Shown here: in pieces, positions 1 to 50,500 of the stretch | Layout of the letters: the number at the start of each line of letters is the position of its first letter | How positions within the stretch are numbered: position 1 is the first letter of the stretch | From: a virus | Taxonomy: Duplodnaviria > Caudoviricetes | DNA: 50,500 nucleotides | Virus record (IMG/VR): IMGVR_UViG_3300020202_000093 | Location: 1 to 50,500 of that record | Direction: 5' to 3' (one strand) | The notes under the pieces: model-generated | What the model was told of the DNA's origin: nothing | Databases searched by the model: none | The model's input: the letters and a program-made list of their open reading frames with translations, nothing else | Translations under genes and position numbers: made by a program

Positions 1-1
1 T

Positions 2-127
2 GGGACAAAGGCCGCAGAACTCGCGCTCACATGGCCAGAAAAGTCGTATGACAGATGACACATGGAATGCAACCGCGACGAGTTTGCAGAACTGATCGGC
101 CGTTCAACGGGATGGATCAGCAAGATG
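2..127. repeat. 126-bp exact direct repeat of 50375-50500 (circular contig overlap)
   Basis: gggacaaaggccgcag...cagcaagatg occurs at both ends; base 1 (t) mismatches base 50374 (g). It includes the start of terS. Confidence 0.95.
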
Positions 128-628
128 TTGGACTTCGGCATGCCGGCTATTCGCTCGCGCCGGAAGGGGTCGCCCGTGAGGATCAACACAGCCGAGGCGA
201 TTCCCTGGCTGCTCGAGCAAGCCAAGGCAGAGGCCAAGCCTGCGGCCGAGAGTCAAAGAGAGCGCTTGGCGCGCGAGCAAGCGGACAAGGTAGCGCTGGA
301 GAACGCGGCGAGCCGCGGCGAGCTAGTGCGGTCGGCGGACGTCGAGGCGCTGGTGCTGGAGACGATCGCGCAGTTGGGGAGTGTGCTGGACGGCGTGCCG
401 GGGCGGTTGGCGAATGAACTTGCAGGGCTTGCTGATCCAGCGGAGATCCGGGCGCGGCTCATGCAAGAACTCCGCGGCGCCAGGTCAGCATTCGCTGACC
501 GGCTTGCACAGCTGGCGGACGCTGGCGAACAGCTGGCGGAAAGTGGCGACGATCGCGAGGCCGCCGCGGCATCGGACGCCGGCGGAATGGGCGGACGAGA
601 GTCGGGTGCTTCCGCCAGGGAGTGCTGA
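62..628 (+). CDS. Terminase small subunit (Nu1/DUF1441-like)
   Basis: N-terminal wHTH-like segment (EFAELIGRSTGWIS...GMP), coiled coil and RGELV motif; directly upstream of a GpA-type terL. Confidence 0.85.
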   Translation: MECNRDEFAELIGRSTGWISKMLDFGMPAIRSRRKGSPVRINTAEAIPWLLEQAKAEAKPAAESQRERLAREQADKVALENAASRGELVRSADVEALVLETIAQLGSVLDGVPGRLANELAGLADPAEIRARLMQELRGARSAFADRLAQLADAGEQLAESGDDREAAAASDAGGMGGRESGASAREC

Positions 629-2468
629 GCCCGGCGCGTACCGCAGCCGGCGCACGCCGTACTGCATCCCGATCGGGAATGCCTGTACCGACTACCGCTA
701 CCGGAAGGTGGGCGTCGTGATGGGTACGCAGATGGGGAAGACGGCCGGCCTATTCAACGTGATCGGCCACAAGCTCGACGACGACCCGGCACCGATCCTG
801 TACTTCGGGCCGACAAAGTCAAACATCGACAAGGTGATCGAGCCGCAGGTTATGGGAATGTTGCGTGAGTCCCGGTCGCTATGGGCGAAGCTGGACAAGC
901 GCGGCAAGCCGAACAAGCACTTGAAGCGAGTGTCCGGTGTGTCGCTGAGATTGGCCTGGGCTGGATCACCGACCGAACTCGCGTCGCAGCCGGCGCATAC
1001 AGCGCTGGCTGACGAGGTGGACAAGATGAAGCCGATCCCAGGCGAGGGCGACGCCTTGGCGTTGGCTGAGGCGCGCATCGCTACCTATCCGGATGGACGG
1101 TTGGTTGGGACATCATCTCCGACAGCTGGAAACGTCGATGTCGCCAAGCACGCTGATACCGACGTGGAGCATTGGCAGGTAGCTGATGCTGATGATGTGG
1201 CGAGCCCAATCTGGCGGTTCTGGCAGGAGGGGACGCGCTACGAATGGGCAGTCCCGTGCCCGGAGTGTGCCCGCTTCTTCGTGCCTCGTTTCCGCTTGCT
1301 CTGGTGGCCGGAGGGGGCAACGCCGCGGCGTGCAGAGCGCGATGCGCGCCTGACGTGCGCACGCTGCGGAGCGCAGATTGGAAATGAGCACAAGGAATGG
1401 ATGAACTCGCGCGGCACCTACCTTGCGCCTGGGCAGCATGTCGTTGGCTTCGATCGAGCGGGCAAGGGTCCGCCGCGCCATGCATGGCTTGGCGTCGATG
1501 GGGGGAATGGCGACGTGATTGGCGATCCGCCGGACTCGGACACGGTGACGTTTTGGGTAAGCGGCCTGATGTCGCCCTGGGTCACGTTCGGTCAGCGCGC
1601 CGCAGCCTGGTTGAAGGCTGTGCTGAGCGGAGACCAAGAGCGGATCCGCGTCGTCATCAACACTGCGTTCGGCGAGCTGTACCGAACGCGCGGCCAGGCG
1701 CCGGAATGGACTGTCGTCCGTGAGTCCTGCTCAGCACCGTATCAACTTGGCGACGTTCCGTCCGGCGTCATGGTCGTTTTTCTCTCCGTCGACGTGCAGA
1801 AGGACCGTCTCGTCTGCGTCGTTCGTGGATGGGGCGTCGGAATGGAGTCATGGCTGCTGCATCGCGAGGAACTATGGGGAGAGACGGACAAGCCAGAGGT
1901 CTGGAATCGGTTGTGGGTGCTGAGCGAACGACGGTTCGGCGACATGGCAGTTTCGGCCTTTGCCGTGGACTCTGGATACCGCACTGAGCAGGCGCTCGAG
2001 TGGTGCCGACGGCGTGGTGCGCGGGCCTATGCGACCTACGGTCGAGAGAAGCCGTCCCGGCTCTACTTCGAGTCCAACATCGAGGTCAATCGAAACGGCA
2101 AGAAGATTCGAACCGGTATGAAACGTTGGATCGTGGACACGGCCTATTTCAAAGGCTGGGTACATGATCGATTCGGCTGGCCGGATGACCAGCCTGGTGC
2201 GTGGCACATTCCAGGCGCGCTACCGAGCGGAGAGTGGCCCGGCGGCACCGAGGAATATTGCAAGCAGCTGGTTGGCGAACAACGTATGCATCTGCCGTCA
2301 GGGCGCGTGCAATGGGTTCGTACTGGTGAGAATCACTACCTCGACTGCGAGGCGCTGCAAGCATTCCTGGCGCATGTCGAAGGTGTTCGAAACCTCAAAC
2401 CGACCGACGCGGCGAAGCCTGCGACTCCGGGGCGCCGTGTCATCTCGTCTGGCGTGAGCATCTACTGA
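381..2468 (+). CDS. Terminase large subunit, lambda GpA family (true start probably GTG near 543)
   Basis: TPAEWADE, Walker A GTQMGKT, Walker B ADEVD, TSSPT, CPEC/CARC zinc motif, VDVQKDR nuclease motif, NHYLDC. Confidence 0.95.
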   Translation: MCWTACRGGWRMNLQGLLIQRRSGRGSCKNSAAPGQHSLTGLHSWRTLANSWRKVATIARPPRHRTPAEWADESRVLPPGSAEPGAYRSRRTPYCIPIGNACTDYRYRKVGVVMGTQMGKTAGLFNVIGHKLDDDPAPILYFGPTKSNIDKVIEPQVMGMLRESRSLWAKLDKRGKPNKHLKRVSGVSLRLAWAGSPTELASQPAHTALADEVDKMKPIPGEGDALALAEARIATYPDGRLVGTSSPTAGNVDVAKHADTDVEHWQVADADDVASPIWRFWQEGTRYEWAVPCPECARFFVPRFRLLWWPEGATPRRAERDARLTCARCGAQIGNEHKEWMNSRGTYLAPGQHVVGFDRAGKGPPRHAWLGVDGGNGDVIGDPPDSDTVTFWVSGLMSPWVTFGQRAAAWLKAVLSGDQERIRVVINTAFGELYRTRGQAPEWTVVRESCSAPYQLGDVPSGVMVVFLSVDVQKDRLVCVVRGWGVGMESWLLHREELWGETDKPEVWNRLWVLSERRFGDMAVSAFAVDSGYRTEQALEWCRRRGARAYATYGREKPSRLYFESNIEVNRNGKKIRTGMKRWIVDTAYFKGWVHDRFGWPDDQPGAWHIPGALPSGEWPGGTEEYCKQLVGEQRMHLPSGRVQWVRTGENHYLDCEALQAFLAHVEGVRNLKPTDAAKPATPGRRVISSGVSIY

Positions 2469-2476
2469 GGGGAGCA

Positions 2477-2836
2477 ATGGACGACATCGAACTCAAGCGG
2501 CGCCTGCGCGGGTGGGCGAAGTGTTACGCGGGGGCGCAGTTCTTGCGGCTTGGCTATGCGGACGGCTCTGCGTTGTTGTCGAGTCGCGATCCTGTTGATC
2601 CTGACGCTGAGGCGGTGGAGGTCGATGGCGTCGTGCGCGGGATGGAGTTGTGCGGGCGCTGGCGTGAGGCTCGGGTGTTGCGTGCCGAGTACTTCATGGC
2701 TGGCCTTCCGGAGTGCGAGAAGCTGCAACGTCTCAAGCGCATCGGTTTGAGCATGCACAGGGTCACCTACTACGACTATCTTCGGCAGGCAAAAGCGTTT
2801 GTTATGGGCGCACTCGCGCTGCGGGTGGCGGCATGA
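2477..2836 (+). CDS. Putative antiterminator Q-like / sigma-region-4-like transcription regulator
   Basis: LxRRLRGWA N-terminus, VLRAEY, and C-terminal HTH-like GLSMHRVTYYDYLRQAKAFV; SD GAGGGGAG upstream. Confidence 0.6.
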   Translation: MDDIELKRRLRGWAKCYAGAQFLRLGYADGSALLSSRDPVDPDAEAVEVDGVVRGMELCGRWREARVLRAEYFMAGLPECEKLQRLKRIGLSMHRVTYYDYLRQAKAFVMGALALRVAA

Positions 2837-2900
2837 CTTGTTGCGTACGTACATGGCGTAACCAAACTCCGCAGGCGGACTCCAATGGACCGCCTGCGAC

Positions 2901-3125
2901 GTGGCACTCGGCACACTCCAGCAACGGCTAGACCAAGCTCTTGAAGCGCGGCACAAGCTGCTGACTGGATCGGCGACGGTTGCCGTCGGCTTCGGTGAGC
3001 GCCGTCTGCAATACGCGCAGGCGCAGCTCCCGGCGCTGGATCAGTACATCGCGGAGCTTCGCCGGCAGATCGCCGGATCGAGTGGCCCGGCGCGCGGGCG
3101 CATCACCTACGCGGTGCCTGACTGA
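2901..3125 (+). CDS. gpW-like head-tail joining protein
   Basis: 74 aa before the portal; LEARHKLLTG...V.V...ERRLQY...LDQYIAELRRQI matches the gpW pattern. Confidence 0.8.
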   Translation: MALGTLQQRLDQALEARHKLLTGSATVAVGFGERRLQYAQAQLPALDQYIAELRRQIAGSSGPARGRITYAVPD

Positions 3126-4837
3126 TGGGCTGGCTCGCTGGCCTAGCATCATTGGTCGGGATCAGTCCAGCGCAGGCGGCCACTGAAACCCAAGGCACGC
3201 GCTGGCGCGGTGCCTCGCAGTCGCTGCGCAGCATGGCGAGCTGGATCACCAGCATCGGCAGTCCGACGAGCGATCTGCCGGAGAACGAGCGCCGCACGCT
3301 GCGGGCGCGTTCGCGCGACGCGATGCGCGGCCATCTGCTGGCCCGCGCTGCGCTAACCCGCTGCCGCACGAATATTGTCGGCACTGGCCTGATGTGTCGG
3401 CCATCGGTTGACGCCGAGGCGCTCGGCCTGACGCCGGAAGAAGCCGAGGCGATCAATGCGCAGCTCCGCTCTCGCTGGGAGATGTGGGCAGAGGATCCTC
3501 TGCAGTGCGATTGGGAAGCTACGCTCGATATCTACGGGCTGCAGTCGCTTGCGCTGCTGTCGGCAATGTGCAGCGGCGATGCGTTTGCGGTGACGCCGGA
3601 AGAGTCCCGCGTCGGGGGTACGTCGGCGCTCAAGGTGCAGCTCATCGAAGCGGACCGGGTTTGCAATCCGTCCGAATCGATCGACACCGAAACGCGCATC
3701 GATGGCATCGAACTCGGCGCTGGCGGTGTGCCGCTCGGGTGCTGGATTCGGAACACGCATCCAGGCGATGCACTGCCCCGCGTCACGTTGCCGCGCTGGA
3801 CGTATTACCCGATGGTCGGTGCAGAGACTGGCCGCCGCCGCGTCCTGCACATATGGAACGACAAGGAACGGCCCGGTCAGGTTCGTGGCGCGCCGTACCT
3901 TGCACCGATCCTCGAACCGCTGAAGCAACTGGAGCGCTACGGCAGTGCCGAACTCATGGCCGCTGTCGTCAGCGCCATGCTTACCATCTTCATTGAGACA
4001 GACGGCCAGTCGGACGCAGACGGCAACATGACTCACTCGCTTGAGGGCGAGGCGCCGAGTGTTGGTGCAGCGCCTCAGCTTTCGCTTGGCAATGGCGCAA
4101 TCGTTGGTTTGGCGCCAGGCGAGAAGGCGAACCCGGTCAACCCGACCCGCCCTAACGCTAACTTCGATCCGTTTTTCATGGCGGTGGTGAAGCAAATCGG
4201 CGCGGCGCTGGAACTTCCGCTGGATGAGTTGCTGCTGCACTACAACGCCAGCTACAGCGCCGCTCGCGCCGCAATGCTGCAGGCATGGCGGTTCTACACG
4301 CTGCGCCGATGGCAGCTCACGCAGCAGTTCTGCGCGCCGATCTATGGCTTGTTCCTCGATGAGCAAGTCGCGTCCGGCGCAATCGTTCTGCCCGGTTATG
4401 GCGATCCGATTAAGCGCCGGGCCTACTCGCGCGCGCTGTGGATTGGGCCGGCACGCGGGGCGATGGACGAAGAGAAGGAAGCCGCTGCCGCGAAGATGCG
4501 GATTGAGATCGGCGTCAGCAATGAGGCTATCGAAACCGCTTCAATGACGGGTGAGGATTGGGGCGCCGTCCGCTCGCAGCGGGTGCGCGAACTAGAAGCT
4601 AGACGGCGCAGTGAAACGCTTGACCCTGAAAAGTATGGCGTGGGCGTTCGCGCTGGTCTGATCACGCCGAACCTCGCGGATGAAGAGGCATTTCGCAAGA
4701 CGGCCGGGTTGCCCGCGGCAAGTGATGATGTTCGCGGTGCTTGGGAGGCAGACGGCGGTGCGCGTCGCCCGATTACTTTGCAAAGCGAGACCAAACCAGA
4801 GGTTCAGCCGGGGACGACGAAGGAGAACCCGGCATGA
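3125..4837 (+). CDS. Portal protein, lambda family
   Basis: LRARSRDAMR, NIVGTGL, QLIEADRV, RPGQVRGAPYLAP and ASYSAARAA motifs. Confidence 0.95.
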   Translation: MGWLAGLASLVGISPAQAATETQGTRWRGASQSLRSMASWITSIGSPTSDLPENERRTLRARSRDAMRGHLLARAALTRCRTNIVGTGLMCRPSVDAEALGLTPEEAEAINAQLRSRWEMWAEDPLQCDWEATLDIYGLQSLALLSAMCSGDAFAVTPEESRVGGTSALKVQLIEADRVCNPSESIDTETRIDGIELGAGGVPLGCWIRNTHPGDALPRVTLPRWTYYPMVGAETGRRRVLHIWNDKERPGQVRGAPYLAPILEPLKQLERYGSAELMAAVVSAMLTIFIETDGQSDADGNMTHSLEGEAPSVGAAPQLSLGNGAIVGLAPGEKANPVNPTRPNANFDPFFMAVVKQIGAALELPLDELLLHYNASYSAARAAMLQAWRFYTLRRWQLTQQFCAPIYGLFLDEQVASGAIVLPGYGDPIKRRAYSRALWIGPARGAMDEEKEAAAAKMRIEIGVSNEAIETASMTGEDWGAVRSQRVRELEARRRSETLDPEKYGVGVRAGLITPNLADEEAFRKTAGLPAASDDVRGAWEADGGARRPITLQSETKPEVQPGTTKENPA

Positions 4838-5664
4838 TCGACGCATTCAACCTCGCAGCGTCGCGCCCCTGGTTCATTCAGTCCGAATGGCTGGAAACGA
4901 TCCTCTCCATTGCGGATGGATTCGGTGATCCGCAAGCGCTTCAGACCAAACTAGGCCGTCCGCTAGACAACACTCGAACCGTCCGCATGGTCGACGGCGT
5001 TGCGGTCATCCCCATCACCGGCCCGATCTTTCGCTACGCGAATTTGTTCACCGAGATTAGCGGCGCGACCAGCACGCAAGTTTTGGCAACGGACATCCGA
5101 TCTGCAATCGATAACCCGTACGTGACCGGAATTGCTCTGGACATAAACAGCCCTGGCGGAGAAGCGACTGGGATCAACGAGCTTGCAAACCTGATCTACA
5201 TGGCGCGCGACAAGAAGCCGATTGTCGCTTATGCCGGCGGATCGATGTCCAGCGCTGCTTATTGGATCGGCTCAGCAGCAAGCGAAGTCGTCGCCGACGC
5301 GACCGCGATCATTGGATCGATCGGCGTTGTCATGTCCTACCTCGACACGTCCAAGCGTGACGAAAAGTCCGACGTTCGCCGCATCGAGATTGTCAGCAGC
5401 AGCAGCCCTGACAAGCGGCTCGATCCGAATACGGATGCAGGCCGCGCAAAGGTGCAGGCCATGGTCGACGCGCTGGCAGATGTCTTCATCGGCGCCGTCG
5501 CCAAGCATCGCAGAACAACCCCTGAAAAAGTCGCCAGTGACTTCGGTCGTGGCGGCGTGATGGTCGGAGCCCAGGCGAAAGCCGCCGGGATGATCGACCG
5601 GATTGGTTCGCTGGAAACAGTGATCGCCGAACTCGCCGGCCGCCTGCGAGCAACCCGCTCATGA
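4834..5664 (+). CDS. Prohead protease, S49/SppA family (gpC-like)
   Basis: LDINSPGGE, SAAYWIGS and IGSIGV motifs; ATG overlaps the portal stop. Confidence 0.92.
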   Translation: MIDAFNLAASRPWFIQSEWLETILSIADGFGDPQALQTKLGRPLDNTRTVRMVDGVAVIPITGPIFRYANLFTEISGATSTQVLATDIRSAIDNPYVTGIALDINSPGGEATGINELANLIYMARDKKPIVAYAGGSMSSAAYWIGSAASEVVADATAIIGSIGVVMSYLDTSKRDEKSDVRRIEIVSSSSPDKRLDPNTDAGRAKVQAMVDALADVFIGAVAKHRRTTPEKVASDFGRGGVMVGAQAKAAGMIDRIGSLETVIAELAGRLRATRS

Positions 5665-6149
5665 AGGAGAAATCGATGAGCACCGATAGCAAGAAGACGG
5701 TCAAGGTGGCGAACACCGACGACCTTCGACTCGCGCTGGCGGCCGGATACGAGGCTGACCAGATCGAAGTCGATACCAGCGCGGCAGTCGCTGCCGCACG
5801 TGCAGAAGGCGTTGCTGAGGGCAAGAAGTCCGGCGCTTCCGATGGTAAGGATGAGGCCGTGAAGGCCGAGCGCTCCCGCATCTTGAAGATTCAGGCGCTG
5901 GCCCGTCCGGGCTTCGATGCGATTGTGAAGAAGGCGATTGATGCGGGCGACAGCCCGGAAGCATTCGCCATGGCGATGCTGACCGAGGCCAATGATCGCG
6001 GAATCAGTCTTGATTCGATCCGCAAAGACGCCCCGCCGCCGGCCTCGCACGCCAAGCCTTCTAACGACGCCGCCAGCGCCACCGAACAGAAATACGGCGC
6101 GGCCAAGTCGTGGGAAGAAATCGTCGCCGCCGCACCGAAGCGCATGTAA
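5661..6149 (+). CDS. Scaffolding protein (Nu3-like); likely start 5676
   Basis: Ala-rich; AERSRILKIQAL and IDAGDSPEAFA; lies between the protease and decoration genes; AAGGAG SD before ATG 5676. Confidence 0.7.
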   Translation: MKEKSMSTDSKKTVKVANTDDLRLALAAGYEADQIEVDTSAAVAAARAEGVAEGKKSGASDGKDEAVKAERSRILKIQALARPGFDAIVKKAIDAGDSPEAFAMAMLTEANDRGISLDSIRKDAPPPASHAKPSNDAASATEQKYGAAKSWEEIVAAAPKRM

Positions 6150-6161
6150 GGAGCCTGAGCC

Positions 6162-7091
6162 ATGACCACCCTCACCATGGGTTCGCGTGCTGGCGAGCAT
6201 ATCGTCGACGAAGGCAACCCGCAGCACACTCGCGAAAACGTTACCGTCCTGACCGGTCAGAATCTGGCTGCCGGCGCGGTGCTCGGCCGAATCACGAAGG
6301 CACTCGCATCGTCTGAAACGCCGACGATCGTTGGCACCGGCACGGGTCTGATGTCGGCGCTGACCTTCGGCCCGGCAGTGCAGACCGGCGCATATGTCGT
6401 TGAACTGTTGGCGACGAGCGCAACCGCCGCGTTTTCTGTCACCTGCCCAGATGGTACGGTGCTTCAGAACGGCGCAGTTGGCACCGCATACAAGTCGGAT
6501 CACGTCTCGTTCCTGATCAGCAACGGCGGCACGATGACCGATGGTGATACCTACACCATCACCGTTACCGCAGGCGGCACGCCGGCCGTACAGGGCGGCA
6601 CTGGGACTGGCGCCATGTCGGCGATCAGTCTCGGGCCGGATGCGCAGAACGGCCTGTACCGTGTGATCAATCGCGCGGCCGTCGCCAACGGCGGCGACTT
6701 TGAAGTGATCGGTCCGGATGGATCGAGTGTTGGGCGGTTCCTGATGGGTACAGGATCGACGCAATCCGCGTCGTTCACCAGCCGTCAGATCAATTTCACG
6801 CTGACCGACGCGACCGATTTCATCGCCGGAAACTATTTCGACGTGATCGTTGCCGCCGGCAGCGGCAAGGTCGTCGAGTTCACGCCGACCACGTTCGATG
6901 GTCGGCATGAGCCGTACGGTGTGCTGCATGACGCGGTCAATGCGACGGCTGCTGACAAGGCCGGCGTCGCCCTGGTCCGCGGCCCTGCTGTCGTCGAATC
7001 CGCTGCGCTCGGTTGGGCGGCTGCGGTCACTTCCGCCCAGAAAGCCATCGCGCTGCAGAAGCTTGCGGCCGCCGGCATCGTCGCCCGTTAA
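6162..7091 (+). CDS. Head decoration protein (gpD/HDPD-like) with a tandemly duplicated insertion domain
   Basis: TRENVTV..GQNLAAGAVLGRIT N-terminus and GVLHDAVNATAADK.GVALVRG C-terminus; two ~90-aa Gly/Thr-rich repeats between them. Confidence 0.85.
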   Translation: MTTLTMGSRAGEHIVDEGNPQHTRENVTVLTGQNLAAGAVLGRITKALASSETPTIVGTGTGLMSALTFGPAVQTGAYVVELLATSATAAFSVTCPDGTVLQNGAVGTAYKSDHVSFLISNGGTMTDGDTYTITVTAGGTPAVQGGTGTGAMSAISLGPDAQNGLYRVINRAAVANGGDFEVIGPDGSSVGRFLMGTGSTQSASFTSRQINFTLTDATDFIAGNYFDVIVAAGSGKVVEFTPTTFDGRHEPYGVLHDAVNATAADKAGVALVRGPAVVESAALGWAAAVTSAQKAIALQKLAAAGIVAR

Positions 7092-7105
7092 GGAGGGGAC
7101 GCGTC

Positions 7106-8143
7106 ATGGCACACATCGATATCTTCAACTCTGATGCGTTCAGCGCGGTCAGTCTTACCGCCGCTGTCAACAAGTTCCCGCGGATCCCGACGCTGCTGGG
7201 TGACATGGGCCTATTCACCGTCAAGTCCAGCCCGACTTCGACGGTGAGTTTCGAGCAGGAGTCGAGCACGCTCGGCCTGGTTCAGACGAGTGAGCGTGGA
7301 TCGCCTCTTGGTGTTGGTGGCGGGAGAGCTCGGACGATCCGGCACTTTGAAGCCCCGCGTATCGCAAAGTCGAATCGGCTCAATGCGGCAGAGCTGGCAA
7401 ACCTGCGCGCGTTCGGTTCTGAATCGGAACTGGCTGTCGTTCAGGGCGAGGTTTCCAAGCGAATGGCGTCCCTGGTCGCAGATGTGAATCTGACCTGGGA
7501 GAACATGCGGCTTGGCGCGGTGCAAGGCATTGTCAAGGACGCCGACGGTTCGACGCTCTACAACCTCTACACCAAGTTCGATGTTATTCAGCCGAGCGAG
7601 GTCGATTTTGATCTCGATAACGCGAGCCCTGCATCTGGAGCTTTGCGTAAGGCATGTGCTGGCATCGTTCGCGCGACCAAGAACGCTGCTCAGAACGGCT
7701 GGATCAACGGGCGGACCTATGTTGTCGGCCTGTGCGATGACACGTTCTGGGATCAGCTCATCGCCCATACCGAAGTCCGCGCGACCTACCTCAATCAGGT
7801 GGCCGCTGCCGAACTCCGCGGTGATGCGCACTCTGGCCGACTGAACTTCGGCGGCATCGAGTTCATTCACTACGAAGGCACGGACGGCAGCGCCGAGACT
7901 GCGAACGTCAAGGTGCCGACCGGAACCTGCAAGTTCTTTCCGGTCGATACCGCGCCGGATTTCTGGCAGGCCGTTCTCACGCCGGGCGAGTTCTTCCCGA
8001 CGATCAATCGGCCGGGCGAGGCGCTGTATGCGCTGACGATCCCGGATCGCGATCGTGAGGCGTTCGTGCAGATCGAGGTCTACAGCTATCCGCTGTTCGT
8101 CTGCACTCGTCCGCTTGCGCTGCAACGCGCTCGCAACACCTGA
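7106..8143 (+). CDS. Major capsid protein, lambda gpE family
   Basis: DIFNSDAFSAVSLTAAVN, ENMRLGAVQG and SYPLFVCTRP motifs; strong SD AAGGAGG. Confidence 0.93.
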   Translation: MAHIDIFNSDAFSAVSLTAAVNKFPRIPTLLGDMGLFTVKSSPTSTVSFEQESSTLGLVQTSERGSPLGVGGGRARTIRHFEAPRIAKSNRLNAAELANLRAFGSESELAVVQGEVSKRMASLVADVNLTWENMRLGAVQGIVKDADGSTLYNLYTKFDVIQPSEVDFDLDNASPASGALRKACAGIVRATKNAAQNGWINGRTYVVGLCDDTFWDQLIAHTEVRATYLNQVAAAELRGDAHSGRLNFGGIEFIHYEGTDGSAETANVKVPTGTCKFFPVDTAPDFWQAVLTPGEFFPTINRPGEALYALTIPDRDREAFVQIEVYSYPLFVCTRPLALQRARNT

Positions 8144-8157
8144 GCACGGCAGTAGCT

Positions 8158-8191
8158 TCCCGCGCCGGGTTCTGTCCGGCGCGGGACTTCT
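8158..8191 (+). terminator. Probable intrinsic terminator or stabilising hairpin after the capsid gene
   Basis: 11-bp stem TCCCGCGCCGG/CCGGCGCGGGA; weak U tract. Confidence 0.55.
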
Positions 8192-8209
8192 GACAGGCGA
8201 GCGCAGGTC

Positions 8210-8467
8210 ATGGAACAGATGATTGATCCGGTCGAGTTCGGAAAGCTGATCGAGGCCATGCGCGCGACTCGCGAGGAGAGCGAGTCGTTGCGGCATGAGA
8301 TGAGCAAGAACCGCGAGGAGCTTGCCCAGGTGACGAAGCGCCTTGAGCGGGTGGAGGCGAAGTTCGTGCTCGGCAAGGGGGCTCTGATTGGTTTGGTCTG
8401 CGGACTTGGGTTCGCGGTGGAAGGGTTCCGATCTTTTCTGGTGAAAGTCGTGGGGGGCATGTCGTGA
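8210..8467 (+). CDS. Small coiled-coil protein with a C-terminal TM helix (holin/lysis accessory candidate)
   Basis: IDPVEFGKLI N-terminus, coiled coil and hydrophobic C-terminus; precedes the endolysin-like gene. Confidence 0.55.
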   Translation: MEQMIDPVEFGKLIEAMRATREESESLRHEMSKNREELAQVTKRLERVEAKFVLGKGALIGLVCGLGFAVEGFRSFLVKVVGGMS

Positions 8468-9156
8468 AGCCGCGCGGCATCCGCAACAACAACCCTGGCA
8501 ACCTCGATCGCACTCGGCCGCGCACGCCTTGGGAGGGGCGCGTGCCGGATACACAGTTAACCGATTCGCGCTTCGAGCAGTTCGTCGCGCCTGAGTACGG
8601 CATCCGTGCACTGGTGCGCACGCTCTTGACGTACCAGCGCAAGCACGGCGCGAACACCGTGCACGAAATCATCAGCCGATGGGCGCCGAGCACGGAGAAC
8701 CAGACAGGCGCGTACATCGCATCGGTGTGTAACGCGCTGGGCGGCATCTCGCCGCAGCGACCGCTGGACCTGCAGCAGTACGAGGTGATGCGCCGGCTGG
8801 TGCTGGCAATCATCCGGCACGAAAACGGCGACCAGCCTTACAGCGCACACACGATCGACGAAGGCCTTCGCATGGCGGGCATCGTGCCGCGCCCGGAGAA
8901 GCCGGGCGAGCGGGCTGATGCGAAGCCACTGGCGGCGACCAAGACCGTGGTAGGGACCGCGATCGGCGCGACCGCCGGCACGGTGCAGCCTGCCGTCGAA
9001 GCGTTGCGCGAGCCGTTGGCCGAAGTCGGCTTCGTGCTGGAACCGATCAGCGAATGGTCGCCCTGGATCCGCATCGCTCTGGTCCTGCTGACCGTGGCCG
9101 GTGCGGCGCTCGCAATTTACGGCCGCTGGCATGCCCGCCAGCGCGGAGGTGTTTGA
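8464..9156 (+). CDS. Putative endolysin (PRGIRNNNPGN / 'structural protein P5'-like lysozyme fold) with a C-terminal membrane anchor
   Basis: RGIRNNNPGNL, F..PEYGIRA, IISRWAPSTEN.T.AY and IIRHENG; TM segment at the C-terminus. Confidence 0.75.
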   Translation: MKPRGIRNNNPGNLDRTRPRTPWEGRVPDTQLTDSRFEQFVAPEYGIRALVRTLLTYQRKHGANTVHEIISRWAPSTENQTGAYIASVCNALGGISPQRPLDLQQYEVMRRLVLAIIRHENGDQPYSAHTIDEGLRMAGIVPRPEKPGERADAKPLAATKTVVGTAIGATAGTVQPAVEALREPLAEVGFVLEPISEWSPWIRIALVLLTVAGAALAIYGRWHARQRGGV

Positions 9157-9158
9157 CC

Positions 9159-9836
9159 ATGCGTTCCATCATCGTCCTCGTTCTTCTTCTTCTGCTGCTG
9201 GTCGTCGGCTGCGCCAGCCGCGGCGGCGTCGATCCGAATTACGCGGCCTACCTGCAGGCGAGCCAGCAGGCCGACCAGCGCGAGCAGTTGGCGCGTGCGG
9301 CGATCGGCGACGCAGCGGCGAGCTGCGGCAATGACGCTACGTGCGTTGTCGCGGTCGCCGGCTTCGCCGCCTTGGCAGCGCAGGCGAGCGGACAGAGCGC
9401 AGCGCTGCAGCCCTACCGCAAGCAGTATCACCCGGCCTGGGGCATCCTCGGCGCGGTGGCTCCGGCGCTGGTGAACGGTGCCGTCAGCGTTCGGCAGTCG
9501 GACAACGCCCGCGACATCGCGCTCGGACAATACGATTTCCTCGGCGGCGTGATCAGTTCGGTGACGAGTTCGCCTGCACTGCTGCCGCGTGATCCATCGA
9601 TCACGGTGGGCGGCGATCAGCACGTCGGCGATGCGATCGGCGGCAGCATTGTCGGACGGGACCAGATTGGCCGCGACGTGATCGGCGGCGACCGCGTGGA
9701 CAACAGCGGTGTGATCGGCAACGACAATCGCTTTGAGTCGCCGGGACCGATCGACCATTCCGGTGACAACTGCACAGGCGAACTCTGCCAAGGCAGCGGT
9801 GATACCAATCCTCCGCCGGTGGAGCCGGAGGGCTGA
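9159..9836 (+). CDS. Lipoprotein of unknown function in the lysis cluster
   Basis: Signal peptide with lipobox VVGC; (V/I)G(G/R)D repeats in the C-terminal part. Confidence 0.7.
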   Translation: MRSIIVLVLLLLLLVVGCASRGGVDPNYAAYLQASQQADQREQLARAAIGDAAASCGNDATCVVAVAGFAALAAQASGQSAALQPYRKQYHPAWGILGAVAPALVNGAVSVRQSDNARDIALGQYDFLGGVISSVTSSPALLPRDPSITVGGDQHVGDAIGGSIVGRDQIGRDVIGGDRVDNSGVIGNDNRFESPGPIDHSGDNCTGELCQGSGDTNPPPVEPEG

Positions 9837-9838
9837 TC

Positions 9839-10042
9839 GTGCACGAAGCGAACGCCCCGCGCTGCGGCACCTGCAAGCACTGGGAGGCGCTGGTGCCGGC
9901 CGACCGTGCGAAGGACGTGCAGCGCCGCTGCCGGTGTCCGTTGCCGTGCAAAGCGCTGGCGACGCCGACGCATCTCAACCTCATGCATGCGGATGACCGT
10001 GCGCCTTGCCTCTGCTGGAGTCCTGCGCCGTGCGAGTCGTGA
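9839..10042 (+). CDS. Small Cys-rich hypothetical protein
   Basis: CGTCKHW...C...CLCW; tightly packed between its neighbours. Confidence 0.5.
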   Translation: MHEANAPRCGTCKHWEALVPADRAKDVQRRCRCPLPCKALATPTHLNLMHADDRAPCLCWSPAPCES

Positions 10043-10383
10043 TCGCCCTCAGCATCGCGCTGCTGGTGTCGCTTGCCGGCAATGCCGCCATGATCGTGGA
10101 GAAGATCCGCGCGGCCGGTGAGGCGACGGCGGCCGGGGCGCTGGCGAACGTCACCGGCAAGGCGGAAGCGCTGGCCGAAACGCTGGACCGAGCGAAGGCG
10201 GTTGCAGACCAGGCCGCGAAAGATCAGCCGGCGCTTATCGCCGAATTGCGCGGCGTGGCAGACCGCTCCCGCAAGCGCATCACCGTGTATCGAGACCGCG
10301 TCAAGACCATCCCGGCGGCCGCGTGCCCGCCCGGCCCTGAGCGGATGGATGCCGTCAACGAATCCCTGCGAGGTGCCCCGTGA
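10030..10383 (+). CDS. Rz-like inner-membrane spanin
   Basis: N-terminal TM, Ala-rich coiled coil, ITVYRDRVKTIP..AC C-terminus. Confidence 0.65.
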   Translation: MRVVIALSIALLVSLAGNAAMIVEKIRAAGEATAAGALANVTGKAEALAETLDRAKAVADQAAKDQPALIAELRGVADRSRKRITVYRDRVKTIPAAACPPGPERMDAVNESLRGAP

Positions 10384-10706
10384 ACTGGCGCGCACCCATC
10401 GCCGCGGTGGCGCTGGCGCTCGCCGGCTGTTCGGCCGCCCCTACCGTGCCGGTCCGCGTGACTGCGGAACCTGTGCCTGCTCAGTGCGCCATGCAGTGCA
10501 CGACCGGATGCCTGCCTGCCGATCCACCACAGTGGACCGGCGACCCGGCCGACCCGGCGACCTGGGATCGCCTGCAAGCCGATGTGATCGATCCGCTGCA
10601 AGTCACCGCCGAGACCTGCGACGCCGCGCGCCACGCGTGCGTGCAGTGCCTGCGCCGGCTCGAGCGCGTCGGCCTGATCTGCGGCGTCAAGGAGGACTGC
10701 CAGTGA
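10380..10706 (+). CDS. Rz1-like outer-membrane spanin lipoprotein
   Basis: Lipobox LAGC, Pro/Cys-rich; overlaps the i-spanin stop. Confidence 0.65.
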   Translation: MNWRAPIAAVALALAGCSAAPTVPVRVTAEPVPAQCAMQCTTGCLPADPPQWTGDPADPATWDRLQADVIDPLQVTAETCDAARHACVQCLRRLERVGLICGVKEDCQ

Positions 10707-10906
10707 GCCAGATCGACGTCGACGCCGAGCTGGAACGCATCCGCGCTTTAGCCGCCAGCGGCAGGCTACGTGCGCTCGCGTTCGTGCGCGAGGACGACGC
10801 CGGCGACTTGTGCCCGCGAATCATTGCTACAGACGACGCGCGAGATGCGCTGCGAGACGTGCTGAACGCGTTGCACGAGGCGAGCGCGACCGAGGTGCGG
10901 CAATGA
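10703..10906 (+). CDS. Hypothetical protein
   Basis: GTG start overlapping the previous stop, SD AGGAGG; its stop overlaps the next ATG. Confidence 0.55.
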   Translation: MSQIDVDAELERIRALAASGRLRALAFVREDDAGDLCPRIIATDDARDALRDVLNALHEASATEVRQ

Positions 10907-11289
10907 CCGCGCCGGTTGCCATTTCGCTGCACGCAACCCGCGGCGCCACGTGGAAGGCCGCAATGCGCTACCGAGACGCCGACGGCAACTTGATTCCGGT
11001 CGCTGGCAAGAACGCGCTGGCGCAGGTTCGCGAGAAGCGCGACTCCGAAGAAATCATCCTCACGTTGAGTTCCGCCAACGGTCGCATCATCCTCAACGAT
11101 GCGGACGCAGACGGCTTCAACATTCGGTTCCTGGTCGCGTCGACGGACACGGCGGCCCTATCGCCAACGAACGCCAAGCGCGAGCTGGTCTGCGATCTGG
11201 TGCTCTACGACAACGCGTCGCCGCCGGAGATCACGCCTCTTTTCGCGGCCACGCTCACCGTGCATCCGCTCGGCACGGAGGTGCCATGA
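10903..11289 (+). CDS. Virion-associated beta-sandwich protein (RGATW/QGATF type)
   Basis: RGATW...AQVRE...LTLSSANGRI...DL.L pattern typical of phage tail/baseplate-adjacent proteins. Confidence 0.6.
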   Translation: MTAPVAISLHATRGATWKAAMRYRDADGNLIPVAGKNALAQVREKRDSEEIILTLSSANGRIILNDADADGFNIRFLVASTDTAALSPTNAKRELVCDLVLYDNASPPEITPLFAATLTVHPLGTEVP

Positions 11290-11825
11290 GCGGCGGCTGC
11301 GCAGGCATCGATATCGTCGCGCCGACCATCGGCCTGGACATCGTGGCCGGCGGAGGTGTCGACGTGCTCGATGCTCGTCCAGCCGTCGAACTCCTGGAGG
11401 CCGCCGCGCCGCAATTGGAGATCGCGCGCGAATTGCGCGTGGTCGAACTGGCCGGCGTCGGTGCGCGCGGCGAGCAGGGGCCGCCAGGGCCTGCTGGCGG
11501 CGGCCTCGTGGGTCCGTTTGCCTTCAGCTACGGCGACGCGCCAGGAAACATCTACACACCAAGCGTCGCCGGCACGATCACGGAAGCGCGCGTCATCGTC
11601 ACGACGCCATTCGATGGCGTTGGTGCGTCACTGACTCTTGGCACAGCTTCGGAGCCGAACTCAATTATGGCCACCGCTGACAGCTTCCTTGGCGAACTAG
11701 CCGAGTTCGAGAAGCCGGCGGACAAGCCAATAAACGCGGGCGAAGGCATTCGCCTTTCCATCACGCCAGGCTCCAGCGCCACGCAGGGCGCCGGCCTGAT
11801 CTACCTCACCTTCATCGAGTCCTGA
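11286..11825 (+). CDS. Virion accessory protein with a short collagen-like motif
   Basis: GARGEQGPPGPAG; C-terminal domain similar to that of 11829-12554. Confidence 0.6.
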   Translation: MSGGCAGIDIVAPTIGLDIVAGGGVDVLDARPAVELLEAAAPQLEIARELRVVELAGVGARGEQGPPGPAGGGLVGPFAFSYGDAPGNIYTPSVAGTITEARVIVTTPFDGVGASLTLGTASEPNSIMATADSFLGELAEFEKPADKPINAGEGIRLSITPGSSATQGAGLIYLTFIES

Positions 11826-11828
11826 CCC

Positions 11829-12554
11829 ATGGCATTGCAATGGCTTTCTAACCTCGTCGGAACGATGCAAGCCTACTTCCGTATCGGGGCATCTGGACCG
11901 AGGCTGAAGAACAACAGCGGCGTTCTGGACATTCGGAACGCAGACGATAGCGCCTATGCATCGGCGCGAATGGACGATCTGACAGCCGAAGACACGACGC
12001 TGAACACGCTCGATGTCAAAGACAACGATCTTGACCTGAACTCCGACGCGGCCGGAAGCGGCGCTGACTGGAAGTACACGCTACGCGTGCCGTCGAGTGG
12101 CATGACTGCGGCGGTCGTCCTGACGTTGCCCATCAATGATGGTAGCTCCGGTCAGGTGCTCGAGACGGATGGAAGCGGTGTCCTGTCCTGGGTGACGAAG
12201 GCCGGTGGCGCAAATCAGGCAAAGACGGACGTGACCAACCTCGCGTTCGGTGACTCCAGCCCGGTGACGATGTTCACGAAGGAAGCTGGTTCAAAGGTCA
12301 AAGAGATTCGCGTCTATATCGACACGCCGTTCAACGGCACAGCGCCCACCGTGAGCATCGGCGTGGTTGGCACGACGAGTAAATACGCGGCCACCACCGA
12401 GATTGACCTGAAGGCTGCTGCAGGCTCGGTGTTCGTCATCACGCCTGAGGACGCCGTCGAAGGCGGGACCGAAGCTCTGATCGCCACCTATAGCGCCGAC
12501 AGTTCGAGTGCCGGCGCGGCTCGTATTGAAGTGGATACCGTTGTACCGAGCTGA
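11829..12554 (+). CDS. Virion fibre/spike-like protein
   Basis: LTLP.NDGSSGQVLETDGSGVLSW fibre-shaft motif; Ser/Thr/Gly-rich. Confidence 0.65.
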   Translation: MALQWLSNLVGTMQAYFRIGASGPRLKNNSGVLDIRNADDSAYASARMDDLTAEDTTLNTLDVKDNDLDLNSDAAGSGADWKYTLRVPSSGMTAAVVLTLPINDGSSGQVLETDGSGVLSWVTKAGGANQAKTDVTNLAFGDSSPVTMFTKEAGSKVKEIRVYIDTPFNGTAPTVSIGVVGTTSKYAATTEIDLKAAAGSVFVITPEDAVEGGTEALIATYSADSSSAGAARIEVDTVVPS

Positions 12555-12559
12555 TCGAA

Positions 12560-12988
12560 ATGTCACTGCAATGGCTGTCAAATCTGGTGGGCACGCTCAA
12601 GTCGTCGTTCAACGTCGGGAAGGCGAAGATCGACGCGAGTGGGGTCACCGCTGCGCGGACACAGTCCCTACCGGACAAGGCAGGTACGTTCGCCATGCTC
12701 GACGACATTGAAGGCGGCATCGCATGGGAAGAGACCGACGGCTCATCGACGTTATCAGTGAACACGGCATACCGAGCAACGGACGACGTGACGCTGCCGG
12801 GCACTGTCGCTGAAAACAACTGGCTGAAGATCCATGCCAACGGCGTCGACATTATCTGCATCCCGAACGGCGTCGACATTCGCGGTCCGTTTGGCACGGT
12901 CGACGGAGACACTGACACGCTGAAGCTGTTCAACGGCGAGACCGTCCATTTGGTCGCCAACAGCTCGTCGCAGTGGGAAGCGGTCTGA
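12560..12988 (+). CDS. Virion fibre-associated protein (N-terminus paralogous to 11829)
   Basis: MSLQWLSNLVGT; ARTQSLPDKAGTFAMLDDI fibre motif. Confidence 0.6.
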   Translation: MSLQWLSNLVGTLKSSFNVGKAKIDASGVTAARTQSLPDKAGTFAMLDDIEGGIAWEETDGSSTLSVNTAYRATDDVTLPGTVAENNWLKIHANGVDIICIPNGVDIRGPFGTVDGDTDTLKLFNGETVHLVANSSSQWEAV

Positions 12989-13458
12989 TGGCTATCAAGA
13001 CGCTCAGCCAGATTTTCGGCGAGTCACCGATACTGCGTCCACGCACGACGATCGCCAGAAAAACCACGACGATCATTGCTTCGTCTTTGAACCCTTTCAA
13101 CGGGGCTCTGCCTTCGACGTTGTCAGGGGCGATGACGGCGAATCAATGGAAGGACCTAATCGACATTGCTGGCTCTGGGGTGCTGCAATTTGCGGCGCTT
13201 GGCGCACAGAACAGCACGTCGAGAACAGTTGATTTCGAAATCATCCTCGACGGCAACACCATATACCCAGGATCAGAAGCGATCGCTGCGGCACGCTGGT
13301 TCGTCGGCGTTGGTGCGGTGACACTGAACTCAAGCTCTGCGGTGCTTGCGTGGTCATTCGATCCAAAGCCGTACCGATCCACGCTGAAGATTCGCGCACG
13401 GCAGACCGACACGGCAACCGATTCCCTGCGCCTTGACTACGCACACGACACGGTATGA
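12988..13458 (+). CDS. Hypothetical virion protein
   Basis: ATG overlaps the previous TGA; beta-rich composition. Confidence 0.55.
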   Translation: MAIKTLSQIFGESPILRPRTTIARKTTTIIASSLNPFNGALPSTLSGAMTANQWKDLIDIAGSGVLQFAALGAQNSTSRTVDFEIILDGNTIYPGSEAIAAARWFVGVGAVTLNSSSAVLAWSFDPKPYRSTLKIRARQTDTATDSLRLDYAHDTV

Positions 13459-13826
13459 GCACGACCACCATCGAGGGCGAGTACAAGGTGACCCGCGACG
13501 ACAACGGGCAAGTCGTGGCGCGTGTCCTGTACCGTCCCGTACAACCCGTACCGCTGACACGCGCCTACCTCGCGACCGTCCTGCGTCGCATGACGCCGTC
13601 CGAATTGCATCTATGGCGTCGTGCCGTCGTGCGTGCCGAGGCGACGAATTCGCCGACCACCGCGGACCGCCAGCTCTGCTACGCCTGGCACCTGTTGATG
13701 ATGCAGCCGGACCCGGTGCAAGTCACAGCCGGCGATCTGCAGCAGCTCGGTACGTGGTGGGTGCAATACAACGTGGTCAGCAGCGCGGCACGTGCGCAGG
13801 AAATTCTCGCGCCGGAGGTGGTATGA
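13455..13826 (+). CDS. Hypothetical protein (possible fibre assembly chaperone)
   Basis: Coupled start and stop; ends ...SAARAQEILAP, as in small phage proteins that follow fibre genes. Confidence 0.5.
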   Translation: MSTTTIEGEYKVTRDDNGQVVARVLYRPVQPVPLTRAYLATVLRRMTPSELHLWRRAVVRAEATNSPTTADRQLCYAWHLLMMQPDPVQVTAGDLQQLGTWWVQYNVVSSAARAQEILAPEVV

Positions 13827-14164
13827 GCCAACGCAGCACATGGGACGCCCACGACGCGAACATGCTGGCCGCATTCGTCGATAGCGGCCTGGCCGACGAG
13901 GCAACCTATACAGCGCCGACGCGCGGCGCATTACCGCAATCGTGTGTCGTGATGATCGGTCACGAGCCGTTGTCCGAGCTGCCGGGCGGTGGACTGCAAA
14001 CGCAGAGCGGGCAGGTGCGGATCACCGGGCAGCTCTCGCAGCTCAGCGCCCCACCGGCTGAGGGCGGCAAGATCGTCGCGGACGGCAAGACCTACACGAT
14101 CAAGCGTGTCGAGCACACTGACCAGGCCGGCACCATGTGGAGCGTGCTATGTCCGCGTCCGTAG
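13823..14164 (+). CDS. Head-tail joining protein (gpFII-like)
   Basis: GLADEATYTAP...GGKIVADGKTYTI; position before the tail terminator gene. Confidence 0.65.
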   Translation: MSQRSTWDAHDANMLAAFVDSGLADEATYTAPTRGALPQSCVVMIGHEPLSELPGGGLQTQSGQVRITGQLSQLSAPPAEGGKIVADGKTYTIKRVEHTDQAGTMWSVLCPRP

Positions 14165-14625
14165 GTCGGCAGGTGTTCGAGGCGATCCTGGCACGGCTGC
14201 GCCGGATCGATGGCGCCGCTCCAATGCGCAATGACCTGCGTGGCCGCATCTATGCACAACGGCCGAGCTACGACGCGCTCAACGGAGAGTTGCCGGCGGC
14301 CTTCGTGTTCCTTGCAAACGAGACGCGCGGCGAGCCATCCGGTGATCGAGTCGCGCGTGAGCGGACGCTGACGATTGTCGGCGTTGTACGGCGATCTACC
14401 GATGCCGGCCTCGCATTGGAGGACTTGCTTGCTGACTTCGATCGTGTCCTAGAAACCGAAGACAAGTACCTGTCCGTTGATGCGCCGAAGCGGAATCTGC
14501 TGAGCGGCGAGATGACGATCACCAGTTCGGAGTTCGAGCTTCCTGTCGATGCCTCGAACGTCGAGTTCGTAGCGTTGGACGTGCGCTGCCGTTGGCCGCA
14601 CATACGTGGCAATCCGGACAAGTGA
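14149..14625 (+). CDS. Tail terminator/completion protein
   Basis: QVFEAILARLRRI...ELPA...LEDLLADFDRVL; precedes the tail tube gene. Confidence 0.65.
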   Translation: MSASVGRQVFEAILARLRRIDGAAPMRNDLRGRIYAQRPSYDALNGELPAAFVFLANETRGEPSGDRVARERTLTIVGVVRRSTDAGLALEDLLADFDRVLETEDKYLSVDAPKRNLLSGEMTITSSEFELPVDASNVEFVALDVRCRWPHIRGNPDK

Positions 14626-14686
14626 AGACGACGAATCGGATCAAGTAGCGGCGACGTGCCGCGATTCCATCGAAGGAGCAACTGAA

Positions 14687-15697
14687 ATGGCCGCACCGAC
14701 TCTCAACACCTACACGAACGAATACAAGTTCGGTCGTGGGCGCATTCTGTTCAACCGCCTCGTGAGTGGCATCTACGAAGGCTACCGCCCGCTCGGCAAC
14801 TGCACTGAGTTCAACATCACAGTGGAGTCCGAGCAGTTCCGCCACGTGTCCAGTGAATCGGGCCTGGAGGAAGTCGATCTGGAGTTCACCCGGTCGATCA
14901 CCCGCAGCGGTTCGATCACGACCGACAACATGAGCAGCGACAACCTGGAGCTGTTCCTGGCTGCCGATGCGACCACGATCACGCAGACCAGTTCCAGCCC
15001 GACGAACGAGGACATCGGGCCGGTCACTGCGAACCGCACCTACCAGCTCGGCCTTTCGGTGGCAAAGGGTGGCGTTCGCAACGTATCGTCGGTGTCGGCG
15101 AGCTTCGCCGAAGGCGATGATGCCAGCGCGCGTGCGAACAGCACCGCCTACGCGGTTGGTGACTTCTACAAGCCGGCCGTCTCGAACAACCACTTCTATG
15201 TGTGCACCGTGGCTGGCACGTCGGACAGTTCGCCGCCGACGTTCACCACGGATGGCACGACGTTTGCCGACGGCACCGCGACGTTCCGCGACGTGGGCCT
15301 GATCGCGATCGCGAACACCAGCGATGCCGATTACCTCGTCGATACCTCGCTCGGTCTTCTGTCGGTTAAGCCGACCGGCGCCATCGCTACCGCGCTGACT
15401 CGTCTGCCGGCAGGCACCACGCTCAGCCTGCACGTTGACTACACCCGCGCGGCGATCACCCGCGAGCAGATTGCCACGTCGGCGAGCGTGTCGCTTGAAG
15501 GTGAGTTGAAGTTCATCTCGGACAACCCGCAGGGCGCGCAGCAGGACGTGTTCCTGCCGAAGTGCACGCTGAGTCCGAACGGTGACTTGCCGTTCATTAC
15601 TGGCGACGAGGTGGCGTCTGCGCAGTTCACGGTCGGCATCAGCAAGAAGGACTCGACGACTGCGGCGATCTACATCGACGGCCGGCCGGCGGCGTAA
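14687..15697 (+). CDS. Major tail tube protein with an inserted carbohydrate-binding-like module
   Basis: YKFGRGRILF...LGNCTEFNITVESE and EGELKFISDNPQG...P...LSPNGDLPFI; SD GAAGGAG. Confidence 0.8.
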   Translation: MAAPTLNTYTNEYKFGRGRILFNRLVSGIYEGYRPLGNCTEFNITVESEQFRHVSSESGLEEVDLEFTRSITRSGSITTDNMSSDNLELFLAADATTITQTSSSPTNEDIGPVTANRTYQLGLSVAKGGVRNVSSVSASFAEGDDASARANSTAYAVGDFYKPAVSNNHFYVCTVAGTSDSSPPTFTTDGTTFADGTATFRDVGLIAIANTSDADYLVDTSLGLLSVKPTGAIATALTRLPAGTTLSLHVDYTRAAITREQIATSASVSLEGELKFISDNPQGAQQDVFLPKCTLSPNGDLPFITGDEVASAQFTVGISKKDSTTAAIYIDGRPAA

Positions 15698-15708
15698 CGG
15701 GAGCGATC

Positions 15709-16347
15709 ATGGCGCGGCTCCGTAATCGGAAGGGCCAGGCTCTCCGCTTCTTCACCAATGGGAAGCGGGCGGACGATGTCTATGGTCTGTTCGATCACGT
15801 GGGCCGCGTTGTGAGACGAACTGAAGAGGCTGCGAAAAAGGCGCGCGTCAGCACATCTCGGCGCGCCGAGTCGTTTGCCAAGGAAGAGATCCAGAAGGAT
15901 TTCAACATCAGGTCCGGACTGCTGTCGGGGAAGTTCCGCGTCGTTGATTCTGGCGATGCAATCCGGCTATTCGCATCCCAACGCCGTGTTCCGCTGCTGG
16001 AGTTCGGTGGGCGATGGGGAGGGCGGAAGACACCGGGCGCCACTGCTGAAATCGAGCGTGGCAACCGCGAGACATTCGCGAGTTCTTTTATCGCAACCGT
16101 GAAGGGCAAGCGCGCCGTCCGCGTGCGCAAGAAGGTCGGCGATAAGCGTGTGCGGCGTGGTCCGCTGAAGATGCTGTACGGGCCATCTCCGAAAGACATG
16201 GTGACCGGGCAGCGCAGTGACCCAGAGACGAGAAATCCGGAAGGGCGATATCCACGCGACCTTCGGAAGCGGCTGATCGCTCGGCTGGCTGCTTTCCACA
16301 TTGCCGAGCTTCGGCGCTTGTACGAGGTGGAGTCCCGCCGTGGCTGA
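15709..16347 (+). CDS. Minor tail protein Z-like
   Basis: Basic protein; SSFIATVKG...R...RGPLKMLYGPS motif. Confidence 0.65.
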   Translation: MARLRNRKGQALRFFTNGKRADDVYGLFDHVGRVVRRTEEAAKKARVSTSRRAESFAKEEIQKDFNIRSGLLSGKFRVVDSGDAIRLFASQRRVPLLEFGGRWGGRKTPGATAEIERGNRETFASSFIATVKGKRAVRVRKKVGDKRVRRGPLKMLYGPSPKDMVTGQRSDPETRNPEGRYPRDLRKRLIARLAAFHIAELRRLYEVESRRG

Positions 16348-19300
16348 TTCGTTTCGACAAGTCATCGAGGTTGCGCTTCAGTCGACAACCGACCCGAAGA
16401 TTCGCGAGCTGCTGACGCAGCTTAGGGATCTTGGTTCAACCGGCGATACGACCGATGCGGCACTGAGTGCTGTCGTCGATGAGCTGAACCAGCTAAGCGA
16501 TGCATCGCGCCGTGCAGCTGTCGCCGCAGACATCAGCGAGGCATTGGAAGAGACCGGGCATCGGCTTAAACAGGCTGAGAGCGGACTGGCGGCGCTGAAC
16601 GGCGAATACGATCGATTCGACACGAAGAGTAAGGCGATCAATAAGGCGTTCAAGGATGCCGAGGCGGCTGTAACGTCGCTGACGAACGAGCAGCAGAAAC
16701 TACAGGCTGCGCTAGCAGAGACGTCGGCCGATCTTGGAAAGGCCGGAGTCAACACCGAGAACCTTGCCGACGAACAGCAGCGACTCCGCGTGGCGATCGA
16801 CGCCTCCGCGGAGAAGATCCGCGAGCGTATTGCGGCGGCGAAGGCCGCGGAAGCAGCCGAGGACCAATGGCGGGCGAGCATCAAGGATGCTGCCGCCGTT
16901 CTGCAGCGGCAGGAGACTGCGAACAAGACCGCTGCCGAGGCGCTGGAAAAGTACCGCACAAAGTCCAAGCAGGCGGCCGCCGCGCAGGATGACCTTGCGA
17001 ATTCAGCGAATCGCAGCGTCGGACTGCTGAACGGGCTGAAGTCCGCACTGGCCGGGCTAACGGCATTCTTCGGCGTTCGCGAAGCGATCGAGGGCACGAA
17101 GAATATCCTTGGCCTGGGCGATGCCGCGGAGCGGACCCGCACGCAGCTTGCCGGCCTGTATGGCTCGCAGGCCGATGGCGAGCGCGCATTCACCAGACTG
17201 AAGGACGTAGCGCGCGAGAACGGTCTTGAGTTCACCAATACGCTCGAAGCGGCAAAGAAGCTGAAAGCATTTGGACTCGAACCGCTTGACGGCACGCTGC
17301 AGTCGCTGATCGACCAGAACGCGCGGTTAGGCGGAACGCAGGAAACGCTTGAAGGCATGATCCTGGCGGTCGGCCAGGCGTGGTCTAAGCAAAAGCTGCA
17401 GGGGGAGGAAATCCTGCAGTTGGTCGAGCGTGGCGTGCCGGTGTGGGACTTGCTCAGCAAGGCCACCGGCAAGAATGTGCAGGAGCTGCAGAAGCTCAGC
17501 GAGTCTGGCAAGCTCGGACGCGAGGCCATTGCGGCACTGGTGGCGGAGATAGGCAAGGCATCGAGCGGCGCCGCAGCGGCGAACCTCGATACTCTCTCCG
17601 GCCGAGTTCAGGCGCTGCGCGACCGCATCCAGCAGTTCTTCACTGAAGTCGCGAACAGCGGCGCGCTGCAATTTTTCAAGGATCGGATCGCGGCGCTCAG
17701 CGCAGATATCGACAGGCTTTCTGCCAACGGAAAACTACGCGAGTTCGCGCAACAGCTTTCGGATTCAATCGTCGCCGCCGGCAAGGCGATAGAAGGTTCG
17801 ATCCGGTTTGTCGTCGAGTACAGCAAGCAGATCACGGCGCTGGCCCAGGCATACATTGTGCTGAAGGCAGCGCAGGCTGGCGCCGGAATCGTCTCTGCGA
17901 TAACTGCGATGGGGGCGGCGACAAGTGCGGCAGCCGCGCCTGTCGCTACCTTCGCGGCGTCGATCAAGAACCTCGGGGTTATGGGGACGCTTGTTGCTGG
18001 AGCGCGAGCGCTTGCCGCCGGCATCGTCAGCCTCACCGCTGCGTTTAGCGGCTTCGCGGTCGCGGCGGCGGCAGTTGTCGGGGTGAAAGCTGGTCAGGCG
18101 TTAAGCGATCTATGGGATCGTCTAACGCCATCTGTAAAGAACGCGCAGAAGGCGGTGGACGAAGGTGCCGCAAGTCTGCTTATGATGGGGGAGCAAGCGA
18201 GACTAGCCGCACTGAGGTTGCTGCAATTCGAGCAACGACAAACGCTTGCCGCGGAACAAGTGGTAGCGCTTTCGGAGGCTGAGCGGAAGGCTTATGACGA
18301 AGGGCAACGCGGGCTTGAGCAATATCTCGTAGCACGCGCCAAGTATCTCATCTCCCTTGAGGGGACGAATCGCGCGTCTGCGGCACAGCTGGATGAACTG
18401 GCTGAGGTGCGTGCGCGGCTTGAACTGGTACGCCAGGGATATGAGGCAGTTGCGGCCGCAACGGCAAAGGCGGCTGAAGAAGCGCGCCGCGCAGTTGAGA
18501 CAGGGCTATCAGAATCCGTCCTTGATCTGGTCGATAAGCTCGAAGCAGCAAGAGGCAAGGCTGATGGGCTTGGCGCAGCGTTCAAGACCATCTTTGAAGA
18601 GATCAGCAAGACGCCAAGCGCAGACAAGATCGCCGATCTTGTCATCGCGCTCGATGCTGTCGGCGGCGCGAGCGAACGTGCCGGCGCGCAGGTTCGAGAT
18701 GCGCTGCGCGCTGAGTTGGAGAAGCTCAACGGGACCGACCTAAGTAAGTTTCAGGGCGCGGCCGAGTTCGCGTTCGATGAAGCGGGCAAATCTGCGTCTG
18801 AGTCTGCAGAGGTCATGCGGACGATCCTCGGCGTGGCGCTCGAAGAAATCGGCGTAGAGGCGGCCGATGCAGGCGTCAAGGTCACGGAGTCCGGTAAGCA
18901 GATTCTCGCCGCATTCAACGCGATAGCTACGAACTCGCAGGCAACAAGCGAGCAGGTTATCGCCGCATTTGAGGCTGCGGTTAGCAAGCTATCGACGCCC
19001 GAGGAGCTGATTCAACTGGAGGGTGCGTTCAGGCGCGCCTTTGAAACCGGGAAGATCGGCGCTGACGAATTCGGTCTCGCTCTTGGCCAGCTGAAGTCAC
19101 GCATGGCGGCAGTGCGTGACGAGATAGATCCGCTTGAATCGGCATTTCGTCAGCTCGGTATAACCAGTCAGCAGTCTCTAGACGCCGCCGCAGACGCTGC
19201 TAGGCGATCGTTTGAGGCCATTCGAGACGGCGCTGCGCAGGGCAAAGCATCCGCCGAAGACGTGCGCAGAGCGTTCGAGGCCTATGCGCGTGCGCAGTTG

Positions 19301-20071
19301 GCGGCCGTCGCGGACGCTGATGCGTGGAAGCAAGCGCAGGTTATAGCGCATCTGGCTGTTCAGGGCGCGGCCGTACTCTCCCGCGAGAAGCTTGAAGCCC
19401 TTGGGTTGGTCACGGCCGAAGCCGCCGAAAAGACAGACGCATTGACGGCTGCTGCCGATCGATTTGCCGACGCCGCGGAACGTCAGGCCGAGGCTGCTGA
19501 TCGAGTTGCCGACGCCACAGAGAATCAGGTTCGTACACAAGAGAGATCGAACCAGGCGATTGTCATAGGCACGCAGTTGACCGAGCGCGCGATCGAAGCG
19601 CTTGACCGCTACGCCGGGCAGATCAATCGGCTGAGTCGCGACTTGATGAATCAGCAAGAGGAAGCGCGGCGCCATATCGAACTGCTGGACATGCAGATCG
19701 CTCGGTACGACGAGAATGCACAGGCGATCCAGCGGCTTCGTGGCCAGTACGACTTGCTCGACGATAGCACCTTGCAGGAGATAGCGCAGCGCGAGCAGCG
19801 CTTACGGCAGGAGCAAGAACGCCTGGCCCGGGAGCAACAGGAGGCCGATCGTCGAGTGCGCGAAGCGGTCGAGCGCACGTCAAACGGTGGATCGTCTGGC
19901 GGGTCATCCGCTGGCGGCGGCTCTGCCCCTGCGCCGAACATCGTGAACAACTTCAACATTACACCGACTGGTCTGCTACCCGGCATCACCGGGACGGGCA
20001 GCGACTTCTGGGATCAGGTCGCGCGGAAAGTCTCGCGCGAGCAGGAACGGTTAGGGATTCTCCGTCGATGA
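16340..20071 (+). CDS. Tail tape measure protein
   Basis: ~1240 aa, Ala-rich and helical; tape_meas_nterm motif AVGQAWSKQKLQGEEILQLVERGVPVWDLL. Confidence 0.92.
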   Translation: MADSFRQVIEVALQSTTDPKIRELLTQLRDLGSTGDTTDAALSAVVDELNQLSDASRRAAVAADISEALEETGHRLKQAESGLAALNGEYDRFDTKSKAINKAFKDAEAAVTSLTNEQQKLQAALAETSADLGKAGVNTENLADEQQRLRVAIDASAEKIRERIAAAKAAEAAEDQWRASIKDAAAVLQRQETANKTAAEALEKYRTKSKQAAAAQDDLANSANRSVGLLNGLKSALAGLTAFFGVREAIEGTKNILGLGDAAERTRTQLAGLYGSQADGERAFTRLKDVARENGLEFTNTLEAAKKLKAFGLEPLDGTLQSLIDQNARLGGTQETLEGMILAVGQAWSKQKLQGEEILQLVERGVPVWDLLSKATGKNVQELQKLSESGKLGREAIAALVAEIGKASSGAAAANLDTLSGRVQALRDRIQQFFTEVANSGALQFFKDRIAALSADIDRLSANGKLREFAQQLSDSIVAAGKAIEGSIRFVVEYSKQITALAQAYIVLKAAQAGAGIVSAITAMGAATSAAAAPVATFAASIKNLGVMGTLVAGARALAAGIVSLTAAFSGFAVAAAAVVGVKAGQALSDLWDRLTPSVKNAQKAVDEGAASLLMMGEQARLAALRLLQFEQRQTLAAEQVVALSEAERKAYDEGQRGLEQYLVARAKYLISLEGTNRASAAQLDELAEVRARLELVRQGYEAVAAATAKAAEEARRAVETGLSESVLDLVDKLEAARGKADGLGAAFKTIFEEISKTPSADKIADLVIALDAVGGASERAGAQVRDALRAELEKLNGTDLSKFQGAAEFAFDEAGKSASESAEVMRTILGVALEEIGVEAADAGVKVTESGKQILAAFNAIATNSQATSEQVIAAFEAAVSKLSTPEELIQLEGAFRRAFETGKIGADEFGLALGQLKSRMAAVRDEIDPLESAFRQLGITSQQSLDAAADAARRSFEAIRDGAAQGKASAEDVRRAFEAYARAQLAAVADADAWKQAQVIAHLAVQGAAVLSREKLEALGLVTAEAAEKTDALTAAADRFADAAERQAEAADRVADATENQVRTQERSNQAIVIGTQLTERAIEALDRYAGQINRLSRDLMNQQEEARRHIELLDMQIARYDENAQAIQRLRGQYDLLDDSTLQEIAQREQRLRQEQERLAREQQEADRRVREAVERTSNGGSSGGSSAGGGSAPAPNIVNNFNITPTGLLPGITGTGSDFWDQVARKVSREQERLGILRR

Positions 20072-23000
20072 CGATGTACCTCGGCAACGACCGCAATGTG
20101 ATTCGCGACGCTGTCCTGTCGGCGCTCAACATCGTGCCGAGCGCTGTCGTCTACCGGACGGACACGGCGGCGAAACTGGGCAGCGGCAGCGTGAGCCTCA
20201 CCGGCGACTACACCGGCCAGGCCGACGCGAACTACGACGTTGAGATCGTGGACACGGCCGGCACGACGCGGCGGATCTCTGCGCCGAAGTTCGTTGGTGT
20301 CGGCAGCGGCCGCATCTCCGACATCGCCGCGACGACGGACCTTGCGGCGCAGACGATCACTGTAACGCTGGAGGACGCGGGCACGATCACCGAGTATGCG
20401 CAGGCGCCGTTTCAGGGCGCGACGTTGCGGGCCGCGGCGGCTGGATCGAGCGGCAACAGCATCAGCGTATCGGTGTCGGAGGCTGGCCTGACGGCGACGG
20501 CGACGAACTATGCGCTGCGCGAACCGTTGCGCGCCGGGACGAATGAGTATGTCGGCGACCACTGGAACTTCGGCGCCGTCGTCTTGAACCCGGACGGCAC
20601 GATACCGAGCAATGCGCCGCGCATTCGGTTCGGACACGACCCGCAGGTGTATCGCGCGTATCGCGCGTTCAAGGGCGGGCGCTACGTCTACTCCTTCAGC
20701 CCGGCGCCCGTGCGCGACGTGGCTGCTGGTGCTCGCGTCAAGACAGTCACCGGCACGCGCACGATCACGATCACGGACGGCGTGACGCCTGAGACCCACA
20801 CCAGCATCACCACGCTGTACGACGCGCTGACGAAGATCCGCGACGACTCCGCGCTCGTGACGGTCGTCGGGCCGATCGTCAATGATCGGCTGCCGGGCGG
20901 GCAGGCGGTGGTTGATCTGTCGGTGAGGACATCCAGCTACGTGTCCACGGTCGAGGCCGATGGTTCGTCCTACGTGCGCAATGCCGACATCGGCATCACC
21001 GTGGCGAGCAATGCGCCGACCGAACTGCTGACGATCGAGTGCAAGGATTCGACGTCGCCGGGGTCTGAGACCTGGGGCGTTCGCGGGCAGGTAAGCGGCG
21101 AACAGGCCGATGCCGTGACGGGCGTTGCTTATAGCGCTGCCGGGTACGGGTTCACCATCCCGACGATTGCGCCGCCGCCCGTGCCGAGTTCGAACCGGAC
21201 TTCAGCGGTGCTTGAGCCGATCGATCGTTCGGAAGAAGAGGAGATTCCGAAGCTCTGTTACGAGAACCTCGTTATTGGCGCGCAGGCACGCGCGAAGACC
21301 TACACCTTTATCTGGCGTCGTCGCCCTGGCGATTGCGAGTGTGGCGACATCGATGGCGGTCCGATTGACCGTCTGTTAGGCATTGACTCAACTACGGAGG
21401 GCCAAGTGAGCACTCTGCACGAAGACCTGCAAGAGCCTTTCGAGGACTTGTACGGTTGGTACAAGACATTCTCTGCTGGCGTGACGGACATCGAGACCTC
21501 GCCGAGCGTGTTCTTCCAATCGAACAGCGGCGCAATTGCGGCAGCGCAGGGGGTCGTTTCGATCTTCAGCGCCGCTCTGCGAAAGGTCGTGGCGGAACTG
21601 AACAACGTTCCGGCCGGGACTCAGACGACCTGGGACAGCGCACTGACCTCTGCCCAGACGGATCTGCAGGCGGTCGACACGATTGCCGAGATGGCGACGA
21701 CTTCGGGCGTGGATGCGTTCCTTGAGCGCTACCGAGCGGCAATGAACGACATGCTCGTCGAAGCGGGTATCGACCCAAATTTTGAGGACGCCGCACTTCA
21801 AGGGAATGAAGTGTGGCGGGACTACGGCGAGAATCACTGGTTCGAGAGCCTGGATGGGCTGCTCGCACTACAACCTGGACATTACTACCACAGCGCGAAG
21901 ATGGGGGCGGACGCGACGGGGCGTGCCGTGCCGGTCTCGACGCAGGAGTTCGGCGTCGGCATTGCGGTCGGGTGCGACCTGAAGGAAGGGGACAAGCTCT
22001 ACATCCTGATCGACACAGCTGGAGTTGTCCGGGCGACCTATCAGCAAGGTGATCGGATCGAGGTTCAGGTCACGCGGGCTGAGGCGTTGGCCTTGTTCGG
22101 TGGCGTGACCGGCGACAACACGCTGACGTTCAGCGTCATTGGCAGCGTGGCCGGACGGTTGGCAGATTATGAGCTGGTGACGACATCTCCGGCTGCGTAC
22201 AGCGACAGCGGCCTCAGTTTCGAGATCGAGCCCGGCGGCATTCGCTATGCGCTGGGCGACCGCTACACGTTCGACGTCGAGGCCGGGCGGTTCAAGTGGC
22301 GGAAGAACGGGGGGTCGTGGTCGAGTGCGACCGACATCGGTAGTGGCACGATCGAGGCGGGCCTAACCGCCGTGTTCACCGGAGGCGCTTCGCCGAGCTG
22401 GGTGGCTGGCGATCGATGGTCATTCACGGCCGAGGCGATCAATGGACCTGATCGACTGCGCCAGCCGACGCCTGGGCAACTGGCCTGGACGAGTTCGACG
22501 ACGGTTGCGATCACGCCGGCTGATGCGAATGCTGACGTGGCTGGCTTGTTGATCGCCGACCACACGATCCCGAGCACCGCGACAATCACGCTGCAGGGCA
22601 GCGACGACAATTTCAGCACGACGCCGTTCTCTCAGGTGGTCACCTGGCGCGAGCGGAATATCTGGCTGCCGTTCGCGAAGACCGACTATGCGAAGTGGCG
22701 GCTCGTCGTCACTACCGCCGGCTCGATCGATTGGCTGTGGCTCGGCGATTCGCTGCAGATGCAGATCAGCACGGGCGTCGTCGAGCTTGGCCGGCTGCTG
22801 AAGCGGCGTCGAATGCCGCGCCTGACGACACGCGCCGGGCTCGGTGTCGAGGTTTCGCATGACGCGCTGACGCAGGCCAGCGTCGATGCGCTGGTTGCGA
22901 TGCTGGAGCACGCGTGCACGAATGACGATGCGCGCTTCGGAATCGTGCCGAATTCACAAGAGGGCGAGGCAGCGATTGTTCGATTCGCCGCCGAGTCGTT

Positions 23001-23088
23001 GGAAATCGAGGACGCGAAGGCGTTTCAGCCGCGCGATACTGATTTCCGCTGGCATCGGCTGCACATGACGCTTGAGGCAGCCGCGTGA
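20068..23088 (+). CDS. Large tail-tip/virion structural protein (1006 aa)
   Basis: Follows the TMP; Thr/Gly-rich beta repeats (GDRYTFDV, GDRWSFTA); TITLQGSDDNFS near the C-terminus. Confidence 0.7.
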   Translation: MTMYLGNDRNVIRDAVLSALNIVPSAVVYRTDTAAKLGSGSVSLTGDYTGQADANYDVEIVDTAGTTRRISAPKFVGVGSGRISDIAATTDLAAQTITVTLEDAGTITEYAQAPFQGATLRAAAAGSSGNSISVSVSEAGLTATATNYALREPLRAGTNEYVGDHWNFGAVVLNPDGTIPSNAPRIRFGHDPQVYRAYRAFKGGRYVYSFSPAPVRDVAAGARVKTVTGTRTITITDGVTPETHTSITTLYDALTKIRDDSALVTVVGPIVNDRLPGGQAVVDLSVRTSSYVSTVEADGSSYVRNADIGITVASNAPTELLTIECKDSTSPGSETWGVRGQVSGEQADAVTGVAYSAAGYGFTIPTIAPPPVPSSNRTSAVLEPIDRSEEEEIPKLCYENLVIGAQARAKTYTFIWRRRPGDCECGDIDGGPIDRLLGIDSTTEGQVSTLHEDLQEPFEDLYGWYKTFSAGVTDIETSPSVFFQSNSGAIAAAQGVVSIFSAALRKVVAELNNVPAGTQTTWDSALTSAQTDLQAVDTIAEMATTSGVDAFLERYRAAMNDMLVEAGIDPNFEDAALQGNEVWRDYGENHWFESLDGLLALQPGHYYHSAKMGADATGRAVPVSTQEFGVGIAVGCDLKEGDKLYILIDTAGVVRATYQQGDRIEVQVTRAEALALFGGVTGDNTLTFSVIGSVAGRLADYELVTTSPAAYSDSGLSFEIEPGGIRYALGDRYTFDVEAGRFKWRKNGGSWSSATDIGSGTIEAGLTAVFTGGASPSWVAGDRWSFTAEAINGPDRLRQPTPGQLAWTSSTTVAITPADANADVAGLLIADHTIPSTATITLQGSDDNFSTTPFSQVVTWRERNIWLPFAKTDYAKWRLVVTTAGSIDWLWLGDSLQMQISTGVVELGRLLKRRRMPRLTTRAGLGVEVSHDALTQASVDALVAMLEHACTNDDARFGIVPNSQEGEAAIVRFAAESLEIEDAKAFQPRDTDFRWHRLHMTLEAAA

Positions 23089-23399
23089 TTTTGCTGCGCA
23101 TCGCGGGCGACCCGGCGCGGAATTTCGTGCGCAACCGTGAGGCTCGGTCTCTGGCCGAGCCTAAGGAGGCGGCGCACGAACTGCTGGTTGGCGTCTCGCC
23201 AATCCGCAGCGGCGACGAGAACGCGAATCTGAGCATCACTCTTCAGAACGCGGCCGGGCAGTGCTCGGCATTGTTCGCAATGCGCCCTTCGACCGGTGCC
23301 GCTGCTGTGCTGTACGACGACGCAGGCGAGCGCTTCGCCGGCATCGTCACTGCGATCACCCTGAGTGCTGATAGCTGCACGCTGGAGGTCCAGTCGTGA
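23085..23399 (+). CDS. Tail-tip protein, hypothetical
   Basis: GTGA-coupled within the tail operon. Confidence 0.6.
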   Translation: MILLRIAGDPARNFVRNREARSLAEPKEAAHELLVGVSPIRSGDENANLSITLQNAAGQCSALFAMRPSTGAAAVLYDDAGERFAGIVTAITLSADSCTLEVQS

Positions 23400-24679
23400 G
23401 GGCGTTGTCGGAAGCGTTGCCGCTGCGCACGACGGCAGTTTGGGGCGAGTACCGGGAAGCGAAGGCGATTCCGCACCGCTACGGCGAATGCGGTGGTGCC
23501 ATGTTGCAGTACGATCGCCAGCGCACGCAGTTCGTCTGGGCGGATCATGCAGTGCAGTCGGTCGACGAGGTGCTCGTCGGTGGTCAGCCGGCGGGGAATT
23601 GGGTCTGGCGCAACACGACGGATTCAACCGGACAGCCGATCGCGCTGGTTGAGTTCGATCAGCCTGTCGACGAGGGCGTGGACCTGCTGGCGCGCGGGCG
23701 TGGCAAACTGCACCCGACGCGTGGCACGCTGATCGAGTCTCCGGCCGATGTGCTGTGGGACATGCTGACGAACATCGCCGGCCGCGGCCTAGCCGAAAGC
23801 CAGTTCGCCGAGTTCCGCGCTGAATGCGAGCAGGCCGGCATTATCGTTGGCGGCAGTCTGCAGGATTCCGCACAGGCGGCGCGTGGCGCGGCGGTCGATC
23901 TGTGCCGCAGTATCGGTGCCCGATTCGCCCCGGACGCGCGCAGGATCGCGTTCCTGTGGCCGGGCGGGGCAGCTGCCACGGCCTCACTCGCGACGATCGA
24001 GCCGCCGCACGTGCTCGAGGCGAGGCAGCAGCATGCTGACATCGTGACCGAGCTGACGGTGCGGTATCGGTTCGAGGAGGGCGAGCCGCGCGAAGCGCTG
24101 GCCGTCGAGGCGCCGGGAGTGGTTGCACGCTACGGCCGGCGACCGGCTGAGCATGTCGCACCGTGGATCAGCAGCGCTCGCGTCGCACTGTCGGTGGCGA
24201 CACGCTTACTGCAACATCAGGCTCGGCCGGTGTGGTCGGTTGCGATCAACGGCATCGAACGCGAGCTGCGCATCGGCGACAAGGTGACGCTTGATCATCC
24301 CGTTTTGCCGCTCGGCGGGGAACACCGAGTGATCGGGCGAGAGTACGACGCTGAGCTGAAACGCACGGCGGTGTCGATTGCGGTGCCGGTCGGCGATACG
24401 CCGGCTGTGAGCCTGGTGCGACAGTCCACTAGGCTGACACCGGAACGGTACGCTGGCGTTTCGGTCGACACGCGGGGCACGCAGCGTCTGCTGACCGTCT
24501 ATGCGTCTGACGGCAGTCCGGCGGCGGGTGCGGCAGTAGTTCTGGATGGAGCGGTAACGCGCATCGCGGATGGAGCCGGACGCGTCGAGTTCCCCGCGGC
24601 AGTGATGCCTGTAGGCGCGCACACGCTGACGATCCGCACTGCAGACGGGGCGGAACTCGTGGTTGGGGTGACGGTGTGA
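23396..24679 (+). CDS. Tail hub/tip protein
   Basis: IPHRYG, LIESPADVLWDML and ELRIGDKVTLDHP motifs typical of baseplate-hub/Tal-like proteins. Confidence 0.65.
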   Translation: MRALSEALPLRTTAVWGEYREAKAIPHRYGECGGAMLQYDRQRTQFVWADHAVQSVDEVLVGGQPAGNWVWRNTTDSTGQPIALVEFDQPVDEGVDLLARGRGKLHPTRGTLIESPADVLWDMLTNIAGRGLAESQFAEFRAECEQAGIIVGGSLQDSAQAARGAAVDLCRSIGARFAPDARRIAFLWPGGAAATASLATIEPPHVLEARQQHADIVTELTVRYRFEEGEPREALAVEAPGVVARYGRRPAEHVAPWISSARVALSVATRLLQHQARPVWSVAINGIERELRIGDKVTLDHPVLPLGGEHRVIGREYDAELKRTAVSIAVPVGDTPAVSLVRQSTRLTPERYAGVSVDTRGTQRLLTVYASDGSPAAGAAVVLDGAVTRIADGAGRVEFPAAVMPVGAHTLTIRTADGAELVVGVTV

Positions 24680-25524
24680 CGACGCGTATATTTCGGGCGC
24701 AGCGAGTGGCGGGCGCAGCAGCCGGATTGAATCTCTCCGTGCGCATGCCGGCCCCTGGTTCTGGTGCCTCGGCGTGCTCATGCTCGAACATCGATCTCGG
24801 AATTGTAGGTGCCGAAGATCCGCTCGTAGGAGCATTCGGCTTCGGGCAAGCGCCGCTGATCTTGGCTGCGACAGGGACGATCTGCAGCGATACGCAATGG
24901 GACCTATCTACGGAGTGGACGCCAACGACGGAGGGCGGGGCAGAGCCGACGATCACGGCTGCCGGCAACACCGCATGGTTGGTCAGCGGCACCGCAGCGG
25001 GTGAGCTGGTGATCAGCCCTGCGGCGCTGTGCGGCGGTGCAGTGATCACGCTGCCGACGATCACGATCACGATCGGTGCTGCGTTGGGATGGGTCGACGG
25101 GCTGCAATTCGTCAACATCTTCAACCCGCAGGCGACATCCGACTTCGAGGTGGTCACGAAGAATGGCACGGACAATATTTCGCTGCAGGTGTTCAACGAC
25201 CTGTTCTGCTTCCTGCACATCTTCCCCGGGCAGAAGCTGACTGCGATCGATGTCGCCATCGATTTCCTCGCCGAGGCGCGCACATCCTCCGACCAGTACC
25301 GCTACTGGCTCCAGCTGCACTCTGATCACCCCACGGGAGACTGGAATCTGTACGACAGCGGCCTAAAGGCGGATGCGGCAGCGGGAACGTTTACGGTGGA
25401 CGAGGAATTCGAGGTCGCCGACCTCACCGCAGGTGAGTTGTACTTCTACGTCGACTGCGGTATCGCATCGGGCGACGTGACAATGACCTTGCGCCGGCTG
25501 CGGTTCTATTTCGAGGCCGCGTGA
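24676..25524 (+). CDS. Putative receptor-binding or tail-tip accessory protein
   Basis: Last large tail-operon gene; beta-rich, acidic C-terminal domain. Confidence 0.5.
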   Translation: MTTRIFRAQRVAGAAAGLNLSVRMPAPGSGASACSCSNIDLGIVGAEDPLVGAFGFGQAPLILAATGTICSDTQWDLSTEWTPTTEGGAEPTITAAGNTAWLVSGTAAGELVISPAALCGGAVITLPTITITIGAALGWVDGLQFVNIFNPQATSDFEVVTKNGTDNISLQVFNDLFCFLHIFPGQKLTAIDVAIDFLAEARTSSDQYRYWLQLHSDHPTGDWNLYDSGLKADAAAGTFTVDEEFEVADLTAGELYFYVDCGIASGDVTMTLRRLRFYFEAA

Positions 25525-25751
25525 TGAGATGGCAATTCGGCAAGCTGATCACCGGCGTAGGCGCAGATTGCGCTGGGTGTGCTGCGCGGCGTGCGGCAAT
25601 CCAAGCGGTCGCCAGGCGGATCGTTTCCCGCGTCTCAGCCCGTGAGCCTGCCCAGCTGCAGGCTGGAGGGCATGAGATACGCGACGAAAGCCGAGTGGGC
25701 CGAGGCGAAAGCGGCCGAACTCGAATCGAAGGCGCTGGCGATCCCGAGTGA
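25521..25751 (+). CDS. Hypothetical protein (CxxC-RR motif)
   Basis: Coupled to the previous stop; DCAGCAARR. Confidence 0.4.
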   Translation: MMRWQFGKLITGVGADCAGCAARRAAIQAVARRIVSRVSAREPAQLQAGGHEIRDESRVGRGESGRTRIEGAGDPE

Positions 25752-25875
25752 GTGCCGCGGGGCCGGCTATTCGGCGCGTCGGTATGCGCAGGGCATGGAC
25801 GACCGGGCGCAGCTGTGGCGTGAAGCCGCGCGGTATCGCAGGCTCGCTGAGCGGTACGCCGCGGCAGGGCAGTAG
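25672..25875 (+). CDS. Hypothetical protein
   Basis: SD GGAGG before MRYATKAEW; helical. Confidence 0.5.
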   Translation: MRYATKAEWAEAKAAELESKALAIPSECRGAGYSARRYAQGMDDRAQLWREAARYRRLAERYAAAGQ

Positions 25876-25893
25876 TCGCCGTACGATGGCGGC

Positions 25894-26262
25894 ATGGCAG
25901 ATGACGACCTCCACTGGGAGCCGCTGAACTACGGACGCCCGAATGGGGACTTGGTGCTGATGCTCGGCAGCACGGTCGTTGCACGCGTTGGTCGGCTCGT
26001 TAGCGGCGCGGGCTGGCTGAGTACGGTCGGCGTGCACCGGCAGGACTGGACGCGTCGGCCGAAGGTCGTCGCGCCGACACAGGTCGTCGCGCAGAAATGG
26101 GCGGAACGCTGGACACGAGTCAACCTCGAGCGTGAGAAGGCCTTTTTCCCAGTGCCGGTGCGCGGCACGGCCGGCATCATCCGATACGTCTATCCGGATC
26201 AAGCGGCGAGTGGATCACCTGCGCCGAAGCGACCGCAGTACACAGACCCGGGCGGTATTTAG
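25894..26262 (+). CDS. Hypothetical protein
   Basis: Trp-rich ORF ending convergently with 26281. Confidence 0.5.
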   Translation: MADDDLHWEPLNYGRPNGDLVLMLGSTVVARVGRLVSGAGWLSTVGVHRQDWTRRPKVVAPTQVVAQKWAERWTRVNLEREKAFFPVPVRGTAGIIRYVYPDQAASGSPAPKRPQYTDPGGI

Positions 26263-26280
26263 CCCCCCAGGTCACGCAGC

Positions 26281-26478
26281 TCACGGCGCGTTCTGCGTGG
26301 TCCTGGCGGCCTCGGTCAGTGCGCGCTCGACGCAGGCGCTGGCGGTCGATGCATATCCTGACGCCTGCAGCCGCTGCAGTGCGGCCACGCCCTCTGCTGA
26401 CAGCGTGACCTGTACGAGCGTAGCGCCGGTCTTGCGCAGGCGCTCACGGCGCGCCCGCTGGCGTTGGGCCGGGGTCAT
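26281..26478 (-). CDS. Small DNA-binding protein (ribbon-helix-helix-like)
   Basis: MTPAQRQRARRERL...VQVTLS.E...L..L pattern. Confidence 0.55.
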   Translation of the reverse strand: MTPAQRQRARRERLRKTGATLVQVTLSAEGVAALQRLQASGYASTASACVERALTEAARTTQNAP

Positions 26479-26488
26479 CGGGCGGCCG

Positions 26489-26959
26489 TCAGTCACGGCG
26501 GTATACCTCGTCGATCCAGGCCCACGCGATGCAGCGCTCGCAATCGCCCAGCCAGTGCACCGCCGGGTGCGGTTCCGGCAGGCATGCGGGCAGGTGCAGC
26601 AGTGCGGCGAGCCACGGCGCAGGCGGTAGATCGTCGGCGCGAGTAGCGAGCGCAGGGATCGCATGCAGCTGACGCCACAGGCCCGCCCCGGCCCTGGCCT
26701 GCATCGCCAGCGCGATCGTCACCAGCGCCGGCCCCTGTGGCTCGCTGATCGCCCAGACGGCCACGTGTCGGCTCGGGCGCTCCGACTCGACGATCCGGCG
26801 CAGGATCATGAGCCCGGACGGCGAGGGGAATTCGGCCTCGCCGGCGCGCTCGCACTCCGCGACCACCGGCCGCAGCTGAGCGAGGAGATTGTCGGAGACC
26901 TCCTCGCGCGAGGACCGCCGGACGTGGCCAGATGTGAGCGTGACGTGATTGAGGTACAC
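26489..26959 (-). CDS. Hypothetical protein
   Basis: YLNHVTLTSGHVRRS.R.EV N-terminus; part of a small leftward operon. Confidence 0.6.
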   Translation of the reverse strand: MYLNHVTLTSGHVRRSSREEVSDNLLAQLRPVVAECERAGEAEFPSPSGLMILRRIVESERPSRHVAVWAISEPQGPALVTIALAMQARAGAGLWRQLHAIPALATRADDLPPAPWLAALLHLPACLPEPHPAVHWLGDCERCIAWAWIDEVYRRD

Positions 26960-26961
26960 GA

Positions 26962-27168
26962 TTACTCGATCTCGATTCCGACGCGCATGGCGTCCGCGCG
27001 CGTCAGGACGATGCCCTGCGGGTGCTCGTAGCGAGCCGACAGGCTGGAGCCCACCGGATAGACGTCCGCGTCCAGGCGCGTGACAGCCTCGCCGGTGCTG
27101 GTGTGCAGCAGGTCGACGTCTCCGTCAGCGTTGATCCGACCGAAGTACTCAGGTTTCTGGTTGTTCAT
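26962..27168 (-). CDS. Hypothetical protein
   Basis: MNNQKPEYFGRIN...; its stop is 2 nt from the next start. Confidence 0.5.
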   Translation of the reverse strand: MNNQKPEYFGRINADGDVDLLHTSTGEAVTRLDADVYPVGSSLSARYEHPQGIVLTRADAMRVGIEIE

Positions 27169-27249
27169 CTGGGTATCCTGCATTCCGGGAGGTGACCACC
27201 GGCGTCGGCCGGTGGTCAGGGTGATGTGGCAGAGCCTCACAGGACCGTC

Positions 27250-27522
27250 TCAGTCGACGTAGGTCAGGGACTGCGTCAGTCCATCGAGCGCGTACACGCG
27301 CCACTCGTTGCCTTCAGCGTCGGTGCCCCACGCGTCCAGCACGGCGTCGGCCGTGTGCTCGACATAGTCCTCCAGCCCGAGGGGCTGCAGTTCCTCGATC
27401 ATGGCTTCAATCTTGGTGTCGATGCCGGAAAGGGTTTCGTCGAGAGCGACGCGGGCAATGCAGTCGTGGCTGATTGAGCGGCGGACAGCGGCGGCGGCGG
27501 TGGTGTATGCGTTGGTGCTCAT
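27250..27522 (-). CDS. Hypothetical acidic protein, first gene of a small leftward operon
   Basis: SD GGAGGAG; DAWGTDAEGNEWRV motif. Confidence 0.65.
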   Translation of the reverse strand: MSTNAYTTAAAAVRRSISHDCIARVALDETLSGIDTKIEAMIEELQPLGLEDYVEHTADAVLDAWGTDAEGNEWRVYALDGLTQSLTYVD

Positions 27523-27592
27523 CGTCTTGCTCCTCCGCCTGTAGACCCCGGCGGACAGGTGGTCGGTATCGACCGTGGAGATAGTCTAGCGC

Positions 27593-27604
27593 GTGACATG
27601 TCAC
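27593..27604. promoter_or_regulatory. Perfect 12-bp palindrome GTGACATGTCAC, candidate operator
   Basis: Intergenic, ~70 bp upstream of the 27522 operon, which ends in a DNA-binding gene. Confidence 0.45.
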
Positions 27605-27656
27605 TGTGCGCTACCGTTCGTCGGCTGAGTCAGATTGCACCAGGCGTCGGCACCGG

Positions 27657-29222
27657 CTATGATCGGCGCCGCTCGCCGGGGGTGAGCACGATCAGGATCG
27701 GCTCAGTCAGATAGAGCACGGAGCGCGCCCCCGCTACCACAATTGGCTGACACGCGGCGACCTCGGCGACGGGGTCGCCGCTGTCGTTTTTGCGGACCGT
27801 GATTCGCTCGCCGATCAGCGTCCGCAGTGCTTGCCGAGCGCGTGCGTGGTCGCGAGTGCGGTCGGCGATATCACGCAGCAGTCCGCGCCACAGGTCGCGC
27901 AGGCCGGGCAGGATCTGAGCTGGCTGCACTGCAGCTGCACTGATCGCTGCCTGTGCCTCAGATACTGCAGTCTCCGCGGCGATCAGCTCGGCGCGGGTGC
28001 TCGGCGTGATGATCCCGGCCCGCAAAGCGGCGAGGATGTTCTCGCGCGTGCGCTCGGCATCCGCGAGCCGGCGCTTGGCGCCATCGATATCCGGCGCTGC
28101 TCGACGCAATGCGGAGGCGACACTGCGACGCAATTGGGCCATTGCAGCGGGGCTGAGCAAGCGCTCCTGTATGCCCGCGAGTAATGCGGCCTCGGCATCC
28201 CGGCGCGCGAATCGCAGCGTGCTGGTGCACGTGCCGCGGTCCTTCGCTGTGGCGCAGCCGTAGCGGTAGCGGTCGATGATGACCATGGGACCACCGCAAT
28301 CGCCGCATCGCAGGATGCCGCTCAACAGATGCGTGCACGGACGACCAGCACGACTGCTTGCTGTGTCGCGCGAAACTCCGGTTAGGCGCGCTTGTGCGGC
28401 TGACCATGTCGCGGCGTCAATGATCGCCAACTCTGGATGCTCTGTCGTGATCCACTCGGCAGACGGACGTTCCTGCCGCACACGCCTGCCGGTGTCTGGG
28501 TGCTTGACCCAGCGCGAGCGATTCCAAATCTGGCGACCGACATAGATCGGGTTAGCCAGGATGCCGATGCCGCGTCGGTGGTCTCCGTAGATCGCGGTCA
28601 TCGCCCACGTCGAGCCACGCGGAGGCGGCACGCGGTCGCGGTTGAGTCCGGCCGCTATCTGCCTCGGACTGCGGCCTGCGATGTACTCGGCATAGATGCG
28701 CCGCACGACGTCAGCACGGGCCGGATCAATCTCGCGCTGCCCTACACCCGCCACGCGGTAGCCGTACGGCAGGCCGCCAGCGCTTGCCCCGCTGAGCGCT
28801 CGGCCTGCGAGGCCGCGGTGCGTCTTGTCGGCCAAGTCGTCCAGATACAGCTCGGACATGAGCCCGCGGAGCCCGACGTCGGCTTTGTGCGACTTCCGCC
28901 CGGTATCAACGCCATCCGACACGCCGATCAACCTGACGCCGGCAAACGTGAGTCGCTTGACCGCCTTCGCTGATTCGATACTGTCTCGGCTCAGACGTGA
29001 TAGGTCGTCGACCAGAATCACGTCATAGCGTTGAGCCTCGGCCAGCAGAGATCGATAGCCCGGCCGGTCTGCACGCGCGCCGCTGATCGCAGCATCGGTG
29101 TAGGCAACAGGATCAGGCCAGCCCTGTCGGGCGCAGTAGGCGCGGCAGTTGCGGAGCTGGTCGTCAAGCGACGCTTCGCGCTGGGCATCGCTGCTGTACC
29201 TGGCATAAGCCGCGACTCTCAT
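27657..29222 (-). CDS. Large serine recombinase (phage integrase)
   Basis: YARYSS catalytic Ser, DAAISG, DLSRLSR, recombinase domain PYGY/ILANPIYVG, and zinc ribbon LLSGILRCGDCGG. Confidence 0.95.
   Translation of the reverse strand: MRVAAYARYSSDAQREASLDDQLRNCRAYCARQGWPDPVAYTDAAISGARADRPGYRSLLAEAQRYDVILVDDLSRLSRDSIESAKAVKRLTFAGVRLIGVSDGVDTGRKSHKADVGLRGLMSELYLDDLADKTHRGLAGRALSGASAGGLPYGYRVAGVGQREIDPARADVVRRIYAEYIAGRSPRQIAAGLNRDRVPPPRGSTWAMTAIYGDHRRGIGILANPIYVGRQIWNRSRWVKHPDTGRRVRQERPSAEWITTEHPELAIIDAATWSAAQARLTGVSRDTASSRAGRPCTHLLSGILRCGDCGGPMVIIDRYRYGCATAKDRGTCTSTLRFARRDAEAALLAGIQERLLSPAAMAQLRRSVASALRRAAPDIDGAKRRLADAERTRENILAALRAGIITPSTRAELIAAETAVSEAQAAISAAAVQPAQILPGLRDLWRGLLRDIADRTRDHARARQALRTLIGERITVRKNDSGDPVAEVAACQPIVVAGARSVLYLTEPILIVLTPGERRRS
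27727..27739 (+). other. Candidate attP core GCCCCCGCTACCA (3' end of initiator tRNA-Met) inside the integrase gene
   Basis: Resembles the proteobacterial tRNA-fMet 3' end including CCA; encodes VVAGA near the integrase C-terminus. Confidence 0.65.
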
Positions 29223-29512
29223 GAGTATCGGAACGACCTAAGTAGATGCTTCCAGCCCGGCTTCCCTTTGTGCTTCATCTGCCAACGAATATGCGCAGGG
29301 CATCCGAAAAATAGATGGCGTATCTTGCTCTGGTTCCCAAGAAAGATCGGGAAGGTGAATGAACCGTATGGTTCGGCATTGAGATGGAGAGGCTCGCGTT
29401 CAACCGAAATCGAGATCTGAACTAAGCCCTCCAATTCGACCGGTTTGCCAAGAGTTCCGTCCGAGTTGATCGGCTGGAAGATGGCTTTTCCGATGGGCAA
29501 CACGTAGGACAT
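29219..29512 (-). CDS. Hypothetical protein; N-terminus resembles the tail-tube N-terminus
   Basis: ATGA-coupled to the integrase; by-eye alignment to 14687-15697. Confidence 0.55.
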   Translation of the reverse strand: MSYVLPIGKAIFQPINSDGTLGKPVELEGLVQISISVEREPLHLNAEPYGSFTFPIFLGNQSKIRHLFFGCPAHIRWQMKHKGKPGWKHLLRSFRYS

Positions 29513-29539
29513 GCAACGGCTCCAAGCTAGTAGGGCAGC

Positions 29540-29698
29540 CTACGCCGCAGCGTCCAGATCGGGCAACGGCACAGGATTCGTACGCGGCTCACGCCCAGCC
29601 TGCTGCGATGCCGGCTGCGCTGTCAGATAATCCCGCACGAGAATCTCGGCCAGCGCGTCAATCAGCTCAATCTCGGCAGGTAGAAGCGGGGCGCTCAT
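29540..29698 (-). CDS. Small protein, candidate recombination directionality factor
   Basis: LIDALAEILVRDYL helix; short ORF upstream of the serine integrase. Confidence 0.5.
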   Translation of the reverse strand: MSAPLLPAEIELIDALAEILVRDYLTAQPASQQAGREPRTNPVPLPDLDAAA

Positions 29699-29700
29699 TG

Positions 29701-30687
29701 TCAGTGCACCGCGATCCGGTCCAACGGGCTCAGCGTGCCGATGCCTGGCCGCTGCATCACGTGCGTGTAAATCTGTGTCGTGCTCACGTCGGCGTGGCCG
29801 AGCAGCTCCTGCACGGTGCGGATATCGGCACCGGATTCGAGCAGGTGCGTAGCGAAGCAATGGCGTAGAGAATGCGGCGTTACTCGCTTCTCGATGCCGA
29901 CGTATCGCGCTGCGTCGCGTAGAGCGCGCTGGACTGGCCTAGCATCGAGATGATGCCGACGGACGCCGCTGCCGTCTGGGATGCGCTGATATGTCCGCGT
30001 GGCGAACAGCCATTGCCACGGCCATTCATATCGAGCGCGTGGATATTTCCGTGCGATTGCATCGGGCAGTTCAACGTCGACCATGCCGCGCTCGATGTCC
30101 AACTTGTGCAGATGTCGTCTGAAGTCGAGCTGCAGGCGCAACGCGTGCTTGGTCGACTCGGGCAAGCAAGTGATCCGGTCCTTGCCGCCCTTCCCTTGGC
30201 GCACGGTGATGATGTTCCGCTGCATGTCCACGTCTCCGACGCGCAGCCTCAAGCACTCCATCACGCGCATCCCCGTTCCGTAGAGCAGCCGGCAGATTAG
30301 GCCAGGGGTGCCGGCGATGTGCGACAGCAACGCCTGTGTCTCCTGCACGGACAGCACGGTCGGAAGGTACTGGCGCGGCTTTGCGCGGGTGATGTTATCG
30401 AGCCAGGGTAGGGCGACCCCGAGCACTTCACGGTATAGGAACAGCAGCGCGGCGAGCGCCTGGTTCTGCGTGCTCGGCGATACGTGCTGATTGACTGCGA
30501 GGTGCGACAAGAAAGCCTCTACCTCTTCAGCCGCCATATCACGAGGCGGCCGTCCGCCGTGGAAGCGGACGAACTGCACGGTCCATGCCCAGTATGTTCG
30601 CTCCGTTGAGCGAGCATAGTGTTTGGCTCTGATGCGATCGAGGAACACACTGTGCAGTGTGACCTTTGTCGTGATATTGGCGGCCAT
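29701..30687 (-). CDS. intI: Integron integrase (IntI-family tyrosine recombinase)
   Basis: VSPSTQNQALAALLFLY, LYGTGMR..E, RQGKGGKDR, the integron-specific insertion VELPDAIARKYP...WQWLF...RRHH, HSLRHCFATHLLE.G.DIRTVQELLGH and TTQIYTH; catalytic R-K-H-R-H-Y all present. Confidence 0.95.
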   Translation of the reverse strand: MAANITTKVTLHSVFLDRIRAKHYARSTERTYWAWTVQFVRFHGGRPPRDMAAEEVEAFLSHLAVNQHVSPSTQNQALAALLFLYREVLGVALPWLDNITRAKPRQYLPTVLSVQETQALLSHIAGTPGLICRLLYGTGMRVMECLRLRVGDVDMQRNIITVRQGKGGKDRITCLPESTKHALRLQLDFRRHLHKLDIERGMVDVELPDAIARKYPRARYEWPWQWLFATRTYQRIPDGSGVRRHHLDARPVQRALRDAARYVGIEKRVTPHSLRHCFATHLLESGADIRTVQELLGHADVSTTQIYTHVMQRPGIGTLSPLDRIAVH

Positions 30688-30699
30688 GTCTGGCTACTC

Positions 30700-30761
30700 A
30701 ATGAGTTACGGATCAGTCCGGTTCGTTATGCGGCGAACCCGCCGCAGAATTGGCGTTATCC
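30700..30761 (+). other. attI-like site; crossover G|TT at 30755/30756 (GTTATCC)
   Basis: GTTATCC is the exact complement of attC1 R'' (GGATAAC); no attC-type palindrome upstream; 68 bp from the intI start; GTTAY repeats at 30705 and 30725. Confidence 0.75.
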
Positions 30762-31081
30762 GACCGGCCGATCGCCTTCGCGATGGCGTTTCGAGCGGCA
30801 ATGACTTCTTGCTGCGATTCCTTCTCCTCGTCACTGAGGAAGCTCGTATAGCCGTAGCCGTCAAGTAGTGCGACGAGCGCTGCCAGCAGATCGGGCGCAG
30901 CCGAAATTAGACGTGCGTCGCCAAGCACCTCTGCATCAGCGCCTCGCGATGCACGGAAAACCTCTCGGCCGCATGGCGCGTCAACCGTTATCTCCCGCGC
31001 CATTACATGGACTTTCCACGGCCCGGGCGTATGCCGGATAACTATGGCTTCGAGCGGCGACTGTTTCGTATCTGCGTTCAT
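30713..31081 (-). CDS. Cassette 1 ORF: phage HTPGPW-type hypothetical protein
   Basis: HTPGPW...DARLISAAPDLLAAL...ARNAIAKA; starts in the attC1 loop and stops in attI. Confidence 0.8.
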   Translation of the reverse strand: MNADTKQSPLEAIVIRHTPGPWKVHVMAREITVDAPCGREVFRASRGADAEVLGDARLISAAPDLLAALVALLDGYGYTSFLSDEEKESQQEVIAARNAIAKAIGRSDNANSAAGSPHNEPD

Positions 31082-31123
31082 GGTTGATCCTTCGCGGCGT
31101 CGCCGCTCAAGCCGGCGTTGTAT
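31036..31123 (+). other. attC1 (88 bp)
   Basis: GGATAAC-tatgg-CTTCGAGC...GCTCAAG-ccggc-GTTGTAT. Confidence 0.85.
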
Positions 31124-31401
31124 TGCAATCCGAGCGCCTTCGCGGCCTTGGCCTCATGGTGCCGGCAGTGCAGCAATGCCTCGTCATGGAACCCATGCTC
31201 AATTGCATCTGCGGTTAGGCTCAGCCCGCCGAGCAGACACAGAAGCTCGGAGCGTAGTCGCACAATCTCAGCGCGGCACTCGCTCGGATTGGTTGGCAGC
31301 GACCGTAAGCAGTCGTAACACATGGTCTCGCCGTTCATGAACGTCGGCATGTGCCCCGTCGCCTCACAGTAATCGCACTTTTTAATCGGTGGTTCGCGCA
31401 T
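31078..31401 (-). CDS. Cassette 2 ORF: zinc-finger-like hypothetical protein
   Basis: CDYC...CYDC; SD GAGG; stops in the attC1 loop. Confidence 0.7.
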   Translation of the reverse strand: MREPPIKKCDYCEATGHMPTFMNGETMCYDCLRSLPTNPSECRAEIVRLRSELLCLLGGLSLTADAIEHGFHDEALLHCRHHEAKAAKALGLQYNAGLSGDAAKDQP

Positions 31402-31418
31402 TGGCGCCTCGCGTTGCA

Positions 31419-31508
31419 ATACAACTATGCGTTCAAAAAGGACCGCGCTGGTGTTAGGTCGCTTCGTCCGGTTGCCCCGGCGCGCGGCCTTTTAACGCGG
31501 CGTTATCC
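31419..31508 (+). other. attC2 (90 bp)
   Basis: ATACAAC-tatgc-GTTCAAAA...TTTTAAC-gcggc-GTTATCC. Confidence 0.9.
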
Positions 31509-31789
31509 GGCTCTTCATCCAGCTTGCGGCCTTCCGCTTCCCAGTCCACCAGATGCCACCAGGCGATCTCAAAGCACCGCTGCGGTGTGCGGAACGGAAA
31601 CCCGCGCAGGTTCTCCATGTGTGGCTTGCGACGGCATCGCATCCACGGGGGGCCGTACTCAGGACCATCGCTGTCGTCAAACAGCCCTTCGCAGTTCTCG
31701 CACGTCGCAGGCACTGGGTTTCCCGCATGGTCCAGCGCAAGCGGGATAACTGTGCGTTGAACCGGACCGCTCTTAGGCGTCGATTCCAT
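31454..31789 (-). CDS. Cassette 3 ORF: Cys-containing hypothetical protein
   Basis: CENC...C...NLRGFPF...C; starts in the attC3 loop and stops in attC2. Confidence 0.7.
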   Translation of the reverse strand: MESTPKSGPVQRTVIPLALDHAGNPVPATCENCEGLFDDSDGPEYGPPWMRCRRKPHMENLRGFPFRTPQRCFEIAWWHLVDWEAEGRKLDEEPDNAALKGRAPGQPDEAT

Positions 31790-31831
31790 ACCTAACCCTC
31801 GGTTTCGCGGCCGGTTGACGCAGCGTTATGC
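31744..31831 (+). other. attC3 (88 bp)
   Basis: GGATAAC-tgtgc-GTTGAACC...GGTTGAC-gcagc-GTTATGC. Confidence 0.85.
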
Positions 31832-32103
31832 GTCTTGATCGGTTGAACATCGACCACGCGATAGTTCAGCACGTGGCGCTCATCGACTCCGCAGCAGATA
31901 CATGCAACCACTTCCGCGCCTTCGCTGTGTAGGCTTTGCCTTGCCGGGGTTTGCACTGGCACATCAACCCAACTATTCGAGTGCAGCCGCCCAATTACCT
32001 TGTGCACATACATCTCGTTTGGAACGCCATAGCGCTTTTGTTCAATCAGTGCGTAATCACCAAAGTCCATGTCTTCTCTTTCTTCGTAGTCACCCAACCG
32101 CAT
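31792..32103 (-). CDS. Cassette 4 ORF: hypothetical protein
   Basis: ATG inside R'' of attC4, 2 nt after the upstream TAG; GDYALIEQKRYGVPNEMY.HKVIG. Confidence 0.7.
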   Translation of the reverse strand: MRLGDYEEREDMDFGDYALIEQKRYGVPNEMYVHKVIGRLHSNSWVDVPVQTPARQSLHSEGAEVVACICCGVDERHVLNYRVVDVQPIKTHNAASTGRETEG

Positions 32104-32184
32104 AACTATGCGTTTGACCGACCGCCACTGGCATTCGGCGCGTTGTCTGCGCCGCGCTGGCGGTCGTTCAACGCGGCGTTCGGC
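32100..32184 (+). other. attC4 (85 bp)
   Basis: GCATAAC-tatgc-GTTTGACC...GTTCAAC-gcggc-GTTCGGC. Confidence 0.85.
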
Positions 32185-32405
32185 GCCAATCTCAACTTCC
32201 CCTCGGCCCTCCACATTCGGAGAAGCCGGAGGTCTTCGATTCTGTAGTACCAGCCTCGGTGCTTCCCATGGATAGCGACGACCACTTGATACGTGTCGAC
32301 GATTGCGCGAATGTGAAGTGTGCAGTTGTTTGGATTGCCGGCTGAAAGTCGCAGCCGGTAGGCGCGCCCGACGATAGGGGTGAAGTCGTCAGCGCCCCGT
32401 GCCAT
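32106..32405 (-). CDS. Cassette 5 ORF b: hypothetical protein
   Basis: GNPNN..LHIRAIVD..QVV; reads through attC4. Confidence 0.7.
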   Translation of the reverse strand: MARGADDFTPIVGRAYRLRLSAGNPNNCTLHIRAIVDTYQVVVAIHGKHRGWYYRIEDLRLLRMWRAEGKLRLAPNAALNDRQRGADNAPNASGGRSNA

Positions 32406-32407
32406 GG

Positions 32408-32713
32408 TTAAAACTGCTCGCAGCCGGGCGCCACATGCTCGTTATCGACTGGCGGTTGCGGCGGCGGCGGCAGTTCCAGCCCGATGCCAATACAGCCCTC
32501 CTCCGGGTACTCGGTGGAATAAACGACATAACGGTAGTGAGAAACAGAATCCGGGTCAGTTTCCTCGCCTTCGTTTCTCGCACCTTCCGGCGGGTAGGCG
32601 GCGATGGTGAACTCTGCATCGAGTTCGTCGTCGGTCGGGGTGGTAGCGTCATCGATCATCAGCCCGGCAAAACGGGCCAAGTCGCGGATTTCTGCAACGG
32701 TCAAGGTAAGCAT
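32408..32713 (-). CDS. Cassette 5 ORF a: acidic hypothetical protein
   Basis: SD GAGGA; LTVAEIRDLARFAGL...EYPEEGCIGIG. Confidence 0.75.
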   Translation of the reverse strand: MLTLTVAEIRDLARFAGLMIDDATTPTDDELDAEFTIAAYPPEGARNEGEETDPDSVSHYRYVVYSTEYPEEGCIGIGLELPPPPQPPVDNEHVAPGCEQF

Positions 32714-32749
32714 TATTTATTCCTCATGGCTTTGGTCTGTCGTGTTGGC

Positions 32750-32836
32750 GCCGAACTATGCGTTTAACCGGACGCCGGAAAAGTATCTGGCTTCGAGCCA
32801 GCGTCCGGGCCGGCGCCGGTTAACGCGGCGTTAGCC
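32750..32836 (+). other. attC5 (87 bp)
   Basis: GCCGAAC-tatgc-GTTTAACC...GGTTAAC-gcggc-GTTAGCC. Confidence 0.9.
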
Positions 32837-33088
32837 ATCAATGGCAGCCAATGCGTCGGCCAGCGTTTTGCGCACAAGGCTCAGCGCCTCAGCCTTCGCT
32901 TCGTCGGCGCCTTTGCTGTTCAGCGGTTTCCCGTCAAAGAACGGGGAAGCGTTCAATACCCAAACGTCCGGCGGGTGGTAAATGTGCCGAGTCACCACCA
33001 CCCGCAACAAGCCGGCTTCTGATTGGTATGTTCTTGGCGTGCGATCAGTCTCGCCCTGCCGTCGGCTCGTGATGTCTTTCCACTGCAT
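32831..33088 (-). CDS. Cassette 6 ORF: hypothetical protein (alternative start 33154 in the attC6 loop)
   Basis: SD GAGGA before MQWKDITS; stop TAA lies within R' of attC5. Confidence 0.75.
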   Translation of the reverse strand: MQWKDITSRRQGETDRTPRTYQSEAGLLRVVVTRHIYHPPDVWVLNASPFFDGKPLNSKGADEAKAEALSLVRKTLADALAAIDG

Positions 33089-33108
33089 GCTACGTTCCTC
33101 GTGTTGAT

Positions 33109-33195
33109 GACTAACTATGCGTTTAACCGGACGCCGGAACGTTGCTCGGCTCATCCGGGCCTTTCTTGCCGGCGCCGGTTGGCGCGGCGTTGTAC
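33109..33195 (+). other. attC6 (87 bp; two mismatches in L')
   Basis: GACTAAC-tatgc-GTTTAACC...GGTTGGC-gcggc-GTTGTAC. Confidence 0.8.
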
Positions 33196-33196
33196 G

Positions 33197-33949
33197 TCAT
33201 AGCATGCTCTCCTGCACCGGCGGGGCTTCAACAGCAGGCAGCGGCAATTCCTGGCGTTGCCGCGCGCCAGTTATGCGTGGCACCGCGATGCCGTTGAAGT
33301 ATTCGGCCTCACGCTCGATGCCAATGAATCGCCGCCCCTCGATGTGCGCAGCTTCGCCTGTTGTCCCGCTTCCCATGAAGCAATCCATAACCATGTCGCC
33401 CGGCTTTGTTGTCAGCCGGATAAGGTGGCGCATAAGGTCTACGGGCTTTTCGGCTGCGTGCTCGGTAGTCTTGTTGTTTCCCGCCATCCACTTGCAGCGG
33501 TAAATGTCGGTTGCGCTCCGATTCTCGATTTTGGCTTTCGGCATGCCGGCGAGAAACACAACTTCGTACGTCGGCCGGAGTTGGCGCGGCCCAGCAGGGC
33601 CGATCCATTCCTTGTCCCATATCAGCAGTGAATCCACAGGCCACTTGATCTTGCTAAAGGCATAAAGCAGCGTAGGTATGCTGCGCCAGTTTCCGAACAC
33701 GCAGGCATACCCTTCTTGCTTCAATGTCCGGCGCGCACGTTTCAGCCACTCTGCGAACCACCATGCGCTATTTCCCATGTCGGCCCAACCGCCGGCCTTC
33801 GCGCTTGCGTCGCCAGTGGAGATTGCGCCTATCATGTATGGCGGGTCGGTTATAACGGCGTCAACGCTCATTGGCGGCAGTTCCGCCATAACGTCAAGGC
33901 AATCGCCGTGCCACAGTTCCGCATTTCCAATGATTACTTTTTCGGCCAT
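33197..33949 (-). CDS. Cassette 7 ORF: orphan N6A/N4C DNA methyltransferase (beta class)
   Basis: GDCLDV, TDPPY, H.AEKPV.L, DCFMGSGTTG and FIGIE motifs. Confidence 0.92.
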   Translation of the reverse strand: MAEKVIIGNAELWHGDCLDVMAELPPMSVDAVITDPPYMIGAISTGDASAKAGGWADMGNSAWWFAEWLKRARRTLKQEGYACVFGNWRSIPTLLYAFSKIKWPVDSLLIWDKEWIGPAGPRQLRPTYEVVFLAGMPKAKIENRSATDIYRCKWMAGNNKTTEHAAEKPVDLMRHLIRLTTKPGDMVMDCFMGSGTTGEAAHIEGRRFIGIEREAEYFNGIAVPRITGARQRQELPLPAVEAPPVQESML

Positions 33950-33960
33950 GTCGTGGTTAC

Positions 33961-34053
33961 GTACAACTATGCGTTCAAGCCGACCCTGCGGAGTCAGCGG
34001 TGTCGTTCTGCCCGTTCGTGGCCGCCGCAGGGCGGCTTAACGCGGCGTTAGCG
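33961..34053 (+). other. attC7 (93 bp, the most canonical site)
   Basis: GTACAAC-tatgc-GTTCAAGC-cgaccctgcgg...ccgcagggcg-GCTTAAC-gcggc-GTTAGCG. Confidence 0.93.
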
Positions 34054-34326
34054 GGCATTGATTGCGTTGCCGCAAGTGTTGGCGGCGACGGCTTTAGCGT
34101 GGAAATGGTCGCCATCTCGCTTCATTGTCCGCGCATACTCGACCGCCTTCTCAAAGCACACCTTCGCGCACGCCTCGCGCTCGGCCTTCACCTGCCGGGC
34201 AACTTCGGCGTGGATCGCAGCAAGCGTTCGCTGCGCTAATCCGTCTTCGGTGTCATGGGATCGCCCTTCCTCGCCCTCTGCGTAGGCGGCATCCCAGTAG
34301 GTGCTTAGTAGTTCATCAAGCGTCAT
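34048..34326 (-). CDS. Cassette 8 ORF: phage AEREAC-type hypothetical protein
   Basis: YWDAAYAEG, AEREACAKVC...CGNAINAR; SD GAGGG overlaps R'' of attC8. Confidence 0.75.
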   Translation of the reverse strand: MTLDELLSTYWDAAYAEGEEGRSHDTEDGLAQRTLAAIHAEVARQVKAEREACAKVCFEKAVEYARTMKRDGDHFHAKAVAANTCGNAINAR

Positions 34327-34335
34327 TGCATCGCC

Positions 34336-34423
34336 CTCTAACTATGCGTTCGACCCGCCCCGACCATCCGGCGCAGCATCGTCTTTGGCCTCGCCCTCGG
34401 GGCGGTTCAACGCGGCGTTGAGC
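34336..34423 (+). other. attC8 (88 bp)
   Basis: CTCTAAC-tatgc-GTTCGACC...GTTCAAC-gcggc-GTTGAGC. Confidence 0.85.
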
Positions 34424-34424
34424 G

Positions 34425-34757
34425 TCATCGGCAAGCGTCCTGCATATTCAGGAAGCGAATAAGCCCGCCCCTATCAGTGGGAACGTCTATCCGTTCTATG
34501 CCGCTCGGCTCTTTGTATCGCTCAGGGTCTGACGCCAGGTATTCACGAAGCTTTCTTGCAGCGTCACGGCGGCTCGAAAAATATTCGATGAGCCGCCCAT
34601 CCACCATTGAGCCTTCGTCAATGCACCAGATTCGCCATAACTTCATGTCGATGTCCTCGCAGTGACGCCCAACAAGCCGTTTAAGCGGGCTGCCTGTATG
34701 CGTTTCGCGCAGCCGACCAACTATGGGTTTGAGCGGCTTCTGTTGTGCCTTGCTCAT
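34425..34757 (-). CDS. Cassette 9 ORF: hypothetical protein (internal start 34646 with SD GAGGA likely)
   Basis: MKLWRIW...VPTDRGGLIRFLN; the N-terminal extension is encoded by two attC left arms. Confidence 0.7.
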   Translation of the reverse strand: MSKAQQKPLKPIVGRLRETHTGSPLKRLVGRHCEDIDMKLWRIWCIDEGSMVDGRLIEYFSSRRDAARKLREYLASDPERYKEPSGIERIDVPTDRGGLIRFLNMQDACR

Positions 34758-34796
34758 GCTTGCTTCTCCGTGTCGCCGATCAAGCCAGCGTCAATG
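34667..34796 (+). other. Truncated attC9 (left arm only) fused to degenerate attC10 (34715-34796, R' = GTC)
   Basis: GCCCAAC-aagcc-GTTTAAGC, then GACCAAC-tatgg-GTTTGAGC...GATCAAG-ccagc-GTCAATG. Confidence 0.65.
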
Positions 34797-34972
34797 GCCG
34801 TTCCTGATGCAACGTCAACAATTAAGCGAAGGCGATTGCGATGTGTCTGAGCTTCTGTCCGGAGCCGGATAATCTCGTCGGCAGCTATCCTCAGCTGAGT
34901 TCGCAGGGCCTCCTTCCTCGGTTGCTTGATCCGCCTGGGCAACTTCGGGAACAGATCGGATCCGCGGCTCAC
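34754..34972 (-). CDS. Hypothetical early protein; C-terminus lies in degenerate attC10
   Basis: Coupled at both ends; ends IDAGLIGDTEKQA. Confidence 0.6.
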   Translation of the reverse strand: MSRGSDLFPKLPRRIKQPRKEALRTQLRIAADEIIRLRTEAQTHRNRLRLIVDVASGTAIDAGLIGDTEKQA

Positions 34973-35229
34973 GCATCAACTCCGAGATAGCGCAGATCAA
35001 TCTCATCGACCTTGTTGCGCAGCATGTTCCGTGCTCCGCGAACTACCCTAGCGATCGTTAGTCGACTCTCAAAATCGGAGAACGTCGCGAGGCCGAGATT
35101 GACCTTTCCGGTCAAGTCTCGACGGAACAGGCGATAGACCAGAATGCGTCGGTCTGGATCGAAGAGGCGCCCCCAACTGAATCGGCTCGACTTGCCCGGC
35201 TGGCGCGGGATGAGTTGTCGGTTACGCAT
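34969..35229 (-). CDS. Hypothetical early protein
   Basis: MRNRQLIPRQPG..SRFSWGR; coupled. Confidence 0.6.
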   Translation of the reverse strand: MRNRQLIPRQPGKSSRFSWGRLFDPDRRILVYRLFRRDLTGKVNLGLATFSDFESRLTIARVVRGARNMLRNKVDEIDLRYLGVDA

Positions 35230-35380
35230 TCGCGAAATCCATCTCTGCAATCGGTGTATTGAAGAGGTCTGGCGTGTAGGGGGTGCGCTGTTGCGGATCT
35301 GGCGGAGCGAGTCCGCACTTGTCAGGTGTGTCGCACTCAATCTTCCCTGCACAGATGAAGCAGTCGCCAGTCAGGTTCAT
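35222..35380 (-). CDS. Small Cys-rich hypothetical protein
   Basis: CFICAGKIECDTPDKC; ATGA-coupled. Confidence 0.45.
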   Translation of the reverse strand: MNLTGDCFICAGKIECDTPDKCGLAPPDPQQRTPYTPDLFNTPIAEMDFANA

Positions 35381-35868
35381 GCGGTCGCTCGTATGGTTGG
35401 ACGCGCTTGATAGGTGCGCGGACGATGGGACGGGGGTTCGCACAGTTCTGCCCACGTGCGTCGCCCATAAAAGCGGAGGCGGCCTTCCAGCGTGGAGTCC
35501 TTTACGCTCGCGGGGACTCGGCTGCGGATCTGGGTGAACGTCATCAGCTCACCATCGATTTCGTAGACCGTGGTCTTGCGTGGGACCGTGAGTCCTTCAG
35601 CTTCGATCCAGCTGCGCACTGTTCTCCGCGGGATGCCGAGTGCGGTGCTGACCTCCGACAGTGACGCGCCGGAGACGAAGCGCTGGATAGCGCGATCGCG
35701 GCATTGATCCGGCCATCCCTTGCGATGTGGCGCCAGCTTCACGCGCGCTCGCGCTGCTGCGCGGCGGACAGAATCAACGCTGCGGCCCGTCTTGCGAGCG
35801 ATCTGCGCAGCGGTCAGGTCTGGTCTGAGCAATGCCACCTCGGTGGTCTTCCAATGCCGCATGTTCAT
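35377..35868 (-). CDS. Multi-HTH DNA-binding protein
   Basis: TAAQIARKTGRSVDSV and SLSEVSTALGIPRRTVRSW. Confidence 0.7.
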   Translation of the reverse strand: MNMRHWKTTEVALLRPDLTAAQIARKTGRSVDSVRRAAARARVKLAPHRKGWPDQCRDRAIQRFVSGASLSEVSTALGIPRRTVRSWIEAEGLTVPRKTTVYEIDGELMTFTQIRSRVPASVKDSTLEGRLRFYGRRTWAELCEPPSHRPRTYQARPTIRATA

Positions 35869-36503
35869 GCCGGCACCTCGAACCGTTCCGGCAAGTGTTG
35901 CTGAGCGAAGCGGTAGAAATCCGCTGCCAGCACCGCGCAGTCGTCGGCGAGCCCTGGATAGCGGTGCTGTTCCAGCCGATGCCCGCCGTGAACGACATAG
36001 TGCGATTCGTCGGCGCTAGCGTTGATGTCGCGAAGCATCGTGTCAGATGCTTCTCGCACTTCGAAAACGTTCCAGCGGAATCGATCGGCTTGGAAGAGTT
36101 CTAGGTACAGGCGCCACTGGTAGCCGGCGAAGTAGCCTTCGGCGTCCATCTGCGCAGTCGTCTTGTGATCGTCGATGCGGCGGCCTAGGATGCTGTCGAC
36201 TTGGCCGCTGACACTCAGGCATCCGCCATCGACTATGTATGCCTTGCTGGCTCGGAGTTCTCGGATCAGTGGCAGTTCGAGTTCAATGTCGGCTTGCACA
36301 TGGAACACGAAGCCATTGGCGCGCAGCGTGTCGAACTCGCCAGGCTCGGCCAGTTCAAGCGCGCGATGGAACGCAGTGCCAGCGGCCATGTGCTCGCTCG
36401 GCCGTTCCTGCCCGCGCAGGTGTGCGAGCAGGGCGTCGAGACTGGCGTCGTCATCCTCTCGCCAGCGGCGGAAGGACTCCAGTTCCGAGACGCGCGCAAG
36501 CAT
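35865..36503 (-). CDS. PD-(D/E)XK-like exonuclease (partner of Sak4)
   Basis: AGTAFHRALE, SGQVD...IDDHKTT and YQWRLYL; downstream of the AAA_24 ATPase. Confidence 0.7.
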   Translation of the reverse strand: MLARVSELESFRRWREDDDASLDALLAHLRGQERPSEHMAAGTAFHRALELAEPGEFDTLRANGFVFHVQADIELELPLIRELRASKAYIVDGGCLSVSGQVDSILGRRIDDHKTTAQMDAEGYFAGYQWRLYLELFQADRFRWNVFEVREASDTMLRDINASADESHYVVHGGHRLEQHRYPGLADDCAVLAADFYRFAQQHLPERFEVPA

Positions 36504-36506
36504 GGC

Positions 36507-37409
36507 TTAAGCGGCCTTTGCCGGCGCTGCATAGCGCGCTGCGGCCTTGTCGAAGGCCAAGCCTAGCTTGGTGGCTCGGTCATGCAGGAGAGCCGCTACG
36601 GTCTTCCCAGCGGCCTTGGCGTCGACGATGGCGGCGTTGATCGAGTCGGCATCTTCCATGCCGGCAATGTCCGCGCGCCAGCGCTCGAGCGTTTCCTGCG
36701 CTGCGCGCTGTTCTTCGGTCAGCGTGTTGAGCCGATCCTTGGTCTGCTGGATTACGCTGGCGAGGAAGCCGGCGAACTCCGGGCGGTCGCAGTGCGGAAT
36801 CTGCAACGCTTCCAGCTGGCCAGGATTCTTCCCGAACGCCGCATCGCTCGGTGAGAAATTCAGGACGCGCTGACCGTTTCGGATCGTGATCCGCCCCATC
36901 GCATCAGCTGCTTTGTAAATCTCGCCTTTGCTGCCGCCCTGAACGTCGAGCCGTTCAATCACTTCGTCGCCGTTGCGCTGCTCGTCCATGTGCGCGATCA
37001 GTACGACATCCTTGCCGAAGCCGTTCAGCAGCTTGAGGAACGAGATGAACCGCGCCTTGAGTTCGCCGAAGCCCTGCAGCGTCAGTGCGCCGCCGCGTCC
37101 CAGCTTCGCGTTCCCGCGAATAATGTCGGCGGCTAGAACGTCAAGCGCTCTGCCGGCCGTGTCCATGATAATGGTCTGAAAGTCGGCCAAGTCGTCCGCG
37201 GTGATGTTTGCGACATCTTCCCAGCGATCGACCAGCACAGCGTCTTTGCGGCCGTGTGCGCGATGCGCACCGCGGTCGAAGTCAAGCAGCAGCGGGCGAT
37301 CTGCGGTGAAGGCGAGGGAGGTCTTGCCCAGCCCTGGTGGGCCATAGATGACGATGTTCAGGCGATCGACGCGGATCGGGTCTGCGGCGCGGACGATTCG
37401 GAGGGACAT
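36507..37409 (-). CDS. Sak4-like (AAA_24) recombination ATPase
   Basis: IYGPPGLGKTSLA, LLLDFDRG, TIIMDT and VVLIAH motifs. Confidence 0.85.
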   Translation of the reverse strand: MSLRIVRAADPIRVDRLNIVIYGPPGLGKTSLAFTADRPLLLDFDRGAHRAHGRKDAVLVDRWEDVANITADDLADFQTIIMDTAGRALDVLAADIIRGNAKLGRGGALTLQGFGELKARFISFLKLLNGFGKDVVLIAHMDEQRNGDEVIERLDVQGGSKGEIYKAADAMGRITIRNGQRVLNFSPSDAAFGKNPGQLEALQIPHCDRPEFAGFLASVIQQTKDRLNTLTEEQRAAQETLERWRADIAGMEDADSINAAIVDAKAAGKTVAALLHDRATKLGLAFDKAAARYAAPAKAA

Positions 37410-37429
37410 GATTGATTCCTGTGTTGGGG

Positions 37430-37608
37430 TGGATGCGGGCCGGTCGCTAGCCGGCGTCCTTGTACTTCGGGCGGACTCGGGTTCCCAAGGTTGCGTGCAC
37501 CCTACGGAGCACTCCCGACCTCGATGCGCGGGTTCAGCGGGAGCCCCCACCTATGCCGTCATCCGTGTCTGTAGTCCCGCGTGTCTGCATATCCACGCCG
37601 CCGCATCC
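37430..37608 (-). ncRNA. tRNA-like structured RNA element (not a canonical tRNA)
   Basis: 8-bp closing stem, a 5-bp D-like arm, and a 5-bp/7-nt T-like arm stacked on the closing stem; fills the intergenic gap. Confidence 0.5.
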
Positions 37609-37616
37609 GTTGATCG

Positions 37617-38117
37617 TTACGCCGCTTGCTGCAGTTCAGCCACTGGCGGGAGGACGCTGAGTTCGATGTCGCGCTGCTGCAGGCTGCACAGCACGCCCTG
37701 CTCGTGGACGTCGGGATGGACCGCAGCCGAGAACGTGATCGCAACCGAGCCGCCTTCGAGCGGTTCGATGACGAAGCGCTTCAGCGTCGCGGCCTCGAAC
37801 GTCAGCACGTCGGACAAATCCAGCCCTGTGTGGATTTCGAGGCGATAGCCCGGCCACTCATCCTGCAGGCGCAACGGTTCCAGGCGCGGGAACCGAACTG
37901 CGGTCAATTGCTCAGGATCAAGCAGGTCTTGCTGGTCGCCGAGACGCGGCTTGCGAAACAGTGCGGCGCGCAGTTCCGGGTCGATCGAATCGAGGATGCC
38001 GCTGTTCGCATGGAGTTCGAACTTGATATCGCCGGCATCTTCGAGTTCGTCGCCGCAGCGTTCCTTGCGCGGGTTATAGTTCGCGAGCTTGGTCTTGACT
38101 TTCGTCAGCTCGAACAT
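37617..38117 (-). CDS. Conserved phage hypothetical protein
   Basis: YNPRKERCGDE...DIKF...LDSIDPELRAALF...EPLEGGSV. Confidence 0.75.
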   Translation of the reverse strand: MFELTKVKTKLANYNPRKERCGDELEDAGDIKFELHANSGILDSIDPELRAALFRKPRLGDQQDLLDPEQLTAVRFPRLEPLRLQDEWPGYRLEIHTGLDLSDVLTFEAATLKRFVIEPLEGGSVAITFSAAVHPDVHEQGVLCSLQQRDIELSVLPPVAELQQAA

Positions 38118-38121
38118 GGCG

Positions 38122-38352
38122 TTAGCCCTCGGCCTGCGATTCGGTTGCCGGCTCGTCGACAGCCTTCTCGATCTCGACACCAGCGCGGGCCAGATCGAAC
38201 ACCGCCGATTGATTCGCGACACTGACGACGAAGCGGCTGCGCGCGGCGAAGTTCAGCGCTTGCTGTTTGTTCGCTGCGCTGATCAGGCGCGGCTTGGCGT
38301 CAAGCGTCAGCTTGTCCTGTACGGCGTAGAGTCGGGTGGTTGCGTTTCTCAT
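38122..38352 (-). CDS. Hypothetical protein
   Basis: RLYAV...RLISAANKQQAL...GVEIE; SD AGGAG. Confidence 0.7.
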   Translation of the reverse strand: MRNATTRLYAVQDKLTLDAKPRLISAANKQQALNFAARSRFVVSVANQSAVFDLARAGVEIEKAVDEPATESQAEG

Positions 38353-38715
38353 TGGTGCTCCTGTGGGGCGGGGAAAAGCGGAACCAGAGATCGGCTCCGC
38401 GGGATCGGAAGGTGAGTCAGCCGAGGTGGCAGGGTGCTCAGAGCGGCCTGTATACGCGTTCCGGCCTTTGCCCTTAGTGCATGCTCCGGGTCGCGCGCCA
38501 AGCCTGTCCTACGCAGTTGCAGGCGGTATGCCGCGGTTCGGTCAATAACGGTTGTGCTCATGCCGGCTTCCACGTCCAACTACGCGCATGTCCTGCTCGG
38601 CCGTGCCGGTTCCATTCGCGAAGCACGACGCCTGCCGCTTGTTCGGGGGTGCGCGCCCATGCGAGGGACTCGTACGTCTTGCCTGTGCTTAGGTTGAGCG
38701 TGATGCGATAGGCGT

Positions 38716-38979
38716 TCACGCGGCCCCCGGTAGATCGTCGCTGCCGATGTTGATCGCTGCATCCACGGCACGCCGAGCAGCGCGATCAACCGTCTCGCCA
38801 GCGCGGAAGAACTTGGCAGCGGCACGTGACGCGCCGCAGGCGAGGGCACGGCATCCGTACTGGATCATCCGGTTGTGCGCTATTCGCCGAGCGGCGAACT
38901 CGCGAGCTTCCTGCAGTTCGTACGGACCAGGGCCTGCATTGGCGTTGGCGGGGCGGAGCAGGGGGACGATCGTGCTCAT
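38716..38979 (-). CDS. Hypothetical protein
   Basis: ATGA-coupled in the early-left operon. Confidence 0.55.
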   Translation of the reverse strand: MSTIVPLLRPANANAGPGPYELQEAREFAARRIAHNRMIQYGCRALACGASRAAAKFFRAGETVDRAARRAVDAAINIGSDDLPGAA

Positions 38980-39314
38980 CCTTTTTTCCTCAGTGATGCA
39001 GCGTTGATCAGTTCACGAACTGCCTTCTTTTGTTGAATCGGCCACCTGAGATACGTCGAGACTCGCTTTGAAGACCAGTCGAATTGATCTATGAGCGATT
39101 CAGCGAGCGTTGTGGCGGCGCTAATGGAAGGGAGATAGCGGTCAATTGCGTATCCGGTCGACACGTGCGTTAGGGTCAGGCACGTTGGGTCGCCGATGGT
39201 CTGGTGTATGGCGACCGGTCCTACGTATTTCGCTACTTCGACGCTTCGAATACTCGACCGTCTGCGGTTGATCGGCGAAAGCGTGCACACCTCGATATAT
39301 TTCGGCGTGCTCAT
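38976..39314 (-). CDS. Hypothetical protein
   Basis: AIHQ...TLTHVSTGY; coupled. Confidence 0.6.
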   Translation of the reverse strand: MSTPKYIEVCTLSPINRRRSSIRSVEVAKYVGPVAIHQTIGDPTCLTLTHVSTGYAIDRYLPSISAATTLAESLIDQFDWSSKRVSTYLRWPIQQKKAVRELINAASLRKKG

Positions 39315-39664
39315 GCGGCTTCCTCGAACAGGAACAGTCCGGTGCCGTCGCGATACTCACGAAGCAACTGCGCTTCAGCGATTTCGCGGCAATGCGAATC
39401 CAAAGCTGCGTCGAACTTCTGCGCGAACGGCAGCAAATCGCCGTTGCGCAGCAGGGTGTAAAGCTCGCCGGACGCCTCGCGGCTCATCTGGCTGTGCCAG
39501 TCGCCCATCAGCATGTCGACGGCATCGGAACTCAGGCGCGCTCGAATCTGCGCGGCTCGGGCAGAGACATAGGGCTGGATCGCTTCGTGCGCCGCGTCCT
39601 GCGTCGCTTCGGCGATGGTGCGGTCGGCGTAGGGCTGTTCGAGCCAGCGATCGTGTGCGCTCAC
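39311..39664 (-). CDS. Hypothetical protein
   Basis: HDRWLEQPY N-terminus; coupled at both ends. Confidence 0.6.
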   Translation of the reverse strand: MSAHDRWLEQPYADRTIAEATQDAAHEAIQPYVSARAAQIRARLSSDAVDMLMGDWHSQMSREASGELYTLLRNGDLLPFAQKFDAALDSHCREIAEAQLLREYRDGTGLFLFEEAA

Positions 39665-40161
39665 TGGCGCGCCCCCAACCAGCGGGACACTTCAGATGCT
39701 GCGCGTTTCGACAGCCAGATAGCCGTGTCATCGATCCATAGAGATCCGCCATCGACTCGGCAGCGGTTGCCGATCACGAACACAATCGAACAGATCATCT
39801 TGGTGCGCGACGTATACAGCCAGGCGTGATATCGGCAGCGGTCATGCCCGGTGTCGGTCAACGTCAGCGTATATCTGCCATAACAGAATCGCTGCTCGGC
39901 GCGCTCGCGAATCTTCGCCGGCACAGCGTTATCGACTTCCGCCAGGATCGCATCGCGCTCTGCGCCAGTCGCCAAGTAAGCGCCCGGATTCGCCGCCAGC
40001 GTCGCATCGATCATGGCGCGGCAGTCGCACACATGGAGCGGGCTGCCGTCCGCATCCATCACGACGGCCATATCGGTGTCGGGCGTGTACTCGACCTGCC
40101 CGAAGGGGATCTGGCGTGACCTAACGCCTGCGGCTCGCTGGGCAACAGTGAGCGCGCTCAT
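39661..40161 (-). CDS. Hypothetical protein
   Basis: ATGA-coupled at both ends. Confidence 0.55.
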   Translation of the reverse strand: MSALTVAQRAAGVRSRQIPFGQVEYTPDTDMAVVMDADGSPLHVCDCRAMIDATLAANPGAYLATGAERDAILAEVDNAVPAKIRERAEQRFCYGRYTLTLTDTGHDRCRYHAWLYTSRTKMICSIVFVIGNRCRVDGGSLWIDDTAIWLSKRAASEVSRWLGARQ

Positions 40162-40331
40162 GACGCGCTCCGCAGCGCCAACGCGATTCGGAGCAGATCA
40201 TTGGTCGGCTTGCCGAGTAGCGCGCTCATGGGCACGCCCTTGCGGTTCAGTCGGTGGCGAATCAGCACCCGCAGACGCGCCGTTCTCGGCCACAGCGGGC
40301 GGCGGTTCGGGGGGATCGTGAATACTCGCAT
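40158..40331 (-). CDS. First gene of the PL operon, hypothetical
   Basis: SD GAGG, ~40 nt downstream of PL. Confidence 0.5.
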   Translation of the reverse strand: MRVFTIPPNRRPLWPRTARLRVLIRHRLNRKGVPMSALLGKPTNDLLRIALALRSAS

Positions 40332-40371
40332 CGCCTCTTCCTCGTCCCGGCGGGGTAGGCCGGGTGAGGTA

Positions 40372-40414
40372 AGCATCACATAGCGTGATACTGGCTGTCA
40401 ACACGTAGCGTGAT
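40372..40414 (-). promoter_or_regulatory. PL promoter with operators OL1/OL2
   Basis: TTGACA on the minus strand (40401-40396) with a GATGCT -10; 15-bp dyads ATCAC-ATAGC-GTGAT (40375) and AACAC-GTAGC-GTGAT (40400). Confidence 0.75.
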
Positions 40415-40580
40415 ATTTCGGCGTAGACTCATCCTACCCCCGCCATCCCGGCGGTCAGGAGAGGGTCATGCAGGTGAACAAGTCAGGGCGGCATCTGGCG
40501 CCGCCGAATCGCCGGAATCCGATCAGGATGTGAGCTGAAACAGCGCTTCTCGGTCTTAACGCCTTCTCTACCGAGCATTG

Positions 40581-40678
40581 CCTGCATCACCTGCGTGAAG
40601 TTCGCTCACCTGCATCGCCTGCTGAAGAATGTTGCGCCTGCATCACCTGCAGATTTATCATGCGCCTGCATGCCCTGC
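40581..40678 (+). repeat. Four 14-bp direct repeats CCTGCAT(CA/CG/GC)CCTGC with an exact 28-bp period
   Basis: Copies start at 40581, 40609, 40637 and 40665, immediately upstream of the ParA ATG. Confidence 0.85.
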
Positions 40679-40688
40679 AGGAATCAAC

Positions 40689-41741
40689 ATGGCGAACATC
40701 AGTAGCAAGCTAGACAAGGTACTTGCAACGCACACCCGAGTCGTAGAGAACGGTCTGGTTTCTCCAGGCAACCCATTGAAATATAAGAACTATGCGATCT
40801 CGACGCTTCGAGGCGGTGTTGGGAAGTCAACGCTGGCCTTCAACCTGGCCCACGAAATTTCTCGATTGCGGCCAATCCTCGTCGCTGATTTGTGCGCGCA
40901 GTGCAACCTTACCGAAACGCTGCGCCGAGACAGCGAGAATGAGGTGACGGTGCTGAGTGCGCTCCAGCCGAAGCTGCTCGGCCCTGCGTTCGGAGATGCT
41001 CCGTCCGACTTGTCTTACCGGATCAGCAACACTTGTGACGCCTTCAAGACGGCCAAGCCGAGCTACCTGATCCCTGGCGATGCGCAGATGTTCGCGTTCC
41101 CGTCGACGATGTATCAGCAGCTCCAGATCGCGAACGCGCAGGAGAATCCTCTGGCCGTAAAAAGGCTGCTGGAGTCGCTGAAGTCGGTCCTAGACCACGA
41201 AGCAAAGGAAAAGGGCGCAGCCGGGGTCCTGATGGATACCAGCCCGTTCTATGCGGGTGGCACTCATTTGGCATGGTGCGCGGCGGACGCGCTGATCATT
41301 CCGGTGCGCGTCGACGAGCACTCCATCGACTCACTGGAGTTGACTCTAGAGTTGCTGACCAATCCAACCAAGGACTTCCAGGTCTGGAATCTACGCGCAG
41401 GTGGGCGGCCGACACCGAAGGTCGCGGCCATTGTCATGACAATGGTTGGGTCCAAGAGTCAGCTGCGCGCAACACCGGACAAAGCGTCGCGCATGTACGT
41501 CGAGCGGGCGCTGGAAATCGCGCACAAGTACCCGCACGCATTCGATCATCTCGACCCATCGGATGCCTTCGTGATTACTGACGATTTCGTGTCATCTGGT
41601 CGTATCAGCGGCGCCAAGAGCATTCCGATTTCTAAGCTCAAAGTTGGCAGCTTCCACATGGTGGATAACCGTCGACTACAGGTGAATGCATCTGCCGAAC
41701 GGTATCAGCGCGAGCTGGCGTACCTCGTCAGCATAATTTGA
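40689..41741 (+). CDS. Orphan ParA/MinD-family ATPase (moron)
   Basis: LRGGVGKS Walker A, ADLCAQCNLT, LMDTSP and ADALIIPV; has its own terminator; no ParB. Confidence 0.85.
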   Translation: MANISSKLDKVLATHTRVVENGLVSPGNPLKYKNYAISTLRGGVGKSTLAFNLAHEISRLRPILVADLCAQCNLTETLRRDSENEVTVLSALQPKLLGPAFGDAPSDLSYRISNTCDAFKTAKPSYLIPGDAQMFAFPSTMYQQLQIANAQENPLAVKRLLESLKSVLDHEAKEKGAAGVLMDTSPFYAGGTHLAWCAADALIIPVRVDEHSIDSLELTLELLTNPTKDFQVWNLRAGGRPTPKVAAIVMTMVGSKSQLRATPDKASRMYVERALEIAHKYPHAFDHLDPSDAFVITDDFVSSGRISGAKSIPISKLKVGSFHMVDNRRLQVNASAERYQRELAYLVSII

Positions 41742-41746
41742 TCTTA

Positions 41747-41777
41747 GCGGCCCAGCTTTTCTGGGCCGCCTTATTTT
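41747..41777 (+). terminator. Intrinsic terminator after the ParA gene
   Basis: GCGGCCCAG-ctttt-CTGGGCCGC followed by cttatttt. Confidence 0.7.
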
Positions 41778-41883
41778 CCTTACAGTGTTGACGATCAGTG
41801 AAGGCGAGGCCGTAGACCTCGCCGGGTGATTACTTCCACAACGCTGATCAGAGTCAACGCCCGCTCGAAGAGGTGGCCGCGGG

Positions 41884-42591
41884 TCATTCGGCAAAGTTGT
41901 CGATCTGGCCATCTGCGTAGAGCACCTTTCGGGGGAACAGGACGGTGCGAAGGCTTTGCAGATCAGCGTTCCTCAGCTTCGTGTGCTCCGGCTTGAATTG
42001 GTTGAAATCAAGCTCGCCATCCCATTTCAGTTCACCACGCGCCGGCACGGGGTCGTTGATCTCAACCTTCGCTGAGATGACCTCGTTACCAAGTAGATCC
42101 TCGAATCTGAGAACTCCATCGAACGCACGCAAAGCACGGTCCGAACTGTTTCGGAAGGTGACAGCGAATTCAACCGCGTCAGAAATGGACGGCGTGGCTG
42201 TGTAATCGCTAGGTCGCCATCGCTTCGATATCAGTGTCGCCGTTATGAATTGCGCCGGCTTAGTCGGCGCAGGCGGCAGGGCTGGTGCTGAAGTGCGAGG
42301 CGAATAATCCAGTCCAGGAAAAGCGCTCACCAATGCCTGCCGCATCTCGTACTTGATGTGCTCTCGGCCCGCGAAATACCCGGCAATGAAGATCGCGAGG
42401 AAGATGGCGCCTTTTCGGATGATCGGAATTGGTATCTCCACTGATTGCCTGGCCTTTGCCGGGGCTGCGCTTGTTGTTCTCAGCCGAGCCTCTTCGACAC
42501 GAGTGTAGATCGCGCCGCACTTCGGGCACGCAGCAAGCGGATCGTCGGCGACGTCGGCCTCGTGGCTGCACTTCAGGCATTTCTTGTGCAT
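41884..42591 (-). CDS. Zinc-ribbon plus single-TM membrane protein downstream of cI (lysogenic conversion/exclusion candidate)
   Basis: CLKC...CPKCG, TM AIFLAIFIAGYFAG, periplasmic Ig-like domain. Confidence 0.7.
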   Translation of the reverse strand: MHKKCLKCSHEADVADDPLAACPKCGAIYTRVEEARLRTTSAAPAKARQSVEIPIPIIRKGAIFLAIFIAGYFAGREHIKYEMRQALVSAFPGLDYSPRTSAPALPPAPTKPAQFITATLISKRWRPSDYTATPSISDAVEFAVTFRNSSDRALRAFDGVLRFEDLLGNEVISAKVEINDPVPARGELKWDGELDFNQFKPEHTKLRNADLQSLRTVLFPRKVLYADGQIDNFAE

Positions 42592-42686
42592 GGCTGTCCC
42601 CCCTGAAGGGCCAGCCGGCGCAGCTTCGTCCTACTCTCTACTCGGTAGGCCGCGAGTGCCCGAAGGCGATGGCTGCCGGTGGCCGA

Positions 42687-43355
42687 TTAAGACCAGGGCC
42701 GGTTCTCCCAACTGCCGATCCAGCGCACCCGGCCCAGGATGCTGATCGGATGTCGCTCATCATCCATCTTCCGCGGCTTGCGCCAGTTATGGTCGCCCGC
42801 CGGGTTGAGTGCGTCGAAATACACGTCGTCGCCGAACATTCGGCATCGCTTGACACTGTACTCGGTGCCATTGATGCCAGGGCAGCAGATTACGAACAGA
42901 TACTCGTCCATCGGGCGAGTGTCGGCCATGTCAAACATGATTGCGTCGCCGGGCTGGATGCGCGGCAGCATCGAATCGCCCTTGCCGTACATGATCGCTA
43001 ATGAACTTGGCCGCAAGCGTTGCCTAGCGAGGCTCTCGGCGCGGAACTTCAGCTTGTGTGTCTCGGCCCACTCCTGAGCCTCTTCACCGTCGCCAAGGCC
43101 GACCGCCTGCGCGTAGCCGAGCACGTTGTCCCAGTCCTGATCGTCATTGGCTGCGGTCTCTCCGAACAGTTCGCCAATACCGCACTGGAGTTCAGCAGCG
43201 ATTTTTAAAATGTCTGGCAGCCGCGGTTTGCGGGTGTGGTTCTCATAGTTGCTGATCCGGCTCTGATTAGGGAACCCGCAGGCAAGCGCCAATTGCTCCT
43301 GGGTCACGCCCTTGGCTTCCCTGATGCGCTTGAGGTAGTGGCCGAACTTCAGCAT
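42687..43355 (-). CDS. cI: CI-like repressor (HTH_3 plus S24 peptidase)
   Basis: TQEQLA...QSRISNYE HTH; GDSMLPRIQPGD and SVKR catalytic motifs. Confidence 0.92.
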   Translation of the reverse strand: MLKFGHYLKRIREAKGVTQEQLALACGFPNQSRISNYENHTRKPRLPDILKIAAELQCGIGELFGETAANDDQDWDNVLGYAQAVGLGDGEEAQEWAETHKLKFRAESLARQRLRPSSLAIMYGKGDSMLPRIQPGDAIMFDMADTRPMDEYLFVICCPGINGTEYSVKRCRMFGDDVYFDALNPAGDHNWRKPRKMDDERHPISILGRVRWIGSWENRPWS

Positions 43356-43360
43356 GGCCT

Positions 43361-43432
43361 GATTGCGTCACAGAGCGTGATATCTGTCTAACACGATCCG
43401 TGTTGACATTCGGCATCACGTAGCGTGATGAT
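43361..43432. promoter_or_regulatory. OR region: three 15-bp operators with PR and putative PRM
   Basis: Dyads at 43367, 43390 and 43415 match the OL consensus; TTGACA at 43403; TAGACA on the minus strand at 43390-43385. Confidence 0.8.
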
Positions 43433-43438
43433 TACGCA

Positions 43439-43663
43439 ATGAACGCTCTTGACCGTGCCATTTCGATCCTTGGCGGTGTTTCGCAGCTGGCGGCTGCCAT
43501 CGGTGCGAAACAGAACGTCGTCAGCAACTGGCGCATACGCGGCCAGGTTCCGTCTGATCGCTGCATCGCCATCGAGCGCGCCACCGCAGGCGCCGTGACC
43601 CGGTACGAGCTGAGGGCTGACGTCTTCGGCGAGCCGCCGTCTGCTGACCGCGAGGCGGCGTAG
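43439..43663 (+). CDS. cro: Cro-like (YdaS) regulator
   Basis: GGVSQLAAAIG..QNVVSNW..RG.VP...C.AIERAT.G.VT..ELR.DVF; divergent from cI. Confidence 0.9.
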   Translation: MNALDRAISILGGVSQLAAAIGAKQNVVSNWRIRGQVPSDRCIAIERATAGAVTRYELRADVFGEPPSADREAA

Positions 43664-43942
43664 ATGCTCCCGCCGATCTTCCACCCCGCGACGTTGCTCG
43701 GTGTCGGCCGACCGCCGGATGAATTGGGTGTCGTCGGCTTGGCGTTGCAGACCGATCGCGGCGATGTGGCGCGGTTCTCGCTCTCGCTCAACGAGGCACA
43801 GCGCATTGCGCTCGCCTTGCTCGACGCCGAAGCGATGCAGCGGCATCGCGCTGCGCTGCATGAAGTTCAGCGGCACCAATCCTCGATCGAGTCCGGGCAA
43901 CCCAACAGCGAGGGGTCGCCGCCCGCGACCCAAGGCGTATGA
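43664..43942 (+). CDS. Hypothetical protein
   Basis: Starts immediately after the cro stop. Confidence 0.5.
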   Translation: MLPPIFHPATLLGVGRPPDELGVVGLALQTDRGDVARFSLSLNEAQRIALALLDAEAMQRHRAALHEVQRHQSSIESGQPNSEGSPPATQGV

Positions 43943-44079
43943 CCGCCAGTCAATTGATCGCATGCCTGCTGAGCCGTGGGGAACGGACCGTCGAAGCAGT
44001 CGTCGTCCAGCCAGAGCATCCAGCCGCGGCTGTCTCGAATGATTCGCATCATTCCTGCGCGCGTTTTGAACCAGAACAT
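43867..44079 (-). CDS. Antisense moron-like ORF 1
   Basis: SD GGAG in a hairpin leader; W.L..DD...GPF.T.Q.A...PDSIEDW. Confidence 0.6.
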   Translation of the reverse strand: MFWFKTRAGMMRIIRDSRGWMLWLDDDCFDGPFPTAQQACDQLTGGHTPWVAGGDPSLLGCPDSIEDWCR

Positions 44080-44183
44080 GGGGGCTCCCGGTATGTGGAT
44101 TGACTGGCGTCAAGAAGCATATCGCGGAGCCCCCGCCCGCACAGTCGGCGCGCCGCCGGCCCATGGCCGCGAGGCGGCTTGAT

Positions 44184-44399
44184 ATGTCGCCCGAGCAGAG
44201 CGACGTGCTTGCCGCTATTGCGGCTGACTGGGACCAGGTGGTTGCCCAGCGCAATGCCGAACGTAAGGGACAAGTGCGGCGTGATAGGCGCCGAGCATTT
44301 CGGGCTGCTCTAGCAGTCCTGGCATGCGTGTTGGTATCGCTGCTCCCGACGCTTCTATGGCTGTTCGCAGGGCTGGCTTGTTGGGGTGCGTCTCGATGA
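44184..44399 (+). CDS. Small membrane protein overlapping antisense ORF 2
   Basis: Follows GCGGCTTGATATG; hydrophobic C-terminus. Confidence 0.4.
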   Translation: MSPEQSDVLAAIAADWDQVVAQRNAERKGQVRRDRRRAFRAALAVLACVLVSLLPTLLWLFAGLACWGASR

Positions 44400-44460
44400 G
44401 CGCATGCAGCACTGCTGACATAGCTGCGCAGCGCACGAGTAGCGCGTCGTATGCGTCCAT
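44215..44460 (-). CDS. Antisense moron-like ORF 2
   Basis: SD GGAG in a hairpin leader; LHALIETHPNK.AL. Confidence 0.6.
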   Translation of the reverse strand: MDAYDALLVRCAAMSAVLHALIETHPNKPALRTAIEASGAAIPTRMPGLLEQPEMLGAYHAALVPYVRHCAGQPPGPSQPQ

Positions 44461-44628
44461 GGCGTTCTCCGGCGGTGTGGTTGGTGGGGTCGCATCCCCA
44501 GCCTACCGCCGGAGCATCGCTTTCGGTATCGGAGCGGCTTGATATGGCCTGCACCTGCGCGCCGTTCACCGACTGCAACTGCGTTGCCGGTGAACCGACG
44601 CTGTTCTCGATAACGGTCGAGGACTCGT

Positions 44629-44847
44629 CTATTGTCGTGATTCGGGATCCCGACGCTCTAGCTCTGCAATCGTTTCCGCCAGCTCGGCCAGGAACTTCTT
44701 GGCTAAGCCGTGCTGCATCCACACTGGCTTCATTGTTCGCTCGCTTCCGTCGTCGGTCTGCACCGTGAACTGGACAGCGATACCGCGATCGGGCTGCGTC
44801 ACTTTGCCAACGGCAAAGCTCTTGACGCCCCATGCCTTCAAATCCAT
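44629..44847 (-). CDS. Antisense moron-like ORF 3
   Basis: SD GGAG in a hairpin leader; protein-like composition. Confidence 0.6.
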   Translation of the reverse strand: MDLKAWGVKSFAVGKVTQPDRGIAVQFTVQTDDGSERTMKPVWMQHGLAKKFLAELAETIAELERRDPESRQ

Positions 44848-45168
44848 GACGGTCTCCGGTGGTGTGGTCGGTGGTGTGGCGCTGCCAGCCTATCACCGGC
44901 AGACCGTCGCCCTTATGCCGGCCAGCAGCGCTACCTCTCGGCGCGCCTCCCCCCTTCGCGTTCGAGCCTGGCTGCTGGCCGGCTCCCCCTTGCTGCCGCC
45001 CCGCACCGACCCGCTCAAGAGCGGACGCCGGTATGCAGCTCACCGTGAGGCTCGCGGGGCGGCGGCATTTCTCATCTGCGCGCGAAATTTTCATGGCCTG
45101 AGCATGCGCGCTTCCTCGCGTCCCGCAGTGGGACGCAGTGGGATCACAACGTCCCAAGGATTCCCCAC

Positions 45169-45540
45169 ATGGACCAACTGACCTTGCAGTTGCTGCCTGG
45201 CGTCGGCGTTCGTTATCGCTCGCTGCTGGAATCCATCGCCGCCGGCATGTACCAACGCGGGCTGAACCGCGTCTCCGCGATGATTGATTGCTCGCCATCG
45301 CATCTGTCCGAGAAGCTCGGCGGCGGCGGCGAGCGCAATCGGCACCTGAGCGTCGAGGACATGGAGCGGTACATCGCAGAGAGCGGCGACACGACGCCGA
45401 TCCTGTATCTCGCGGCCAAGTACTGCAGAGACCCGGCGGTGCAGCAGCGCGAGGCGCTGGCGCTGTTGCAGGAGCTGCTGCCACAGGTTGCCAGCGCGGT
45501 CGAGGCCGCAGGGCTCAAGCCGTCGAAGTCGCGCCGCTGA
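45169..45540 (+). CDS. CII-like HTH regulator
   Basis: VSAMIDCSPSHLSEKL....RHLSVED..RYI...GDTTPILYL; located between cro and the replication genes. Confidence 0.65.
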   Translation: MDQLTLQLLPGVGVRYRSLLESIAAGMYQRGLNRVSAMIDCSPSHLSEKLGGGGERNRHLSVEDMERYIAESGDTTPILYLAAKYCRDPAVQQREALALLQELLPQVASAVEAAGLKPSKSRR

Positions 45541-45541
45541 T

Positions 45542-45850
45542 ATGAGCCCGCAGATCCCCACCCGTAGCGTCTCAGGCGCTAGCCCGACAGTCAGTGCGGG
45601 CACACACAGCGACTCGCGCCTCGTTGCGCTCCTGAGCCCGCGCAGAGCTTTCTGCGCGGTGCGGCAGCGCATCGTCGATCTGGCTCGCGAATACCGCATC
45701 GCCTGTCTCGCCGCCAAATGCAACTGGCTTTTCGATCAAGGCCAGATCGCCGACGCGCAGGACGCATGGCTGGAAATGGCGGCGGAGATCCGAGCGCGTT
45801 CGCCGGAACAGGTCGCAAGGATGGAACGCGCCAAAGGGCTGCGTTCGTGA
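45542..45850 (+). CDS. Hypothetical protein
   Basis: AW.EM..EIRARSPEQVARMERAKGL motif. Confidence 0.6.
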   Translation: MSPQIPTRSVSGASPTVSAGTHSDSRLVALLSPRRAFCAVRQRIVDLAREYRIACLAAKCNWLFDQGQIADAQDAWLEMAAEIRARSPEQVARMERAKGLRS

Positions 45851-45950
45851 CGAATCCCGCCTCACCTCACGTCGGAGTAGCTACCGGCGGACAGCCCGAG
45901 TCCAGCGGGTTGGTGTGGGCGGTGCCTTCTGGATCGCTGGAGATTCAGGC

Positions 45951-46883
45951 GTGACGATTGACGCCAGGCTAGACGCGGGGCTCCCCTCGCACCCAAAGAC
46001 AAAGAAACTGATTCGCAGGCTCGGCCCGCAAGGCGGCTGGTATCTCGTCTGCTTGATCCTATGGACCCGCGTCCATCGTCCGGATGGGAATTTGGCCGGC
46101 ATGTCCGTAGAGGACATCGAACTCGCGATCGATTGGACTGGAGAGCACGGCTCCCTTGTTAGGGAGCTTGTCTCGGTCGGGTTTCTAGACGAGACCGACG
46201 ATGGGTTCGCGTTACACGATTGGGAGACCCATCAACCTTGGTCAACCGGGGCGGCTGACCGATCAGAACGGTCAAAATGGGCAGCCTTGTGCAAGCGGCA
46301 TGGTCGGTCTGAGGCTGCCCGGCGGATGCCGGAATACGCGCAACGGCTGCTAGCGGCAGAGGAAAACCATGCTAGCGGCACAGGAACGGCTGCCGCTAGC
46401 AGCGAAAATCCTGCCGCTAGCACCGAATGCGCTGCCGCTAGCAGCGAAAATCCTGCTAGCGGCATGCGACCGGCAAGCACCCCGCATGCGACCGGCAGGC
46501 AGTTAGCACTCGATGCGCTGCTAACGGGCGAAAACGGCAGTGCCCCGCTTCCGTCTCCGCTTCCGTCTCCATCTCCAAAAGAAAGAGCAAGCGCGCCGGC
46601 TGTGCCGTCGCGTGCGTTGCCAGATCCTCCCGATTGGATGCCGGCTGACAGCTGGGCTGGATTCGTGGAATCTAGGAAGAAGGCTAAGCATCCGCTGACC
46701 CCACGCGCAGCAGACCTGATCACGAAAAAACTTCTGCAGCTGTGGCAGGAGGGCCACGAACCTGCAGAAGTGCTTGACCAGTCCACACGCAACGGATGGC
46801 GGGACGTATTCCCGGTTCGCGAGTCGCGCCAAGGTGCCGTCAATGGCATTCAGCAACAGGCTCGCCGGCTGAGGGAACTGTGA
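45951..46883 (+). CDS. Replication initiator (O-like) containing the origin iterons
   Basis: HPKTKKL...LVSVGFLD...LHDW..HQPW N-terminal domain, repeat linker, and W.GF...RK...LDQSTRNGW..VF C-terminal domain. Confidence 0.8.
   Translation: MTIDARLDAGLPSHPKTKKLIRRLGPQGGWYLVCLILWTRVHRPDGNLAGMSVEDIELAIDWTGEHGSLVRELVSVGFLDETDDGFALHDWETHQPWSTGAADRSERSKWAALCKRHGRSEAARRMPEYAQRLLAAEENHASGTGTAAASSENPAASTECAAASSENPASGMRPASTPHATGRQLALDALLTGENGSAPLPSPLPSPSPKERASAPAVPSRALPDPPDWMPADSWAGFVESRKKAKHPLTPRAADLITKKLLQLWQEGHEPAEVLDQSTRNGWRDVFPVRESRQGAVNGIQQQARRLREL
46348..46497. repeat. Replication-origin iterons: six 11-bp TGCTAGCGGCA/TGCCGCTAGCA units at 21-22 bp spacing plus two GCATGCGACCGGCA
   Basis: Units at 46348, 46370, 46391, 46412, 46433 and 46454. 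Confidence 0.8.
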
Positions 46884-48319
46884 TGACCGCGCACCCCTCC
46901 ACGCTCCGCATCGCCCCGAACTCCATCGAAGCCGAGCAGGCTGTCCTCGGCGGCCTGCTGGTATCGCCGCAATCGTTCGAGCGCGTCGCTGCGCTGATCA
47001 GCGAGCAGGACTTTTACCGGCGTGATCACCAGCTGATCTTCCGCGCGATCGGCGAGATGGACGCGCGTGGCGCGATCCCCGATCAGGTCACGATGGCGGA
47101 ATGGTTCGTCGAACAGAAGCTTGACGAGATGATCGGCGGGGCCGACTACATCCTCGACCTGTGGAAGACGACTTGCAGCGCCGCGAACATCCTGACCTAT
47201 GCGCGGATCGTCGCCGAGAAGGCGAAGCTGCGGCGGGTAATCGATGGCTGTACGCGGGTGATCGAACTTGCGTTCGACCCGAAAGGGCGCAGCGCCGATG
47301 ATGTCGTGGATGGCGCGATCGGCGGGCTGATGGCGATGCAACGCCATCACGCGAACGTGGAATGGACGTTGAACCAGGCCGTGAAGATGGCCTATGGCGA
47401 GATCGTCAAGGCGCAGGACAACGGCGGAAAGCTACCTGGCTACCCGACTGGCCTGACGAAGCTGGACGAACACCTGGGCGGGCTGCATCGATCGGACCTG
47501 ACTGTGATCGGCGCGCGCCCCAGCATGGGCAAGACGGCGCTGCTGTTCGGCATGGCCTTCGAAGCCGCGAAGAGTGGTATCCCGGTCGGGATCATTTCCG
47601 GCGAGCAACCGGCAGTGCAGCTCGGCATGCGCATGCTCGCCCTGGCGAGCGACGTCAACAGCTCACGGATGCGCAATGCCTCGCTCGAGGAAGGCGACTG
47701 GCGGCGAATCAGCGAGGGCCTGACGGCGTGCAATGGTCTGCCGATCAAGATCCTCGATCGCTCAGCGCCGACGTTGGCGGAAGTGATGCGCACAGCACGT
47801 CGATGGCGGCGGGAAGGCGCTCTGTCGGCGCTGTACGTCGACTACCTGCAGCGCATCGAAGCGCCGGGTGAGAAGGGTTACGAGCGCGTCGCAGCGGTTG
47901 CCAAGGGCCTCAAGACGATTGCGCGCGACATGGACATTCCGGTCGTCGCGCTCGCGCAGGTTAAGCGCGAGGTCGAGCTGCGCGCGGATAAGCGTCCGCG
48001 CATGGGCGACATGTGCGACTCCAGCGAGATCGAGAAGGAAGCTGACCAGATCCTGACGCTGTACCGCGACGACTACTACGAACCGAATAGCCCGGACAAG
48101 GGCACGGCCGAGATTCTGATCGATAAGAACCGCCACGGCGAGACGGCGTTCTGTCGAGTTGCATGGCACGCGCGCACGATGCGTTTCGCTGATCTTGAGC
48201 CGGGCTGGAGGCGCAAAGAGCCCGAGCGTGAAGTTCAACCGGCAGAGACGGCGCCGCGCCGTGCGCGCCCGGTTCCGGTGAAGGCGAGCGGCCGAGATGC
48301 CGCAGCGAGCACAGCATGA
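46883..48319 (+). CDS. dnaB: DnaB-like replicative helicase
   Basis: EAEQAVLGGLL, GARPSMGKT, VDYLQ, IEKEADQI..LYRDDYY and KNRHG motifs. Confidence 0.93.
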   Translation: MTAHPSTLRIAPNSIEAEQAVLGGLLVSPQSFERVAALISEQDFYRRDHQLIFRAIGEMDARGAIPDQVTMAEWFVEQKLDEMIGGADYILDLWKTTCSAANILTYARIVAEKAKLRRVIDGCTRVIELAFDPKGRSADDVVDGAIGGLMAMQRHHANVEWTLNQAVKMAYGEIVKAQDNGGKLPGYPTGLTKLDEHLGGLHRSDLTVIGARPSMGKTALLFGMAFEAAKSGIPVGIISGEQPAVQLGMRMLALASDVNSSRMRNASLEEGDWRRISEGLTACNGLPIKILDRSAPTLAEVMRTARRWRREGALSALYVDYLQRIEAPGEKGYERVAAVAKGLKTIARDMDIPVVALAQVKREVELRADKRPRMGDMCDSSEIEKEADQILTLYRDDYYEPNSPDKGTAEILIDKNRHGETAFCRVAWHARTMRFADLEPGWRRKEPEREVQPAETAPRRARPVPVKASGRDAAASTA

Positions 48320-48837
48320 GCACGGCCGTAGAAAAGCTCCGCGCCAAGCGCGCCCGCCGGCCGGTGTACTTGATGGTCGAGCAGCTCGTTAGGCCGTCAA
48401 CGGGCGAGGTAGTCGGCGCGTTCGTGCCTGCGCATCCTATTGACCAGCGGCTGTGCAAGGAGCGGAAGTTCCACAAGGGCCGCGAGGTCCGTGCCGAGCT
48501 GAAGCAACCCCGCAACGTGGCGTTCCATCGCCTCGCTCACGCTGTCGGCCATCTGCTCGTCGATAGTGTTGCTGGTTTCGAATCGATGACCGCTCACGAT
48601 GCGCTCAAGCGCATACAGCGTGAGGCCGGCGTCTGCTGCGAGATGGTGGAGTTTGATGTTGGCGGGCAGAAGATCCCGGCTCAGATCGCGCGCTCACTTT
48701 CCTTTGATGAAATGGCCGAGGACGAGTTCGCCGAGTTCTTCCGCGGCGTCACCGACTACATCGAACGCGAATACCTCCCCGGACTGTGTGACGGCGTGCG
48801 GGCGGACTACTGGAGCATGGTGGAGAAAGCAGCATGA
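48316..48837 (+). CDS. DUF1367/NinB-like protein
   Basis: KQPRNVAFHR...RSLSFDEM.EDEF.EFF. Confidence 0.7.
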   Translation: MSTAVEKLRAKRARRPVYLMVEQLVRPSTGEVVGAFVPAHPIDQRLCKERKFHKGREVRAELKQPRNVAFHRLAHAVGHLLVDSVAGFESMTAHDALKRIQREAGVCCEMVEFDVGGQKIPAQIARSLSFDEMAEDEFAEFFRGVTDYIEREYLPGLCDGVRADYWSMVEKAA

Positions 48838-49157
48838 TCATCGACCTCGCCAAGCGCGAGCCTGTGCGAAGCGACGAATATCGCGCCTTCGTCCGCTCGC
48901 TCCCGTGCTGCGGCTGCGGTGTAACGCCTGCGGGCCACGCACACCACTGCATCAGCGATAGGCACGCTGCCCGAAAGGCCAGCGATACGGCGTGTATGCC
49001 GCTGTGCCCGATCTGCCATTCCGCACTGCATTCCGGATGGCGCGAGTGGGAGGCGGCGAACAATACGCAGTGGTTCCACGTGGCGCGGACGATCGAGCGC
49101 GCAGCGCAGCTCGGCGTGTTGGTGATCAATGTCGAGATGGCGAGGGCAGCGGCATGA
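48834..49157 (+). CDS. DUF968/HNH-like zinc-binding protein
   Basis: Y..FVRSLPCCGCG...AHH...KASD...MPLC..CH...H. Confidence 0.75.
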   Translation: MIIDLAKREPVRSDEYRAFVRSLPCCGCGVTPAGHAHHCISDRHAARKASDTACMPLCPICHSALHSGWREWEAANNTQWFHVARTIERAAQLGVLVINVEMARAAA

Positions 49158-49179
49158 GCAAGCCGGAAGGTGACGTGCA

Positions 49180-49482
49180 ATGAGCAACAGCCACAACGCC
49201 CTGGCCGTAGCCAACCTGATCCTCGCCCGTGACGCCGCAGGTCAGGCCAAGTACGGCACGACGATGGACCGGCAAGACCTGAAGCCGCACGCCTGGATCG
49301 ATCACATGATCGAAGAGATGGCCGATGGCATCCAGTACGGACAGAGGCTCAAGACAGAACTGCGCCGTATCGTCACCGCTGCGCACGATGCCGGCTATCA
49401 CAGCGGCTCGCTCGATCACTGCATCGGGCTGAGTCGTGATCGAACGCTAAAGCAACTGCTCGGCATCGAGGTGAAGGAATGA
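49180..49482 (+). CDS. Conserved phage protein (possible all-alpha NTP-pyrophosphatase fold)
   Basis: R...G..KYGTTMDR.DL....W..H..EE..D...Y. Confidence 0.6.
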   Translation: MSNSHNALAVANLILARDAAGQAKYGTTMDRQDLKPHAWIDHMIEEMADGIQYGQRLKTELRRIVTAAHDAGYHSGSLDHCIGLSRDRTLKQLLGIEVKE

Positions 49483-49982
49483 CACTGCGCCTCACCATAG
49501 CGATCGACCCAGGCCATACCGGCGCCGTCGCACTGCTGGCAGACGGCGAGCCCGCAGGCTTCATCGACATGCCGACCCTGCGCAGGGAAGGACAGCACGA
49601 GGTAGATGCAGCCGCTCTCGCTGAGGCGATCCGCAGCGCACGAGCAGCGCACAGCGGCGCGTACATATCGGCCGTCCTCGAACGCGTGCGTGCATTGCCG
49701 CGCGATGGCAAGACCAGCGTATTCCGGTTCGGTGAGGGATTCGGCAAGGTCAAGGCCGTGCTCGAAACCCTCGGCATCCGCATTCGCCTCGTCGATCCCC
49801 CGGTGTGGAAGCGCCACTACGGCCTGCTCAAGACTGAGAAGGACGCGGCCCGCCTACTTGCCATCCGCCGCTTCCCCAGCGCAGTCGACAAGCTTCAGCG
49901 CAAGAAGGACCAGGGCCGAGCCGACGCCTTGCTCATGGCGCTGTACCACGACAGCACCGAAGTCGGAGCACGCGCAGCATGA
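49479..49982 (+). CDS. RuvC-like Holliday junction resolvase
   Basis: IAIDPG.TGA, VLERV, F.FG..FG, P..WK and GRADALLMA motifs. Confidence 0.85.
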   Translation: MTLRLTIAIDPGHTGAVALLADGEPAGFIDMPTLRREGQHEVDAAALAEAIRSARAAHSGAYISAVLERVRALPRDGKTSVFRFGEGFGKVKAVLETLGIRIRLVDPPVWKRHYGLLKTEKDAARLLAIRRFPSAVDKLQRKKDQGRADALLMALYHDSTEVGARAA

Positions 49983-50287
49983 CCAAGCCTGTCAACATCG
50001 AAGCAGCACTGAGCACAGCAATCCTCACCATCTTGCCCAAGCTCACCAAGAACCCGCGGGACCTCTATCTGCTACCGTCTGGGAAGATCGTCACAAGCCA
50101 ATGCAGCTACATCTCCGATCGTTCCGAATACCTCGGCCGATACACCAACAGCGTCACTATCGAGGATCTGTGCGAGGACATCGCTCACGCATGGTTCGAT
50201 ATGCAAGAAAATCCGCCACCGCCATCGCGGATGCACGTCGTTCCTCGTGGTGTCGCCAGCCGTACGAACAGACTGGTGGCAATGTGA
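49979..50287 (+). CDS. Hypothetical protein
   Basis: ATGA-coupled to the resolvase gene. Confidence 0.5.
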   Translation: MTKPVNIEAALSTAILTILPKLTKNPRDLYLLPSGKIVTSQCSYISDRSEYLGRYTNSVTIEDLCEDIAHAWFDMQENPPPPSRMHVVPRGVASRTNRLVAM

Positions 50288-50345
50288 ACGACGTGAGGCG
50301 ATCGACGTTGAACGCAAACACGACCGTGGAGCCTCGTCTTGGAAC

Positions 50346-50390
50346 GGGTCCTTTCGACGGTCGGACGGGCTGCGGGGACAAAGGCCGCAG
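50346..50390 (+). other. Putative cos site: cosQ (GGGTCCT) plus a cosN-like dyad CTGCGG-N9-CCGCAG
   Basis: Lambda cosQ heptamer 17 bp before a dyad, upstream of terS; the contig start (base 2) maps to 50375, inside the dyad. Confidence 0.75.
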
Positions 50391-50500
50391 AACTCGCGCT
50401 CACATGGCCAGAAAAGTCGTATGACAGATGACACATGGAATGCAACCGCGACGAGTTTGCAGAACTGATCGGCCGTTCAACGGGATGGATCAGCAAGATG

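What the first reader, a model, noticed from the sequence alone, without database searches (positions are those of the whole stretch)
29701..34796. A complete integron built into the early operon of a temperate phage
Seen: an intact IntI with all catalytic residues and the integron-specific insertion, an attI-like G|TT crossover at 30755, and eight intact 85-93 bp attC sites sharing the frame AAC-tatgc-L''...L'-gcggc-GTT. Each cassette's R'' is complementary to the R' at its own left edge over 7-12 bp, for example GTTGTATTGCAA/TTGCAATACAAC, GTTCGGCGCCAA/TTGGCGCCGAAC and GTTGTACGT/ACGTACAAC. That is the footprint expected of circular cassettes inserted by IntI. Established: integrons are normally chromosomal or carried on transposons and plasmids. 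Here there is no transposon or IS context, and the phage already has a separate serine integrase. The cargo is typical phage accessory genes (HTPGPW and AEREAC types, a DNA MTase), not host or resistance cassettes. Inference: this is a native phage cassette-capture and shuffling system for the accessory early region. I am not aware of this architecture being described, but I could not search.
Basis: partly seen in the sequence, partly recalled or inferred. Interest (0 to 1): 0.97.

Follow-up and report, generated by a model that had tools for sequence, protein, structure and literature searches.

The report
Phage integron with mirror-oriented gene cassettes
A complete integron (a gene-capture device normally found in bacteria) sits inside a soil temperate phage genome, and it belongs to a phage-associated lineage whose cassette genes all point the opposite way from bacterial integrons, so the phage's own early transcription would read them.

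Summary
The window is a complete lambda-like temperate phage, a circle of about 50.4 kb. It carries an intact integron integrase (TIGR02249, 421.9 bits against a cut-off of 265), an attI crossover at G30755|TT, and nine attC sites, not eight. The nine cassettes span 30756-34790.

The ORFs run in the same direction as intI, the phage integrase and the early-left operon. Known class 1 and Shewanella phage M16-3 integrons scored canonical with the same models.

The same mirror layout recurs in IMG/VR contigs that carry IntI: 56 cassettes co-directional with intI and 8 divergent, all 8 in one host-type locus. In bacterial genome loci the counts were 6 and 38. The window's IntI falls in a clade of viral contigs (SH-aLRT 96), usually placed just upstream of a phage integrase. 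The attI motif is conserved and cassette content varies between loci.

Integrons in phages were already reported (Qi et al. 2023), but as canonical, host-derived ones. Recombination activity is not shown, and the array is identical in two soil samples. Verdict: a real, new variant of a known kind, and probably a phage accessory-gene exchange platform.

The parts
27657..29222 (-). Phage large serine integrase. It lies immediately downstream of intI and runs in the same direction (context).
   Evidence: Pfam Resolvase + Recombinase + Zn_ribbon_recom. Relatives at 63-68% identity sit at the ends of proviral contigs.
29701..30687 (-). intI, integron integrase, 328 aa, intact.
   Evidence: TIGR02249 421.9 bits against cut-off 265. 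52% identity to IntI1 over 307 aa with no gaps. Closest relatives are 80-82% identical.
30688..30757 (+). attI region. The crossover is G30755|TT30756-57, preceded by a second GTTAT box about 22 nt upstream.
   Evidence: GTT invariant and a GAATT-containing motif conserved across 7 loci. The left edge is complementary to R'' of attC1 over 8 nt. No attC model hit at this place.
30756..31117 (+). Cassette 1, with attC1 at 31040-31119. ORF 30713-31081 (-), 122 aa. Its start codon and Shine-Dalgarno sequence lie in the attC1 loop, and its last 14 codons run on into attI.
   Evidence: phrog_1273 E 1.7e-13. The Atlas lead is Phage_P22_Y8K6, score 0.92.
31118..31502 (+). Cassette 2, with attC2 at 31423-31504. 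ORF 31078-31419 (-), 113 aa.
   Evidence: Own R'/R'' identical at 12 of 12 positions.
31503..31825 (+). Cassette 3, with attC3 at 31748-31827. ORF 31454-31789 (-), 111 aa.
   Evidence: Model hit of 49.6 bits although the site was not in the training set..
31826..32178 (+). Cassette 4, with attC4 at 32104-32180. ORF 31792-32103 (-), taking the ATG that abuts R''.
   Evidence: phrog_18349 E 9.2e-27 on residues 43-131 of the longer reading.. The start codon was read.
32179..32830 (+). Cassette 5, with attC5 at 32754-32832. It holds two ORFs: 32106-32405 (-) of 99 aa and 32408-32713 (-) of 101 aa.
   Evidence: Homologues of the second ORF sit in other viral arrays, L025 and L080, at other positions.
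32831..33189 (+). Cassette 6, with attC6 at 33113-33191. ORF 32831-33154 (-). Its TAA stop is the complement of the TTA of the R' core.
33190..34047 (+). Cassette 7, with attC7 at 33965-34049. ORF 33197-33949 (-), 250 aa, an N6/N4 DNA methyltransferase.
   Evidence: PF01555 E 9.9e-38. Codon score 39.7 on the - strand. Homologues lie upstream of intI in 10 other viral loci.
34048..34417 (+). Cassette 8, with attC8 at 34340-34419. ORF 34048-34326 (-), 92 aa. Its stop is again the R' TTA.
   Evidence: The nearest Atlas clusters are unnamed viral proteins.
34418..34790 (+). Cassette 9, with attC9 at 34719-34792, whose R' reads GTC. ORF 34425-34757 (-), start codon uncertain.
   Evidence: Model hit of 68.8 bits. 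Weak codon score of 3.3..
34754..40379 (-). Phage early-left operon that reads into the array: a 72-aa ORF, an HTH protein at 35377-35868, phrog_34697 at 35865-36503, a Sak4-like annealing protein at 36507-37550, and others (context).
   Evidence: All of these genes are on the - strand. The CI-like repressor is at 42687-43355.

Best explanation
This is a structurally complete integron of a phage-associated IntI lineage. It sits at the distal end of the early-left (PL-like) operon of a lambda-like temperate phage, directly upstream of the phage's own integrase.

The recombination geometry is canonical. intI is divergent from the attC top strand, attI lies next to the 5' end of intI, and the attC sites carry their extra bases on the bottom-strand '' arm. 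The cargo, however, is mirrored: every cassette ORF is encoded on the attC bottom strand.

The proposed mechanism is as follows.
- IntI would insert circular cassettes at attI in the usual orientation (inferred).
- In that orientation the ORFs are read by phage early transcription coming from the far end of the array. That transcription runs through the cassettes into intI and the phage integrase (inferred from gene order; no promoter was located).
- The element would then serve as an exchange platform for small phage accessory genes such as a DNA methyltransferase and P22-ea-like proteins.
- Its cassette pool would be kept separate from bacterial integrons at the level of expression, because of the opposite orientation.

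Shown here: the anatomy, the orientation, the lineage, the conserved placement, and the different cassette content in relatives. Inferred: IntI activity, the source of transcription, and cassette exchange.
For: Anatomy of the window:
- IntI, attI, nine attC sites and the own-cassette R'/R'' footprints are all present.
- The attC model scores 49.6-82.6 bits on the + strand and 7-17 bits on the - strand at the same sites.
- The folded - strands carry their bulged bases in the 3' half.
- A codon log-odds score calls the - strand ORF in 9 of 9 cassettes.
- The methyltransferase and two PHROG hits confirm the - strand by homology.
- Start codons with Shine-Dalgarno sequences lie inside each cassette's own attC (read).

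Controls:
- In the class 1 arrays of phage P1 the same model puts the attC sites on the ORF strand, just 3' of aadA, cmlA, estX and dfrA.
- In Shewanella phage M16-3 the attC hits share the strand of the annotated cassette ORFs, which are divergent from intI.

The phage itself:
- It has a gpA terminase, a lambda-type portal, capsid E, a tape measure protein, a CI-like repressor and a Sak4-like protein.
- The sequence closes into a circle of 50,373 bp.
- The same sequence, including the intI-attI-C1 and C6-C9 stretches, occurs with 0 differences in a second soil run.

Lineage and relatives:
- 32 of 32 tested IMG/VR records have a full-length IntI above the family cut-off, and 8 of them are at least 90% complete.
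- In 26 viral loci, 86 cassettes gave 56 co-directional with intI, 8 divergent (all in L031) and 22 ambiguous.
- In 29 bacterial loci, 82 cassettes gave 6 co-directional, 38 divergent and 38 ambiguous.
- The window's IntI lies in a 32-row clade (SH-aLRT 96) of 22 viral contigs, 6 close relatives and 3 genome loci, none of them with the canonical layout (FastTree gives support 89).
- A co-directional phage integrase follows intI in L025, L005 and L003 (phrog_1) and in further loci.
- The attI motif is conserved while the cassettes differ.
- Homologous ORFs sit at different array positions in different loci.
Against: - No recombination event was seen. The parts of the array covered in two soil runs are identical, and the last attC has a GTC core.
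- No promoter-like site was found on either strand in 27000-42000 (0 found against 3.7 expected), so the source of transcription is inferred from gene order only.
- 68 phages with a related Sak4/phrog_34697 early module have no IntI and no attC array. The integron is therefore a mobile module in this phage group, not ancestral to it.
- Orientation calls in other loci rest on a codon statistic trained on this window. 22 of 86 viral and 38 of 82 bacterial cassettes were ambiguous.
- IMG/VR contigs are predicted viruses.
Confidence: 0.7

Rival explanations
1. The phage picked up a fragment of its host's chromosomal integron recently and passively, as described for the Vibrio anguillarum phages and Shewanella M16-3. 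The phage makes no adapted use of it.
For: Published phage integrons are of this kind (PMC9892861, sections 3.1-3.3 read). 68 phages with a related early module lack any integron. The attC family resembles those of proteobacterial chromosomal arrays enough for the model to hit them.
Against: The IntI clade holds viral contigs and no bacterial locus with the canonical layout. All nine ORFs are antisense to their attC, a layout seen in 6 of 44 called cassettes in bacterial loci against 56 of 64 in viral loci. The integron lies between the phage integrase and the early genes, not at a host junction, and the genome is a closed circle. The cargo hits phage protein families.
Confidence: 0.1
2. The array is a frozen relic that is no longer recombined. 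IntI is kept for another job, such as Xer-like resolution of phage multimers, or is simply not yet decayed.
For: The array is identical in two soil samples. The terminal attC has a GTC core. Five of nine ORFs run past their cassette edge into the neighbouring site.
Against: IntI is intact and scores well above the family cut-off. Eight attC sites keep the AAC/GTT cores and the paired L boxes, with compensatory changes. Own R'/R'' complementarity is preserved at up to 12 of 12 positions. Related loci with the same attI motif carry other cassettes, and shared genes sit at other positions.
Confidence: 0.15
3. The contig is an assembly chimera that joins a phage to a bacterial integron.
For: The run's own unitigs break inside intI and inside the methyltransferase gene, where depth rises to 26-31 against about 17 elsewhere. 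This shows that similar sequences exist in the sample.
Against: Contigs with 0 differences bridge several junctions in run X1: serine integrase to the 3' end of intI (27710-29823), intI through attI to cassette 7 (30064-33480), and cassette 7 to the early genes and around the circle. In the second run, contigs bridge intI-attI-C1 and C6-C9 into the backbone. The same placement next to a phage integrase recurs in other contigs.
Confidence: 0.03

Closest known systems
Integron of Shewanella prophage vB_SspM_M16-3 (MZ568829; Qi et al. 2023, PMC9892861)
   Same: A complete integron (intI, attI and an attC array) inside a temperate phage genome, near one end of the prophage.
   Different: M16-3 is canonical. 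Its annotated cassette ORFs and its attC hits are on one strand, divergent from intI, and a LexA site is annotated before intI. The paper gives its IntI as 95.3% identical to the chromosomal IntI of S. oneidensis, which makes it host-type. The window has mirrored ORFs, an IntI from a viral-contig clade, and no LexA site was looked for here.
Vibrio anguillarum phage Va_90-11-286_p16 and the class 1 integrons on P1-like phage-plasmids (PMC9892861, sections 3.1-3.2 read)
   Same: Integrons carried by functional temperate phages.
   Different: The paper describes these as a subset of the host superintegron, or as Tn402/IS26-associated class 1 mosaics with resistance genes. In the P1 record the attC sites follow the ORFs on the same strand. 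The window has no resistance cargo, and no transposase family reached its threshold among the neighbours that were scanned.
Chromosomal integrons of soil and freshwater Proteobacteria (Xanthomonadales and Burkholderiales loci L240-L319)
   Same: IntI at 49-58% identity, the same attC architecture recognised by one model, and intI divergent from the attC top strand.
   Different: In those loci the cassette ORFs are mostly on the attC strand (38 divergent from intI against 6 co-directional). The two loci that were co-directional only (L240, L244) fall inside the window's viral clade.
Inverted integron-integrase group (Treponema type; passages of PMC4889954 read)
   Same: intI and the cassette genes point the same way.
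   Different: In that group intI itself is flipped to the orientation of the attC sites, and the array lies 3' of it. Here intI keeps the canonical orientation relative to attI and attC, and it is the ORFs that are flipped.
Non-essential accessory ('ea'/moron) region of the lambda/P22 PL operon (recalled knowledge)
   Same: The same genomic position, between the recombination genes and int. It holds small dispensable genes read from the early-left promoter. Cassette 1 resembles a P22 protein family (a lead only).
   Different: In lambda and P22 these genes are not flanked by attC sites and no dedicated recombinase is known to move them.

Membership tests
Integron (complete) | IntI-type tyrosine recombinase with the integron-specific additional domain | tested here: met
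   TIGR02249 421.9 bits against a cut-off of 265, full length. Gap-free alignment to IntI1 across the insertion.
Integron (complete) | attI site adjacent to the 5' end of intI, with a G|TT crossover | tested here: met
   GTT at 30755-30757, 68 nt from the intI start. It is invariant within a motif conserved in 7 loci, and the sequences diverge after it. It is complementary to R'' of the first attC. Function was not assayed.
Integron (complete) | One or more attC sites (R''-L''...L'-R', imperfect palindrome with extrahelical bases), all in one orientation | tested here: met
   Nine hits on the + strand at 49.6-82.6 bits. 15 consensus pairs, 7 of them compensatory. The model also recognises class 1 attC sites. 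IntegronFinder's own model was not available.
Integron (complete) | Cassette ORFs on the attC top strand, readable from a Pc promoter in intI or attI | tested here: not met
   9 of 9 cassettes encode on the opposite strand. No promoter-like site was found (uninformative).
Integron (complete) | IntI-dependent cassette excision and insertion | not testable with these tools
   Only contigs of two runs were available, and they showed no cassette-precise joint.
Inverted integron-integrase group | [quoted passage not shown] | tested here: not met
   intI is on the - strand and the attC top strand is the + strand.
Class 1, 2 or 3 mobile integron | IntI1/2/3 orthologue and a Tn402/Tn7-type transposon context | tested here: not met
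   52% identity to IntI1. The IntI1-type equivalog model NF011946 scored 329 bits, below its cut-off of 435. The flanks are phage genes.
CALIN (attC cluster without integrase) | No intI nearby | tested here: not met
   intI is 68 nt from attI. Arrays of the same attC family in L320-L322 do look CALIN-like within the parts that were fetched.

The most novel reading that the evidence does not exclude
Temperate phages maintain their own widespread class of 'mirror' integrons. The recombination machinery is the bacterial one, but the cassette genes are encoded on the attC bottom strand. They are therefore expressed only from the phage early-left operon, which also drives intI. This would create a phage-only pool of exchangeable accessory and anti-defence genes, silent if a cassette lands in a bacterial integron and vice versa. 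It would also place the recombinogenic bottom strand on the non-template strand, possibly coupling cassette folding to early transcription and phage replication.
Probability: 0.5. Interest if true: 0.9.

Novelty: new variant of a known kind. Interest (0 to 1): 0.8.

Why it matters
Integrons are regarded as bacterial devices, and the few reported in phages look like captured host elements. A phage-resident lineage with a conserved position next to the phage integrase, an inverted coding orientation and phage-type cargo would matter in three ways. It would mean phages use site-specific cassette exchange to vary their accessory early region, which would partly explain mosaicism in that region. 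It would provide a natural experiment on how cassette orientation, transcription and attC strand choice interact. It would also show that integron surveys which assume ORFs lie on the attC strand mis-describe such elements. All of this can be tested directly with standard attC x attI assays and transcriptomics.

Tried and rejected
- Close phage relatives in GenBank phages: none found. Only short hits of 1-2% coverage to integrase and methylase genes.
- IntI as a single query against IMG/VR: no relative confirmed. An alignment of IntI relatives was needed.
- Phages sharing the serine integrase (9 loci) share nothing else with the window in 10 kb.
- Phages sharing the Sak4 module (68 loci) show no IntI. 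There were 2 weak tyrosine-recombinase hits and 1 attC-model hit at E 0.0011.
Neither returned the 80-82% identical IntI relatives. The best was L240 at 72%.
- My crude AAC...GTT palindrome scanner found only 6 of the window's 9 sites plus 2 false hits. It served only as a first look.
- ORF length alone could not call strands in GC-rich loci: 38 of 92 cassettes were ambiguous. I replaced it with a codon log-odds score.
- The promoter and terminator scan was uninformative.
- Bottom-strand folds of single sites are only moderately better than shuffles (z from -0.35 to -4.70).
- Read laying showed no cassette-precise joints.
  - Loose ends at 31155 and 33211, seen in both runs, lie 37 and 21 nt inside cassettes. 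They probably belong to other genomes with similar genes, and remain unresolved.
  - A joint 28025->35476 with 16 intervening letters appears in both runs, but the lengths of its sides are unknown. I do not interpret it.
- Supplements of PMC9892861 were not seen. They hold the list of 17 CALINs and the annotations, which may bear on whether any published phage array has antisense ORFs.
- Literature searches for phage integrons with reversed cassettes found only Qi et al. 2023 as direct prior art. From IntegronFinder 2.0 (PMC9024848) and Cury et al. 2016 (PMC4889954) I read only the passages found by term search. From PMC13366799 I read only the passages with 'integron'.

Full report
WHAT THE WINDOW IS

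The window is the whole of one IMG/VR virus record, 50,500 bases, with a CheckV completeness of 100 and 62.8% G+C. The + strand from 62 to about 26 kb carries a lambda-type morphogenesis module:
- gpA-type large terminase at 381-2468
- lambda-family portal at 3125-4837
- capsid protein E at 7013-8143
- tape measure protein at 16301-20071

The - strand from about 40.4 kb down to 27.7 kb is one run of co-directional genes. It includes a Sak4-like annealing protein at 36507-37550, phrog_34697 at 35865-36503 and an HTH protein at 35377-35868. The finding follows, and then a large serine integrase at 27657-29222. A CI-like repressor (HTH plus peptidase S24) is at 42687-43355, and a DnaB-like helicase is at 46796-48319.

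The last ~127 bases of the window repeat its start (printed). A 44,654-base contig from a public soil run passes from 33459 through the window's end and start to 27739, closing a circle of 16,001 + 34,372 = 50,373 bases. This is therefore a complete temperate phage genome without host flanks.

CHECKING THE OBSERVATION

IntI. The ORF 29701-30687 (-) of 328 aa matches NCBIfam TIGR02249 'integron integrase' over the whole profile, at 421.9 bits against a cut-off of 265. The XerC, XerD and XerA models stay far below their cut-offs. It aligns to the IntI1 of phage P1 record MH445380 at 52% identity over 307 residues without a single gap. The integron-specific insertion is therefore there, and the columns holding the conserved R, K, H, R, H and Y residues are identical. 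Which of these are catalytic is recalled knowledge.

attC sites. RNAalifold gives a consensus of an AAC/GTT R box and a 12-pair L box with one bulge, and 7 of the 15 pairs show compensatory changes. A covariance model built from the eight (R1) was run over the whole window with filters off. It found them at 68.8-82.6 bits. It also found a ninth site, not in its training set, at about 31742-31835 (49.6 bits, E 2.7e-12). The next best hit scored 16.9 bits.

Cassette coordinates. The attI G is at 30755.
- C1 30756-31117
- C2 31118-31502
- C3 31503-31825
- C4 31826-32178
- C5 32179-32830
- C6 32831-33189
- C7 33190-34047
- C8 34048-34417
- C9 34418-34790

Footprints. The left edge of each cassette matches the reverse complement of its own R'' at a mean of 9.9 of 12 positions, against 6.8 for the 72 non-own pairings. 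None of 20,000 random re-pairings reached the observed sum. The last attC ends GTC instead of GTT.

The attC model is strongly strand-specific in the window: + strand 49.6-82.6 bits, - strand 7-17 bits at the same places. The folded - strands carry their bulged bases in the 3' half. Yet the genes are on the - strand.
- The methyltransferase (PF01555, E 9.9e-38) and the two PHROG matches (phrog_1273 and phrog_18349) are - strand ORFs.
- A codon log-odds score trained on 11 family-validated genes of this phage picks a - strand ORF in 9 of 9 cassettes. The - strand scores are 3.3 to 39.7, and the best + strand score is 2.2.

Two positive controls show what canonical looks like with the same models.
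- In the class 1 arrays of P1 record MH445380, the R1 hits lie on the strand of the annotated aadA, cmlA, estX, psp and dfrA genes, immediately 3' of them.
- In Shewanella phage M16-3, the broader model R2 puts 7 attC hits on the strand of the annotated cassette ORFs, divergent from intI. It puts 2 more on the strand of the ORFs of that phage's second array.

The R'/R'' complementarity cannot tell the two possible cassette registers apart. Three other things can.
- The model and bulge asymmetry.
- The position of intI and attI. No attC structure lies to the left of 30755.
- In the canonical register each ORF's Shine-Dalgarno sequence and start codon fall inside its own cassette, often in the loop of its own attC. 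Only the 3' ends spill over: five ORFs run 34-82 nt into the next site, and C1 runs 14 codons into attI (read).

In C6 and C8 the stop codon is the complement of the TTA of the R' core.

RELATIVES BY PHAGE BACKBONE

- GenBank phages hold nothing close. The nearest terminases are about 40% identical, from Vibrio VP882 and Halomonas phiHAP-1.
- Nine IMG/VR contigs have a 63-68% identical serine integrase, mostly at a contig end, but share nothing else.
- Sixty-eight contigs share the Sak4/phrog_34697 early module at 48-69% identity, many with the same helicase and repressor synteny. None of them has an IntI. There were 2 weak tyrosine-recombinase hits at 26-36% identity and 1 attC-model hit at E 0.0011.

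The integron is therefore a module present in this phage but not ancestral to its backbone group.

RELATIVES BY IntI

The protein database holds IntIs 80-82% identical to this one, two of them on contigs of 47,466 and 44,357 bases. I could not fetch those contigs.

An alignment-based scan of IMG/VR confirmed 389 recombinase relatives among 426 pattern matches and returned the best 80 loci, at 40-63% identity. Of 32 of these records that I tested, 32 carry a full-length, stop-free match above the TIGR02249 cut-off (341-476 bits), and 8 of the 32 are at least 90% complete.

A second model (R2, built from 32 hits of R1) found 95 attC sites in these 80 loci. All were on the strand opposite intI, which is the canonical intI-attC geometry.

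Scoring the cassettes bounded by these sites gave the following counts.

| Set | Loci | Cassettes | Co-directional with intI | Divergent | Ambiguous |
|---|---|---|---|---|---|
| IMG/VR viral loci | 26 | 86 | 56 | 8 (all in L031, a locus with a long host-type array) | 22 |
| Bacterial and MAG loci from GTDB genomes | 29 | 82 | 6 | 38 | 38 |

An attC-independent version scored the coding strand in the 2.5 kb upstream of intI.
- Viral: 52 co-directional, 1 divergent, 10 ambiguous, 16 with no room to score.
- Genome: 23 co-directional, 23 divergent, 12 ambiguous, 20 with no room to score.

Independent of codon statistics, homologues of the window's methyltransferase lie upstream of intI on the intI strand in 10 other viral loci.

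PLACEMENT

In L025, L005 and L003 the gene right after intI, in the same direction, is a phage tyrosine integrase (phrog_1, E 1e-28 to 1e-62). In L025 it is followed by a convergent endolysin and tail genes, and a primase and an HNH endonuclease lie upstream.

With five integrases as queries, 9 of 70 viral loci that had room show a co-directional integrase within 1.5 kb after intI, three of them the queries' own loci. L044 has a serine integrase 38% identical to the window's. Among genome loci the count was 1 of 72, and that one was the query itself. One search adds weaker same-strand recombinase matches 0.6-2.5 kb downstream of intI in ten records. The window's order, early genes - cassettes - intI - phage integrase, is thus recurrent. 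In other viral loci intI is followed by terminase and portal genes instead.

PHYLOGENY

A FastTree of 164 IntIs was built from the window, 6 close proteins, 79 viral loci and 78 genome loci. The 80 metagenome loci were left out. It places the window in a 33-row group (support 89) made of 24 viral loci, the 6 close proteins and 2 genome loci, both of them co-directional. Two further groups of 34 and 13 rows are purely viral.

I then ran an IQ-TREE quick search (LG+G4) on 75 rows that I selected from that tree. It gives the window a 32-row clade with SH-aLRT 96: 22 viral loci, 6 close proteins and L240, L244 and L241. No bacterial locus with the divergent layout falls in it.

VARIATION BETWEEN ARRAYS

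- attI is conserved across the window, L025, L005, L013, L008, L003 and L244. The GTT is invariant, a GAATT lies 2-3 nt before it, and a GTTA-type box lies further upstream. What follows differs in every locus.
- L240 has the nearest IntI for which DNA is available (72% identity). It has the same attI motif, two short attC sites and ORFs starting next to R'' and reading towards intI. It has no homologue of any window cassette.
- Clustering the ORFs upstream of intI (316 ORFs, 34 clusters) shows the same families at different distances from intI in different loci. One family lies 105 and 118 bp from intI in L005 and L013 but 1875 bp in L025. The methyltransferase family spans 33 to 2510 bp.
- An exact-pattern scan for the window's attC signature found three more viral contigs. 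They carry arrays of the same attC family (R1 up to 74 bits) with ORFs again on the opposite strand, but no IntI in the parts fetched. One of them, L320, shares the window's tail genes at 31-47% amino-acid identity.

POPULATION DATA

Two soil-metagenome runs from different samples and studies hold the region, with word shares of 1.00 and 0.78. The first may be the source of this DNA. In the second, contigs with 0 differences cover 30175-30913 (5' end of intI, attI, start of C1) and 33042-35094 (end of C6 to beyond C9), together with backbone segments. The phage and its array thus exist unchanged in a second sample. That argues against chimerism, but it gives no sign of ongoing shuffling. Contigs cannot show rare variants.

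CARGO

Of the 10 ORFs in or abutting the array that were scanned against PHROGs (9 in cassettes plus the abutting backbone ORF 34754-34972), two hit PHROG families of unknown function. The tenth cassette ORF, scanned separately, is a DNA methyltransferase. Eight of these ten cassette ORFs were scanned against padded Pfam/NCBIfam thresholds without a hit. In the ESM Atlas, C1 resembles the Phage_P22_Y8K6 family (score 0.92; structural TM 0.64/0.78), and the nearest clusters to C8 are unnamed viral proteins. These are leads only. Methyltransferases were also noted in phage CALINs by Qi et al. (section 3.4).

LITERATURE

Qi et al. 2023 (PMC9892861; abstract and sections 3 to 3.4 read, supplements not seen) screened 10,705 phage genomes. 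They found 3 complete integrons and 1 In0 in temperate phages, plus 17 CALINs. They interpreted the complete ones as host superintegron fragments, class 1 mosaics, or a Shewanella-type integron in a cryptic prophage. Six searches turned up no report of phage integrons with cassette genes antisense to attC, nor of a phage-specific IntI clade. The inverted integron-integrase group (passages of PMC4889954) is a different arrangement.

HOW IT MOST LIKELY WORKS

Shown: a canonical intI-attI-attC geometry with mirrored ORFs, embedded at the 3' end of the early-left gene run and followed by the phage integrase.

Inferred:
- Early-left transcription reads cassette 9 through cassette 1 into intI and the integrase. 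IntI would then be made on infection or induction, when phage DNA is replicating and other phages or prophages may be present in the cell.
- Cassettes enter at attI in the usual orientation, which for this pool is the expressed one.
- Cassettes from bacterial integrons would land antisense and stay silent, and phage cassettes would be silent in bacterial integrons.

Speculative: because the recombinogenic bottom strand is here the non-template strand, transcription might favour its folding.

CAVEATS

- Activity is untested.
- No promoter was located.
- Orientation calls outside the window rest mainly on a codon statistic and leave many cassettes ambiguous.
- IMG/VR contigs are predictions.
- The nearest relatives could not be inspected.

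Noticed in passing
window 1-140 and 50360-50500: The last ~127 bases repeat the start of the window, and a run contig closes a 50,373-base circle, although the record is classed as 'linear'.
   Followed up: partly
window 40629-41741 (+): A ParA-like partition protein (phrog_164) sits in a phage that also has a serine integrase. The nearest cultured terminases belong to Vibrio VP882 and Halomonas phiHAP-1 at about 40% identity, which I recall are plasmid-like prophages. I did not ask whether this phage can also persist extrachromosomally.
   Followed up: no
window 32831-32833 and 34048-34050: In cassettes 6 and 8 the ORF's TAA stop codon is the complement of the TTA of the attC R' core (G|TTA). 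The recombination core doubles as the stop codon in the mirrored orientation.
   Followed up: partly
window 32179-32830: Cassette 5 holds two adjacent small ORFs of 99 and 101 aa with no family hit. The second has homologues as a single-ORF cassette in L025 and L080. I did not test whether the pair is a toxin-antitoxin-like couple.
   Followed up: no
window 31155 and 33211; 28025->35476: Both soil runs hold contigs that match up to 31155, or from 33211 onwards, and then continue with other sequence. Both also hold a record joining 28025 to 35476 with 16 other letters between. These could be other genomes with similar genes, or a variant phage. This is unresolved.
   Followed up: no
L320 10400-12577, L321 9900-11081, L322 8000-11142: Three other viral contigs carry arrays of the same attC family with antisense ORFs but no IntI in the fetched part. 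The arrays run to the contig ends, and L320 shares the window's tail genes.
   Followed up: partly
L032, L037, L038 (IMG/VR loci): In this viral IntI subgroup the attC-like palindromes found by my crude scan lie downstream of intI, and in L037 so does a methyltransferase homologue. This may be an inverted-integrase arrangement in phages. Model R2 did not hit these sites, so their strand is unknown.
   Followed up: no
window 29272-30339 and 33010-33543: Summed contig depth in the likely source run rises from about 17 to 26-31 over intI and to 27.7 over part of the methyltransferase gene. The soil therefore holds other genomes with near-identical stretches of these genes.
   Followed up: no

What the first reader, a model, noticed from the sequence alone, without database searches (positions are those of the whole stretch)
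30713..34796. attC sites double as coding sequence: swappable in-frame C-terminal tails, stops and coupled starts
Seen: five cassette ORFs have no stop inside their own cassette. They cross the crossover in the same frame (AAC GC = Asn-Ala) and end in the neighbouring site: DNANSAAG.. (attI), YNAGLSGD.. (attC1), DNAALKGR.. (attC2), HNAASTGR.. (attC3) and PNAALNDR.. (attC4). I translated attC5-8 in that frame, and each also gives a 22-25 aa open tail with a stop in L'' or at R'', although not currently used. Several sites also hold the next start codon coupled to that stop: ATGA at 31078-31081 and 34754-34757, TAG-GT-ATG at 31794-31787, and TAG-TT-ATG at 32108-32101. This produces recurring attC-encoded N-terminal motifs (PLEAIVI, PVQRTVI, PVKRIVS, PLKPIVG). 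Inference: the sites are selected so that any cassette order keeps termination and translational coupling, and shuffling also exchanges protein C-termini.
Basis: partly seen in the sequence, partly recalled or inferred. Interest (0 to 1): 0.9.

Follow-up and report, generated by a model that had tools for sequence, protein, structure and literature searches.

The report
Phage integron with backward-facing gene cassettes
A soil phage carries a complete integron whose nine gene cassettes all point the opposite way to normal, so their proteins start and end inside the recombination sites and get a different tail depending on the neighbouring cassette.

Summary
The window is a complete 50.5 kb tailed temperate phage. 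It holds an integron: intI (29701-30687, -), attI, and nine Xanthomonadales-type attC hairpins (31036-34796, top strand = +).

All cassette genes lie on the attC bottom strand, the reverse of ordinary integrons. Each gene therefore has its own attC upstream and the crossover at its 3' end.

Conserved attC boxes close two of the three phases: TGA at -8 and TAA inside R'. Only genes in the AAC (Asn) phase lack their own stop, and these finish in the neighbouring site.

The shared frame, the stop placement and the PLERIV-like N-terminal motifs are also found in 177 bacterial attCs, whose genes lie mostly on the other strand. They are by-products of the site consensus, not evidence of design.

Homologous cassettes in other arrays carry different tails after N-A. 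Start codons with Shine-Dalgarno sequences in attC loops lie beside the AAC-phase stop more often than chance predicts.

The same reversed layout occurs in 42 other viral loci. I found no description of it in print. I rate it a new variant of a known kind.

The parts
29701..30687 (-). intI, integron integrase (328 aa)
   Evidence: TIGR02249 scores 421.9 bits against a cut-off of 265 and covers profile positions 6-315 of 315. Pfam families PF00589 and PF13495 also match. It is 50-54% identical to five bacterial IntI proteins taken from the genome-contig loci (L037, L017, L053, L054, L030), and R149, K169, H272, R275, H298 and Y307 are invariant.
30688..30761 (+). attI, with the crossover G|TT at 30755-30757 (GTTATCC). 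It also encodes the last 13 aa of ORF1 on the minus strand
   Evidence: It forms an 8-nt perfect inverted repeat with R'' of attC1. ORF1 reads DN|ANSAAGSPHNEPD through it and stops 25 nt upstream of the intI ATG.
30713..31081 (-). Cassette 1 gene (122 aa, PF27050/phrog_1273 family). Its start and Shine-Dalgarno sequence lie in the attC1 loop and its tail lies in attI
   Evidence: phrog_1273 E = 1.7e-13; the profile ends at about the crossover. Homologues are mostly 90-99 aa (one of 157), begin M..HTPGPW and end at AIAKA..G. The window protein has 12 extra N-terminal and 13 extra C-terminal residues.
31036..31123 (+). attC1. It holds the stop of ORF2 and the start of ORF1 as an ATGA overlap
   Evidence: R1 77.3 bits. 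Hairpin fold.
31078..31401 (-). Cassette 2 gene (107 aa). Its tail AGLSGDAAKDQP lies in attC1
   Evidence: The GAGG Shine-Dalgarno sequence before the ATG at 31401 was read.
31419..31508 (+). attC2
   Evidence: R1 68.2 bits.
31454..31789 (-). Cassette 3 gene (111 aa, Cys-rich phage family). Its start lies in the attC3 loop and its tail in attC2
   Evidence: 74 homologues at E up to 0.001. The alignment shows a conserved core followed by variable ends. The same family occurs as a cassette in 5 metagenome arrays and 1 viral array.
31744..31831 (+). attC3
   Evidence: R1 76 bits.
31792..32103 (-). Cassette 4 gene (phrog_18349 family). Its tail AASTGRETEG lies in attC3
   Evidence: phrog_18349 E = 3.9e-27. 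125 homologues share a core ending YR..DV, followed by variable tails.
32100..32184 (+). attC4
   Evidence: R1 66.6 bits.
32106..32405 (-). Cassette 5, distal gene (99 aa, orphan). Its 24-aa tail lies in attC4
   Evidence: No homologue other than itself. Tail.
32408..32713 (-). Cassette 5, proximal gene (101 aa)
   Evidence: ORF. The GAGGA Shine-Dalgarno sequence was read.
32750..32836 (+). attC5
   Evidence: R1 78.3 bits.
32831..33154 (-). Cassette 6 gene. Its stop is the TAA inside the R' box
   Evidence: phase f2, offset -1.
33109..33195 (+). attC6
   Evidence: R1 76.5 bits.
33197..33949 (-). Cassette 7 gene: N6/N4 DNA methyltransferase with its own TGA 8 nt before AAC
   Evidence: PF01555 E = 9.9e-38. 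phrog_67 E = 1.1e-59. Stop register.
33961..34053 (+). attC7
   Evidence: R1 69.4 bits. The minus strand folds with two single-base bulges on its 3' arm.
34048..34326 (-). Cassette 8 gene (92 aa). Its stop is the TAA inside R'
34336..34423 (+). attC8
   Evidence: R1 75.9 bits.
34425..34757 (-). Cassette 9 gene with its own TGA at -8. The start is either in the attC9 loop (34757) or at 34647
   Evidence: The GAGGA Shine-Dalgarno sequence before 34647 was read.
34715..34796 (+). attC9, the last site, with a degenerate R' (GTC in place of GTT)
   Evidence: R1 60.8 bits and R2 44.4 bits. Sequence.
34754..34972 (-). The first gene beyond the array (72 aa). Its last 12 residues are encoded by attC9, and its stop overlaps the attC9-loop ATG as ATGA
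   Evidence: Its tail IDAGLIGDTEKQA resembles the attC1 tail NAGLSGDAAKDQP.
27657..29222 (-). Large serine recombinase, probably the phage's own integrase for lysogeny. This is context, not part of the integron
   Evidence: phrog_95 integrase E = 1.2e-83. It also matches CcrB- and XisF-like NCBIfam models below their cut-offs.

Best explanation
This is a complete integron carried by a temperate tailed phage. It lies between the phage's serine integrase and its early recombination genes.

The relation of intI, attI and attC is the ordinary one: intI diverges from the attC top strand. But every cassette gene lies on the attC bottom strand. The genes therefore run in the same direction as the phage early genes and as intI. 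They are presumably transcribed as part of that leftward operon and not from a Pc promoter.

This reversed polarity has two consequences. Each mobile unit is 'own attC, then gene' on the coding strand. And the crossover cuts at the very 3' end of the gene.

The conserved extended R box carries a TGA 8 nt before AAC and, when R' is GTTA, a TAA across the box. Genes in those two phases end with their own stop, packed against the boundary. Genes in the third phase, where AAC is an Asn codon, have no stop of their own. They read on into whatever site lies next until that site's loop or its L''/R'' box supplies a stop. This adds 1-25 residues that change when the neighbour changes.

Some attC loops have acquired a Shine-Dalgarno sequence and a start codon. 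The first 12-15 residues of the cassette's own protein are then encoded by the L''/R'' arm in its only open frame.

Where a loop holds a start, the AAC-phase stop usually lies next to it. This would couple translation across the hairpin.

Shown: the anatomy, the polarity, the generic nature of the frame and stop features, the tail differences between arrays, and one cassette that has changed neighbours.

Inferred: transcription, translation of the tails, translational coupling, and IntI activity.
For: The element is a phage.
- It encodes a large terminase, portal, major head protein, tape measure, serine integrase, Sak4-like protein and DnaB.
- The record is rated 100% complete.
- A contig of run X1 closes the circle.

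It is an integron.
- IntI scores above the TIGR02249 cut-off.
- Nine hairpins share a consensus structure, and 8 of its 17 pairs show compensatory changes.
- No other attC lies in the window.
- Inverted repeats of 4-12 nt flank each cassette.

Polarity.
- The + strand carries the unpaired extra bases on the R''/L'' arm.
- In a class 1 integron control, model R1 hits the same strand as the aadA genes, just downstream of them.
- Bacterial relatives show the same intI/attC relation.
- In bacterial arrays with the same attC type, gene calls are 75 top strand, 10 bottom strand and 44 uncalled out of 129 cassettes. In the window, 7 of 7 are bottom strand.
- The minus-strand ORFs have PHROG, Pfam or sequence homologues.
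- L185 and L186 hold an identical gene with the 5' attC 98% identical and the 3' attC 62% identical. The switch falls at the AAC on both sides.

Phases, from 151 unique attCs.
- Viral arrays other than L137: 57 AAC-phase run-throughs, 1 run-through in f1, 20 with TAA in R', 25 with their own stop (16 of them TGA at -8), 23 unclear, and 0 with top-strand coding.
- T at -8 and G at -7 are conserved in all classes and also in bacterial sites.

Generic features.

Tails.

Coupling.
- 23 of 95 attCs have the stop within -4 to +10 nt of the start, against 8.3 +/- 2.5 in 2000 permutations, none of which reached 23.
- 16 of the 26 loop starts meet the same criterion.

The class is wider than this phage.
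- R2 gives 174 hits in 80 viral IntI loci, and 171 lie on the strand opposite intI.
- In 54 of the 68 loci with gene calls, upstream genes run only in the same direction as intI.
- 4 of 5 records checked encode a large terminase.
Against: - No expression data exist. No RNA run holds the sequence. The sigma-70 scan found no promoter in 29000-40000. The operon reading is therefore inferred from gene order alone.
- No rearranged junction was seen. A second soil sample holds pieces of the array (30175-31447, 31614-32167, 33042-35094) identical to the window. Contigs drop rare variants, however.
- The association of stop and start is stronger than a pure by-product model predicts, so some selection on the loops is likely.
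- AAC-phase genes almost never have their own stop (2 of 63), although a stop at -6 would fit the R' consensus. I cannot explain this.
- Gene calls outside the window rest on a codon model trained on this window. It is weaker for the loci with lower G+C. 23 sites stayed unclear.
- Related phages share cassettes, so the counts are not fully independent.
- The strand that recombines has not been tested.
Confidence: 0.75

Rival explanations
1. The attC sequences themselves have been shaped by selection as coding sequence, so that any cassette order preserves termination and translational coupling. This would be a standard reading-frame interface between cassettes.
For: - AAC-phase run-through is the commonest 3' end: 61 of 111 phased ORFs.
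- The AAC-phase stop lies at the loop start codon in 16 of 26 sites, 7 of them as ATGA overlaps. This holds in some sites whose present upstream gene has its own stop.
- In short attCs the AAC phase stops at +6 in 17 of 57.
- attC lengths that are multiples of three are rare. Such lengths would fuse neighbouring ORFs in frame.
Against: - The closing of two phases, the stops in L''/R'' and the PLERIV frame are equally present in 177 bacterial attCs, whose called genes lie mostly on the other strand.
- Termination inside the site is no more frequent in phages (51 of 61) than in bacteria (153 of 177); Fisher P = 0.67.
- 10 of 57 read beyond the site.
- Only 28 of 95 downstream genes start inside the attC.
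- The phase distribution is close to the codon-phase expectation for AAC.
- The rarity of lengths divisible by three is shared with bacteria, 6 of 177, where lengths cluster at 82 and 83.
Confidence: 0.2
2. The array is a frozen relic. IntI or the sites no longer work, and the run-through tails are accidents fixed in one lineage with no current exchange.
For: - The pieces of the array that a second soil study holds are identical to the window.
- The last site has a degenerate R', and its tail has become a fixed part of the neighbouring gene.
- No excision junction was seen.
Against: - IntI is full-length and the catalytic-type residues are invariant.
- R'/R'' complementarity is perfect for 7-12 nt in six cassettes.
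- An identical cassette is found next to different neighbours in L185 and L186.
- Relatives of the cassettes carry different tails.
Confidence: 0.12
3. The polarity is mis-assigned. On this view the minus strand is really the attC top strand, so the genes are in the normal orientation and the element is an unusual inverted type.
For: attC sites are near-palindromes, and model R1 was trained on the + strand, so its preference for that strand within the window is by construction.
Against: - Independent controls give the same polarity: the class 1 array L005, the canonical array L137, and bacterial relatives with intI.
- In 80 viral loci, 171 of 174 R2 hits lie on the strand opposite intI.
- In L185 and L186, the hairpin that travels with the gene is the one 5' of it.
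- The Shine-Dalgarno sequence and start of ORF1 and ORF3 lie in that same hairpin.
Confidence: 0.03
4. The minus-strand ORFs are shadows of a G+C-rich sequence, and the real cassette genes, if any exist, are on the + strand.
For: The region is about 59% G+C and has many overlapping ORFs on both strands.
Against: - The minus-strand ORFs match phrog_1273, phrog_18349, PF01555/phrog_67 and a family with 74 members.
- The codon model prefers the minus strand in 7 of 7 cassettes.
- Shine-Dalgarno sequences precede their starts.
Confidence: 0.02

Closest known systems
Classical integrons (class 1 and chromosomal integrons of Xanthomonadales/Lysobacterales)
   Same: IntI of the TIGR02249 family. attI lies next to the 5' end of intI. 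attC hairpins have R''/L''/L'/R' boxes and bulged bases. intI diverges from the attC top strand. The attC type is the one found in 82 bacterial loci, mostly Lysobacterales.
   Different: All genes lie on the attC bottom strand: 9 of 9 here, against 10 of 85 called genes in bacterial arrays. They point towards intI. No Pc-like promoter was found. The cargo consists of phage gene families.
ORF-11 and ORF-18 of attI1 in class 1 integrons (as described in the review PMC8876359; passages read)
   Same: A translated ORF spans the crossover point. It takes its stop codon from the neighbouring cassette's core site and promotes translational coupling with the next gene.
   Different: Those are short leader peptides on the top strand of attI. 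Here the C-termini of the cassette proteins themselves cross the crossover, on the bottom strand and at every junction.
Short ORFs inside attC that relieve the stem-loop barrier by termination-reinitiation (work summarised in PMC8876359, section 3.2; passages read)
   Same: attC hairpins in the mRNA are translated, and a stop followed by a restart inside the site is proposed to help the downstream cassette.
   Different: That work concerns top-strand transcripts of resistance cassettes. Here the loop holds the real start of the cassette's own protein, and the upstream protein ends there.
Phage-borne integrons and CALINs (Qi et al. 2023, PMC9892861; outline and passages read)
   Same: Complete integrons and attC clusters occur in phage genomes.
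   Different: That study found 3 complete integrons in 10,705 NCBI phage genomes, mostly captured pieces of host or class 1 integrons. The passages shown to me do not discuss which strand the genes lie on.
Inverted-integrase integrons (described in the methods of PMC13323075; passage read)
   Same: intI and the cassette genes are transcribed in the same direction.
   Different: In that type, intI and attC lie on the same strand. Here intI and attC are on opposite strands, as in the regular type, and only the genes are turned.

Membership tests
Integron (complete) | Integron-type tyrosine recombinase IntI | tested here: met
   TIGR02249 scores 421.9 bits against a cut-off of 265, over the full profile length. 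In 14 control genomes no match passed the cut-off.
Integron (complete) | attC sites: imperfect hairpins with R''/L''/L'/R' boxes, an unpaired central spacer and bulged bases on one arm | tested here: met
   There are nine sites. The consensus has 17 pairs, 8 with compensatory changes, and unpaired columns 16 and 23 on the + strand 5' arm. R1 and R2 hit only these nine sites.
Integron (complete) | attI beside the 5' end of intI, with a GTT crossover that joins the first cassette | tested here: met
   GTTATCC at 30755 forms an 8-nt inverted repeat with R'' of attC1. IntI binding sites within attI were not analysed.
Integron (complete) | intI divergent from the attC top strand (regular type) | tested here: met
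   intI is on the - strand and the attC top strand is +. Bacterial loci L017, L030 and L037 show the same arrangement.
Integron (complete) | Cassette genes on the attC top strand, expressed from Pc next to attI | tested here: not met
   All 10 cassette ORFs are on the bottom strand. There are 0 sigma-70-like sites in 29000-40000. This is a usual property of integrons rather than a defining one. Bacterial arrays here also show 10 of 85 called genes on the bottom strand.
Integron (complete) | Cassettes are mobile units exchanged at the G|TT of R' | tested here: inconclusive
   Not shown for this window: a second sample holds identical pieces of the array and no rearranged junction. Shown for a related cassette: in L185 and L186 the neighbours differ from exactly the crossover onward.
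Integron (complete) | Recombination of the folded bottom strand by IntI | not testable with these tools
   This needs strand-specific attC x attI assays.
Inverted-integrase integron | [quoted passage not shown] | tested here: not met
   They are on opposite strands.

The most novel reading that the evidence does not exclude
Phage integrons form a distinct and widespread class with reversed cassette polarity. The attC hairpin lies inside the mRNA at each gene junction. It supplies the end of one protein and the ribosome-binding site, start codon and first residues of the next. Cassettes without their own stop share one reading phase, with AAC read as Asn. Together this gives phages a plug-in system for building translationally coupled operons of accessory genes. 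Because ordinary phage genes appear to have been trimmed to their conserved cores when they became cassettes, these arrays could also show how cassettes are made, which is still unknown.
Probability: 0.35. Interest if true: 0.8.

Novelty: new variant of a known kind. Interest (0 to 1): 0.62.

Why it matters
Integrons are known mainly as bacterial platforms that express captured genes from one promoter, with each gene followed by its recombination site. Here a complete phage uses the same machinery with the genes turned round. The same layout occurs in dozens of other viral records.

This has several implications:
- Phages may have their own pool of cassettes. The recognisable cargo here is phage gene families and DNA methyltransferases.
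- Expression depends on the phage operon and not on Pc.
- The recombination sites become part of the coding and translation-initiation sequence.
- Moving a cassette changes the C-terminus of its neighbour's protein.
- Gene callers and integron finders that assume top-strand genes will mis-describe such arrays.

The comparison of cassette and non-cassette copies of the same gene families is also useful. The genes appear trimmed exactly to the R boxes. This gives concrete material for the open question of how cassettes arise.

Tried and rejected
1. Expression. No RNA holder is listed for 29600-35300, so I could say nothing on expression.

2. Laying contigs of two DNA runs. No joint falls at an attC crossover. 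Loose ends at 31155 and 33211, seen in both runs, lie 37 and 21 nt away from crossovers. They look like a diverged relative, and I could not interpret them.

3. Sigma-70 scan. It found 0 promoter-like sites, which is uninformative for phage or non-sigma-70 promoters.

4. Close relatives of IntI. A single-protein search of viral contigs found none. An alignment of IntI proteins was needed.

5. A universal codon-position model for gene calling was too weak. I used a codon log-likelihood trained on 9 long window genes instead.

6. I first took the near-absence of f1 run-through ORFs (1 against 61; P = 1.5e-7 against codon-phase expectation) as a sign of selection for the AAC phase. I rejected this when the own-stop class turned out to be mostly f1-phase genes ending at a conserved TGA at -8. 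With those included, the phases are 63:24:24. The phase labels f1 and f2 printed for own stops were swapped by my script, and I corrected them.

7. ORF5a has no homologue, so its tail could not be compared. None of the window's cassette proteins except the methyltransferase has a relative in the loci held.

8. Rows dropped.
- One search kept 189 of 218 pattern-defined sites, after removing identical sequences and sites without flank.
- One search kept 151 of 171 hits, removing identical sequences, hits with no AAC at positions 3-9, and hits with less than 260 nt of flank.
- Only the best 150 of the 174 R2 hits entered the alignment used.
- Only the best 80 of the 247 viral IntI loci were returned.

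Supplements of papers were closed. The look-up of encoding contigs was not used because it is closed.

Full report
OBSERVATION

- Five minus-strand ORFs reach the crossover without a stop. They read AAC-GCN across it and end in attI, attC1, attC2, attC3 and attC4, with tails of 13, 12, 15, 10 and 23 residues after the Asn.
- attC5-8, read in the same phase, give tails of 22-25 residues ending in L'' or R''.
- The four stop-start junctions lie at the stated coordinates.
- Two of the four attC-encoded N-termini are doubtful, those at 33154 and 34757. Better Shine-Dalgarno plus ATG pairs lie downstream of them. The ATG at 32103 has no Shine-Dalgarno sequence, and the source's own gene call starts 11 codons later.

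WHAT IT IS

The window is a whole virus record rated 100% complete.
- It encodes a large terminase, portal, major head protein, tape measure, serine integrase, Sak4-like annealing protein and DnaB helicase.
- A contig of one run joins its two ends.
- The ORF at 29701-30687 (-) is an integron integrase. TIGR02249 scores 421.9 bits against a cut-off of 265.
- Nine related hairpins follow on the + strand. Their consensus structure has 17 pairs, 8 with compensatory changes.
- Covariance models built from these hairpins find nothing else in the window.
- Each cassette is bracketed by an inverted repeat of 4-12 nt, made of the R' half left at the previous site and its own R''.
- An exact pattern scan shows that the attC type is the one found in Lysobacterales chromosomes: 82 loci and 274 model hits.

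POLARITY

The + strand carries the extra unpaired bases on the R''/L'' arm. I checked what this means with controls, not from memory.
- In a class 1 integron on a P1 phage record, model R1 hits the same strand as the aadA genes, immediately downstream of them.
- In bacterial loci that also hold intI (L017, L030, L037), the attC strand relative to intI is the same as in the window.
- In bacterial arrays with this attC type, a codon model genes on the top strand, 10 on the bottom strand and none in 44 of 129 cassettes. In the window it of 7 on the bottom strand.
- The minus-strand ORFs are real genes. They match phrog_1273/PF27050, phrog_18349, a DNA methyltransferase and a 74-member Cys-rich family.

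So the integron platform is regular, but all ten cassette genes face intI.

The clearest proof of the unit comes from two metagenome contigs, L185 and L186.
- They hold an identical ORF3-family gene.
- The hairpin 5' of the gene is 98% identical between them. It differs only before its AAC.
- The hairpin 3' of the gene is 62% identical. It diverges right after the AAC.

WHY THE ORFs CROSS THE CROSSOVER IN ONE FRAME

With reversed polarity, the crossover lies at the 3' end of the gene.

On the bottom strand of 177 unique bacterial attCs:
- The phase one base on from AAC is closed within 12 nt in 170.
- The next phase is closed within 12 nt in 131, mostly by the TAA of GTTA.
- The AAC phase runs on but stops inside the site in 153.

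I then classed 151 unique attCs from the window and from viral arrays. Outside the canonical array L137, the viral sites show:
- 57 AAC-phase run-throughs. Of these, 17 stop at +6, 30 stop elsewhere inside the site and 10 stop beyond it.
- 1 run-through in the second phase.
- 20 with TAA in R'.
- 25 with their own stop. 21 of these are in the second phase, and 16 are exactly TGA at -8.
- 23 unclear.
- 0 with top-strand coding.

A position table shows that T at -8 and G at -7 are conserved in all classes and in bacterial sites. The TGA is therefore part of the extended R box.

Counting own stops, the phases are 63:24:24. This is close to how AAC falls in the window's long genes, 121:43:79 (P = 0.047). 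The common frame is thus forced, not chosen.

The PLEAIVI-type motifs have a similar cause. They are the only open frame through L''/R'', which reads RLERIV or PLERIV in bacterial sites. 145 of the 177 have the other two frames closed.

Tails do change with the neighbour.
- ORF1's relatives are mostly 90-99 aa (one of 157). They begin at M..HTPGPW and end at AIAKA..G. The window protein adds 12 residues from attC1 and 13 from attI.
- ORF4's family has a core ending YR..DV followed by free tails. One relative ends HN|AESIHPESKL.
- ORF3's relatives end PN|A twice, then PN|AG, PN|AD, PN|AGGKRSDD and HN|LNSETPHVK. Others end with a TAA in R', or as ordinary non-cassette genes with their own ends.

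Coupling also has support.
- Of 95 attCs with a called downstream gene, 28 hold its start inside the site.
- The AAC-phase stop lies within -4 to +10 nt of the start in 23 of the 95. Permutation gives 8.3 +/- 2.5, and none of 2000 permutations reached 23.
- Of the 26 loop starts, 16 meet this criterion, 7 of them as ATGA overlaps, and most have strong Shine-Dalgarno sequences.
- Termination is not assured, however. It is no better than in bacterial sites (Fisher P = 0.67).

A WIDER CLASS

- An IntI alignment finds 247 viral contigs with relatives, of which the best 80 were returned.
- Model R2 gives 174 hits in these 80 loci, and 171 lie on the strand opposite intI.
- In 54 of the 68 loci with gene calls, all genes within 4 kb upstream run with intI. 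Only L136 and L137 have more divergent genes than co-directional ones.
- L137 is an ordinary array with top-strand genes, which serves as an internal control.
- Methyltransferase homologues lie on the intI strand in ten of these loci.
- Of five records checked, four encode a large terminase and three a portal. Four are rated 95-100% complete.

COMPARISON WITH WHAT IS KNOWN

- Translated ORFs that span the crossover and borrow a stop from the next cassette are known for ORF-11 and ORF-18 of attI1. Short ORFs in attC are proposed to allow termination-reinitiation (review PMC8876359, passages read).
- Phage-borne integrons have been reported: 3 complete ones in 10,705 genomes (PMC9892861, outline and passages read).
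- Two platform types are recognised, regular and inverted-integrase (PMC13323075, passage read).
- Seven full-text searches found no description of arrays whose genes all lie on the attC bottom strand, or of cassette proteins ending in the neighbouring site.
The claim of novelty is therefore limited.

CAVEATS

- There is no evidence of transcription or translation.
- IntI activity and strand choice are untested.
- Gene calls outside the window depend on a codon model trained on the window.
- Related phages share cassettes, so the counts overstate independence.
- The null I used for the loop-start test, one quarter, is a rough estimate of my own.

Noticed in passing
window 34715-34972: The last site, attC9, has GTC in place of GTT in R'. 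The gene beyond the array (34754-34972) ends with 12 residues encoded by this decayed site (IDAGLIGDTEKQA, compare the attC1 tail NAGLSGDAAKDQP). This looks like a site-encoded tail that has become a fixed part of a protein.
   Followed up: partly
window 34668-34732: A possible extra short hairpin with AAC...GTT ends lies just left of attC9 and overlaps its R''/L'' box. Its translation, PLKRLVG, resembles the L''/R'' frame. Neither covariance model reports it.
   Followed up: no
bottom strand positions -8 to -6 relative to the R' AAC, all arrays: T at -8 and G at -7, and often A at -6, are conserved beyond the 7-base R' box, in phage cassettes and also in 177 bacterial ones. The R box consensus therefore seems to extend to about 11 bases and contains a TGA.
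   Followed up: partly
attC sites, window and loci L006-L085: The distance from the R'' AAC to the R' GTT is rarely a multiple of three: 0 of 8 in the window and 6 of 177 in bacteria. In bacteria the lengths cluster at 82 and 83, so the cause may be structural and unrelated to reading frame.
   Followed up: partly
Viral contigs: 247 viral contigs encode IntI relatives at 40-61% identity. Many matches lie at contig ends, as if assemblies break inside the repeated attC arrays.
   Followed up: partly
L095, L111, L155, L159, L160, L161, L169-L171, L173: DNA methyltransferase genes recur just upstream of intI in many phage arrays, on the same strand as intI. This is consistent with anti-restriction cargo.
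   Followed up: no
L131:118-989: Three near-identical attC hits lie about 390 nt apart upstream of intI, with no gene call between them. They may be gene-less cassettes.
   Followed up: no
L137 (a record labelled viral, 48 kb): An ordinary integron with about 20 attCs and top-strand genes sits in a record classed as viral. It may be host DNA at a provirus border. It served here as a control for canonical polarity.
   Followed up: partly
window 27000-38000, run X1: One 44.6 kb contig leaves the stretch at 38000 and re-enters at 27000, with 39,372 letters between. The total is about 50.4 kb, so the genome assembles as a circle or is circularly permuted.
   Followed up: no
window 31155 and 33211: In both soil runs, one contig matches up to 31155 and another matches from 33211, each continuing in unlike sequence. 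Neither point is a crossover. A diverged relative of the phage may be present in both samples.
   Followed up: no
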